The position numbers were made by a program, and so were the translations under genes. From Lytechinus pictus (taxonomy: Eukaryota), in contig NC_087251.1 of assembly GCF_037042905.1 (NCBI RefSeq), forward strand, positions 10,790,001 through 10,854,000: DNA of 64,000 nt, read 5' to 3'. Under the pieces are notes generated by a model. That model saw nothing but the letters and a program-made list of their open reading frames with translations. It ran no database searches and was not told the DNA's origin. Every line of letters begins with the position of its first letter. Within the stretch, counting starts at the first letter, position 1. Shown here piece after piece: positions 1-64,000 of this stretch.

Positions 1-1
1 A

Positions 2-1951
2 ATGTGTCTGATAGACTACGCAGACATATTTTCCAAGAACAGCCAGGATATTGGATGCACAAATATTGTGCAACATAGCATCAAGACTGGGGATGCAAGG
101 CCCATAAGGCAGAAATCTAGGAGACATCCACAATGTAATCAACAGGAAATAGATAGACAGGTACAAGATCTACTTGACAGAGGGGTGATTGAACCATCAG
201 AGAGCCCATGGGCGGCAAATATTGTTCTTGTTAAAAAGAAAGATGGTACCCAAAGACTATGTGTTGATTATCGCAATCTTAATGAAGTGACAATAAAGGA
301 TGCCTATCCTATTCCAAGGATAGATGAAACCCTTGATGCACTTAACTCTGCGAAATGGTTTTCAACACTTGATCTTTCTTCAGGTTACTGGCAAGTCAGT
401 CTTGATGAAGATGCACAGGACAAGACATCATTCATTGTACGAAATGGTCTCTACAAGTGGAAGGTGATGCCATTTGGGTTAACAAATGCTCCAGCAACAT
501 TTGAACGCCTAATGGAAAAGGTACTCAAAGGTCTCCAGTGGGAGGTACTTTTGGTGTACCTTGATGACATCATCGTCTATGGACGCTCTGTGGAGGAAGA
601 GATACATAGACTGAGGCTGACATTCTCGAGACTGAGAGATGCTAACTTGAAGTTAAAGCCAAGTAAGTGTAATTTGTTTTGCAAATCAGTGACCTACTTA
701 GGGCATGTGGTATCAGATGAGGGAGTGTTGACTGATCCAGCCAAGGTGCAAGCAATAGTAGACTGGCCTCAGCCGAGATGCAAAAAGGAGGTTCGAAGCT
801 TCCTTGGCATAGCATCTTACTATAGGCGATTTGTGAAAGGGTTTGCAGAAATTGCAAGTCCCCTGCACAAACTCACGGCCAAATCAGCAAAGTTTGAATG
901 GGATGAGAGCTGTGAACGCTCATTCCAAGAACTCAAACTGAGACTACAATCTGCACCTATCCTCACGTTTCCAACGCCAGATGATGAATTTGTACTGGAC
1001 ACTGATGCCAGCTCAGAGGCAGTTGGAGCAGTACTTTCTCAAGTACAGGGTGGTCAAGAAAAAGTAGTTGCATACTACAGCAGGAAACTTCACAAAGCCG
1101 AGAAGAATTATTGCGTAACTAGGCAAGAATTGTTAGCACTAGTAACTGCTTTGAAACAGTTCAGGCAATATCTGTACGGCAGGAAAGTGAAGGTCAGAAC
1201 TGACCATGCATCGCTCAAATGGCTACTGAACTTCAAGGACCCAGAAGGCCAACTTGCACGTTGGTTGCAACAAATTGCCGAGTATGACTTACACATCGAA
1301 CATAGACCAGGCCGAAATCACGGCAATGCCGATGGTTTATCTCGTATGAAATGCAAACAATGCGGAAGAGGGGATGCAATTCAAACTGATCATAGAGACA
1401 GTTCAACCCCTGACCCAGATGGAGAACACTCCAGCAGAGGCATTGCTTCTCAACCTTCCATGTCAAGCAAAAACATACGAGAGGCTCAACTATCTGACGA
1501 GACTATCCAATGGGTATTACTCGCAAGAGAGGACAATCAACCAAGGCCGGAATGGAAAGATATTGCCCAGAAGTCTGGAGCGGCTAAGACCTATTGGTCT
1601 AAGTGGAATCAGCTAGAAGTTGCTGATGGCATATTATGTCGTCGATGGGAATCAGATGATGGAAAGACTATCAGAAAGCAAATAATCATGCCGGAGAAGC
1701 TCCGTAAGGACGCTGTGAGTGATGTGCATGATGGCTCACTAGGTGCACACCTAGGGCTGAGAAAAACACTGGCTAAGTTGAAGCTACGTTTTTACTGGTG
1801 TGGCATGATTGCCGATGCACGTTCTTTTCTAAGAAAGTGTGATTTGTGTGCAAGAAGGAAGAATCCTCCACGGCACCGGCGAGCTCCATTACAGCAAAGT
1901 ACAGTGGGAGTGCCAATGGAAAGAATAGCACTTGACTTGATGGAATTGTGA
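2..1951 (+). CDS. Ty3/Gypsy pol (RT, RNase H, integrase Zn-finger); begins upstream of the window; integrase catalytic core missing
   Basis: Motifs SPWAANIVLVKKKDG, LCVDYR, LDLSSGYWQ, MPFGLTNAPATF, YLDD (RT); DTDAS, TDH, NADGLSR (RNase H); H..H..C..C (integrase Zn domain). The ORF stops at MERIALDLMEL, where the DDE core should begin. Confidence 0.95.
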   Translation: MCLIDYADIFSKNSQDIGCTNIVQHSIKTGDARPIRQKSRRHPQCNQQEIDRQVQDLLDRGVIEPSESPWAANIVLVKKKDGTQRLCVDYRNLNEVTIKDAYPIPRIDETLDALNSAKWFSTLDLSSGYWQVSLDEDAQDKTSFIVRNGLYKWKVMPFGLTNAPATFERLMEKVLKGLQWEVLLVYLDDIIVYGRSVEEEIHRLRLTFSRLRDANLKLKPSKCNLFCKSVTYLGHVVSDEGVLTDPAKVQAIVDWPQPRCKKEVRSFLGIASYYRRFVKGFAEIASPLHKLTAKSAKFEWDESCERSFQELKLRLQSAPILTFPTPDDEFVLDTDASSEAVGAVLSQVQGGQEKVVAYYSRKLHKAEKNYCVTRQELLALVTALKQFRQYLYGRKVKVRTDHASLKWLLNFKDPEGQLARWLQQIAEYDLHIEHRPGRNHGNADGLSRMKCKQCGRGDAIQTDHRDSSTPDPDGEHSSRGIASQPSMSSKNIREAQLSDETIQWVLLAREDNQPRPEWKDIAQKSGAAKTYWSKWNQLEVADGILCRRWESDDGKTIRKQIIMPEKLRKDAVSDVHDGSLGAHLGLRKTLAKLKLRFYWCGMIADARSFLRKCDLCARRKNPPRHRRAPLQQSTVGVPMERIALDLMEL

Positions 1952-3395
1952 TTCGACAAACTGATATTACGAACACTTACCCCGTATCGATACCAGCCTC
2001 ATGGAATAAGGACGTTGTCTGCAATTATGGAATGCAGAAAGACTAATTTGTTGAGTTATATTTTGTTTTTGTAGTTGAGTATATGGTATATGTTATTTCT
2101 TGTGTGGAATTCTCCTTTCCTTTCTCTCTCTCTCCTTCCTTTCCTTCTTCTATCTCTCTTTTCTAAACTATTTTCTAGTCTGCTCTTGTCTATTCTTAAC
2201 TCTGATACTTTTTCTTTATCTTTCTATTCTGCGAAATTCATTGCTATGTGACATTTGTATTTGTTACCTCAATTCACTTTGCCTTGGTTTTGTCCGATTG
2301 GACTGGATATTTTAACTCATTTATCTGTGTACGACTGTTAACTAGTTTTTGTAAGAAAAATGCAATTATATTTCACTTTGCCTTGTTTTATGCATCATTG
2401 CCAGCTGATAGTCAATCTTGCGGAAGATATGTCTTTTTAATATAACCTCAGATGCTGTTTATATTTTTGCAAAATGTATAAAGGTACATTATTACTGAAC
2501 GTATTCTTGGATGTGCTAGGATATTGTCGTTTGTTGAAATTTAATGAAATGTATTCACCGCTTATTGTTTTCTCTCTATCAGCTTTTTCTTATTTTCCTA
2601 TCTCTCTGATTCTCCCTATGCCCTTCTTCATCCTTACTCTCATTCTTTTAATTATCTTCTTTCTCTTTTGTTTCATTCTGTATACTTCTCTTTCCTTTAC
2701 TTTTCGACTAGCGTTTTCTCTAAGTATACTATTTCATATTATGTTATCTTTAAGTTTGTTTACATTTTCTACTTGAAAGAGTTAAATTGGCTGAAATATG
2801 ATATCTTGTATGTTATGCATTTATCTTATATGTTTTTATTTTTATATGTATGTGATGACTTTTTATGCATTTCTTAAGCAATATCTCGTATTTGAAATCA
2901 TGTCTTTTGCTTGGAGTTTACATTCCAAGAGAGTGCCTTGAAGAAACAGTATTCCTTATACCTCAGTACTGCCAGTACTAGTGTTTATACTTATGTTCAG
3001 ATATATTTATGTATTTTATACTGTGTGTGTTTTTCTAGAAGATAGTTTTATACTGAAGGAGTTACTTCATGAAGAGTTTGATCTTTACTAAGAGTACTGT
3101 TTTATGTGATTGATTCTTTTGCCAAATTTTACTTCGCTTTTACTGTTCTTTTGTTTAAATGATGCTTGATGAGTCTTATTTGATTTCTATGCTAATGTTT
3201 TGCTTAATAATGTTTTGAAGTAAGTTCAGAGATAGGACTTGATAGATTTCTACATTCCATTGTATGTTGTACATGTGTTAGGCAATTGTTAGCCTCTTTG
3301 TTTTCTTTTCAAAGTTTGTTTTATACCTTCAATCTACAGTTTTGTTATTTTTGTTAACAAGGAAACGAGGACGTTTCAATCTAAGCAGGGGGTAA

Positions 3396-3989
3396 TGTAA
3401 CAAAACTGCCTATTTAGAGTCTGGTAGTAGACTACCTCTGTTATTCTTCTCTCTCTCTCTCTGTCTATCTCTCTCCTACTATCCCCATCTTCCCTATGCA
3501 CAGTAGTGCAGTCTCTCTGTGTACACTACATGTGTGTATCTTTATGTAAGAGTGCCTTGTGCACTCATGTGTTTAGGGACTCCCCTACACTTACACTTGA
3601 AGGAGGGGGTTAGTTAGTTGAAGTTTGGCCCTCGATGGGTGCAGTTGTTGTGTAGCTCTCGTACCGTGAGGAGTGGTTGTAGTTTGGCTCCTGTATTTTT
3701 GGTTGTTTCGCTCTAGCTCTGAAGTCAGAAGATAATCGATTGGGAGCAGATATTTGTGTAACCACTGCTCCAGTTTAGTGTAAATAAAGGCCAAGACCAA
3801 GACTTGAAGGTAATTTCAAATTGAGTTGATTCTTATTTTATTTCTAATTAAGTTTGTCAGATGACCGGGAGCAGAGATTGTGAAAACGTGAGTAGACTGA
3901 GGAATGAGTGCACGTGAGAATGTGTTGAATCGCAATATATTTTTGTGGAAGAACCTGGTGAGCAAAGTTCAAAGGTGATTTCGGTTACA
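3396..3989 (+). repeat. 3' LTR (594 bp)
   Basis: TGTAAC...GTTACA terminal inverted repeat directly after the PPT; AATAAA at 3783-3788. The 5' LTR is outside the window, so no comparison is possible. Confidence 0.8.
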
Positions 3990-3993
3990 GTAT

Positions 3994-4345
3994 CATTGGC
4001 GGCGGAAGCAAAAAAAATTAGGGGAGGTCCACCTGAAATTTTGGGATGGACACAGGTAAAATTTGACAAGCCCCCTCCCCCTCCCAAAAAAAAGGTTATC
4101 AACCTAAATTTTAGGAAAGTGGATCACCCAAATTGTTTAACAAGGAAAATGAAAAAAAGGTCATCAGCCTACATTTTAGGGGGGGGGGACCACAAACATT
4201 TCAGGGGGGTCCACGTGAATTTAGGGGGGGACGCACGAAACAAAATTGACAAGCAAAAAAAAAAAAGGTTATCAACAAAAAATTTGGGGGGAACCGTCCC
4301 CCCCCCCCCCACCTCAAGTCCCCCCTGTCCTCCCCCCCCCCGCTT
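3994..4345. mobile_element. hAT-type MITE remnant, right end truncated
   Basis: CATTGGCGGCGGAAGC left end, G/C runs, and an internal AAATTGACAAGC(A)nGGT motif shared with the TSD-verified element at 53205; the right TIR is reduced to CGCTT. Confidence 0.5.
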
Positions 4346-5169
4346 TTATGGTGCGTATGTATCCCTATGGAACGGGCATGCGTGCATGATGCAGCGAGTC
4401 CGGCGGGCGCCGAGTGCGCTCGCGTAGAGGTGGTCGGACAGCGCTCTGCGGCCGCTTTTTACCAAAATTGCAGCTTATTGTAGCAGATCAATGCGACCGG
4501 AACGGCGTAACGAAAAATATGCGAAGTTTTCGACCGGATTTCTTTCTTCTTTTTTTCTCGATAAGAAGAAAAATGCTATGCTTTGGAGCGGCTTTCTTTG
4601 TTCTTTTCTCAATAACACAAAAATGCTATGCCTTGGAACGGAAATATTGAGTGTCAAAAAATGGGGGTCCCCTTCGCGGCACATACCCACTATGCATTAA
4701 TACTGAGTGCCCCCCCATCCTTCTTTCTTGGAGGTACAGCTTTTAGAGGGGACCGTGAGTCCTGAGCCCTTTCTGTACGCCCATGTATAGGGGGTCGAGT
4801 ATATACTTGAGTAAACTCAATTTAGTCCTACGAGCGCGTGAGCTGCAATAAAAAAAAACAACTGACTGACAATAGTGCTAATGTTTAGTAGGTGCATGCT
4901 TATTCGCGCCGTCTCCGGGAAGGGGCAGGTTGTGGCGGAGGGGGGGGGGGGGTGAGGTAATTGGTTGCCGACAGATATGAGTCATTAGGCTTTAGTGTTC
5001 CTCATCTTTACTTCTTTCGTCAATATACGGGCAGACCAAGAACAAAATATATCGAATATTGTTCGGAGCGCAAACTGACTTTTGTTAAAGATTTAGACAT
5101 AAAACAGGGACATTCTAGCCACTATTTATAACCATAATATGATTAGGAAGAGTATCATGCTCAATAAAT

Positions 5170-5983
5170 GAAGAGCCCACTTGCAAAAGGGGTTAGGTCC
5201 ATTTTTCATCAAATATGATTTTTTTTTTTGGTCTCAATGTATAGATTTGTAGTAGCTCTATAAGGTGATTCCAAAAAAAGTTGAAATTTCCATTAAAAAG
5301 TGATCTAATGGCAAAGAAAAATCACTTTTTTTAAGGGGTTAGGTCCATTTCAGTTTAGTTGCAAAAGGGGTTAGGTCCACACAGAATTTTTTTTAAGATA
5401 TGAAGACTGGTTGATTTCTTTTATATCCAATTTTATGTTCTCATGGTAGGGTATCACAAACATTAAATTTCGCATAAGAATATTGCAATAGGGGAGAATA
5501 AAAAAAAATAATAAATTTCTTGGAGTTGACCTATAACCCCTTTTGCAAACAAACTATTCTGAAGAGCTCATTTGTCAAAAGGGGTTAGGTCCATTGTTCA
5601 TTATTTGTTTTGTTTTCTGTCTCGAATCCTCTAAAATTTTAGTCGTTCCGATGAAAACTACGAAATTTTGAAATTCGAATCATATGAAAACGTGAATAAA
5701 AGTGGCAAAAATAAATCACCTTTTTAATCAAAATAGATTGGATTCATTCCAGTTTAGTAGCAAAAGGGGTTAGGTCCACAATGATAATTTTTAAAAGAAT
5801 ATATAGAAAAAAATTGAAGACAGGTAGATTTACTTCATACCTAATTTTATGTTCACATGATAGGGTAGTACATCATGACAATTTAGTTCCTCAGAAGAGT
5901 ATTGCAGTAAGTGAGAATAAAAAACATGGTTTTTCTCGGAATGGTAAAAAGTGGACCTAACCCCTTTTGCAACTAAACTCTTC
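5170..5983. mobile_element. Sola-like MITE, head-to-tail dimer
   Basis: GAAGAG...CTCTTC ends with subterminal CAAAAGGGGTTAGGTCCA; 4-bp AAAT flanks on both sides (AWWT fits Sola1); second unit starts at 5561. Confidence 0.65.
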
Positions 5984-7601
5984 AAATAATGCGAGCGCGA
6001 AGCGCTATCTTATTTTTTTATATTCAGTCTGACATGAAAATTGTAGATTTTAATCACAATCTATGTATGTCGATGAGTAATCAATGACAGCGCATAAGAT
6101 AAAGCATAAGATAATAGTTTTTATACAAACCCGAGCATTTAATTTTCACGTACATGTAATGGATGATACGTCGAGCGCGACAGCCCTGCATGAACTGTCA
6201 TCGGTTTTCATGGATGAAAAAAAAACCTTTCATGCACTCTTTTAAATTTCACTTCTCATTTCTTTTTTATATATTCTCCACCCTTTTACAACATGAACCT
6301 GAATAAAGGAAACTTCGAGAAAATTTAAAAGGGTGGTGAAATAAACGGAACACAAAAAGCAGGCCATGCAATGCGCTTACTTGCGTGGATGTGTACATCT
6401 CAAAATGATAATATCATGTATAAAAATATAAACATGAGGATATTATTTCATTTCATCTTGGATTAAAAAAAAAAAATTCGCAGTTAGTATCACTTCCCGA
6501 AAGGAATGTTTTCATTCAATAGCAATACATTAGAAGAAAAATTGATTTCGAGAAAAATAATGAGAAAAACAATATAAATGGTCATTAGTGCGTAAATCCG
6601 ATATCCATCACTTCCAACGTCATGATAATTACGTACATTATTATTACTATTATTAATACACCATCGTTATCATTATTATTATATTGGGGGATATATACCC
6701 CACCCACCCCCGGGATCGAAACCTATATCTGTTATAGTCAAATAACAGAACGTTCCATCATTGTTTCCGCTCACCACACATGGTATTTCGTCATTATTTT
6801 ATCATTTATCAATGATATGAACTATCATGACTAAAATTTTTGTCTACCATGTAGATATTTTGTTTCAATTATATTATGTTGAAATCGCTGGATTACAGAT
6901 GGGGTGAGGGCCATGGACACCTCCCCCGGCCCATAAAAAAAAAATCACCGTTAAGAAAACAGAAGAGAATAGGAAAGAACTGAGAGACAATAGGAAATAA
7001 ATTATCATCTCAATAATAGGTCAAAATCTTTCACAATCAGTGTTTTGTTATGAGGAATGTCAAGACATTTGCCCGATACGCCATTCTGTCCAACTCAATT
7101 TTTGCCCATTTTACGCTATTGGTCACTTATCATTGTCAATTTGGAATTAATGAGTTCTTGATTAATTCAGTATTGTTTTTATCTTTCTGTATTCTCGTTG
7201 CTATACAATTCCTATATCCGGTTGTGTCTATAGTCTTCATGTTCACATTTTCAAAGGGACTTTCTTTTATTTCAATATTGTTCTCCAACTCTTTTTTGGA
7301 AGTTTTTTTTTCGATTTATTGATTGGATAAACAAAATAAATTTACAATGCATGTAGCATAATCATAATACGGCCTGAAATACAATTGACAATGTTTTAAC
7401 TGTATGAAGATAGGACTTAGACATAAAGAATGTAAAAGCATATAACTATCATGAACAATGCAGAAAATGCAGAGTAAAACTCCAAAAGCAAAGAAATGCT
7501 TGAAACGTATCAGCCAAAAAGGGGGAGAAGGGCTACACGGAAACTTATGAATTAAATTGGTCCGTAACAAAAATTTAATGTCACAAATAATCAAAGTATT
7601 A

Positions 7602-7735
7602 CAGGGGCCACGGAAACGGGGGGAGGGGCTGCGGCCCACGCACTGCAAAAAACGTAAAAGTTACCATCGGATTATGATTATTTGCATGGGCAGCCCCCAC
7701 CCCATCACACTTTCCAATCCGTTCCGCGGCCCTTG
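7602..7735. mobile_element. short GC-ended MITE (related pieces at ~8530-8620 and ~9877-10045)
   Basis: CAGGGGCCACGGAA...TTCCGCGGCCCTTG imperfect TIR; shared AAAAAACGTAAAA and CAGCCCCC internal motifs; no clean TSD. Confidence 0.5.
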
Positions 7736-10700
7736 AGAAAGGGAAAAAAGTAGGAATCCAAAAGTGAAGTGTGAGCTTTATTTTGGTATATGCCTAGATT
7801 CAAAGAAATATATCACTTGTGAGTTATTGCCCCGTGGCCGCTGTGCATTCATATACTTCTACATATCGAATTACCGCTCAGTGAGGATTCACAAGTATAA
7901 TTATCATTTTTCTCCTGGAGTTTATGAAAACATAATAGGCAAGAATATTTTCATCGGCAACATGTAAAATATGCATCTCATATCCGTTAAACCTCGGGAC
8001 CTGCCCATCATTTTCAAACAAGAATGTCATCTTCACTTCCAAAGGTAGGCTTTTCCCGCCCCAAACTATTCTTACAAGCCATATATAGACGAGTAAATTT
8101 ACTTTATCATCAATAATGATTTCAACATTATTTTCCGCCTGAGTTGTAAAATGTTGATGACGCCGTGGAGCTAAAGGCGTCGGATATAATACAACATTTA
8201 ATTCGTCTTTCTATATATACTCTAAAAATGCGTTACAGGATAATTATGCCCTTTAATGATAACACCCACTTTTTCATGTATTCTACCATTTTGATTGTTT
8301 TTTGTTGTTGTTTTTGTGTAACTTTCGTTGGTATTTTATTTTGTTTATTTACACCCAGCTATCACTTCGGACCGTCTCGACCTCGTATTCTTTCGGTTGT
8401 GTATTCAATAGTCCAGATACTTCTTTCATTCTCTTTCCCCTATTTCACGACGGCAGCATATCATATTTTGGAACCTATGAATTGAGGGGTTCGGGTTACT
8501 CTACATCTTTTAAACATATAGCAGGATAAAACGCAAAAAAATGCCATGTGATTTTTTTATGGCCAGCCCCCTTCACCCTTTCTGCTCAGCCCCCACACTT
8601 TCAACTCCATGCTGCCACTGCCTTAGCGTTAAATGACCCAACAACTCGACGCAAACAACATTATTTTTTGTGCGAGTGAACTAAGCGAGGGAATCCAGAA
8701 AATTATTCCTTCTTTCATGTCATTGTTTTCTCAATTTCTATTTCTACATCTTTTCTATTTCTATATCTTGGTCACAGATCTTCTTTCTTGAGGGCGGATG
8801 GTCCCCAAGCCCCCGCCCCCAACATGTACGCCATGCAGTGACATTGCATGTACTCTATTTATGTGACGCCCCTTTCCCCTTCTTGATATCAAAGCCATTT
8901 AAACCTCGCAGATTGCCGGTTTTTTAATCAAATCGCAGGTATATACAGAATATAGCTTTAACACATTACATTTATTCAACCCAGTTGAACCGAATATTTT
9001 GAGGTGGCCAAACATAGCAATGTGGGAAAATTTGTAAAAAGTCGCCAGCACGCGAGCAAATCGAGCTAGAAAAAATTGCCCATCGAAATTGACATTTCAT
9101 TGTTTCCATTCATTTCATCATACGTTGTCTCCTATAATTTATTTTATTACTTCTTGGGTGTAGAACCACTTGTAGGCCAGTGATTGAACTTAAAGGAATG
9201 GTCCCTACAAGGAGCGTTACAGAGCCATTTGAAGGTTATAGATGAAGAGCTCCTACCGCGTGGGGTCTGGGGCAACTGCCCCGGTAGCTTATTTGAATAA
9301 AATTTAGCAAGTTTATAGCACTATGTTGTAAGCAGTCCTTCTTTTTTCCCACTCTTTATTTTCATTCCTCGGCAGCCCTGTTGTGTCATTAATTTTTTTT
9401 CTTGTCTTTTTTCTTTGATTTCCAATGTAGCTTTTGACTATTTCCATTCCGACCTTCATTTACCGCTATGTTTTCTATTGCATTAAATATAGGCCTATTT
9501 CGGAATGATTTTTTCTTTCTCAAATGTTCTTCTTTCATTCCTTTTCCGTCCGATATCCGTCCTTTTCCATTAAAAAAAATCTTCGTTTTCTTTCACTTTT
9601 CTCTTGCCCTTCCCTTTTCCTCCTTTCCTTTTCTTTCCCCTTCCCCTTTCACCCTTATGTTTGTTAAAATATCCCTCCCTTTTCCCCGTTTTTTTTTTTT
9701 TCCAGTGAAATCCGTTAGGGGGCAGCTTGCGGTATTGTTTACATAGCAAATCTCAGAATTTCCTTGCTCTATGAAGTTTCAATCTTGGCAGAGGCTGGGA
9801 CGAGCATGTGGAAGTAGCTATAGCGACCACTTTGTGTGCAACCATGGTGCAACTCCCCTAGCTACAACCCATGCCTCAGGGGCCGCGGAAGCGGGTCCGG
9901 GGGGGGGGGGGGGGCTGGGGGAATTCAGCCCCCGGCCCCCTCACTTATTTCCAAAACAGTGTACAAAAAACGTAAAAATGACATTAGGACTGTGATATTT
10001 TGAATGGTCAGCCCCCCCCCCCTTTGAAAACTGTTCCGCGACCCATATTGCCGTACCTATTACCCCATACCACTGGTAGAACACGAAACGGTAGCTATAG
10101 GCCTACGTCTAATCCGTAAGACTATGAAAAAAACTGAAGGCCAATGCATGCAGCTGCCTCTACCTGTACCAAGATCATATCATGTACGCATAAGTGGGGT
10201 AAACCCATCCCGAAACCCATATATACCTAACAGTGCTGTAACTTCCATTTCATTTTGTAAAGAGGCAGAGAATCTATTTGCGATGACCGTAGCAAGTGGT
10301 TCCTCTCATGCCCCCAAACAAAGTGTGAGCCGTGTAATTGTCATTTTCACCGCCAAGCACGTACAAGCAGTCATTTACATTTTTTTCTCAAATAAACATA
10401 GAGCGAATGCGTATTTTCTGCTACTTTTTCTACATGACCAGCTCATCTGTCCAGCCACCAATTCATTTTATTTTATCATTGGTATCCATTCGTTCATCCA
10501 TTCAATCCGTCCATCCTGGGGGGTTATCAGTAGGCCTATCCATCGGATGATCGGGCGGATGATACAATACACCCATACCCAGGCCCAGCTATCAATCCAT
10601 CATTCATTCTCTTCACTCGATCTTCAGTCATTTCTCCATCCAAGGAGATTGCTCCATCCGTCCATAGAATATAGCTTTAGATCTGTCCATTGGTAATAAG

Positions 10701-12762
10701 GCTACCACCCTCTCTTCTGCCGCCCCCAACTTTCCGGCTCATGGGCTCGCGTGAGTGTGTGTGAGCGAGTTGATCTCCTCGAAATTGATACACAAATCAT
10801 ACACCATGGGGCTATAAATAGCTCCATGCTTACACATTACGTTGGTCTGTTCTCTTCTGCTTCTCCAAGTTTGCGTAGTCTTCTTCACGTACCTTGCTTC
10901 CCGGATTCCCCACGCGTTCATTGTAAATACCGTCTTAGGAATGAGACCCAAATACACATTGTATCTTGCCTGTACTCATGTTATTATTTGTACTTTGTGT
11001 ATATTTTTATGATTGCATGTGACTGTGCTTTTTAAACAAGCAAATAAAGAAGAATTAATAACTCTGGGTCTATAGCACAGAGTTCGGTCCTGTATATATA
11101 TATCCCCAGATAAAAATCACACTTTTACTGCTGAGCAATACTGAACTTCTCATTATTAAAAATCGAGATGCAAGTTTCCTTGCAGGGCTGCAAAATTAAT
11201 AGCTATTTTGTCACTGTTTTTTGTTGTTGTTGAAATCTTGCCGAGTACGTCATGTCTGCCCCATCCCTCAATTTTCTCTGCTCATCATCTGCTTGTGAAT
11301 TAAAATTCCAAAACGTGCATCGATACTCGCATACACGCACTATTCGGTCTATATGTGTAGACTATACTCACGTACTTTGCATGCGATGATAATGTCCTGT
11401 GACTGTGATGTGAACCGGTAGCTTGTGTGCAAAGCGTAAACAAGTCGCTAGCCGGCTGGCATCGGCGCTTTGAGCTTGCACGCACCGTTCGACGTTTGCT
11501 TTCTCAGCTACACACATACGGGGATTTCTAGATACTGCGCATGCGCGATGACGTATTCATCAATATGCATGACGTCGTAATGAATATGCATTATTCGAAC
11601 AGTGTTCTAAGATCAATTTATTTTTTAACCCGAGAGGGCGTCAATAGAAAGGTCCTAAGTATAAACGGTTAACCGAGAAATATATAATACATGTTTCACC
11701 CCTCAATATCATGAAAATAGAAAAGTTATGCAAGTTTTTTTTCCGTGATAAAATCGAGCAATAATATAGGTATTTAATTAATGTAATAATTTTGAAATTG
11801 ATTCATTGCCCTTTTCTGAGAACAACCAATCATACACTATACCTTTAATAGTTTACAAAAGTAAACCATAATGGTTTTCTTTGTAAAATGATGATAATTA
11901 TACGGACTTTTACGATTCCAAACGTCATCAAAATATAGTTTAACGAAACATTTTTAATCATTGATACCGAAAGATACTATATTGGACAAATTATATGCAT
12001 AAATTAGAGATAGAATTCATCCAACTGTTAATAGGGGTCTGAAAACAACAAATACGAGTTCAGTTATGGATGGACTGACGTGGTAGAATCTTTATCGATT
12101 AAATCATTTTACTATATCAAAATTAATGGTTTTGTGGCGTTTACCAACAGTTTTTATAGTTTCTTTGTATTACAATTATCATTGAATGCATTAACCCACT
12201 TGTTTTGTGATGTAATTTCAACCTCTATGATTGATTACGTAAGATTATAATTTTAAAATTTCTAGCCACTTTCGCATGTCATAGTCTACCCACGTGATGC
12301 CACTACGTCATTAAGAAAGAAGTTTAGACAGGTTGGGAGATAAATAAATAAATATTTAGTGAGGTTGTTGTACCCGATCTTGGTAAAGAGGGCTTCGTGA
12401 AACGGTTAGCGGACAAGTAGCTCACTATCTCCGATTTAGTCAAGAAGTTAGACTTATGACGGTGTTGAGAAACGGGCCCCAGGTTACTGGTAGATACATT
12501 TTTTCTCACCAATTTTTCCTTATTTTTAATCTCTTTTTTATACAGGCTCCCAAGCGCCACTCCGCAAGGCTCGGTGCGCCACAAGTGGCGCGCGCGCCAC
12601 CATTTGAGAATCCCTGCCTTAGAGTGTAAATTCGATGTAAAAAAGCATATCGAAGTGTGGACAGTTAATCGGCAAAAGGGAGGATGAGATAACACATGCG
12701 AGCTCACACTAACAAACTACCATCGGTGAATGGGGATAGTTATGTCAGAAATTGTTGAATAA

Positions 12763-12913
12763 TACCTTGGTCACATTTGCTCTACGGCGAGTCGAAAACA
12801 GCCGTTTTAATAAATTTAATTCAAACCACCTATATGTAGTTGGTACAAAAAATGTTAAAACGGCCGTTTTCGACTCGCCGTACGGCCGCCGTAGAGCAAA
12901 TGTGACCAAGGTA
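12763..12913. mobile_element. PIF/Harbinger MITE
   Basis: TIR TACCTTGGTCACATTTGCTCTACGGCG with TAA TSD; the empty-site sequence is visible at 27361-27404. Confidence 0.85.
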
Positions 12914-13951
12914 TAAATCCCCAGAAACGACGGTTATTCCTGTCTAAAATATACCCTGCCCTGTTTGAATGTTTTTATGAGCAGTGAGGGACTCGATTTT
13001 AAGGCGCGCGAGAGCGATCGCGCGCTACATGCGCGCCTTAATCCATTTTAGGTAGCGCGATTAATAGCGCGCCTCGCGATCGCTGAGCTGCGCAGAAATG
13101 CCTAAAGTCCCCCTCGAAATCACCCAAAATCATTGCCGAGTGATAACAACTCAACGGCCATGTTCGAGATCCGCTTACCATTTAAAAATCATCCAATATT
13201 CCACACTCAAATTCATGAATAAGCCTTGAAAATAGCGAGGAGCGCAGTTTCAAATTCCGAAGTTGCGTCTTTTTTTCTGTACCACGTATTTCCATACACA
13301 TGGTACCATACCAGATATGGAAAAAAAAAATCAACGCAACGGTCGGGAAACAGTTGCATGTATAGGGTCCATTATGACTATACCACGCACGTGCACCATG
13401 TGCAATATCTAATGCACATGTTTCCCCTACAGATATCACAATTCAGAGTCTAGTAACCTAGCATTGGTGAGTTGTCATTCGGCTTTGCTTTTCAAAACGG
13501 CCTATTAACATCCAAAATAAGTTACCTTATTTATTAATTATAACTAAAAAATCATTTATTTTCTTTTTCTAGGGGATGAGGTAAATATCAGAAAATAAAT
13601 CATCAAACAAAGCTCCATCTATTTTACAAGGCCGGCGGCAGGCTCACGCACGAACGCATTGGCGCATGTAGCCAGTCGGAGCTCTGTCTCTCTGCCAGAG
13701 CTCTGGGGGACAATTCGCTCAGTAAAGGCCTCAATGATGGTGATTTTCTGTTTCAGACAGAGTTTACATTTCAGGTATATTATTCAAAACTGCCAATAAA
13801 GTTTGATGATTTCTTCATTGTCATGTATATTTAAGTTCTTAATGAATACATTCTCACCGAATTTAGACTCCCCCATAGAGAAATGCAATTTTCGTGGAGA
13901 TCTGCGTTTTCAAAGAACTTCAGGAAAAGTTAGGGTATGTGGGCCTTTATT

Positions 13952-14226
13952 ACATGTACATGGCCGAGTACAGGGTATTGTACTGGAATAGACGGAGTAG
14001 AAATTAGATATTGAATTCATTTATATCCAAGTCCAACTCACAGTCACACACACACACACAGTGCCACACACCCACATCCAAGATTCTAAGCATGAAACAT
14101 GTACATGGCCGAGTACAGGGTATTGTACTGGAATAGACGGAGTAGAAATTAGATATTGAATTCATTTATATCCAAGTCCAACTCACAGTCACACACACAC
14201 CCACATCCAAGATTCTAAGCATGAAA
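13952..14226. repeat. tandem duplication, ~145-bp unit x2
   Basis: ACATGTACATGGCCGAGTACAGGG... at 13952 and 14097; copies differ mainly in a CA run. Confidence 0.9.
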
Positions 14227-15406
14227 AAATAACTTTAAAAATCATACAATATTTAACAAAAAGTAATAATTCATTAATAAATAATTCCTGAAAATACAAA
14301 AAAGTAGCATTTAAAAAGAGCCCCCGAAATGCAAAATTAGCCCCAAAATTTGACCAAAAAATAAAAAAATGGAGCCCCCGAAAAAAAAAAATTGTCAGTG
14401 ACTTAACTTTTAGCCAAAGTCAAAACCTCACTCAAACAGGTTTTACAATCTAATTACAATACATTGTAAAACAATTATAAATATTGCTTGCATATTCAAT
14501 TGTTTCCTTCCTTTGGTTGTTGATTGTAACTTAATACATATATTTCCTCCATCTGTTTTGTTAATTGGACAAAAAGCTCCCCTTGTATGTTGAAGAAGAG
14601 CTTTTTGCAGTGCTCCTCTACCGCTCTCCTTAAAAGTTCTAGGAGAGCTTTTTATTGCTCCCCTCACAATTATAAAACTGAGTCCCTCAGCACCCACAAC
14701 ACGACACCATACCACTGTATGAAACAAAGTGTCACTTGCAGTGGAACAATGCAGTCTAAGGTGGGTGCTCAAGCATGCAGACAGGTACCGGAAGCTATTA
14801 TGTGGATACATGAATAAATTAAGTGAATGAATTAAATTGACTCCACCTCCAAAGAGTAATAATTAAGACCTCAGTGTACAAAATACACCTTAGAGCCGCC
14901 ATCCAGTAAGAGAAGCCACACCTACCAGGACCACCATGCCAAACCATGCCACTATATGCCTATGACCTGTCATAAGCACAAAGGCACAACCCGACATGAC
15001 AATCCCAACAAATATGACCCCTCCCACCAGATGGCAGCTCCAAAGCGTTCTCTGAAACTAAAGAGGTTCAGAGAAATGTAAATAAGAAAGTATTTGCAGC
15101 AAATCTCAAATGATGATATTTGTAAATTGCTGAAAAGTCTGCAAATCCATTTTCGGAACACCTCCTCGTCTTGTTTTGTTCTGTGTATATATGTTGTATC
15201 TACTTGTGTTCTGTGTATATACGTTGTATCTACTTGTGTGTAAACCATTGAAAAGGAATTTCCTTTATGGACAATAAAGTTATTCAATTCAATTCAAAAG
15301 CATGCAATATCAATATAATTAGCCCCATCATACCCTCTGTTGTAAATTTCGATTTTTTTTTTCAAGCTAAAGAATATAGTTAACAAAAAAAAACACACCA
15401 AGAATA

Positions 15407-17075
15407 GTAGGGGAGACCGGGGTTAGTTGGAACGCAGGGTAAGTTGAAACATTGTAATTTTCTTTAACGTCTTTAAATAAATTTCTGCAATACTGCCCTC
15501 AATTTATTGTCATTATCAACAGCCATCCACCACATTACAGACAACACATGTGCAACAAGCGTGGTGAAGTTAGAAAGGAATTTTTGTTTTTTGACCTTCT
15601 GAGTAATTTTTTTCTCTTTCAGAAATGTTTTATTATCTCAGAGAAGTTTATAGATCAAGTTGGCCAGTTTGGGGGTATGATAGACACTTGTACCAAGCTA
15701 CAAAATTAGGTTATTAATAGGCCTATGCCATGGTGAAGTCCCTTTTTGTGCTGTAAGCTTATAAACATCAAATGGGCCTCCGGGGTTAGTTGGAACAAAA
15801 TTGAAGGGGCTAGTTGGAACATGTTCCAACTTACCCCAAACGTAATTATGAATAAAAACATTGGATATGAGAAAAAAATATATAAAGTGTTTCACACTCT
15901 TCTGAATATGTATTGTATACCATGCTTGTTTTGTTTATCAGTTAGATCTGAGTGTGCATTTAAGGCCTATTGTAGGCCCCTAAAGCAATATTAACCCTTA
16001 TCAAACTGGGGGGGGGGTCAATTTGACCCCCCCCCTCGAGAAATTTCGTCACTACGCTGTCGCGCAAATTTTTTTGACTACACTGTTCACTGACTTTTTA
16101 CTTTCAAGTCTTGCACATCATTTGAGACCAAATTTGCGATGCCTGTGTGCGCGGTTTCGAAATTACGCAACATTTTGTACGTGCATGTAGGACCCAAAAT
16201 TGCTAAAAAACATGATTCCATGTACAAGGTCAATGCAAATTGTGTTTTTCAACCAAAAGTCATAAATGTATGATTATTTTTTACTTTTGTTGGTTCAAAA
16301 AGATTTATTTTATGCTATTTATGATCGCAAAAGAGTCCTGACAAAGTTCATCGGAAAAAACAAAGGTTCGAAAAATAAAAAAATACAAATAAAAAAATAC
16401 ATAAGAAATTATATTTTTGCAATTTTTGGTGGATATTTGTTATAAATGTGAAAATTGATACCAAACATTAGCATTCTACTAGCTTAATAAATAGAGTTAA
16501 AGGCAAAAACATTAATAAAAAACAAATTAAGGGCAAATATCATATATGCTTATTTGCATAATTAATTAATGAAAAAATATAAACAATTAATTTTTGTCTT
16601 GTAAATTTGATGCAGAAGTACATGAAATTGCTGATAGTACACTTAATTGCATGTAAACTCGAACGCACCCAAATATGCGGAATTCTACTACAGTCTGCTT
16701 GCGTGAGTGGCTGTATAATAGAAAACATAAAGTTCAACAAATCCACACTTCAAATATTTTGAACTTGAAAAAAAAAAACATGTAATATTACAGTTTTAGA
16801 AGTTTATTTCTTAATTGATCATGCAGTGTTCCAACTTACCCCATACCATGTTGCAACTTACCCCGTATTGGGGTAAGTTGGAACGTTTGCGATGGTCTTG
16901 TTCAAGGTGGATTTTTTCAGTAACCATAATAGAGTTTAAAAAATTTATGGGGTACATTTGAAGCCCTTAGATATATGCTTCAAGCTGATATATTGATTGT
17001 TTCTTGAATAAAATCTATTTGGATTTTACAGCCATTTTTGTCAAAAATGTTCCAACTAACCCCGGTCTCCCCTAC
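15407..17075. mobile_element. TA-flanked non-autonomous DNA transposon (Tc1/mariner-like) with a probable nested piggyBac-like fragment from 15995
   Basis: TIR GTAGGGGAGACCGGGGTTAGTTGGAAC, TA on both sides, internal GGGGT(T/A)AGTTGGAAC repeats; TTAA-CCCT at 15991 has no clear right end. Confidence 0.75.
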
Positions 17076-17362
17076 TAATTAAATGCCATATTTAATTGAG
17101 ACATGTTTTTTCTTTCATCTTGCGTTGTAGGTAGCCTATATCAGATAATTGTTTCATGTCAAGCTCAGCTCTGTAGGCTATAGTATTGCTGAAATTGTCT
17201 CACTTTCAAAACAGTTGGATAATGAGTCAGAGCATGGATCATCTATTATATTTTATTTCTTTTGTTCCTGGGCACTTGGAGCACGTCCTGGGTTCATTCA
17301 TGGACCTATGGTTTATTGGAGCATATTACTCTCATGGACCTTTAGGTCCATGCTTTTCTTCA

Positions 17363-17947
17363 AGGGATGGTCCGGGCTGAAATTATGGAAAGCTTAATAA
17401 ATAGAGTAGAATTCACTGAGCAAAATGCCGAAATTTTCATCAAAATCGGATAACAAATAACTAAGTTATTGAATTTTAAAGTTTAGCAATATTTTGTGAA
17501 AACAGTCGTCATGAATATTCATTAGGTGGGCTGATGATGTCACATCTCCACTTGTTCTTTGTAATTTATTATACGAAATTAGGTTTATTCAAATTTTTTT
17601 CCTCCAAGAACTAGAAAAATTGGATTGACAACTGATTTAGTGCATTAGATATTTATTGCTGCAACTTATTTCATTATATAAGGGAGACATATTATTCACA
17701 CAAGAATGAAATAATGAAAAAATTATGATTTTATGTAATAACATAAGAAAACGGAAAGTGGAGATGTGACATCATCAGCCCACCTAATGAATATTCATGA
17801 CGACTGTTTTCACAAAATATTGCTAAACTTTAAACTTCAATTACTTTATTATGTGTTATCCGATTTTGATGAAATTTTCGGCATTTTGCTCAGTGAATTC
17901 TACTCTATGTATTAAAGATATAAATATTTTCAGCCCGGACCATCCCT
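17363..17947. mobile_element. Kolobok-like palindromic MITE
   Basis: AGGGATGGTCCGGGCTGAAA TIR with long inverted arms; TTCA/TTAA flanks. Confidence 0.8.
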
Positions 17948-18401
17948 TTAAGTTCAATATATTCTGTTGTTCCTTCACTGACTAGTATGAACACATTTAC
18001 AACATGTTGGTTAATCTATATATCTTGGATCAACTTCTGACATCACAATCTGAAAGATGTGGCCCATTTTAGAGCATTTTAATGCTAGTAAGAGAATGTT
18101 GCTGTGCGGCAGATACAGGTTGTTTTCTCTTAATCCACACCAAACCCATAGGGGAATGGGTATACACGTCCTGCCTAAATTTCAGGTGGAGGGGGCAGTC
18201 CCCCCTAAAAAAGAAAGAAAAAAGAGAGAAGGAAAGAAAAGAAAGGAAGGAAGGAAGAAAAGAAATAGAGGAAAAAGAAAGGAAAAAGAAAGAAGAAAGA
18301 AAATTGAAAGGAAATACAGAAAAAAAGAAGAGACGAAAGGAAAGGAAAAGATCTATAACAATTTTACTGAACAGCTAAAACAAGAAAAATTGAAACCTAT
18401 A

Positions 18402-18521
18402 CACTAAAAAACAAAGAGCTAATTTAGCTCTTAAAAAAAGTACTAGACATATCAGCACTCCGAAGTGCAGTCACTATACACACTCTTTAAGAGCTAAATT
18501 AGCTCTTCGTTTTTAAGAGTG
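18402..18521. mobile_element. short CACT-ended MITE (EnSpm/CACTA-like)
   Basis: CACT...AGTG ends, inverted AAGAGCTAATTTAGCTCTTAA blocks, TA flanks. Confidence 0.6.
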
Positions 18522-19883
18522 TATCTATTGAATAGCGGAAAATGACAGTTTTTACTTTGGATAATACACAAATTTTAAACTTGCTAATGCAATTTTGTTC
18601 AGAAAAATATTAACAAGCAAAAAATAAAGTATATCTTGGAGGTGACTCTACACCCTGGCTTCCCAGGGTTATATGTTCATTTCAGGAATTTGTTTATTAC
18701 CCTTCATAATGCAGTGTTATAAGAACGAATAGTAGTGAAAAGACTGGAAACACATATTGAAAGAAATAGATTTGAATCTGAAATATTATTTCAGTAGATG
18801 TGTAATAATTAGCTTATTTGAATGAGCCTGTGCCTATGAATGTTTTTAACAGGAATACATTTTTTCACAGAAATGCTGTGGATCATCATCATCATCAAAA
18901 TGCGCGCGAATTTCTAAGCTCACTCTCTGTGCTAGCTCACATTTCCCTTCTCAAATACCTCATTTCCCAAATTTAAATTTGATTCAGATTATTGCATTAA
19001 AGAGATTGTTAAACAATCCGGAGATAGACACGTACAAAGTTTAAAGAATATAGAAAAAAAATTATAAAATGAATAGATACTTGCGAATTAACAAAATGTA
19101 ATCAAATAAGAACTATCAAAATTATTAAGAGTACAATTAAATATTGCACTTAATGTTTAAATACATCGTCAGTGAAAAAAAAAGCTTTTCCCATTTTATA
19201 TATATCTAAAAAAACAAAACAAAACATTGTTATTGGTTGTTGCCTGTTGTCTGGTTTTTGTATACATGTACATTATATATAGGTTTTGTATTACTCAGTT
19301 TACTTTGTTATGATTGATTATTATTGGCATTATATTCATATATTTACTACATATAATATTTATCATAAAAGTTATTGTCAAAGACATTAAGCCCTTATGA
19401 TGTGACAGAAACATGTATAAAACTATCCCACTGCTGCCACCATTTGACTCTGTATTGATCAAGAAGCAAGATTTGCAATGAACTGGGAACAGTTTCATTG
19501 CACACTTCTTTTATTATATAATCTTTATCTGGCATTTGAAATAGTGCATTTATGAGCATCACAGATGTTCTGCCTGGCCATTCTATGATTTTAAATGCCT
19601 CATTTGCATATAGGGTTTTGACAAAACATTTAATTATGGCATATTTTAAGTTTGTATACAGATATGTTCCCATAAAACTAGCAGAATTTTACATGTTTTT
19701 GGAGAAATTCAAATCACAGATTATATATAATAGGCCTATACATGTAGATTGATTACCAAATTTGTCCCTTTTTCTTTTCCCAGTATTTCTTTTATTGAAA
19801 GAAAATGTTTTTCAAATGTAATTTTGAACTTCTTTCATGTTGTGCATTTTGTATTGATTACTTTTCTCTTTGTATTCTCAAAG

Positions 19884-19977
19884 GCATCAGATTTGGCAAT
19901 TATCATATTTCAAGCGAAAGGGGATCAAAGGACCTATACCTCTTCCATTTGTTGGAAATTCTTTTGACTTATTTCAA
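19884..19977 (+). CDS. CYP exon (equivalent to CYP3A exon 2)
   Basis: ag|[32 protein letters not shown]|gtaagt. Confidence 0.9.
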
Positions 19978-22900
19978 GTAAGTAGCCTACATGCATGAGA
20001 GATGATAAAAAAGATGTTTTTTATGTTTGCATTCTTGTGAATTTTAAAGGCTAGTTTTTCATTTTATATTAATAATACCTTATACCTCAGTCACATTTGC
20101 TCTATCGCGGCTGTACGGCAAGTCGAAAATGGCTGTTTTATTCATTTTTATTCAAACCACCTATAATGTAGGTAGCTATTACAAAATCAAAATGTTATAG
20201 AGGCCTAACGGCTGTTTTCAACTTGCCATACGGGCGCCATAGAGCAAATTTGGCCGAGGTATTACATGTGGTTTGACTCTTTCTTCAGACAAGGAACTTT
20301 AATGGGAGCTGGAGTTGCCCAAAATCCATTCTCTTCAAAGTCATGTTTGATACCGCAACTATATATTAAACATGTAGGCTACTCATATGGATTTGCCTTG
20401 CAGATTTTAGATGAAAAATTCCTGCCTGTCTGCAGACTTACTGGCCAGTTAAAAAGGGAAACATACTTTTGTATAAATAATAATTACTTTTTATGAAAAA
20501 TGGTTGGATGAAATGGAATTTCATTTTGCTGAATCTTGCAGGGACAAGCACAAATACAATGGTGCACTACTTCTTGAAATATTATACATAACTTGAATGG
20601 AAGAGTACAGTGTATGTCCACAATTGTGGTGCAAAACATCACAAGTACTATTCCAACAATCACAGCTTTAATTTTTGCCTGCTGGAAGTCATCAGAAGTG
20701 TGTCAAAATACAGAATACAGAATTTGTAAGTTTTACACAAGCTAAATTTCGGGGCACAACACACTGGCTTTGATACTCATATCTGTTCTTAATGTATCCA
20801 TGTTTTGCATTCAAATAAAACCAGAAATATTGCCAATAATTATAATATATTATTTTCAATACCAATCTCTTGCATTTTGTCCCAGAAACTGGCTGCTTCA
20901 CACATGTTTGTCCAATGCTGCATTATTTGATTTTTGTCTCACCTGCATAGCAGAGTGAGACTATAGGCGCTGCTTTTCCGACGGCGACGGCGGCGGCGGC
21001 GTCAACACCAAATCTTAACCTGAGGTTAAGTTTTTGAAATGACAGCATAACGTAGAAAGTATATGGACCTAGTTAATGAAACTTGGCCATAAGGTTAATC
21101 AAGTATTACTGAACATCCTGCCTGAGTTTCATGTCACATGACCAAGGTCAAAGGTCATTTAGGGTCAATGAACTTAGACCATGTTGGGGGAATCAACATC
21201 AAAATCTTAACCTAAGGTTAAGTTTTTGAAATGTCATCATAACTTAGAAAATATATGGACCTAGTTCATGAAACTTATACATAAGGTTAATCAAGTATCA
21301 CTGAACATCCTGCATGAGTTTCACATCACATGACCAAGGTCAAAGGTCATTTAGGGTCAATGAACTTTGGCCGAATTGGGGGTATCTGTTGAATTACCAT
21401 CATAACTTTGAAAGTTTATGGATCTGATTCATGAAACTTGGACATAATAGTAATAAAGTATTACTGAACATCCTGTGCAAGTTTCAGGTCACATGATCAA
21501 GGTCAAAGGTCATTTAGAGTCAATGAACTTTGGCCAAATTGGGGTATTTGTTGAATTACAGCCATAAATTTGAAAGTGTGTTGGTCTAGTTCATAAAACT
21601 TGGACATAATAGTAATCAAGTATCACTGAACATCCTGTGCGAGTTTCAGGTCACATGATCAAGGTCAAAGGTCATGTAAGGTCAAAGAACTTTGGCCACG
21701 TTGGGGGTATTTGTTGAATTGCCATCATATCTCTATAAGTGTATTGGTCTAGTTCATAAAACGTGGAAATAAGAGTAACCAAGTATCACTGAACATCTTG
21801 TGCGAGTTATAGTAGTTTTCAAAATCAGCACTGCTGCTATATTGAATCGCGTGATGCAGGTGAGACGGCCAGAGGCATTCCACTTGTTTTGTTGTTGTGA
21901 CTACAGTCATAACATATATTTACTTCAGAGCAGTTAAGGTCAGTTGAGTATTAGAATTTAAAAAATGTAATGTCCATAAATGTACATTACAAGACTTAAC
22001 ATTGCCATTCCTTTGATTCTGTCACAGGGCTTCCATTGGAAAAGTATAGATAATATCAAGAAATATGGAAATGTCTATGGGTAAGAATATGCCTTTTTAT
22101 TTCTTTTTATATGCCTGTCCTACGGGATGTATTATGGTATCACGCTCGGTGTCTGTCTGATCGTCCGTCTGTTAACTTTTCTTTGTAAATGCGATAACTT
22201 CAGTTTAATTAGGCTCATATAATTTGGTGTGTATGATACTAGCATGGATCTTGGGAATTCTATTGATTTTGAGGTCAAAAGGTCAAGTCGCCACCTTCAA
22301 CTTTTCTTGCTTGACCAATAACTCCATTTTCCCAAAAGGTCAAGTAGTCACCTTCAACTTTTCTTGCTTGACCAATAACTCCATTTTCCGCGTTACAGGC
22401 GGGCGTATTATGTGCTCGCCCCATCGACACTCTTGTTAAGTTATAAATAGAGAGGAAAGCTGAGATCTGGGACACAGCAGTGCACAATTCTGTTATAAGA
22501 AATACTAAGATGATGATTTCTTTGGATGACTTTTTTTAATGGAGGATGGGATTTTACTTTTGCTATGTTACAGCTTACTAACCTCAAGAAGGTATAAAGC
22601 AGATGAGATAACACAATCGATCGTATGTTCTTATTTGATATATACTTTGTTATATATATATCTGAGTAGGATTAAAAAGATACAATGTTTGTAAAATTGT
22701 CATTTTTACATTAAATGTAAGTTGTTAAATTCATCCATGTGACAATCAGATATTACCCTTTCACATGGTCATTTATACTTTTTCCCATGATTAGCACTGA
22801 TAATCAACCTGAAACATGGAAAATATCAGTTCACATTTTTATATTTCAAATTTAAGCTAAAATATATGAAGAACTGTTAAGGTATTTGGTTTAAGACTTC

Positions 22901-25900
22901 ATGAAAAAGATATTGCTTTAAGAATATCAAGTTCTCTTATAGATATTCTAATTCATTTTTGCATCTTTCTTTGTTTTTCAGCTTGTACATGTTTGGAACA
23001 CCTGCATTGTTTATTAGTGACCTTGACATGATAAAGGATATCACAGTAAAGAACTTCAGCAAGTTCATGAACCACAAGGTGAAAAGAGATATATTTTTTA
23101 AAATAAAATCTTGAGAAATGAAATGGCTCAATTATCTTACATTAGCTTTTATTAACTAACATATGGGGATGGGGGTCTACCAGATCCCCTCTATGCAGCG
23201 TAGTTCAACTCACAGGAAAAAAAAATTGCTGCAACATTTCCTGACAAGTGACGAAACCTGTGACAGGTGGATTTTCCTGTTTTGAAGTTATCCAACATAT
23301 TGCAAGTGCATGTCAGACCCAAAATTGTTCAACATCTTGATAAATTGTGCAAATTCAGTTCAAATGCTCTTTTAGCAGCATTAGTTTTACTTTTAGTGAT
23401 TAAAATGAAATAATATTATAGTGTTTATGATCAGAATGATGTGGCCAGCAAAAACTTAAGAAAATAAAATAAGAAAAAAAAATAAAAAAGGAAAGTAATA
23501 AGGGTCACAGTAATAATTCTATCTTCATCTAATTATTTTTTCAAATTCAAACAGCAATTTGTGTTGAAATCTCGACCATTTGACAAGGCAGTATCAGCAC
23601 TAAAGGACCAGCATTGGAAAGATGTTAGGAATGTCGTGACACCAACCTTCAGTGCTGTCAAAATGAAACAGGTATCTATGTCATTACCATGGAAACTGAA
23701 GTCATAAATCCTACATTAAATTCATGAATAGATTAGTCAGTGGTCTTTAGAAAGTGTATTAGTTTTTTTAGTATTGGGCATCCATCAATTCTGAATGATC
23801 ATGTTTTATATAAAAAAAAATAGCTGTGTCATAATGACATGAATATGAATTTGATGATGATGTAAATATTTTATTAGTAAATGACCGTTAAATTCATAGG
23901 TTACTTTTTCCTTCGTATTTTACTTTTGAATATATGAAATTAAAGGAGAATGAAACTCTTGGAGCAAGTTAGCTTTTGTGAAAGCAGAAAAATCAAAGAA
24001 TAAAATCAACAAAAGTTTGAGTAAAATAGGACTAGCAATAGAAGAGTTATGAGCATTTGAATGTCGAGATCACTAATGCTATGGAGATCCTCCCATTGGC
24101 AATGCGACCAAGATCTATGATGTCACAGATGAACAACTCTCCCCTTTTGGACACTGAAAATATACCCCAAAACATCTCTTTTTGCTCATTCTAATCATAT
24201 GACAAACGATTCATCAATGATATAATGTTGTGAAACCTCTGTACTTGTCCTCTCATAAACAGAACACCTCACCTTGTGATAGACTCTATAAAAGTGAGAA
24301 TATAAGTGAAATAAGTACTAAAGTAATGAGGGAGTTGTACGTTTGTGACATCACAGATCTTGGTCGCATTGCCAATGGGAGGATCTACATGGCATTAGTG
24401 ATCTCAATATTCAAATGCTCATAACTTTCTTATTATTCATTCAATCTTCCTCAAACTTTCAACAATATGTTTCTTTGATTTTTCTCTTTGATATGGATTC
24501 AGCTGGTTTCAAGGGTTTCATTCTCCTTTAAGCAAGTTTACTTTTTCCAGTGCAGACATTGTTTCCAGTGGAAATATATTTTTTTTCCAGGAGGTATGGT
24601 ATGAGGCGCCGATTGTACCAATATTATATAGAACAATTATTTGTTATATAATCATTATTTATTAAATAATAACTATTATTTATATATACATGTAATTTAC
24701 ATTTTATTTGTAAATAATTACTATTATATAAAATAACATTTCTAATTATTTATATATAATTCCAAGTAATACTTCATTATTTGTAAATAATAATAGTTTT
24801 ACATTCCATTATTTATAAATAATGATTATTTGTTTTTCATTATTTATAAATAATGATTATTTGATTTTCATTATTTATAAATAATGATTATTTGTTTTCA
24901 TTATTTATAAATAATGATTGTTTTTCATTATTTATAAATAATTTTTATTTGTTTTTCATTATTTATGAATAATGATTATTTGTTTTTCATTATTTACAAA
25001 TAATGATTATTTGTCTTTTATTATTTATAAATAATGATTTTCGTTTTTCATTATTTATAAATAATGACACTACATACTTCGTTATTTATAAATAATTGCA
25101 ATTTTTTTTCCATTATTTATAAATAAGTTTTCTATTATTTATAAATAATAATTATTTATTAACAATGCCAGTGCACATTTCTTTATTTATAAATAATTTG
25201 TTGAGTTTCCCATTATTTATAAATAATTTTTATTTGTTTTTCATTACTTATAAATAATGATTATTTGTTTTTCATTATTTATAAATAATGATTATTTGTC
25301 TTTTATTATTTATAAATAATGATTTTCGTTTTTCATTATTTATAAATAATGACACTACATACTTCGTTATTTATAAATAATTGCAATTCGTTTTTCCATT
25401 ATTTATAAATAAGTTTTCTATTATTTATAAATAATAATTATTTATTAAAGGACAAGTCCACCCCAACAAAAAGATGATTTGAATAAAAAGAGAAAAATCC
25501 AAGAAGCACAACACTGAAAATTTCATCAAAATCGGATGTAAAATAAGAAAGTTATGACATTTTTAAGTTTCGCTCAATTTCATAAAATAGTTATATGCAC
25601 ATCTGAGTCGGTATGCAAATGAGGGAACTGATGACATCACTCACTCACTATTTCTTTTGTATTTTATTATATGAAATATGAAATATTCTAATTTTCTCCT
25701 CATTGTCCTGTGAAACAAAATTTAATTTCGCCCTGAACATGTGGAATTACCCTTGTTTAACATTTTATGGTTCAGTCAAATTGGTCCTTATTGTCAAATC
25801 TGTAAGAATTGAAATATTGTATATTTCAAACAATAAAAAACAAAAGAAATAGTGAGTGAGGGACATCATCGATTCTCTGATTTGCATGTGACTAAATTGT

Positions 25901-28900
25901 GCATACAACTATTTTGTGAAAAATAAACGAAACTTTGAAATGTCATAACTTTCTTATTTTACATCCGATTTTGATGAAATTTTCAGCATTGTGCTTGTCT
26001 GATTTTTCTCAATTGATTCAAATCAACATTTTTCTGAGGTGGACTTGACCTTTAACAATGCCAGTGCACATTTCTTTATTTATAAATAATTTGTTGAGTT
26101 TCCCATTATTTATAAATAATGATTATTTGTTAAATAATGAAAACGTCTACTTCATTATTTATAAATAATTTTTTCGAGTGCGCCATTATTTTCATTATTT
26201 ATAAATAATCATTATTTAATGTTCGAGTTTTCCATTATTTATAAATAAAGATTATTTGTTAAATAATGAAATATCTACTTCATTATTTATAAATAATAAT
26301 TTTGTTTCAATATCCCATTATTTATAAATAATCATTATTTATAAAGAAAATTTACAGTTTGCCATTATATACAAATAATCATTATTCATATACAAATAAC
26401 CATTATTCATTAAATAATGGAAAACTCGCTATAACATGCAAATGTGGGACCGCCCATGATATGAATATTCACGATGCGATTTCCTTTTTCGTGATTTTTC
26501 TTCACAAACTTTTGTCCGTTTCCTCTTCATAATGGCATTTCTTGAAGCAATTTTCTAGGGATATGGTCTGATTGTAATATTCTTCATTTTCTATATAACT
26601 TCGTCTTCGTAGAAATATCAAAAAGTGTAATTTTATACGATTTTTCCTACAGTTCACAATCCCCGTAGGCGCGCGTGTATTTCACCTTTTCTCTCTGATC
26701 GTAGGAACAACCCAAGGGTTCATTACATGTTGTCGCGCACAGAAAAATTAAGCCATAGAAGTTGCGTGTTGTGGACACCAGAAGTGAGATCCCAGCACGC
26801 GAGACTCACTTGTTAGAAATCCACTGAAAAATGCGGTTCATGGTGCGACCTTAGTATACGGTACCTCGCAATACAAAATATTACGTTGGTTGGTCCCCGG
26901 AACTGTCGGGCGGAATTTAGCCCGAAATCCGGATCCTTAATGGAAGTGGATCAAGTGCATATGAGCTAAGAGAGTGAGTGTAAGTGCATCAGGCCCTTCT
27001 ACTTTCTATAATTTTTTGTTTTCAGTTAATTTTTCCCCAAAATGCTCGCAACGACAATACGGGGGCATGATGACCCCTAAATTTTTGAAAACTTATTTTT
27101 CTATTGAAAATTATCACAAAATTCACCAAAAGTGTGCACGAAAGCCTTCATATTTCACTTTTAAAACTCCAAAAAGTGCCCAAATGACTAGAACAAAAGC
27201 TTCAGTCTCTGTATTTTGGTTGTTCCGCTGAACTGCGTTGGCTCACTCACCAATAGACCAAAAGCTTCAGTCTCTGTATTTTGGTTGTTCTGCTGAACTG
27301 CGTTGGCTCACTCACCAATACATAAATGTATTGGTATTGGTAAATGGGGATTATAGTAAAATGTCAGAAATTGTTGAATAAATCCCCAGAAACGACGGTT
27401 ATTCATGTCTACCAAATGACAAGCTTGGTCGCTTCGCTGTGTCGCTTTCAACTTGAGAACGAGTTTACACGTTTATAGAAAGTAGAAGGGCCTGATGCAC
27501 TTACACTCACTCTCTTAGCTCATATGCACTTGATCCACTTCCATTAAGGATCCGGATTTCGGGCTAAATTCCGCCCGACAGTTCCGGGGACCAACCAACG
27601 TAATATTTTGTATTGCGAGGTACCGTATACTAAGGTCGCACCATGAACCGCATTTTTCAGTGGATTTCTAACAAGTGAGTCTCGCGTGTTGGGATCTCAC
27701 TTCTGGTGTCCACAACACGCAACTTCTATGGCTTAATTTTTCTGTGCGCGACAACATGTAATGAACCCTTGGGTTGTTCCTACGATCAGAGAGAAAAGGT
27801 GAAATACACCGTGCCTACGGGGATTGTGAACTGTAGGAAAAATCGTATAAAATTACACTTTTTGATATTTCTACGAAGACGAAGTTATATAGAAAATGAA
27901 GAATATTACAATCAGACCATATCCCTAGAAAATTGCTTCAAGAAATGCCATTATGAAGAGGAAACGGACAAAAATTTGTGAAGAAAAATCACGAAAAAGG
28001 AAATCGCATCATGAATATTCATATCATGGGCGGTCCCACATTTGCATGTTATAGCGAGTTTTCCATTATTTAATAAATAATGGTTATTTGTATATAAATA
28101 ATGATTATTTGTATATAATGGCAAACTGTAAAAATTGTTTATAAATAATGATTATTTATAAATAATGGGATATTGAAACAAAATTATTATTTATGAATAA
28201 TGAAGTAGATATTTCATTATTTAACAAATAATCTTTATTTATAAATAATGGGAAACTCGAACATTAAATAATGATTATAAATAATGAAAATAATGGCGCA
28301 CTCGAAAAAATTATTTATAAATAATGAAGTAGAGTTTTCATTATTTAACAAATAATCATTATTTATAAATAATGGGAAACTCAACAAATTATTTATAAAT
28401 AAAGAAATGTGCACTGGCATTGTTAATAAATAATTATTATTTATAAATAATAGAAAACTTATTTATAAATAATGGAAAAACGAATTGCAATTATTTATAA
28501 ATAACGAAGTATGTAGTGTCATTATTTATAAATAATGAAAAACGAAAATCATTATTTATAAATAATAAAAGACAAATAATCATTATTTATAAATAATGAA
28601 AAACAAATAATCATTATTTATAAGTAATGAAAAACAAATAAAAATTATTTATAAATAATGAAAAACAAATAATCATTATTTATAAATAATGAAAACAAAT
28701 AATCATTATTCATAAATAATGAAAACAAATAATCATTATTTATAAATAATGAAAAACAAATAATCATTATTTATAAATAATGGAATGTCGAACTATTATT
28801 ATTTACAAATAATGAAGTATTACTTGGAATTATATATAAATAATTAGAAATGTTATTTTATATAATAGTAATTATTTACAAATAAAATGTAAATTATATA

Positions 28901-31900
28901 TAAATGATAGTTATTATTTAATAAATAATGATTATATAACAAATAATTGTTCTATATAATATTGGTACAATCGGCGCCTCATAGTATGGTGCTGAAATAG
29001 GAAATCACATTTTTATGCTGCATAGTGTAGTAGTTTATATTCATGGTACGCACTGAACTTTCTTAAGTTTGCATGTTATTTTGATATTTTTTTTTATTTC
29101 AGCTATCAGGTTTACTTAATGAATCCATTGATAGTTTGGTGGAAAACTTTGGAGCAATTCAGAAGAAAGACAGCAAGGTGAAAGTCTTCAAGTAAGCTAC
29201 CTCTTTAATAGGAACAACTTGAACTAGATTTTAATTCGTCATGCGGACGAATTAGGTGGTGTGTCGTAGAAAGATAAATACTAGTAGATAAACATACATA
29301 ATTATTTAAACAAATGAGTAGATATAAGATTGAAAGATAAATAGACAGTCAGATAGACATCCCGGGGGGGCCACTTACATTGACGAGTGGATACCATGCG
29401 CGACCAAAAAAACACGTAAAAAGGATGTATTTTTCAATATAGGGCACGTTACGTATGTAATGTGATAAGGGTGTAAAAAACACAAAAATAATGAAAAAAG
29501 GGTATCTATTTCGCTAGGAAAGTTACGTGTTTAGGGTCAAATTTGCGGGGATGATAAAACAAAATCAAAATGTTTTATAAATGATGTCCTTTTTGCCCCA
29601 ACACTACGTGTTTAGAGTCCGATTTGCGCGAGGTGTGGAAGGTGGGGTCGTACTAAACCAAATGAAAATCGATGACCAAAGGACCCGTGACATAACAATA
29701 AAATATTCCTGTACTTGTTTAGGGGCTCATTTCGGAGAATATTTGCCAAGAATATTGTTTTGTTCCCAATACTTGTTAAGGGTAGGGTTTCACACGCCAA
29801 TACTTGTTAAGGGGTGCATTTTCAGAATATGGAAATTACGTGTTTAGGGTGCTTTTCGAGACCCCATGGTCGCGCATGGTATCCACTCGTCAATGGAAGT
29901 GGCCCCCCCGGGAGATCTACAGGTTTTTACTTATTAGAGTTGGAAATTAAGGCTTCAGAGGCCAATTTAGACCAAATATTTTCCCCCTGCTTTTGACAAT
30001 TTTAATTCCCTTTTCATTGTTAAGAGCATGTCATACACCTTGTAATCATTTTTACATTGTGGAGGGCCTGTTTGCTAACTGCACCGATGACAGATTTTGT
30101 GACACTATTAGGCCCTATAGGGTAAATAAATTTGTATGAACCGTGCAGTTTAACCGAAGGTTAACCATTTCAAGATTATTTTTAAATCACAAGGCCCTTA
30201 TATTGCTAAAATTGAATAGAGTAGTTATCATTTATTCGGTATTAGCATTATGAGTACATTTTCAGATCATGGGTCAAGGTCAAAGGTCATTTCAGATCAC
30301 TTAACTTTACTAAAGTCAACAAAATTTGTGTGGAATATGGTTTTATTGAATCAGAATATAAATTTAACATGAACTTAATAATGTATTTAAAAGTCAAGGT
30401 CAACCGAGGTCAATGAATTCTGTTTTTTGTTATCAAATATATTAGCTAGGCCCTATTTTGTTCTCTGAAAAAAAAAAAATTCCATGAATTAAGTTTGCAT
30501 AGTCCTAAGCCTCAGTCACCCATTGTGTGAATAAAAACTTTCAGGTCATTGGACCCAGGTCAAAGGCCATTTCAGACCAAAATCTTGGATGAAATTGAAA
30601 TTCAGTCCTTATTTCAAAAGCAAACGGTCATATCCATAGCACATATCAAGTTCATATAAGTCTAATGATCTGCTCAGATGGGGGTGGTAGTAGACTAGCG
30701 AGGTGGTCATCAATGTAACTTGATATTGACAGATCATAGCGTACTATCATACAACCTATTTCAATGAAAATAATATATACAGTGGTGCTTACAAGTTAGT
30801 GAACCTTACCAAAAAAATGAACCTATTTTAGCGTTCAAGTTCTGTTTTAAGAGATATCTAATTGTAGTGTCAGGTGAGAAAATATTACATTCAATAAATT
30901 TATCTGGGCTTGCCGAACATTGTACCGTTGTCTACAGGGATAGACATACATATTTATATAAGTGGATAGATTAATAGAAGAAAGGTAGATAAATTATATC
31001 TTGATATATAGATAGATAGATTGATAGATAGATAGATAGATATAGAGATATATATATATAAACATATAAATACGTATTAGATAGATAGACAGATAGACAT
31101 TAGATAGATAGATACATAGATAAATAGATAGATAATGATTGATGACAAAAATTACGATGATGATGAGGATGATGATAATTATGATTGATGACAAATAAGA
31201 TGATGATGATGATAACGGTGATTATGATATTATATATGCACAGATGGACAGACAGAAAATATATCGATATATTTATTGATAGATAAACAGATAGAATAAC
31301 ATATTAAACAGATTTAATAGATAGATAGATATTAGATAGACAAATAAACAGACATAATTATTTAAACAGATCAGTAGACATTAGATTGGAAGATAAAAAG
31401 ATAGACATACATATTTAAACAGATAGATGGATAGTCAGATAGATAGATAGATGGATTGGATGATATATAAAATAAAGGTGGATATATTGATAGGAGATAG
31501 ATAGATAAACATACATAATATTTGAAACATATAAATATATATTAGATTGAAAGATAAATGGATCGATAAACAGATAGACAGACAAATTCAAATAGATAGA
31601 TATACGATAGATAGATAGAACATAGATAGATAGAAAATAGATAGATAGAGAGACAGACAGACAGACATACAGATAGAGAGATAGAGAGAAAGAAAGATAG
31701 ATAGATAGATAAATATATCATGTAGATAGATAGATAGACAGATAGATAGATAGACAGACAGACATATAGATAGATAGATAGAGAGAGACAGATAGATTGA
31801 TATAGAAAGATAGATATATTCAAACAGATAAATATATAATTTATTAGAGAAATAGATAGATAGATAGCCAGACAGACAAACATATAGATAGATAGTTACG

Positions 31901-34900
31901 GTAGATAAATAGATGGATAGATAGATAAACATATTTAAACAGATATATATATAAATATATTAGACAGAGAGAGAGATCGATAGATAGATAGATATAAAAT
32001 GTAGGTAGATAGACAGACAGACAGATAGATAGATAGATAGATTTATAACATAGATAGCGGATAGATAGACGGATATGATTAGATAGATAAATTAGACAAA
32101 TTCAAATAGATAGATAGATAGAACATAGATAGATAGAAAATAGAGAGACAGACAGACAGACATACAGATAGAGAGATAGATAGAAAAAAATAGATAGATA
32201 AATATATCATGTAGATCTATAGATAGATTGAAAGAGAGAGACATATTCAAACAGATAGATATATATTATACAGAGAGATAGATAGATAGATATGTCATGT
32301 AGGTAGATAGATAGACAGACAGATAGATAGATAGAAAGATAGATAGATTTACAACATAGATAGCGGATAGATAGACGGATATGATTAGATAGATATAATA
32401 TGGAAAAAGTAATTATTATCTGTTTTATTTTGCAATATTTTAACTATTATTTATCAGAATTCTTATAATTGATCCTGCGCAAGTAAAAAAAAAAAAAAAC
32501 ATGCTCACCCTCGGACTCGAACCCCTGCCCGCATGACTGAATGAGATGCAAGTCTGACGCCTAACCGATTGAGCTAAAATATTTCCCATAGACTTTACAC
32601 GTATGCAAAATACGAGAATCTCAAATCTAATTTTGCAAGTGAAATACGGGCATGATCCCGGCATCTGATCGGAAAATGGAGGGAACTCTTGTGATAACCC
32701 AGGAGCTCAGCCACATCATACTCAAAGCTCAGCCAAAACCGACTATAAATTGTGGAGATATTGCTCACGAAATAGAGGAATGTAGAATCCAGTTTTGAGA
32801 AAAGTCATCTCCCATTACGTCTTACCCCCGTTTGGGAACGGACCGCAGTTCGGATTGCAAACTGCGGTATTTCACCCCATTTTGCGTTTGAAAATCTAAA
32901 ACATCATTTCCAAGCCCTGGGGGTCGTTTCATAAAGCTGTTCGTAAGTTAAGAGCGACTTTAACAACGACTGGTGATCATCGCCAATTGTACCATTTACC
33001 GCAAGACATGATCACCAGTCGCTCTTAACTTACGAACAGCTTTATGAAACACCCACCTGATCAACCCCGCTTGGCCAGGTAATCCCCACAGGCCAGATTA
33101 TGAGCGTTGAGCCAAGGACGAAATGATAACAACAGCTGTGCTATTACGTAAGTCTTCTCTGCCTGTAGAAGGACCTTCGGAATTAAATTATTGTATTCGA
33201 TATTTAATCACGTTTTCAAAGGCATATTGTATTCAGAAATTCAATGCTAGCCCATTTTCAATTTCGAACAAAGAAAATCAACCTCGAAATAAGGAAAGTA
33301 AGTGAATAAAAAATGGCGACATGTTTTCCCGGACCGCACTCGGGCTGTTGTGTTATCTTCGGACCGAGGTCAAGAAACAGGTGTTTTGATACTTACATTG
33401 CATGCCTGGGGCAGTAGGGTTTTCGTACTTGGAGAAGAGGGGTATAGTGTTATCAAACGGAGCTCTTTCGTCATGCATAGAGATTACACGCAAAATGAAC
33501 ACAAATGACATGCCTTTATAATTTGCCATTATTCAGTTTTATCTTGCTATATTTTAACTTTTATACATTTTAATTGTCATAAAGGATCATGTACGAGGTG
33601 GTAAAAAGAAAAAAAAAAGAATAAAAAAATATCATCTTGTGCACCCCAAGAATCGAACCTGGGACCCCAAAGACGCAAGTCAAGTGCGTTATCCATTCAG
33701 CCACGATATTCCCCATAGAGATTACATGTTCCCATAGAGATTACACGTAAGCAAATTTGAGAATTACAAATCCAACTTTGCAAACGAAAAATGGGCATGA
33801 TCCCGGCATCTGATAAAAAAATGGAGGGAACATCTGTGATAGCCCAGGAGCTCAGCTACATCATACTTAAAGCTCAGCCAAAACCGACAATAAATTGTGG
33901 AGATATTGCTCACGAAATAGAGGAATGTAGAATCCAGTTTTGAGAAAAAGTCATGTCCCATAGAGATTACACGCAAAGTGAGTAAAAATGACATGCCTTT
34001 ATTATTTGAAATTTTTCAGGATAATCCGTTTATTAAAATGAGAAATAAAGGTAATAAATCAGAAAGAGTAAGACCTAAGCTACAACAAATACAAAATTGG
34101 GCAAAAATTGACCAATATTCAAGGAGTTAGAGCCAAATTTGCATAAATTTGATGAAGTCACTTTTGAAAAAAATGAAATTTTCAGTTTCGGCGCGATTTT
34201 GATGACGTCATGATCAAATTGAGGGACAATGGTGACATGAAATCAAATCTACAACTCATACTCTATCGATATATGAAAAAAAAATTGGGGGTCAACGGAC
34301 TATTTAAAGAGCTACAGTGTACAGTGAATTTTGAATAGGCATGTTTTTGCCATATAGAGCCTATGGAAAGAGCTCGCGCGCACACGTGCTGCAAACTTTA
34401 ATGGGTGCTCATTCCCTCATTAATGATCGTAGAGAGCTGATCGAGGTATCAATTTGATTAGAATTATATCAATAATAGATACGCATAGAAAAAAGAGCAA
34501 ATTTATGCTGCGTAATGCTGTTACGCACGAAATCGCTCGCACATACGTGCGCGCACGCAAAATGTTGAAATGCTTAAAATGACCTGAAACGTACCCAAAA
34601 TATTTTATAGGCCATTTTGAGAATTTTTTTAGCTTTGACGCCCGCGTCATGACCTTACATGACCTTTGATGACATTGACAGACGACCTTTGACCTAAAGT
34701 TTATTTGATGTAAATATGATTGATTATTGATGATCCGTTATGTTAATATGATCAAATTAAGAATTTTACAAAATGGCGCGTAGATGACGTTATGACCAGA
34801 TGACCTTGAAAAGCTTAGTATGCCGTCTCTATGATAGACTCTATATATGACAGAAAAATCAGCCAAATTGATTCTGCCAATTCGGAGAAAAGTCGGCGAC

Positions 34901-37900
34901 AAACATAGGTGCTAGAAATAAAGAAATAAAGAAAGAAAGAAATAAAGAAAGAAAATTCTGACGAAATTAAGAGGTGATCTGTCAGAGACAGACCACCTAA
35001 AAAGCTCAAACCCTAGTAGAATTCTTGTTAAACATGAATGTCAACAAAGACAAAATTGGTTTGAATAATATGATAATAATATGGTCCATTTATATAGCGC
35101 AGAGTATAATTGCATATACTCTACTGCGCTTGATACTTGGTATTATATTATTACCCCGGCTGTAGCTGAGCCGCCATATAGGCGCTAAAGCATGAATAAA
35201 TCCTACCGGGTACCCATTCACCTCACCTGGGTCGAGTGCAGCACTATGTGGGTAAATTTCTTGCTGAAGGAAAACACGCCCCTCTGATTGAAAGACGAGA
35301 GTAGTAACTACTAGACCACGATGCCCCCCCCCCCATAATATCAAGTAAAATGATCATCCAAATGTTTTTGTGTATAAATTAACAATGTGTGCCAATATGA
35401 TCTTAACACTACAAAGTACAAAAAAGATGGGTTTGTAATGCTTTCCTGAAAATTGCTTGTGATGGAGACTATTTAATTGCAAGTGGCAAATCATTCCAGT
35501 ATTTTGAAGCTGACACAGTAAAGGTTCTATCAAAACCATGCAATGGCTGAGAATAAGCTTGGCATTCCAGTCAGGTGTCAGATATTTTTCCAAGCGATAA
35601 TGATATTCCAATGTCCTGTTTGGGCTTATCTGTTGTGTTGGTGATATATTTTCAGCTTAGATTTCATGATTTGTAAAAAAGAAAAAAGTTTTTGTATCTA
35701 TAAGTTCTTGATCCACAATGATATAGGGACAATTTACTTTGATTTAATGACTTTTTTTTACTCCAATTAGAAACTGCAATAAACTGTCCGTTTTTCTTCT
35801 TTCCCCTTTCTCTTTCCTCTTATGATTGTGTAACGTAGTTTATTTGAAGCATTCACGATGGATGGAATTGCTAAATGTGCTTTTGGACTACAGGTAAATT
35901 CACAGAACAACCCAAGTGATCCATTCGTCACCAATGCAAAGGAGTTGATGAAGAATAGAATATCATTGAAAGTACTGGTTGCTGGTGAGTTGATTTGATA
36001 TATATTTGATATGATAGAGGTGATTAAGAGATGGTCTTGTGATGAATCATTGAAATGGATTTCAAGAGAAAATTTAAGATAAACAGTTTAATGACCCTTC
36101 CCAATATATATCAAAATAACATGCATCTGAATATCATCATCCTATCTACAAAACCAATGATTCTTTAATAATGGTCTATGATATGCAGGAGGAAGTGTAG
36201 GGAATAATTTACTTTCTGATCTACAAAATGCAAGTTCTGTAGACAATTATTTAAAAAAAAATACAAGAATATCCATGTTTCTTAGTATTCTCCCCACTCT
36301 CTATGCTATCTATTTTTATGCAGGTTATATTCAATAATTTGATATTTGCCTCCCTGGTGCACATGTACATTCATTTCTCAGATGTTTATTGTTAATAATA
36401 CCTATGTTACTCAGACTTTAGGAGATATTTTTGTATTTGTTGTTGAAGTTGTTTATGTCGACAGGACCATGTTGAAAAACAGTGTACATTATTTGATTGA
36501 TTGATTTTATTTGTCAAGAATATCACAGGTGATTATAATGAAATGGAAGAATACATTGACAGGATAGCCCATGAAAGCTGAAAGGCTTATTTCCAATGGG
36601 GTCCTATTGTTAGTATAAAACATTAATATATTGTAACAACGAAAAGTATAAACTACAACAAGTAATGGAATATGGTAACAAAATACATATCCATCAGTCA
36701 AATAATTTGCAAACACCTGAAGCAAACAATAATCTACCTGAACATGTTATCCTGCATGTAAAATATCTTTTGATAAATAAATAAATAAATACTTGCATTA
36801 AAAAATGCATAAATAAATACATAACTAAAGAAATGAATGAATGAATGATGGATGGATGGATGAATGAATGAATGAATGAATGAATAAATAAATAAATACT
36901 TACTGAAATAAATAAATAAATAATAAGTAAGTTAATGATCTATCCATACTTTAGAGAAAAAAAACTGTATTCAATTATTCAATGTATAACAGATCAACTC
37001 GGCCTCAACAAGAGCAGTCAGATTGCATCATATACAAGTAAAAACATGTTTCTTTTATTATATGCTACATCTCTTCTAATTTTATATTCAATTTTGGTGA
37101 AATTTTCAGTGTTATGCTTTGTCTTTTTTTTCTCATCTTATGCAGGTTATTATTAGGGGAACTTGACCTTTGAATGGGTTAAATGCAGACAAATTCATCA
37201 TTATCAATTGTTAATTTTTCATACTCTTTCTGTTCTCAGGTGTTTTCCCTACCATTGGTAAAGTGATGGATTACTTTAGAGTCAGTGCTCTGTCATATAA
37301 AGTTCAGCAATTCTTCATCTCTGTAATTGATCAAACAATCACAGCTCGCAGGGAAAATCCAAGCTCAAAGGTATACTATGGAAAGGTCTGCCGTAACTTG
37401 ATTAGTTTACAAGCTCATGTTTAATGCTTAAATCCAGGTTTGGTAGCAAATGAAAAAGAAAATGTGAGGATAAAGGGATTATTGTAATGCAAATCCAAAA
37501 TTATGTAATTACACCACCAAGATTATTGTGACTAATGTCTTCATTTAATGTTGTGGCAGCGGTGGGATGAGCTAAGACTCTGTATGTTGATGTTCACATT
37601 TGAAAAAGTTAACAGCCTCTCGGTAGGCAAGTGGTAATTACTGAAGCAGTACTTTTTTTACTTTGTTGAGCATTCACCCATTGATAACTGTTGGAATTTA
37701 TGTGAAGACCTTTTTTGCATTCCTGTTTGTAATGTTTGTAAAGTTTCATTGCTTTGCTTACCTCAATAGGTGAGATGTGATTATATGGTTTAATTGTGAT
37801 TTTATGGTTAAGGAGCTATTTAGATGTCAGGTTGATATTGCATTAATTAAGAAAGTTATCAGAAGGGAAAGAAAATTTAACACAGGATGGAAATTGATCA

Positions 37901-40900
37901 CCCAATTGTGGAATGCTGCCCTCTCTTGGAAAGGGTTATATATTGTGTAGAAGCGCCGTGGTGTAACGGTTCTGACTCGCCTTGTAATCAGAGGGTAATG
38001 TGTTTGAATCGCACCATAGCCTAGCGTTCTTTAGCAAGGAGTCAATCCACACTTTGCCACTCTCACCCAGGTGCTAATTGGGTACCGGTAGGAAACAACC
38101 GTCATTGTGATTGGTTTAGCAAAATGTGCGCCTAACAGGCTGCTTGAAATACTATGATAAAATAGCAGTCGTAGATTGATAAATGCCAATTATTATATAT
38201 GTGTACTATCATTGGCCCTTATTGGCCAGCTTTGTGAAGTAAAGAGGCTCCATCTTATCGACTGAGACGACCAACATTATTGTGACTGTTTTTTTGTTTA
38301 ACGATGCTTGTCCTTGATCCTGTCACTAAATAATAGATATGCTAATAAAGATGAAACTTGTTCAATACCAATGGTTGTCTGTTCATCATTCTTAAACATT
38401 CCCAGTTCACTTCAGTCATAAATCTTTTAAACGTTTGATTAAAAACTGGTCAGAAATGACTGCAGGCATAACAAAAATATTGTCAATTTCAGAATTTTAA
38501 TATTTCCTTAAGGCTGAGAGACAGGAAATTCAGGATGATAAAATGGTGAACATTAACTTTGTTGCTGGTGGCACTGATCTGTTCAGATCATAATCACTAA
38601 TAAGTAATACATTTACTTATCATAACCACTAACCCTTTCATATACACTGTTTTCTCAGATGAAGGACTTTCTTCAGATTTTAATGAATGCAGAGCAGGGA
38701 TACAAATCAGAAAGTGAGATAAAAGAAGAGAAATTGCAGGAGAAGAAATCAGAAGATGATATCCATGCTTCAGTTGATGAACAGGAAAATGAAAGCTACT
38801 TCAAGAAGAGCAAGAAGACAACTCTAACGAGGGATGAGATATATGGTCAGGTATGTGTATCTATGTAATCATTTTTTTTCAATTCAGTTAGTTAGATATA
38901 TCTTTCAGCAATTTTGATTAATTTTCTGTTCTGTTTGCATACATTTTTTTTTAGATTTCCGAAACCAAAAAGAAATCTTTAAAACCCTTCATTATTAAAG
39001 TTTTCTTTATTATCCGAAAATAGAGAATTCAAAATTGTAATAGATGTAAAACGTATTTGTGTTATAGAATAAAGAGGAAAAATGCACTATTCAAACATTT
39101 TAAAAGAAAGACTGGACAATTAATATGAAGTGTTTGCAACTGACTGTTTTCACATTATCAAAACGTTTCATAAACGTTGAAAGATTCCATTGCATGCTGG
39201 TCATTTATAATCTAAGCTTCATATTTTCTCCCTAATTATTTCCATTGTCTGTGATGATTAAGGCCATTCTTTTTGTTTGTTATGAATGAGATGACCTCTT
39301 AAGATATTTTGTTTTACTATGTGTATATATTTCATGCATGTGTAGTACGGGGTTCTGACAATTTCACATTCCTAGTACTCTTAACACAGAGGCAGCCCAG
39401 CAGACATGTTGTCAGGTTGAGAACCTACTGGCCAACTCCCAGGTTTTAATTATTCAAAGCCTTGTTGCATTCTTTGTAACATTCCATGCAAATTAGTTAA
39501 GGCACATCAATATTCATATAAATGTAAATCAATTAACAGAGTTTAACTGAATATTCAAATATACAAACAAAAGATATATATTGACTATTCAAACTATATG
39601 CAAATTATCTAAGCTTGAGTGCATCAACTTAACATTTTAACCAATCAGGAGAGAGGTGGAAGGAGAGGGAGAGTAAGAGAGAGAAAGGAGTGAAGGAAGC
39701 TGTATGAAGGATGGTGGAGTGATTTAATACAAAAGAACCTTGTGTGAGGAGTGTACAGCAGTTAATGTGTAAGAGAGAGCTGTACAGAGTTAGGATGAAA
39801 AGGGTGGATATAAATGAGGGATGTTCTAATATAAAAAGGGGATGATTCCTGAATAAGAATGGAAAGAAATAAACGTACAAAATCAATCCCTACACATGCA
39901 TAATTTCAAGACAATGTATTTTTACTTGCCTTCTTCCATTTACTAGGCTATGATATTCTTTTTGGCTGGTTATGAAACCGTCAATGTCACTCTTGGATTC
40001 TTGGCATATGCCATGGCTGCAAATCCTGATGTTCAAGAAAAACTCATTGAAGAAATTGACAGTCTGACTCCAACTAGAGATGATGTTAGCTATACATCCA
40101 TTGCAAAGATGCCTTATCTGGACAATGTTGTCTGTGAGACTCTTCGACTCTACCCTGCCGGTATTATGTGAGTATTTAATTATAAAACAAGGATCAAGGA
40201 TGTAGCAAATAGCATGTGCATGCATGTGCAAGTTGCATGCTCATGCTTAAATTCTGTGCAACCTTCTAGCCATGCATTTTTGATGCAGCACTGTGCATTT
40301 TTATCTCACGTGCATAGCAGAATGAGACTGGGGGGGCACTCACATATATTGGTGGTATGGGGACGTGCCGCTTGCATGACCCCCTTTTTCAGACCTAATT
40401 TTCAGTTCTCTAGATACTCCGAATGACAAAATTTCAGTTCAGAAGCCGCCCAGCCCCAATCGCAAGACATATCAGTTCCCCAGCCCTGCCAAAATTGTCA
40501 AGCGCGATCGCCACATGCGAGAGATGCACGCACAGCTTCGCAACTCACTCCATATACATGTAACTAGTAGCCACTCCATGTATGTCTAGCGCATGCACAG
40601 CGCTAGCGTGCACGTAATTATATAGTGCCGCGATCCCGTTCCGTAGACCCTGTTTTTCACACCGCGCGGTATATATTTAGTTCCCAAGATCCCGTACTTT
40701 ACCATTGTAGTCAGTTTCTTAGACCCCATTTCTGAGTTTCGTGAGGCACACCCCCATCAAAAAATGATTTGAGTGCTCCCCCCCCCCCCCCCCCGGGACT
40801 ATAGGCGCCGCTTTTCCGACGGCGTCAACACCAAATCTTAACCAAAGATTAAGTTTTTGAAATGACAGCATAACTTAGAAAGTATATGGACCTAGTTGAT

Positions 40901-43900
40901 GAAACTTGGACATAGGTTTGATCAAGTATTACTAAACATCCTGCCCGAGTTTCAGGTTACATGACCAAGGCCAAAGGTCATTTAGGGTCAATGAACTTAG
41001 ACCTTGTTGGGGGAGTCAATATCGAAATCTTAACCTAAGGTTAAGTTTCTGAAATGTCATAACTTAGAAAGTATGTAGACCTTGTTCATGAAAAAGGGTA
41101 ATCAAATATTACTGAACATCCTACTTGAGGTTCAAGTCACATGATCAAGGTCAAAAGTTATTTAGGGTCAATGAACTTTGACCAAGTTGGGGGTATTTGT
41201 TGAATTACCATCATAACTTTGAAAGTTTATAGATCTAATTCATAAAACTTGGACATAAGAGTAATCAAGTATCACTGAACATCCTGTGCGAGTTTCATGT
41301 CACATGTCTGAGGTCAAAGGTCATTTAAGATCAATGAACTTTGGCCAAGTTGGGGGTATTTGTTGAATTACCATCATAACTTTGTAAGTTTATGGATCTG
41401 ATTCATAAAACTTAGACATAAGAGTAATCAAGTATCCCTGAACATCATGTGTGAGTTTCAGGTCACATTACCAAGGTCAAAGGTCATTAAGGTTAATGAA
41501 CTTTGGTCATGTTGGAGGCAATTATTAAATTGCTGTCAAAACTTTCAAAGTTAATGGATATAGTTTATGAATTGTGGACATATGGGTAATCAAGTATCAC
41601 TGACAAGTCTTAGGTCACATGATCAAGGTCAAATGTCATTTAGAGTCAATGAACGTAGTATTGTATCATTATATGAATGGTGTTTTTGTGAATGAATATT
41701 TTATAGTAGTTTTCAAAGTCAGCACTGCTGCTGTATTGAATCGCGTAATGCAGGTGAGACTGCCAGAGGCGCTATACTTGTTGGTGTATTGTTTTCCCCA
41801 TTGCGCATAAAAGCTGGGATAATATTTGAAATACATGTTCTTTCAAAGAAAAACCCATTGGTAAGGATTTTGATGTGCTTATACATGCATACGCATAAAT
41901 ATTCCTGTGAAGTCATGTTAGAAAATGGATGAGACCGCTTCAAACAAACTTTTCTATAAAATATTTCTTCTACCAATTTATTTCTTAAAACATTTTGTGA
42001 TGTTAATGACAATATAGGCATCTCCAATATTTTCGGTGTTGTTACATATTGTAAATACCCTTGAGTGTGCAGCATCGCCACATAACACTTGATCATAAAT
42101 GTGCATTATTTGTATAATAAATGGCCATCTTGTGGGTGAGAATAGATGCCTTTTAGTAATTGACATAACATTTGTAGTTGCAAGATAAAATGAGAAGCAT
42201 TATGTAGTTTGTTATTGTAAACCCCAGCCAAATATTTACCAAACAAAAGCAGGATTTTCATGTCAAATTATGCCATTATGCTTTTGCCCTTAATTATTAC
42301 ACTTTTGAGGGCAAAGGAGTATGTACATTTAATACTATAAAGCAATACATTGGGCATTGGCAAACTCATCTGAAGGAGGCCAATGATGCTCATTGGAGAG
42401 ACCTGCGGGTCATAGTTCTGTGTGCGTGCCCTTCTAGGCGACCCAGATTGGCTGGCTCCTCCAATGCGCCTTTGACAGATATATCACGCCATACAAATGC
42501 TGTGCATCATCATCATTTGTTAACATCTCTCTGAATGTTATCATCACATGTATGCTTATTTAGAGACTCGGATCATGTTTTTTTATTTTCCCCTTGGATT
42601 TATCATTGATTTATGCAAAAAAAGTACCAGAGATGATTCTGAATCTGAGCCTTTAAAGAGGATAATTTTTTTAAAAGGAATCTGTTCTTTTTATATTACC
42701 TATTTAAAGACATAATTCTGTGTGTCACACATGAAATTATGACTTTTATGTCAAAATTATGACCTTTGAGATTCTGGATTACTACTTTTCATATTTAAAG
42801 GTTGGCAGCTCTGCAGTTACATGTTATTGAATACCATATGTATATCCTATTCTTCAGAACTGAACGAGAATGCAATGAAACTCATGTTTGCAATGGTATC
42901 ACTATTAATAAAGGGGTTCAAGTGATGTTCCCTGTCTTTGCCATCCACCGTGACCCTGCAATCTGGCCTGACCCAGAGAAGTTTGACCCTGATAGGTAAG
43001 TTTTCAATGGTTTATTTTCACTTGGTCTAATGCCAATTTGTCTAGTTGCCAACTCGTCTACTATCATTTGGTCTACCATCAGTATGTCCAATATCAACAT
43101 GGTTTATTTGCCATTTCATCCACTCACTGTTTCATCTAATAACAAGTTGGTCCATTAGCCATTTAGTCTAATTAATCTAATTAGACTAAGTGTTAAAGCA
43201 GATACGAACCGATAGCGCCATCTCGAGTCCTCAACTTCTCATACCTGGCCAGTTTCCTGGCCCATAATGCTAGTGTAGTCTAGTAATATAGACCCACTTG
43301 AATGATAACATGTTAATTACGTATTCAATACATTTATACCGCAATAATTATGTTACCAAGTAGCAAAACAATTACTTTTCCTCTCAAAACATTTTAGTTT
43401 CTCTAGATACAAATACAATTATTGGTCAATTTATTATCTGTAGTATTAGTAGATATCTAAAAACGTATATTTTAAGACTATTTATTTATAACACACATTC
43501 AATGAGAGACCACACACAGTTCACTCCTCCTTTAATTGGGCAAAATGAATGAAAATAAAATGGATATTAGACCAACTGGTTATGAGACGAAATTCTCATA
43601 GATGAACTGGTAATTAGACGAAGTGATAATTGGACCAAATGGTTATTGGACTAAATGGTTGTTAGACGAAATGTTAATGGACGGAATGGCATTAGACTAT
43701 AAATGAAGGTTGACCATGTGGTGAGTGGACGAGTTGGCAGTAGACAAATTGGCAATTTACTGTTTCCAACTGTGTATTATTATAATCACATAAAGGAGAT
43801 GTTATCAAGGGGAAGATTGGGTTTCATCCAGCACAGATTGATTCACTGAGAATTTCAATGTAATTGGATGCATTCTTTTATCTACTTTTGGAAACAAGTG

Positions 43901-46745
43901 TTCATGTATGAGAAACTGTTCAAATTAAGGATCATTATTTACTAACAGTGTTTGTTGTTTGGCCCTAATTCTCCTATGCATTTACTTTTCTGTTCTTGTG
44001 TAATTTATACACACAAGGGAATATTCTACACTTAACCTTTATTTGAAAAGAGCAGTGAGCATTGCCTCTGTCTATCTAGAACAAGTGATGGATTGTTTTT
44101 CCAGTTGAAGGTAGCATACAGTATACACTAAAATAAAGGTAAGAATGAATTCCTTCGCTGCGGGTAGAATAAACAAATATGCAGGTCAAGTTCTAAAATA
44201 TCTACAATTTTTTTCAGTGCAATAGAATTTGAATAGGAAAGATTTTGATGGGCACAAATATGGAGCAAATTGAAAGCTGGAAAAGAAGATTTTGTTTAAA
44301 TTTCATAGAGCATATCATAGGTCATAAATGTAATTCCACCCTGTACTGATTAAGCAAAGGAATTATGTAGAGCTTCATGTGACCTTTGAGAAATCCTGGG
44401 CGAGAGTCGTACAAATCTTTTTCTCTTTTTTGTCATTGATGAACAAACAAGGCCTTCATTTTCTTCTTCGTTGATAGATTTACTAAGGAGAATCGTGAAG
44501 GGCGCCACCCATTGGCCTGGTTTCCATTCGGTTTTGGTCCAAGGAATTGCATCGGGATGAGGTTTGCCTTGATGGAAATGAAGATGGCCATCATTCGTCT
44601 TCTTCAGAAGTACCGCTTTGAAACCTGCCCAGATACTTCAGTAAGTTTGTATTGTGCAAGAAACCATATCATAATGATCACAAGATGTTGATTATCTCCA
44701 ATATCAAAGACTTCTGTTAATATCAGTGTCCAATGAATGTCAGAGACAGTCTCCAGTTTGCGAGACAAGTTCTGCTTCATTTGCTGTAAAGGGGTTACCT
44801 TGGCGATTAATATATGTATATTTTTATAGAAATGTAACCCCCCTTCACTGTTGACTTTAATGGGGGTACTTCAGGGCTGAAAAAAAAGAAAATATGCAGA
44901 TTTAAAGAAAAATCAGACAAACAAAACACTTAAAACTTGATTAAAATCAGAAAAGAAATAACAAAGTTACTGTATTTTTTTTTTAAGATTTGCAATTATT
45001 TTGGGGAAACAGTTCTATTCATGTCTTCATGAATATTCAGTGAGGAAATTGACCATGTTGTATCCCCACTTGAAATTATGTTTATTCAAATTATTCATTT
45101 TTTTCCTCCAAGAACTGCAAAATTTGATTCACTACTGATTTGATATTCATTAGATATTCATTGCTGCAACATATTTTATGATAAGGGACACATGTCATTC
45201 ACACATGTATGAAAAAACTTGATAATTATGATTTCTTGTTATAGTATAAGAAAAAGGAAAGTCGGGGTATAACATCATTAGCTCGCCTAATGAATATTTA
45301 TTACGACATGCATATAACTTTTTTCACAAAATTTTCAGAAAATATTTTAAATTCAATAACTTCATAATTTGTTATGAGATTGGGATGAATTTTCAGCATT
45401 TTACTCGGTGAATTTTACTCTATTTATTTAGATATTATTTCCAGCCCAGAGTACCCCTTTAAACGTTCTCCCACAACTCTTGTTTTTATTACATTTTTGT
45501 TACAATGTAGGCCCTAAACGAAAGGGCTTCGAGCAGTCAGGAATTCAAAGTTAAAATTTGTTTTTATTCCTGTTGAATGGATGAGGCCGGTTTAACCTCA
45601 CATGTTTGGCAACCACCCTTTCTTCCTCCCCCTATCACCTCCACCCTGTATGATCCAGTGCATCCTTAACCCAACCCTCCTTCTCTTCTCCACTTTCTTC
45701 TGTGTCTACACTTAGGCCGTCCTTTCCTCCTTGAAGTGCCTATGTCAACCTCATAAGCACTTCTTATAACATGCCTATCATACGATCCTCAACACTTGCC
45801 TAAACCTATGCACATGATTATTCTTTGTCAACCATCACTGCTTTTTCAACCCCATATCAGCATCAAACCTAATTTTTCTTCCTATCCTTTTACTCTACAC
45901 CACACATTGCTCTCTCTCTGTCCTCAAAATCCCTTTCTAATCTTGCTTGAACACCATATCTCGCTTATATACGACTTTTGTCACCCCAAGATTTACCTTC
46001 AGACCCGTATTCTCAAATGATTTCTTCCATTTAAAAAAACTTCTCCACAAGTCTCTCCAATGTCTCACTCTTCAAAACCAACCTATGAGGATACAATATA
46101 TCTCTCATCAACCCTCCTTTTGTACTCTCGGTATAAACCACATCAATCACATATGAATGGCGACAGTACAGAACCTTGATGCACACCTACCGTTTTCTGA
46201 AACTCCTCAGACAACGTAGACCATACTTTCCTCTTGTCTTTGTTCCTCCATACAATCTAATCACTGCTCTAAACATTGACTTTGTTCCTCCCTCATCACC
46301 CACTCCATGTAGTCTCAAAGACAAAACTTTGGTTCAGAAAATTCTGCAATTGTTAGTTTTGTTTATGTTACACATTGCAAAAATGTCTACAGCATGACAA
46401 ACACAGTTACTGGTCAGACTAGTGCTTTTGAGCCGAATACAACCAAGGCTTTAAATGAAAATGTCAGAGAATTGCAAATTTCAAGAATTATTGTTGCCAT
46501 AAAGTTTAGGCAAATCCATTTTTACCATTGCATTGATTTGATTTACTGTCCCTACTAATGTCACTACATAATTACAATTACAAGCTTGTTTTCAGTTAAC
46601 TGATTTCTCATAATCAATAATAATGTTTTTTTTTCTCTCTTCCCCCCCCCCCTAATCCTGTCCTGTTCAGATTCCTCCTAAATTCTCCAAGATGAGCCTT
46701 AAACCTGATGATGACCTATATCTTTGTGTTGTGGAGAGAAGTTAG
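19884..46745 (+). CDS. cytochrome P450, clan 3 (CYP3A-like), multi-exon; first coding exon not located
   Basis: 12 GT-AG exons join in frame without stops. Motifs: [38 protein letters not shown] heme motif. Exon sizes 94/53/89/163 match my recollection of human CYP3A4 exons 2/3/6/12. Confidence 0.93.
20083..20261. mobile_element. PIF/Harbinger MITE, same family as 12763
   Basis: TACCTCAGTCACATTTGCTCTAT...ATAGAGCAAATTTGGCCGAGGTA with TTA TSD. Confidence 0.75.
20933..21887 (+). mobile_element. DINE-1/Helentron-type non-autonomous element (Pearl/Tsp-like architecture)
   Basis: subterminal IR GTCTCACCTGCA / TGCAGGTGAGAC, (GGC)n microsatellite, ~162-bp core repeats, CTTGT end, T-run insertion site. 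Confidence 0.8.
22028..22080 (+). CDS. CYP exon 3
   Basis: ag|[18 protein letters not shown]|gtaag, 53 bp. Confidence 0.9.
22106..22436 (+). mobile_element. short DINE-1/Helentron-type element
   Basis: TATGCCTGTC / GGCGGGCGTA subterminal IR, (GTCT/GTCC) microsatellite, internal ~56-bp duplication, CTTGT end. Confidence 0.6.
22982..23078 (+). CDS. CYP exon 4
   Basis: [36 protein letters not shown] bounded, phase-compatible. Confidence 0.9.
23555..23671 (+). CDS. CYP exon 5 (WxxxR)
   Basis: [39 protein letters not shown]. Confidence 0.9.
23944..24527. mobile_element. Kolobok-like palindromic MITE
   Basis: AGGAGAATGAAAC...GTTTCATTCTCCT with TTAA TSD and long inverted arms. Confidence 0.85.
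24600..28983. mobile_element. foldback (TU-like) element with very long modular TIRs
   Basis: Arms 24600-27011 and 27473-28983 are reverse complements. Each has an outer tandem TTCATTATTTATAAATAATGA domain and an inner unique domain. Flanked by GTATGG(T). Confidence 0.9.
25449..26051. mobile_element. Kolobok-like MITE nested in the foldback left arm
   Basis: AGGACAAGTCCACC...GGTGGACTTGACCT with TTAA TSD; empty site TTTATTAACAATGCC seen at ~25155 and, inverted, in the right arm. Confidence 0.9.
29103..29191 (+). CDS. CYP exon 6
   Basis: [29 protein letters not shown], 89 bp, ag/gtaag. Confidence 0.88.
29361..29912. mobile_element. CCCGGG-ended MITE (inverted relative to the copy at 51262)
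   Basis: ~46-bp TIR CCCGGGGGGGCCACTT.CATTGACGAGTGGATACCATGCGCGACCA. Confidence 0.9.
29918..30936 (-). repeat. inverted duplicate of 49696-50124 joined to 52422-53001
   Basis: Reverse-complement match read by eye; lacks the transposon nest present at the other locus. Confidence 0.9.
30940..32400. repeat. degenerate (GATA/GACA)n microsatellite tract
   Basis: long runs of GATA/GACA plus a (GAT)n patch; also present at 29270-29360. Confidence 0.95.
32440..35000 (-). mobile_element. composite non-autonomous element (Helentron/DINE-like end) with two tRNA-like cassettes
   Basis: terminal hairpin AGGTGATCTGT-N5-ACAGACCACCT next to (AAAG)n; duplicated ~220-bp module (32585 and 33731); left boundary approximate. 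Confidence 0.55.
32920..33056. mobile_element. Harbinger-type MITE
   Basis: inverted GTTTCATAAAGCTGTTCGTAAGTTAAGAGCGACT arms, CTG flanks. Confidence 0.75.
35062..35330 (-). mobile_element. tRNA-derived SINE with L2-like tail
   Basis: On the minus strand: GTGGTCTAGT A-box-like head, central CACTCGACCCAGGTG..AATGGGTACC block, GCGCTATATAAAT followed by (ATT)n tail. Confidence 0.7.
35400..35625 (-). mobile_element. decayed L2/CR1 LINE 3' fragment
   Basis: minus-strand translation [16 protein letters not shown]...[10 protein letters not shown] resembles the ORF2 C-terminal WNxLP motif; contains a stop. Confidence 0.55.
35839..35984 (+). CDS. CYP exon 7
   Basis: [36 protein letters not shown]..., ag/gtgag. 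Confidence 0.9.
37240..37370 (+). CDS. CYP exon 8
   Basis: [43 protein letters not shown], phase-compatible. Confidence 0.88.
37950..38195 (+). mobile_element. tRNA-derived SINE, related to the 35062 copy
   Basis: GTGGTGTAACGG A box, GTTTGAATC B-box-like, CACTCTCACCCAGGTGCTAATTGGGTACCGGTAGG central block, ATTATTAT tail. Confidence 0.65.
38659..38850 (+). CDS. CYP exon 9 (H helix plus long charged loop)
   Basis: [11 protein letters not shown]...LTRDEIYGQ, ag/gtatgt. Confidence 0.9.
39947..40167 (+). CDS. CYP exon 10 (I to K helices)
   Basis: [12 protein letters not shown]...[16 protein letters not shown], ag/gtgagt. Confidence 0.95.
40300..41781 (+). mobile_element. second copy of the 20933 DINE-1/Helentron-type element, interrupted by an insert
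   Basis: same subterminal IRs and core repeats; GAGACT|ATAGGCG is split by the 40328-40797 insert. Confidence 0.8.
40328..40797. mobile_element. G/C-run-ended MITE nested in the previous element
   Basis: GGGGGGGCACTCA...TGAGTGCTCCCC..CCGGG inverted ends; absent from the 20933 copy. Confidence 0.7.
42858..42995 (+). CDS. CYP exon 11
   Basis: [46 protein letters not shown], ag/gtaagt. Confidence 0.95.
43008..43762. mobile_element. MITE with inverted arrays of ~20-bp subrepeats and a possible TTAA-flanked insert at 43197-43531
   Basis: GTCTA-containing repeats on the left mirrored by TAGAC repeats on the right; boundaries approximate. Confidence 0.55.
44478..44640 (+). CDS. CYP exon 12 (heme-binding Cys)
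   Basis: [35 protein letters not shown]..., 163 bp. Confidence 0.95.
44861..45458. mobile_element. diverged Kolobok-like MITE related to 17363
   Basis: GGGGTACT..GGGCTG / CAGCCC.GAGTACCCCT ends, TTAA flanks, similar internal blocks. Confidence 0.7.
45560..46345 (-). mobile_element. decayed RTE-like LINE 3' fragment
   Basis: purine-rich minus strand with an RRKGRPK-like C-terminal motif near 45720; no intact ORF. Confidence 0.4.
46671..46745 (+). CDS. CYP last coding exon
   Basis: ag|[24 protein letters not shown], strong pyrimidine tract upstream. Confidence 0.88.
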   Translation: MPPKFSKMSLKPDDDLYLCVVERS

Positions 46746-48460
46746 ACCAGAGACAAAAGATGGCAAAGATTTGATGCCCAAAAGGCTCTAAGTAATATTA
46801 TTGACCCAGTCATTTAGGGCAGAATGCATTTAAATATTTGTAACAGGTAAATGAATCAGCAGCTGTAATTTCTATTGATTTGAATTTACAGCATATATAT
46901 ACGGTTTGAATGTGAAACAAAATTAAGTGATTGTAGGTATTTAGCATCACTCAACATTAAGACTCATGTTATCATATTTTTAATGAAGCAATAGCATATC
47001 AGTTAAAAAACTCTTCACACAACAAAACATAGAGTAGAATTTTGTTTTAATAATTCTAATTTCTTCAGGAGGATCTGTAAGTATTATTTGTATTGCATTT
47101 TTGGCATTTTAATTTGATTTGATATTTTACTTGTTATGTTTCATCAAATTTAGTTTTTCAAGGTAAAAGCTCAAGGCGATATTTGTTCATCATATTTTCA
47201 AGAGGATTTCATTGCAAGGAACAATACGACAATAGGTGATGGGGCATATGGCCCTTTTGGAATAGTATTCTTGTCATGATTAAATATTTATGATGAAAAA
47301 TGTTGTGTGCCATAAACTGGGTCCAAGCAAATTACATTTTTTAAATCAGTCTTACTGCAAAATATCATCTGATACGTATGTTTTAATGCAACACATATTT
47401 GCAATTTAATTGTTTTTCAACTTAGATGATGTAACTTTGTGTGTAATAGTGCATCTAAAATATCTTAATGGAATGAGGAATATATAGTCATCCCATGTAA
47501 CATTTTACATGTACAGATTAAACTCATGTTTTGTTACATTTGATATTCATAGACCCAAAGTATGAATAAGGTGACTAGTTCTATACTATAAAGTTGACGT
47601 GTATGTTTATTTTAGTAAGTATTGTAATTCAAAACGATTATTCTTGATTTTAATTATATATTTCACCTTCATATCAAAACTTTTAAATTTGTCTTTATTG
47701 CATTCATTAGATTTAGTTTGTCCATGGACCTACATGTCACTACTCTGAGTAGAAGGTCCATGCTTTGTCAAAGAAGTATTATCTTATAGAAGTAATTTTC
47801 ATTGCTTGAAATTATTCTCCTTATATCATGTTTTATGTTCAGAATTTCATATAAAAGTTTCTCATGGTTTGTGCATTTGATGTTTTTTTATCATTAATAA
47901 ATACTTTTATCAACTGATAGTGTTTTGACACATTCCTTGATATGATCAAAATTCTGTTGCTGAGCCAAAGCATGCCATTGAATAAAACATGTGTGTACAA
48001 TGTATTTGTAATAATTTTCAATCCAATCTGAGCTAGTGCATAATGTTCCATTTTAACAGATTAGGGCCTGCTGCATGATGACATGTAGGGGTTTCAATGT
48101 GTTATTTTTTCACTCATGTATTTGATTTTATTTTATTTTTGGTAAACTCAAAAGCTATTCATATTTCATATAAAATCATAACATTAGAAATTTTTTTTTC
48201 TCTCTTCATGTATGATATTAAACATCAACTACTCAGTCATATGTCTCATTGAATGTTATCATATATATATTTTTTTTAATTGTAAACAAAGATTATTGAA
48301 TAATTTGATAATAAACTACACAAAATAACTCAAATGTGGGTGTTTAATTATTACATAATATTGTATTTTTCTATCGAGATGAGTGAAACTGAAAGAGTAG
48401 AAAAGGACAGTCATTAATAAGTCACTACCATAGAATAGAAATTAACCCCAGTTACATACA

Positions 48461-49625
48461 TAGTAGAGCGGATAAGCCGAACAATTGTGCAAATTATGAC
48501 TAAAGCATGAAACTTTCACAAGTATTAGTTTATGCCGTAAGATTTATTTTAAAGATGGGAGATAAATTCATAAATGTCATTTTTGGCCGTTGCCATGGCA
48601 ACGGATTAATTTCTCAAAAATAATGTACATTTCCATGTAAATGGTAAATAAGTATGATATAGATGACCAAAATGATAAGTTTCAGGCTCCCAAATGAATA
48701 CATATGAAATTTAGAAATATTCAAGATCACCAAGATAGTTCTAATCGGTCCGTTGCCATGGCAATGCCTTTTTTTTTCCCAGAAAAATGAAAAATTTGAT
48801 TAAAAAAACATTGTAGAATATGATTTATCTTTAATTTCCCCCAATTTTACAGTGCTAAACAAAGATATTTTGGTTGCTAAATGTATAAATTACATTTCAA
48901 GCTATTGGCAACCAAATAACTTCTAATTTACAAAAATAACATGACTGACAAGACAATGGACAGGTGGAAAATACAATTGGAATTGACTTAATCTGTATGC
49001 TTAAGTTTTGACCCCCTCATTTGAACAAAAAATACAGAAAGTGTTCTTTATAAAGATGAATAATTATGTTGCCTTGGTAATGCTTGAATTAAATTTTTTT
49101 TAATGTTGCAAAGGGCCTGTTGCCATGGCAACAGCTCATTTCCCTCTAGAAAGGTTATTTGTTATTTTTTAAATTAGATGTTATTTGGTTGCCATGGCAA
49201 TGGCTTGAAATGTAAATTACACATTTAGCAACCAAAATATCTTTGTTTAGCACTGTAAAATTAGGGGAAAATAAAGATAAATCATATTCTACAACGTTTT
49301 TTTAATCAAAATTTTTATTTTTCTGGGGAAAAACAAGCCGTTGACATGGCAACGGACCAATTTGAACTATCTTGGTGATCTTGAATATTTCTAAATTTCA
49401 TATGTATTCAATTGGGAGCCTAAAAATTATCATTTTGGTCATCTATATCATGTTTATTTACCATTTACATGGGAATGTATGTTATTTTTTAGAAATTAAT
49501 CCGTTGCCGAAAATGGCATTTATAAATTTACCTCTCATCTTTAAAATAAATCTTACGGCATATACTAATACTTTCATGCTTTAGTCATAATTTGCACAAT
49601 TTGGTTCGGCTTATCCGCTCTACTA
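48461..49625. mobile_element. foldback-type MITE with multiple X-box palindromes
   Basis: TAGTAGAGCGGATAAGCCGAAC TIR with ~400-bp inverted arms; ATACA on both flanks. Confidence 0.85.
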
Positions 49626-49628
49626 ATA

Positions 49629-49852
49629 CAGTTGTGTGTGCTCAAAAGTTAGTGAACCCTAACAGAAATTGCACTCCTTCATACCGAGTGTTGAATGTAG
49701 ACAACGGTACAATGTTCGGCAAGCCCAGATAAATTTATTGAATGTAATATTTTCTCACCTGACTCTACAATTAGATATCTCTTAAAACAGAACTTGAACG
49801 CTAAAATAGGTTAATTTTTTTGGTAAAGTTCACTAACTTGTAAGCACCACTG
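49629..49852. mobile_element. Tc1/mariner MITE
   Basis: CAGT..GTGCT.A.AAGTTAGTGAAC imperfect TIR with TA flanks. Confidence 0.7.
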
Positions 49853-50556
49853 TATATATTATTTTCATTGAAATAGGTTGTATGATAGTACGCTATGATC
49901 TGTCAATATCAAGTTACATTGATGACCACCTCGCTAGTCTACTACCACCCCCATCTGAGCAGATCATTAGACTTATATGAACTTGATATGTGCTATGGAT
50001 ATGACCGTTTGCTTTTGAAATAAGGACTGAATTTCAATTTCATCCAAGATTTTGGTCTGAAATGGCCTTTGACCTGGGTCCAATGACCTGAAAGTTTTTA
50101 TTCACACAATGGGTGACTGAGGCTCCCACTGGCGTAAATCCCGGGGGGGATGGGGGGGGGATATATCCCCCCCACTTTTGGAGGAGGGGGGGGGGTGGCC
50201 AGTACAAACATCCCCCCACTTTTTACGAAAGAAATTTTTAAAAAATCACAAGAGATAAGTGTTTTATTGGTGAAAATTCTTCCTGAAATACCGCTTAACA
50301 AATAAAACAATATCATTGAATCATATAAAAATGCAAATAAAGAGCCAGTTCACCATTTCCAAACGAAATACTTATGTCCTTATTATAACATTGAAGAGAA
50401 ACTCCCGTTTCTTCCAATTCATCAATGTTGGGGTCTTTGGGAAGGGATTAAGATGGAATGTCAATTCTTTTTTAATGTAATCTCTAATAAAACCATTAAA
50501 CCATCATGGGGTAAAAAAGATAATAATATTGGAGGGGTATTTGCCATATGGACATA

Positions 50557-52302
50557 CAGTGGCGTAACTACGGGGGGGGGGGGGGCATGGGGGGCACGCC
50601 CCTCCCCCCAATCGGCTGACAAAAAAAAAACGGGGAAAAGGGGGAAAGGAGAAAAGAGGGAGAAAGAAGAGAAGCGTATAGTGGGAAAGAAGAAAATATT
50701 ATTCATTATAATGTTATATTATAATTATGTTATGTTACATTACATAAGAAACATTTTTATCATAACTTCATGAAACATAATTTGCCCAGGGCCTACGTCT
50801 TCATTGTTCCTGGTGCTTGCATTGTCTGTTAACGAGATATATAATCCTGTTGTACTGAAACATCCCGTTTTCAAGTCAATATAAACCAAATATATTTCCT
50901 ATAGCACTTGAGTTATCATTGTTTTATGTAATGACATATGCTTCTTTTACATGACTCAAAAAGTGATTGCCCCATGTTAAGGTCTTCGTATATATGAAAC
51001 ATTTCCTGTCCGTGATTACGTTCGCATTAGTGGATTGGTGAGATATGTCTGCTCTTCATGAATTCCTAAAATCAGTCCTTAAAATGTCCCTTCTTCTGAT
51101 CTGAATATCAAAAATTTTCAGCTTGCGCTTCGCGCTCGCATCATTTGGATATTGAATTACGTATGGTCCTAGTTAATTCCTACAAAGAAACCTTAGAATG
51201 CCCCACTTCAGGTCTGAATTATCTAAATTTTCAGCTCGCGCTTCGCGCTCGCAATTTTTGACCCGGGGGGGCCACTTCCATTCACGAGTGGATACCATGC
51301 GCGACCATGGGGTCTCGAAAAGCACCCAAAACACGTAATTTCCATATTCTGAAAATGCACCCCTTAACAAGTATTGGCGCGTGAAACCCTACCCTTAACA
51401 AGTATTGGAAACAAAACGATACTCTTGGCAAATATTCCCTGAAATGAACCCCTAAACAAGTACAGGAATATTTTATTGTTACGGGTCCTTCGGTCGTCGG
51501 CTTTACCTTATTTGGTTTAGTACGACCCCACTTTCTACACCTCGCGCAAATCGGACTCTAAACACGAAGTTTTGGGGCAAAATGGACATCCTTTATAAAA
51601 CATTTTAATTTTGTTTTATCATTCCCGCAAATTCGACCCTAAACACGTAATTTTCCTAGCGAAATAGACACCCTTTTTTCATTATTTTTGTGTTTTTGAC
51701 ACCCTTATCACGTTACGTACGTTACGTGCCCTATCGTGAAAAGGACATCCTTTTTACGTGTTTTTTTGGTCGCGCATGGTATCCACTCGTCAATGTAAGT
51801 GGCCCCCCCGGGATTTTTGATTAGTGAGATGCGTATGATAATCATGATTGCAATGACTACAAAAAGTGTTTCATGTGTTCAGATATAATTCTTATAAACC
51901 AGCAAGCGCTTGGCACTCGCATTAGATGACTATGGTGAGATATGCATACTCTTAATGGATTCCTAAAATATATTCCTCAAAATATCGCTGTTTGCATGGG
52001 GTCAGAATATACGAAAACTTCAGCTCGCGCTTCGCGCTCGTATTGTTTAGCGAGACAGGTACCTATCATGATTACACAAATTTGACAATAATGTCTCTTT
52101 TTAGGTGTGAATATTAAAAAAAATCAGCTCGCGCTTCGCGCTCGCATTATTTGATCAGGGAGATGCATATCCGTTTAATGACATTGTCCAGAAAATGTCT
52201 CTATTAGGTCAGTATAACTGGCAACTGAGCGCGCTCACTCAGTGATTCAAACATTTTGCTGGTGCCCCCCTCCCCAATGCCGTGACCCACCGTACGCCAC
52301 TG
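50557..52302. mobile_element. hAT non-autonomous element (middle layer)
   Basis: TIR CAGTGGCGTA; 8-bp TSD TGGACATA at 50549 and 52303; internal GCTCGCGCTTCGCGCTCGC repeats. Confidence 0.9.
51262..51812. mobile_element. CCCGGG-ended MITE (inner layer)
   Basis: ~46-bp TIR; 8-bp TSD ATTTTTGA at 51254 and 51813. Confidence 0.9.
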
Positions 52303-53204
52303 TGGACATATCACTAATGACAATTCCTTGCATATCTAAAAACATGATTGCAAAAAAAAAAGCCAAAATATTTCAGTCATCCCCCCACCCATCAACACGG
52401 ATTTACGCCAGTGGAGGCTCCTATAGGACTATGCAAACTTCATGGAATATATTTTTTTTCAGAGAACAAAATAGGGCCTAATATATTTGATAACAAAAAA
52501 CAGAATTCATTGACCTCGGTTGATCTTGACTTTTAAATACATTATTAAGTTCATGTTAAATTTTATATTCTGATTCAATAAAACCATTCCACACAAATTT
52601 CTTGATTTTATATAAAGTTAAGTGATCTGAAATGACCTTTGACCTTGACCCATGATCTGAACAATGTACTCCGGCATATTGCTAATACCGAATAACTGAT
52701 AACTACTCTATTCAATTTTAGCAATATAAGGGCCTTGTGATTTCAAAATATCTTGAGATGGTTAACCTTCTGTTAAACTGCACGGTTTATACAAATTTAT
52801 TGACCCTAATAGTGTCACAAAATCTGTCATTGGTGCAGTTAGCAAACAGGCCCTCCACAATGTAAAAATGACTACAAGGTGGATGACATGCTCTTAACAA
52901 TGAAAAGGGAATTAAAATTGTCAAAAGCAGGGGAAAAATATTTGGTGTAAGTTGGCCTCTGTACTCTCCTAATTTCCAAATCCAATAGGTAAAAACCTGT
53001 ATTTTTTATTTGCTTTTTAGTGACTTCAACATTTATAAACAACAATGAAATACTTATGAAATCATAAACTGACAAATAACTTCATACATGTACATCAAGG
53101 TACCAGTATAAAATAACAGAATTGAATTGCATGGACCTGGATAATCATCGAACCATATATGGAGCTAACAGTACGATCGAATCCCCTTCACCCTTCCCCC
53201 CTGG

Positions 53205-53499
53205 CAGTGGCGTACCTAGGATTTTCCACAGGGGGGGGGCAAAACCGTCAGCCAAAAAAATTGACAAGCAAAAAAAAAAAAAAAAAGGTCTTAAATCACA
53301 AATATAAAAGGATTTAGTACCAGAAAAAAAAAAAAAGGTCTTCAAGCTCGTCAGGGGGGCAATAAAGGTCTTCAAGCTCGTCAGGGGGGCAAAAAAGGTC
53401 TTTCAAGCTCGTCAGGGGGGCATGGATACGTCCTTTGCATGGGTTGTGGCTCGTCAGGGGGGCAGACTGCCCCCCCCCCCCCCCCGTATGACGCTAGTG
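53205..53499. mobile_element. hAT MITE abutting the TRMT61A promoter
   Basis: CAGTGGCGT...ACGCTAGTG imperfect TIR; 8-bp TSD CCCCCTGG; internal ~30-bp tandem repeats. Confidence 0.85.
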
Positions 53500-53539
53500 C
53501 CCCCTGGCCTCCCCTCCATCGGTGATCCATACATTAACG

Positions 53540-53580
53540 GATAACACGTGTGCGCAGCTGGATGTAGCCAATGCACTGCG
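53540..53580 (+). promoter_or_regulatory. candidate TRMT61A proximal promoter (E-box and CCAAT)
   Basis: CACGTG at 53545-53550 and CCAAT at 53568-53572, ~100-125 bp upstream of the ATG; motif-level evidence only. Confidence 0.45.
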
Positions 53581-53660
53581 GCAGCCTGAGCCCTGGGCCT
53601 GACTACCTTGTCTTTGTCTTTGAAAATAAAACTTATCAAACTAAGTCATTTGGTAGTTAG

Positions 53661-54032
<372 letters not shown>

Positions 54033-54057
54033 TAGATTCATAATCAGTCATTGGCGG

Positions 54058-54772
54058 TAGTGCACTTTCGCACCCCAGCCCGGAGTTCACTCAGCTCAGC
54101 TCAGCCCTAGCCAGGAGGCTCCTAAAGAGTAAAGATCATTTACTAAGTAACGTATGCTTACCCTCCATGGAGCCAGGAATTCCTTCCCATTCATCTGCAC
54201 GTACCGTCAAAAACTGAAACTTTTGCCCCCGACTCGAGATTTCTACTTCTAATTATAAGCCTACGCCTAAATCATGTAAAAAAAAACTAAATCGGGATAT
54301 AACTTTATAAGTTACAACTTCATTTCTCCGCTATCAAATTCATTTTTAAACAAGAATTCATTAAAAAATTAGAAAAATATTGCAAAAAGATGGAGGAGAC
54401 TTGCCCGATGTTTATGCCGCTATCTTGTTTCCTGACCTAAGTATTGACTATTGTTCACCAACGTTACATTGATGAATTTGATTTTGATGAATTCTTGTTT
54501 AAAAATGAAATCGATAGCGTAGAAATGTCGGAAATGAAGTTGTATCCCATGTAAATGATTAAGGGCTAGATCTTTTAGGAGAGTACAAATCTCAGGAGCG
54601 AAAGTTTCAGGTTTTTTGGCGGTACGTGCAGATGAATCGGAAGGAATTCCTGGCTCCATGGAGAGTAAGCATACGTTAGTAAATGATTTGTAGGAGCCTC
54701 CTGGCTAGCTCAGCCTCGGTGCTCGCTGTTGACGAAGCTTGCGAACTGACTTCGGGGTGCGAAAGTGCACTA
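54058..54772. mobile_element. palindromic TAG...CTA-ended MITE in TRMT61A intron 1
   Basis: TAGTGCACTTTCGCACCCC TIR with ~300-bp imperfect inverted arms; no TSD seen. Confidence 0.75.
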
Positions 54773-55281
54773 ATATTGACACGACTATCTTATAACATAC
54801 AAATAATGCTTGCAGCCGAGTGCGTTAGTGGAAATGCAGAGCACGTGAGGTTTCTTTTGATAGGTGCCACACTGCACTAGCCGCTGGCAGCGAGTGCCCA
54901 GTGTGCACCATCTGAAGAAACCGAGCTTTCTCTCAAATTCTCTGCATTTACTTTTGCGCACGATAGAGCGAGTGCATTATTTGTTTTATAAAATAGCAAC
55001 ACAAACAAATTCTTAAAAAGTTACAGTGCAGAAGTTTTATTGGACTTCTCCCGGGACTTCTACCGCACTTGTCTGCTTGAGCGTGCAATGTCAATTTTCG
55101 TTGCGCACCTTTTGCGCTGCCGTGCAATGCACAAAAAGTTGGATGTCATGTGACGCGTATTGGCCAATTGCGATGCTGGAGATAATACACCTATTTGATA
55201 AAACCCTTAATTTTTAAACTAAAGACTCATTTAAAGTTTTTAAAAGCTCACCAAATAAGTTCTCTGTAATGTAAGATCCCA

Positions 55282-57885
55282 AGGGCGATTCCACACTAGA
55301 ACTTCAAAAATAAGTAGTGTAATATTTTACTATGATACCTAAATTTTATGAAAATTATGAGTTTTAACCAAAAGTGAAGTCAGATCTATTTTTTTGGGGG
55401 GAAAACAATGGAATTTTCAATTTTCAATAATTTTGCTAATTAAATAGTCCAGTACAAAGTTACTACAAACACTGCCTGAAATGATTATTGGCAAAGCACA
55501 AGAAGATTGAAAATATTGCAGGTCAATGGAAAATGTATCATTGATGGTTCCAAATAATATCTACAACATTTTCATGATCCATACTAGGGGCAGCCCTGAT
55601 TTTTCCGATCCTATTTTTGGCAATGTCCCGTACGACACACAATATATACTGCATTTAATTGCAGGATTTGGATTCAGAAACTATAAATAATAGGCCTATT
55701 TTAATTTAAGTAATTGATAAAGTGAACTGAAAAAGTACTTTTTTTATCTCCATAGAACATGAAATAAGTGATTCTAACCATTTTAATTGACGTCATGTAG
55801 GCGTATTCTTTTGTGAATCTCTTCAGCCAAACTGCCAAAACGGGTGATTTTCACTGGTCAAAGCATTGAGCATGAAAAGAAAGCCTTTATAATTGATTCA
55901 TCCTAGCCTGGAAGATGACTTCCTCTTGCATGCTAATGTGAAATTATAAGATGTAAAAAAAAATATTTACATATCAATCAATATAATAACTTAATAATTT
56001 AGTCTTATATAGCGCTTTTCATGGAATCATATCAAAGCGCTTTACAATGTAGAACATACTAAATATACAAACATAAGTGAAATTAGAAATCATTTTACTA
56101 AAAAATAAAAAATATCAAGGACACTGTAAATGGGGCTATGTTGAATATGCTTTCTTCGTGAGGTACGTCTTTAAATTAGATCGAAACGAAGTGATATTTG
56201 GGATACAACGGAGGGAAGCTGGAAGAGTGTTCCAAAGACGTGGGGCAGAGCTTGAAAAGGACCTATCACCAAAAAGTTTAGTTTTTGCTTTTTTGACTGT
56301 TAAGAAATTTTGATTTGCAGAACGAAGGGACCTACTGGGAGTATATGCCTATTAAATCAGAGAGATATTTTGGAGCATGTCCATGAAGAGATTTGAATGT
56401 TAGGAGTAGAATTTTGAATTGTATACGAAATTTAATGGGGAGCCAGTGCAATTGTTTAAGAGTAGGTGTTACATGGTCATGTTTTTAGTGAGGGAAACTT
56501 GACGGGCTGCAGAGTTTTGTATTCTCTGCAGCTTAGAAATATTCTTTTCTGGAATTCCATGGAGCAGGCTATTGCAACTGTCAAGAAGTGAACTAATAAA
56601 TGCATGAATGAGGACTTCAGTAGATGACTTTGAGAGATATTTTCGAATTTTACCAATTTTTCTTAGGGCAAAGGATGCTTTACGACAGATGCTGTTGACA
56701 TGGGGACGCATTGAAAAGTTTTTATCAAACAAAACACCTAAGTAACCGTTTTAGAGGGATGTAGGGATCATCTATTTGGACTTCCCTTGATGATCACTAA
56801 TTGTTTTATATACAGTATTGAAACTCCTTACTTTTTTCAAGTTGTAAAAAAAAATCTGGAAAATAAGACAAACCATATGGTTTCATGAAATGCAGAAAGG
56901 TTTGAAAAAGTAGAATCGCATTTCTTTAGAAAAAAAAATTGTGGAATTACAAGTAACAGTTTTGACATATATCATGAATATGTACATTTTATATGAAAAA
57001 TCATAACATTTTAGCCCCATAATTTACACAAACAGTTTCATTCATTCATTGTTTAAATAGTGTATTGGAAATCATCAATTAATTCACTAAAATATAACTT
57101 AACTCGTAAAAATGCTGTGAACCATTGTACATTTCCCATCATGAAAAAAATGATAATATATTGCTCCTGATTGTATATGTTGAGGTTACTTAATTATATT
57201 GTCCTGAATGGCTACTTATTAAAAGGCTTTTCATTAAAAAGGAAGAATTTAGGGGCAATGCTCCCCTTCTGATTGATAAAAAGTTCATTGTTTTATTCAG
57301 GCTGTCCAGTACAACACGCAAGTGCCTGTTCAACACACAAGTGTCTATTCAGCCAATAGCGGTTTCTAACATACTGAATGTCTTTAGTTTGATAGGATTA
57401 TCATTATCATCAGCCAAATAAAGTGATTGAAGAAGTCAAAGAGACATAAAGTAAGAAAGTTTGGCTTCAATTTAGAGATATCCCGTACAACACATTTTGA
57501 GTGTCCCGTACGCCGCAATGTTCTCGAAAATTGTAATTTGCTTTTATATTAATTCATGAATGTTTATTTTGCTTTCTTTCATAGATGTGTTTGTTCTTGG
57601 GTAATTTAATATCAATTTGAGTTCAGTTTCTATGAAAATTATCTGTCCAACTCACAGACTATAGAGTACAACAAGCCACTTTTTCTGCGTCCGTATGACA
57701 CATTACTATTTTAAATCTGTATTATACAGGATGTGAATTCAAGTCATGTTAAGTCTTTGTTTTCCTAAAACTCTGGTAGTACTTGATGATCACCTTTAGT
57801 TACTGGAATATTTTTTGTTTGTCTTGTCAAAAAACTGTCAAATGTTCTCTAAATGTCCCGTACAACACGTATGGAATCACCCCCT
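55282..57885. mobile_element. old GGG-ended DNA transposon remnant
   Basis: GGGCGATTCCA...TGGAATCACCC ends and several internal GTCCCGTAC(G/A)ACAC repeats; diverged. Confidence 0.45.
55985..56745 (-). mobile_element. L2/Crack-clade LINE, 5'-truncated and frameshifted
   Basis: LIHAFISSLLDSCNSLL..LQRIQNSAAR, then LHWLPIKFRIQFKILLL in another frame; AAGCGCTATATAAG followed by an ATT-rich 3' tail. Confidence 0.85.
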
Positions 57886-58242
57886 ATCTGAAATTTTCAA
57901 TGAGAATTGGGAAGAAAAATATTTCTAAACTTGGCCAGTAGATCTAGGTGATAGATCTAGATCTATTTGAAGATAATAATCTTTTAAATTTTTTTTAAAC
58001 TTGTGCGAGGAATCAAATTGAGACAATTCTGTTCTTGCTCACTCATTCAATGAACAAGGTTATAATATAACCTTGTTCTCTGTTTAATAGTACTCCATGT
58101 GTGGCAAAATAAGGTTGGCAATGTTTGGCTTTTTTCTCTCTTTTTCTTTGGAACAAATGTTTGGTTGTTTGACAGATTCCATTACAGCTAATCATATACA
58201 TGTATTTTGTCCTGTCTTTCCATTAATGCCCACAATCACCTA

Positions 58243-58601
58243 TTGATTATTATGGCATATGAACGTCAAGATTGACTTTACCAGAATTTTGCTGGGACCA
58301 GCAGGTGCGATACACTGGGTGAACATGGCTTACTCTTTGACGAATAGTATATTGGTTTTAATGTGCATGCATAGGTTGTGACTCTCCTGTACAGGGGGCC
58401 AACATTTGCGTCCTTTCCGATGGAAAGAGTGTTTTCCAACTACATTCACACCTGCACTGAATACAGTGGTGAGGCACGCTTACACACAATGCTATAGCAT
58501 CATATTTTTTGTAAGACGCATTTCAGCATGAGCGGGACGCGAACCCCTCACGCTATGAACTTATCCGAACCATGCGCTCTAACTGACTGAGCTACGCTGC
58601 C
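58243..58601 (-). mobile_element. tRNA-derived SINE
   Basis: minus-strand head GGCAGCGTAGCTCAGTCAG...GGTTCGCGTCC; body with a TCCATCGGAAAGGACGC block; ATAATAAT tail. Confidence 0.6.
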
Positions 58602-59391
58602 TCCAACTTGGCTCTTAAGTCTTGAGTAAATTTGATTCTTTTAATTATTTTTTCTGAATTAAAAACAGAGATTGAAAAATTAAAATTTTCTTGCCATATT
58701 ACTCTACACCAATAGAGGGCGTACACAAAAAAATATGCCCAAAATTCAAGTTTTTGAGCGCTCTGGTGAATACAAAAAAATAAATTGCAATTGTATGGAA
58801 ATTAGTATTTTTGGTCACAAACGTGTTATTTTAATGATTTTTTAGTTCACCCTGATTCATAAAAAATAAGAAAACTGACAGAATATAGTGAAGCAATTTT
58901 TTTTATTAAGATCCACCAAAATTGGTAATTAAAACAAAAAAAATTTGATTTTTCAAAAATTATTGTTTTCTTTAGGCCTATTTATTATTATTTATTTTTT
59001 ATTTATTTTTTTATTTTTTTTGGGTGGGGGGCTTTCCACGAAATATATATGATCTGATATTTATCTTGATCCAGAAATTGCTTAGCTTAATCTTATAAAG
59101 CTTTGTTTGGGTTTCAGAACCAGCTGCATAGTTGACGGTGTTTTCTAGAGTGTGTATTTCAATTCGTTAAGATCAGGCTAAGTGGAAAATATTTTGATGT
59201 GTAGACACTCGATCATTGGACCCTCCCCGTAATTTGTGACACGACAGTGATATATATTTGAGCAGCTCCCCCCATGTACTATATAAATTTCGTAAATTCA
59301 ATTTTCAGTGGAACATGAACGAGTAAATAGGCCTATATTGACCCCATAAATGAAATTTTTTTTTTTTAATTACACCTTTAAAACACATTGA

Positions 59392-59640
<249 letters not shown>

Positions 59641-60397
59641 TAATTTGTTCTGATAATTAATCTGTTGACTACTCCATTCAGACACTGCAAGCTAATTAAA
59701 AAATGATATAGCATTACTGATTGATTTTTTTTCTTCAAATTCAGTAAAAATTAGATGCATGGAATGGCTGTAGCAAAGCAAAGTCCTGTTAATCTGTAAT
59801 TTATTTGATTGAAATGTAGATGTAGCTCATCACATCATTTTGTTCTAGCTTGCTAATGTTTGGATTCATGCTCATACTTGGCAATTTTGTTTCATAAAAT
59901 TGAATTACATATTGAAGTGAGCTATCGAAACAGTGCTGTGATGACACAGTTTTGCTGTCCATTCATTTAATGATCATGTTTACATAGGGTTCAATGATAA
60001 TGATGAAGCCTTACATTCGACGGAGTGAGTGTTTTATGCACACATGCAATGTATGTAAAAAGGAAAAAAAATTATTGCTGGATATTGAAAGTCAATCTTA
60101 CAAAGACTGACGCTTTTGCAGTAGAATGATGCAGTTTGATTATGTTTGTTAATATACACCACATACATGTATGCATACTTGATACTTGATTTGGCAGCTC
60201 ATACAGAAGCTATACTGGGATGATGAATGATTCCATTGACCCACCAAATAGACCCGTGAATCATTGTTTTTGTAGTGTGGTTATCCTTTCAAATAAGTAA
60301 ACTTTAAAATCAACTTGTCACATAAAGTAGACATGCTTATTTAATGCTTATTTTGTGTGGCTAGCATTGGCTCTGCTATCCTCAGCTATAGCTCTGA

Positions 60398-61277
60398 GGC
60401 TGGGTTCACATAGAAGTATACTATTCGGGTATATAAGGTGCACGTTCTAGAGGGCATGCGAATAGCTTGAATCGAACAATAGGATTTCCTAATACCGGGT
60501 CACATGAGAGGGCACTATACGAAAATGCCGTATAGCTGCGTATAGTATAGTATAGTGGGAATTGTACTTGTTTGATTTTCGTGCAGCGTATACAGGTGGT
60601 GTTCTGAATTTCCCTATAATATTTACTGTGTGCGTTGGTTAAATGAGGTAAGTTCAAATGAAATGATTTCTTGGTACTCATTTCATTGGAATTTCTTAGC
60701 ACATGCCGTCATATTTAAGTTATCCAGCACTTCAGAGTTTATCTCATGCACATGCTGTATGATTTATGTGGGCTCTGCATTTTTCGTTTCGTCTTTTTTT
60801 ACCTTGAAATGACTGAAGATACAAGGTCAAAAAGGTCCGCAGCGAAGGCTACTTGAGCTATGTTGTTGTGTATCACTGAGTCATGTTTAATTAATTACTT
60901 AATTATTCTTATAAGAAGTCGATAATAATGTGGAAATAGATTTCATTCAATAAAATATTGTTTATAAAATGATTTATTTATTATTTCACTTTTGCTATGA
61001 TTTCACAGAGCTGGGATGGGGGAGTAGAATCAAGCTCCCCCCTAAAAATGACGTCATCAAAGCAAAAATAGGAATGATTGATAAAATCAATTAGGCTGAT
61101 ACAGGTTTGAAATCTTAAAAGAAGAGCCAAATCTTCTTCGTCTGAAGTATCCATTTTGAATATTAAAGTAGGACACGCGTGCTACCTTTATGTGACCCGC
61201 CATGCCCGTATAGCGTATAGCGAATAGCGAATAGAGAATACCGTATACCGTATACTTAGAACTATGTGAACCCAGCC
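60398..61277. mobile_element. PIF/Harbinger MITE
   Basis: TIR GGCTGGGTTCACATAG with TGA TSD. Confidence 0.85.
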
Positions 61278-62089
61278 TGACAGATTAAACTGACTCAAAC
61301 TCTACAGGCTTATTACCTGTAGAGAGTAACAGTCATGTACATGTAAGTTTACCATTCTCAAGTCAAATACCACAATTTGGCACAGTGTATTAACTTTATA
61401 CAGAAATTAGACTCCATCTAGATTCTACTGAAATTACATCTACTTAATACTTAAAAACATTTACAGTATTTGCTCAGGAATATTTGTAAATCATTATTTC
61501 CAGATTGTAATTTTGAGTTATCCATGGACGTATATGCTGTGCATTGATTCATATGCATTCTCAGCAGGGAGCTTAATTATATAGTGCTGTATAATCATAG
61601 AGATGTATACTAATAACGCTAGAGTGCGGAGTCGCCATAGGCGCGCGTACTTAACGTTTGTGATTGCGCGGAGAATGGTCGGCCATTGCTCGATAGGTCT
61701 CGATTTGCAAAAGTACCCGGATGTACGCATAGCTCGTGCGTTGTAATGCTGTGAAAAAGGGATGCCGTCTCCGGCCTTTTTCTTGAAGAAAAGAATCCAA
61801 CCTAATTACAATCCGAATCGAAAATATGAATGACAAATTGCATCTCAATAAACTATTAGAGTGATTACATGGGGATTCTGCTATTAATTTGGCATTTTTA
61901 AACCTGATTTCTCGGGATGAAATTCTAAATAATTTGCATTTATACCTGTCCGTTTATAGGCCCTTAATAGATAACAATGTTGATACTATCATATAAATAA
62001 TTAGATAAAAATTAAAAACATACAACGGACATTAATAGAAAGATTGACAATTGATTCAAAAGACAGTGAATTAGCCCATCCCCGGAGCC

Positions 62090-62861
62090 CATCTTCTCTG
62101 GATTTCCTTACCTTTAACTGCATCGTCCCCAGCATATTTCCTTCAATCACGTCCTTTCATTCCATGTTCTCGTGACCAATATGTTTATGTCGGATATAAT
62201 TTTGTAATTTCTATATAGGCCTACAATATGTAACTTGCTTTAATTTGTATGAAATATAGGCCTATCATTTTTATATATTAAGTTGTACAATAATTTGTAT
62301 AATGTTCTGATCTTTGATTACTATATATATACATGCGCTATTATAATTTTAGTATAAAGGGCATCTCATTGTTGTTCTTGGTGAACCTCCCGTTACACCA
62401 TCAATGTTAAAATTTGTGTTATTTGGTGAACGTCGTAATTTTGTTCTTATAGGAACATAATAAATTCCCCAAAATCATCTTCTCTGGATTTCCTTACCTT
62501 TAACTGCATCGTCCCCAGCATATTTCCTTCAATCACGTCCTTTCATTCCATGTTCTCGTGACCAATATGTTTATGTCGGATATAATTTTGTAATTTCTAT
62601 ATAGGCCTACAATATGTAACTTGCTTTAATTTGTATGAAATATAGGCCTATCATTTTTATATATTAAGTTGTACAATAATTTGTATAATGTTCTGATCTT
62701 TGATTACTATATATATACATGCGCTATTATAATTTTAGTATAAAGGGCATCTCATTGTTGTTCTTGGTGAACCTCCCGTTACACCATCAATGTTAAAATT
62801 TGTGTTATTTGGTGAACGTCGTAATTTTGTTCTTATAGGAACATAATAAATTCCCCAAAAT
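62090..62861. repeat. tandem duplication, 386 bp x2
   Basis: CATCTTCTCTGGATTTCC... at 62090 and 62476; no differences seen by eye. Confidence 0.92.
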
Positions 62862-62980
62862 CTGCAGGCCTACATGTATATGGCCCGAAAATGAAATATT
62901 GATTAAAAAATGTCGAGAATATAGCTTTTTATTGTTCAAACTTTTCACTTTTTAATTCCCTTCACTAAGTTCACTTTAAT

Positions 62981-64000
62981 GTTAACCATCAATTTTTATT
63001 TCAGTTATTACATAAATTGAAATTCAAGGACTCACTTATTAATTGGATTAAAGTTTTGTATAATGATGCTTCCGGAAGAGTGATTAATAACGGTTGGATG
63101 TCACAAAATTTCAAAATAGAACAAGGTGTAAGACAAGGCTGCCCACTCTCAGCCTTACTGTTTTTATTAATTGCTGATGTTATGACAAGGAAAATAAAAC
63201 AAAACGATAATATTGAAGGAATCATTATTCCAGGAGAAAATGGAACCCAGTGTTCAGAAAAAGAAATCAAAATATCACAGCTTGCTGATGATGCAGTAAT
63301 TTTTGTGAGTTCTGTTAATTCTGGTAATATTGCGATAGAAGATATAAGGCAATTTGGAGAAATTGCAGGCCCTAAACTTAATATAACAAAAACTCATGCA
63401 ATGTCCATCTTCCCTCAAGATGAAACCTTAAGAGATATACAATGGACAAATGATCCAGTGAAATACCTTGGTATTTTTGTAGGTACAGATAAACGTAAAA
63501 AAGAAAGAATGAATTGGGATACAAAACTAGTTAAAATTCAATCTATAATGAACATCTGGAAAATGAGAAATTTAACTATATATGGCAAAATAGTAATACT
63601 TAAATCTTTGATAATATCACAAATTGTTTACCCTGCAACTGTAATACACGTGCCAAACAACCTGGCACGTGAATTAGAGAAAATGATGTATATATTTATT
63701 TGGGGCTCGAAAAAAGAAAAGATAAAACGAAATGTTTGTATTAATTCATTCAATAAAGGAGGATTAGAGATGATAGACTTAAATTCAAAATTATCTTCAT
63801 TAAAACTTTCATGGATTTCAAAATATTTAAAATATGATGATCAACCATGGATGTACTTGTTCAAATTTTGGACAGCAAAGATAGGACCGATGCCCTTGTG
63901 TCTCCGTTTCAATTGTTCGAAAAAAGATATGTCAATTGTATGTATGAAAAAGCAAATTCCATCCTTTTATACAGATCTATTATGCTCTTGGTATGACATA
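62981..64000 (+). mobile_element. L1/Tx1-clade LINE ORF2 (RT) fragment, 5'-truncated, open to the window end
   Basis: VNHQFL..WIKVLY..INNGW..GVRQGCPLS.LLF..QLADD..KYLGI..W..RNLTIYGK..GGL; no stop in ~340 codons. Confidence 0.92.

Follow-up and report, generated by a model that had tools for sequence, protein, structure and literature searches.

In the parts of Tan et al. (2021, PMC8277862) considered here, Pack-TIRs formed by gap filling are marked by a bias towards templates in cis, by microhomology and by occurrence as a single copy. For complex insertions made by SD-MMEJ, the corresponding parts of Yu and McVey (2010, PMC2943611) describe overlapping copies of nearby sequence and inverted-repeat junctions. 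Here we describe a composite of a MITE and a host-DNA passenger within a 64,000-nt stretch of Lytechinus pictus DNA, the whole of which is hereafter called the window. Like the single-copy Pack-TIRs presented in those parts of PMC8277862, it is a non-autonomous TIR element with host DNA inside a pair of target-site duplications (TSDs), seen in one copy, with a nearby template in cis, short microhomology and a size within the range of 100-5,000 bp; ATAGACAT surrounds element and passenger (29353 and 30940), and the parental copy has no such TIR element within 100 bp. It differs in that the passenger lies at the very tip, with at most 3 bp of element beyond it: the whole 552-bp MITE stands on the left and at most GGG on the right, whereas the pipeline of that study, as those parts describe it, required the TIR element on both sides. 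The passenger is also longer, at 1 kb against a median of 224 bp given there. Junction repeats from the participating ends, as in templated insertions, are present in the form of TACA and an 8-nt echo. The direct and inverted junction repeats are like those of SD-MMEJ and FoSTeS/MMBIR-type switching as treated in the same parts of PMC2943611, and the overlapping short copies suggest several rounds of priming; the SD-MMEJ inserts described there are, however, short and local, and to copy 1 kb at a distance of 20 kb, strand invasion or fork switching is required. We regard the composite as most likely a terminal variant of known repair capture, and as a tidy local example of it, seen once.

In the literature searched, no report obviously describes such a tip-capture layout, although we do not claim its absence from print and the supplements of PMC8277862 may list terminal cases; the part of PMC13317346 considered adds nothing on terminal capture. 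The composite would show how the ends of DNA transposons gather neighbouring DNA through repair. Since pipelines that need the element on both sides would miss captures at the very tip, a count across this high-copy MITE family could reveal undercounted tip captures and whether 8-bp echoes are systematic.

The features are collected in Table 1. From left to right, the composite reads ATAGACAT, a MITE of 552 bp, a filler of 5 nt, an inverted copy of 1,019 bp, GGG and ATAGACAT again, and the window holds one such composite. The template lies in cis in the same window, ~19-23 kb away. Self-BLAST and alignment bear out all the parts that the earlier note had listed (the MITE, the inverted copy and the words at the junctions). 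Its observation is thus confirmed, and its interpretation partly supported: its microhomology-templated insertion beside the MITE gains support from the TACA shared by the donor ends and from an echo beyond chance, and its macrotransposition through a cryptic GGG end is not supported, the donor reading TTC there and no MITE lying at 53001.

Table 1. Positions in the window of the composite, its donor and the neighbouring features
Feature	Position	Strand	Basis or remark
CYP3A-like exon upstream of the host intron	29103..29191	+	AG/GT ends; in-frame splice to 35839
Left host repeat, hairpin near 29231-29251 followed by GATA-rich tract, interrupted by the MITE	29222..29352	+	Depth in organism A; contig of organism B
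Left TSD ATAGACAT	29353..29360	+	Single in tract unit 31401 and in organism B contigs
Complete non-coding MITE, CCCGGG ends, 46-bp TIRs	29361..29912		92.4% identical to sibling
Filler AGATC, 5 nt, neither MITE nor donor	29913..29917	+	Alignment
First junction echo TCTACAGG, 2 filler and 6 donor bases	29916..29923	+	Sequence
Captured block 1, inverted copy of 53001-52424	29918..30507	-	~91% identical to donor
Captured block 2, inverted copy of 50124-49696	30508..30936	-	99.3% identical to donor
Second junction echo TCTACAGG, 6 donor bases and GG	30931..30938	+	Sequence
GGG, not donor-encoded	30937..30939	+	Donor alignment
Right TSD ATAGACAT	30940..30947	+	Sequence match
Right host repeat, GATA-rich tract with higher-order units	30948..32400	+	Self-comparison
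CYP3A-like exon downstream of the host intron	35839..35985	+	In-frame splice with 29103..29191
Complete TA-flanked Tc1/mariner-like MITE; copy ends inside it at 49696	49629..49852		Sequence
Donor of block 2	49696..50124	+	Self-alignment
Nested insertion of 2.3 kb, 15-bp TIR, TSD GAGGCTCC at 50119 and 52414	50127..52413		Not in the copy
Sibling MITE, 8-bp TSD ATTTTTGA at 51254 and 51813	51262..51812		Alignment
Donor of block 1	52422..53001	+	Self-alignment

We propose that the passenger was probably copied in by gap-filling break repair at the right tip of an earlier-inserted MITE, and that the composite never moved as a unit. The site would first have carried the host repeat, which is missing there in a related species. 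The MITE would have inserted next; ATAGACAT stands on either side of MITE and passenger together, and uninterrupted copies of the repeat have it once. The right TIR may then have been broken at or within its last 3 bases, perhaps through abortive one-end cleavage or fork stalling at the G/C-run end. The broken end would have used the region 20 kb off in cis as its template, giving an inverted copy, and re-primed in short hops between template ends that share TACA; such hops could have left TCTACAGG at both junctions, the palindromic filler and the repeated GG(G). Identity to the donor steps from 99.3% to ~91% at the site of the donor's 2.3-kb insertion, and a sequence exchange may have stopped at that heterology. 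Several features sit less easily with this scheme. The MITE end and the start of the donor share no direct microhomology; extra hops are thus needed for the 5-nt filler, and one allele does not reveal their order. In the parts of PMC8277862 considered, breakpoints of single-copy Pack-TIRs are skewed to the interior and most templates in cis lie within 15 kb, whereas here the passenger is terminal and its template ~20 kb away. The scheme also leaves as a coincidence that the echo is exactly 8 bp, the TSD length of the family. Among the runs covered, no allele with the MITE alone was seen.

Taken without the passenger, the MITE is a complete element, and its sibling has an 8-bp TSD of its own; both facts favour a MITE that was in place before the gap was filled. 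The TIRs of the composite's MITE are complementary at 45 of 46 positions, and it is separated from the sibling by 32 substitutions and 3 indels over 547 columns. The perfect TSD ATTTTTGA around the sibling bears out the earlier note on that point. The family is of very high copy, with a summed depth of 0.4-3.1 million against 30-180 in unique flank (three runs of organism A). Consensuses of loose ends at the MITE ends are mixtures with an agreement of ~0.4, uninformative on TSD length or passengers, so the family's TSD of 8 bp is read from the sibling and the present copy. A search of the window for the TIR with up to 5 mismatches returned the two known MITEs and no others, and exact-pattern scans of metagenome contigs gave no match to further copies of it. 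Dating by MITE divergence was set aside; all 8 sites listed have the family-majority letter in the sibling, which may reflect subfamily rather than age.

The earlier note had left room for ATAGACAT being a chance match in the GATA-rich tract, in which the word is also present at 31093 and 31401. It occupies 2 of 1,453 tract positions, which puts the chance of a match at ~0.6% for four allowed offsets; a looser estimate from 8-mer collisions gives 0.8% per offset and ~3% for four. In the paralogous tract unit at 31401, one ATAGACAT is followed by the same bases as in the right flank, and a contig of organism B is 97% alike over 29241-29360 and then runs straight into sequence like the right flank (2 contigs at the loose end). 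Since ATAGACAT is single in both, we accept it as a true TSD. The organism B contigs and unit 31401 show an uninterrupted host repeat, and they may be paralogues rather than an orthologous empty site. This repeat, which extends over 29222-32400 and which we take to be reminiscent of Helentron-associated elements, has a hairpin with a perfect 8-bp stem and, in its tract, higher-order units of 300-460 bp; depth over 29194-29261 is high in the organism A runs. The orthologous contig of organism A departs from the window at 29227 in 2 of 3 runs (in the third it stops earlier), so organism A lacks the host repeat at the composite site.

The assignment of the 49.7-53 kb locus as donor, made in the earlier note, is upheld: the copy breaks off within a complete TA-flanked element, which we take to be Tc1-like, and of which 30780-30936 in block 2 is a severed piece. 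The donor ends carry TACAGG and TCTACA. The donor lacks both GGG and an adjoining MITE, in agreement with gap filling from a template in cis. These same features bear on macrotransposition or end bypass, in which a donor-side MITE would have moved with 1 kb of flank by means of a GGG cryptic end and made ATAGACAT on landing. The TSD does bracket the whole composite, both the composite and the MITE have GGG as their last bases, and, compared with the sibling locus, MITE and passenger point the same way; end bypass is moreover known for P elements in Drosophila (as summarised in the parts of PMC8277862 considered), where it or gap-repair capture likewise places host DNA and a TIR element inside one TSD pair. 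According to that summary, however, end bypass requires that an element lie beside the source and that the flank offer an end that can be used; both are missing at the donor. The window has neither a MITE nor a footprint at 53001, and no TIR-like end is found in the donor flank; no CCCGGG MITE lies in the 100 bp flanking either donor end (49696 or 53001). The sibling MITE is 1.2-1.6 kb inside the nested insertion, away from the donor ends, and the end at 49696 falls in the different, Tc1-like MITE. In run X3 of organism A, a donor-like contig stops matching exactly at 29918, the same base, and its next 150 nt show no match to the MITE. Read in the direction of the copy, TACAGG in the donor is preceded by a run of A and TCTACA is followed by TTC, so that neither AGATC nor GGG is donor sequence and a donor-encoded cryptic end has no basis, despite the 99.3% identity of the adjoining block. 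Filler and echo would stay unexplained and the right end has only 3 of 46 TIR bases, so we consider macrotransposition very unlikely.

Depth data came from 4 of the 23 sequencing runs listed (best share 0.22), three of them from organism A. Because organism A differs from the window flank by ~6% (12-15 letters in 217-238 bases, largely alike in the three samples), it is probably a related species and not the window's own genome. In its runs, the passenger bins at 29942-30213, 30350-30485 and 30622-30757 have depths of 0-82; bins without cover (30622-30757 in X1 and X2, and the unique parts in X15) were left out as evidence. Single-copy depth is not exceeded by the unique parts of the passenger in any of the 3 organism A runs; these parts make up 8 of the 14 bins wholly within it (~60%), with 1-2 contigs per run at the sites listed. 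The contrast between MITE and passenger amounts to four orders of magnitude in this related species, summed depth not being the same as copy number. Low depth in the unique parts is in line with gap filling. It speaks against the passenger being a mobile repeat itself, or having arrived with the Helentron-like host repeat and landed at the MITE end. Such a passenger would find some encouragement in its short GGTCAAGGTCA-type common-repeat motifs (shared with the arrays at 21 and 41 kb), its piece of the Tc1-like MITE, and the high depth of the bins holding them in organism A. We attribute the high bins to these short motifs and the Tc1-like fragment. With no TIR, poly-A tail or Rfam hit of its own, and cutting another element mid-body, the passenger is highly improbable as a mobile unit.

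At the junctions, the bases assignable to each source overlap. GGG at 30937-30939 equals the last 3 bases of the MITE, or else consists of GG from the echo and one host G, and its last G lengthens the flanking duplication to 9 nt. The join of filler and donor reads AGA-TCT, a palindrome. TACA is contained in both donor ends (P 0.007), and TCTACAGG arises twice, each junction adding two bases that match the other donor end. An echo of at least 8 nt across both junctions has a probability of 1.9e-4 to 9.7e-4 (four nulls, 200,000 random end pairs each), or 0.02 under a looser null that does not demand junction crossing (20,000 pairs). The two signatures, TSD and echo, overlap and are inseparable on one allele. 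On the simplest reading, the TSD stems from the original MITE insertion and the echo from later repair at the tip with short re-priming among the ends; the shared TACA and an echo beyond chance are in keeping with this. As side observations, AGATCTACA, which the host tract has at 32210 on the minus strand, is a lead to the filler source and nothing more (Markov expectation 0.016, several words having been tried, with no primer match), and a third TCTACAGG, in 61301-61323, is followed 7 bases further along by its reverse complement, the two making a short inverted repeat for which no link to the composite was seen.

A circle closed at TACA accounts for the echo equally well, and must then open at its own junction. 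On this view DNA excised as a fragment or circle, with the shared TACA as its point of closure, would have integrated at the MITE tip. Both junctions hold the full chimeric word TC-TACA-GG, as joining of the donor ends would create, and the echo has the 8 bp of the family TSD. Hairpin-forming transposases leave opened-hairpin ends, which AGA-TCT resembles, although a 3-bp palindrome is weak evidence. The copy is, however, collinear with the donor apart from 2 extra bases at each end; the circular permutation that an opened circle can produce is not found, so opening would have to fall at the circle's own junction, under 1% of the 1,019 positions, and the donor segment is still in place. The circular-DNA insertion put forward in the earlier note is thus not required, and on balance we regard it as unlikely. 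A stronger version holds that the MITE transposase targeted the circle junction and integrated the extrachromosomal circle at its microhomology, with TCTACAGG as a second 8-bp TSD nested within ATAGACAT, and that the second MITE of this cointegrate was later lost, leaving G/GGG. The search of the window for the TIR (up to 5 mismatches) found no remnant of a second MITE longer than 3 nt, and this version seems to us improbable; if true, it would give insertion-sequence-type cointegrate capture a counterpart in animals, and the abundant MITE family would become a routine capturer of circles.

The earlier note had taken the copy as one event of one age, missing a step in identity between its two blocks that tells against this. 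Aligned with the donor, block 2 shows 3 substitutions over 429 columns, confined to the Tc1-like part, its first 297 bases being identical; block 1 shows 25 substitutions over 569 columns and, in addition, 11 indels (Fisher p 3e-4 on substitutions, 1.5e-6 when indels are counted as well). The boundary coincides with the donor's 2.3-kb insertion site, where a random boundary would fall in ~1.6% of cases per mean gap of 16 bp. The comparison of the passenger with organism A covers 21 listed sites, all differing from the copy (94 further rows lie outside these): organism A agrees with the donor at 8, has a private letter at 12 and a third letter at 1, so that, of the 16 substitutions separating copy and donor in 29948-30273, at least 8 are likely to have occurred on the lineage of the copy. 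The 36 differences in block 1 and the 8 sites at which organism A sides with the donor indicate that the copy has a history of its own. They count against an assembly or polishing artefact that fused the MITE to sequence from 50-53 kb. So do a TSD in register with the uninterrupted host repeat and the lack, in copy and related species alike, of the donor's 2.3-kb insertion. Such an artefact could be seen in the near-identity of block 2 and in the fact that no listed contig spans the junctions (among the joints listed for the 4 runs, none crosses the insert, with 288 joints and 2,111 loose ends beyond those); we hold it to be most improbable.

Near-identical block 2 likely arose by sequence exchange ending at the donor insertion. 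One possible form is ectopic gene conversion that took place later, between the inverted copies, to which we would give somewhat less than an even chance; a homologue switch during the repair itself is a rather doubtful second, and a third, allelic exchange at the donor or a haplotype switch of the assembly there, is doubtful to the same degree. In the parts considered of Harpak et al. (bioRxiv 10.1101/135152), the mean human conversion tract is 250 bp, which fits a block of 297-429 bp, and a few hundred near-identical bases beside a diverged block resemble non-allelic gene conversion as described there; here, by contrast, the boundary is a 2.3-kb insertion, and conversion is indistinguishable from homologue switch or allelic exchange. 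With sea-urchin heterozygosity at 2.9-5% in the part of PMC9557091 considered, an allele diverged by 4.4% is plausible.

The donor is itself interrupted. A contig of organism A (run X3) crosses the insertion site without the 2.3-kb element, in which the sibling MITE and an inner element at 50557-52302 (TSD TGGACATA) are situated. Both copies of the donor TSD carry two bases that are missing from the copy and, in the rows listed, from organism A, so the insertion likely arose on a background other than that of the copy's source. An excision footprint at 30507 was considered and rejected, the 4-nt difference there being partly common to organism A (a 2-nt insertion relative to the copy in the rows listed). 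Viewed on its own, 50119-52421 is a three-layer nest of elements with a perfect 8-bp TSD for each layer, missing in the related species' orthologue. Immediately beside the donor, 48461-49625 is a palindromic element with TAG-type ends and arms ~88% complementary, 3 bases from the Tc1-like MITE.

The host of the composite is a CYP3A-like gene of the + strand, in whose intron 29192-35838 it lies. Later exons of this gene have matches to Pfam p450 (3 of 4 CYP pieces tested) and to human CYP3A4, and its last exon-like frame is at ~46.7 kb. The start codon of TRMT61A is at 53670, and the donor of block 1 stops ~670 bp upstream of it. The donor, between CYP and TRMT61A, is intergenic, so no exon was captured; the passenger is non-coding and intronic, with no function indicated, and a structured-RNA scan of 29000-53700, passenger included, gave no Rfam hit. 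An inversion with duplicated breakpoints was ruled out, the DNA between the inverted copies not being flipped: the CYP exons keep their order and + strand across the copy and up to 46.7 kb. The inverted blocks 30508-30936 and 49696-50124, 19 kb apart, flank the 3' two-thirds of the CYP gene, and recombination between them is predicted to invert and break it; the window allele is not inverted there.

Of additional note are other repeats in the window. Directly upstream, the previous CYP intron has a large foldback at 24600-28983, with outer arms ~88% and inner arms 98% complementary, AT-rich 31-bp repeats and a 6-bp direct repeat GTATGG on both sides. The intron of the composite also contains a 234-bp direct repeat (32583-32815 and 33729-33961, 89% identity). 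Related arrays of 163-192-bp units with GGTCAAAGGTCA-type motifs occupy 20959-21808 and 40797-41654, and short degenerate versions occur in the captured segment. Finally, 62090-62862 is an exact 386-bp tandem duplication of 100% identity, either very recent or an assembly artefact.
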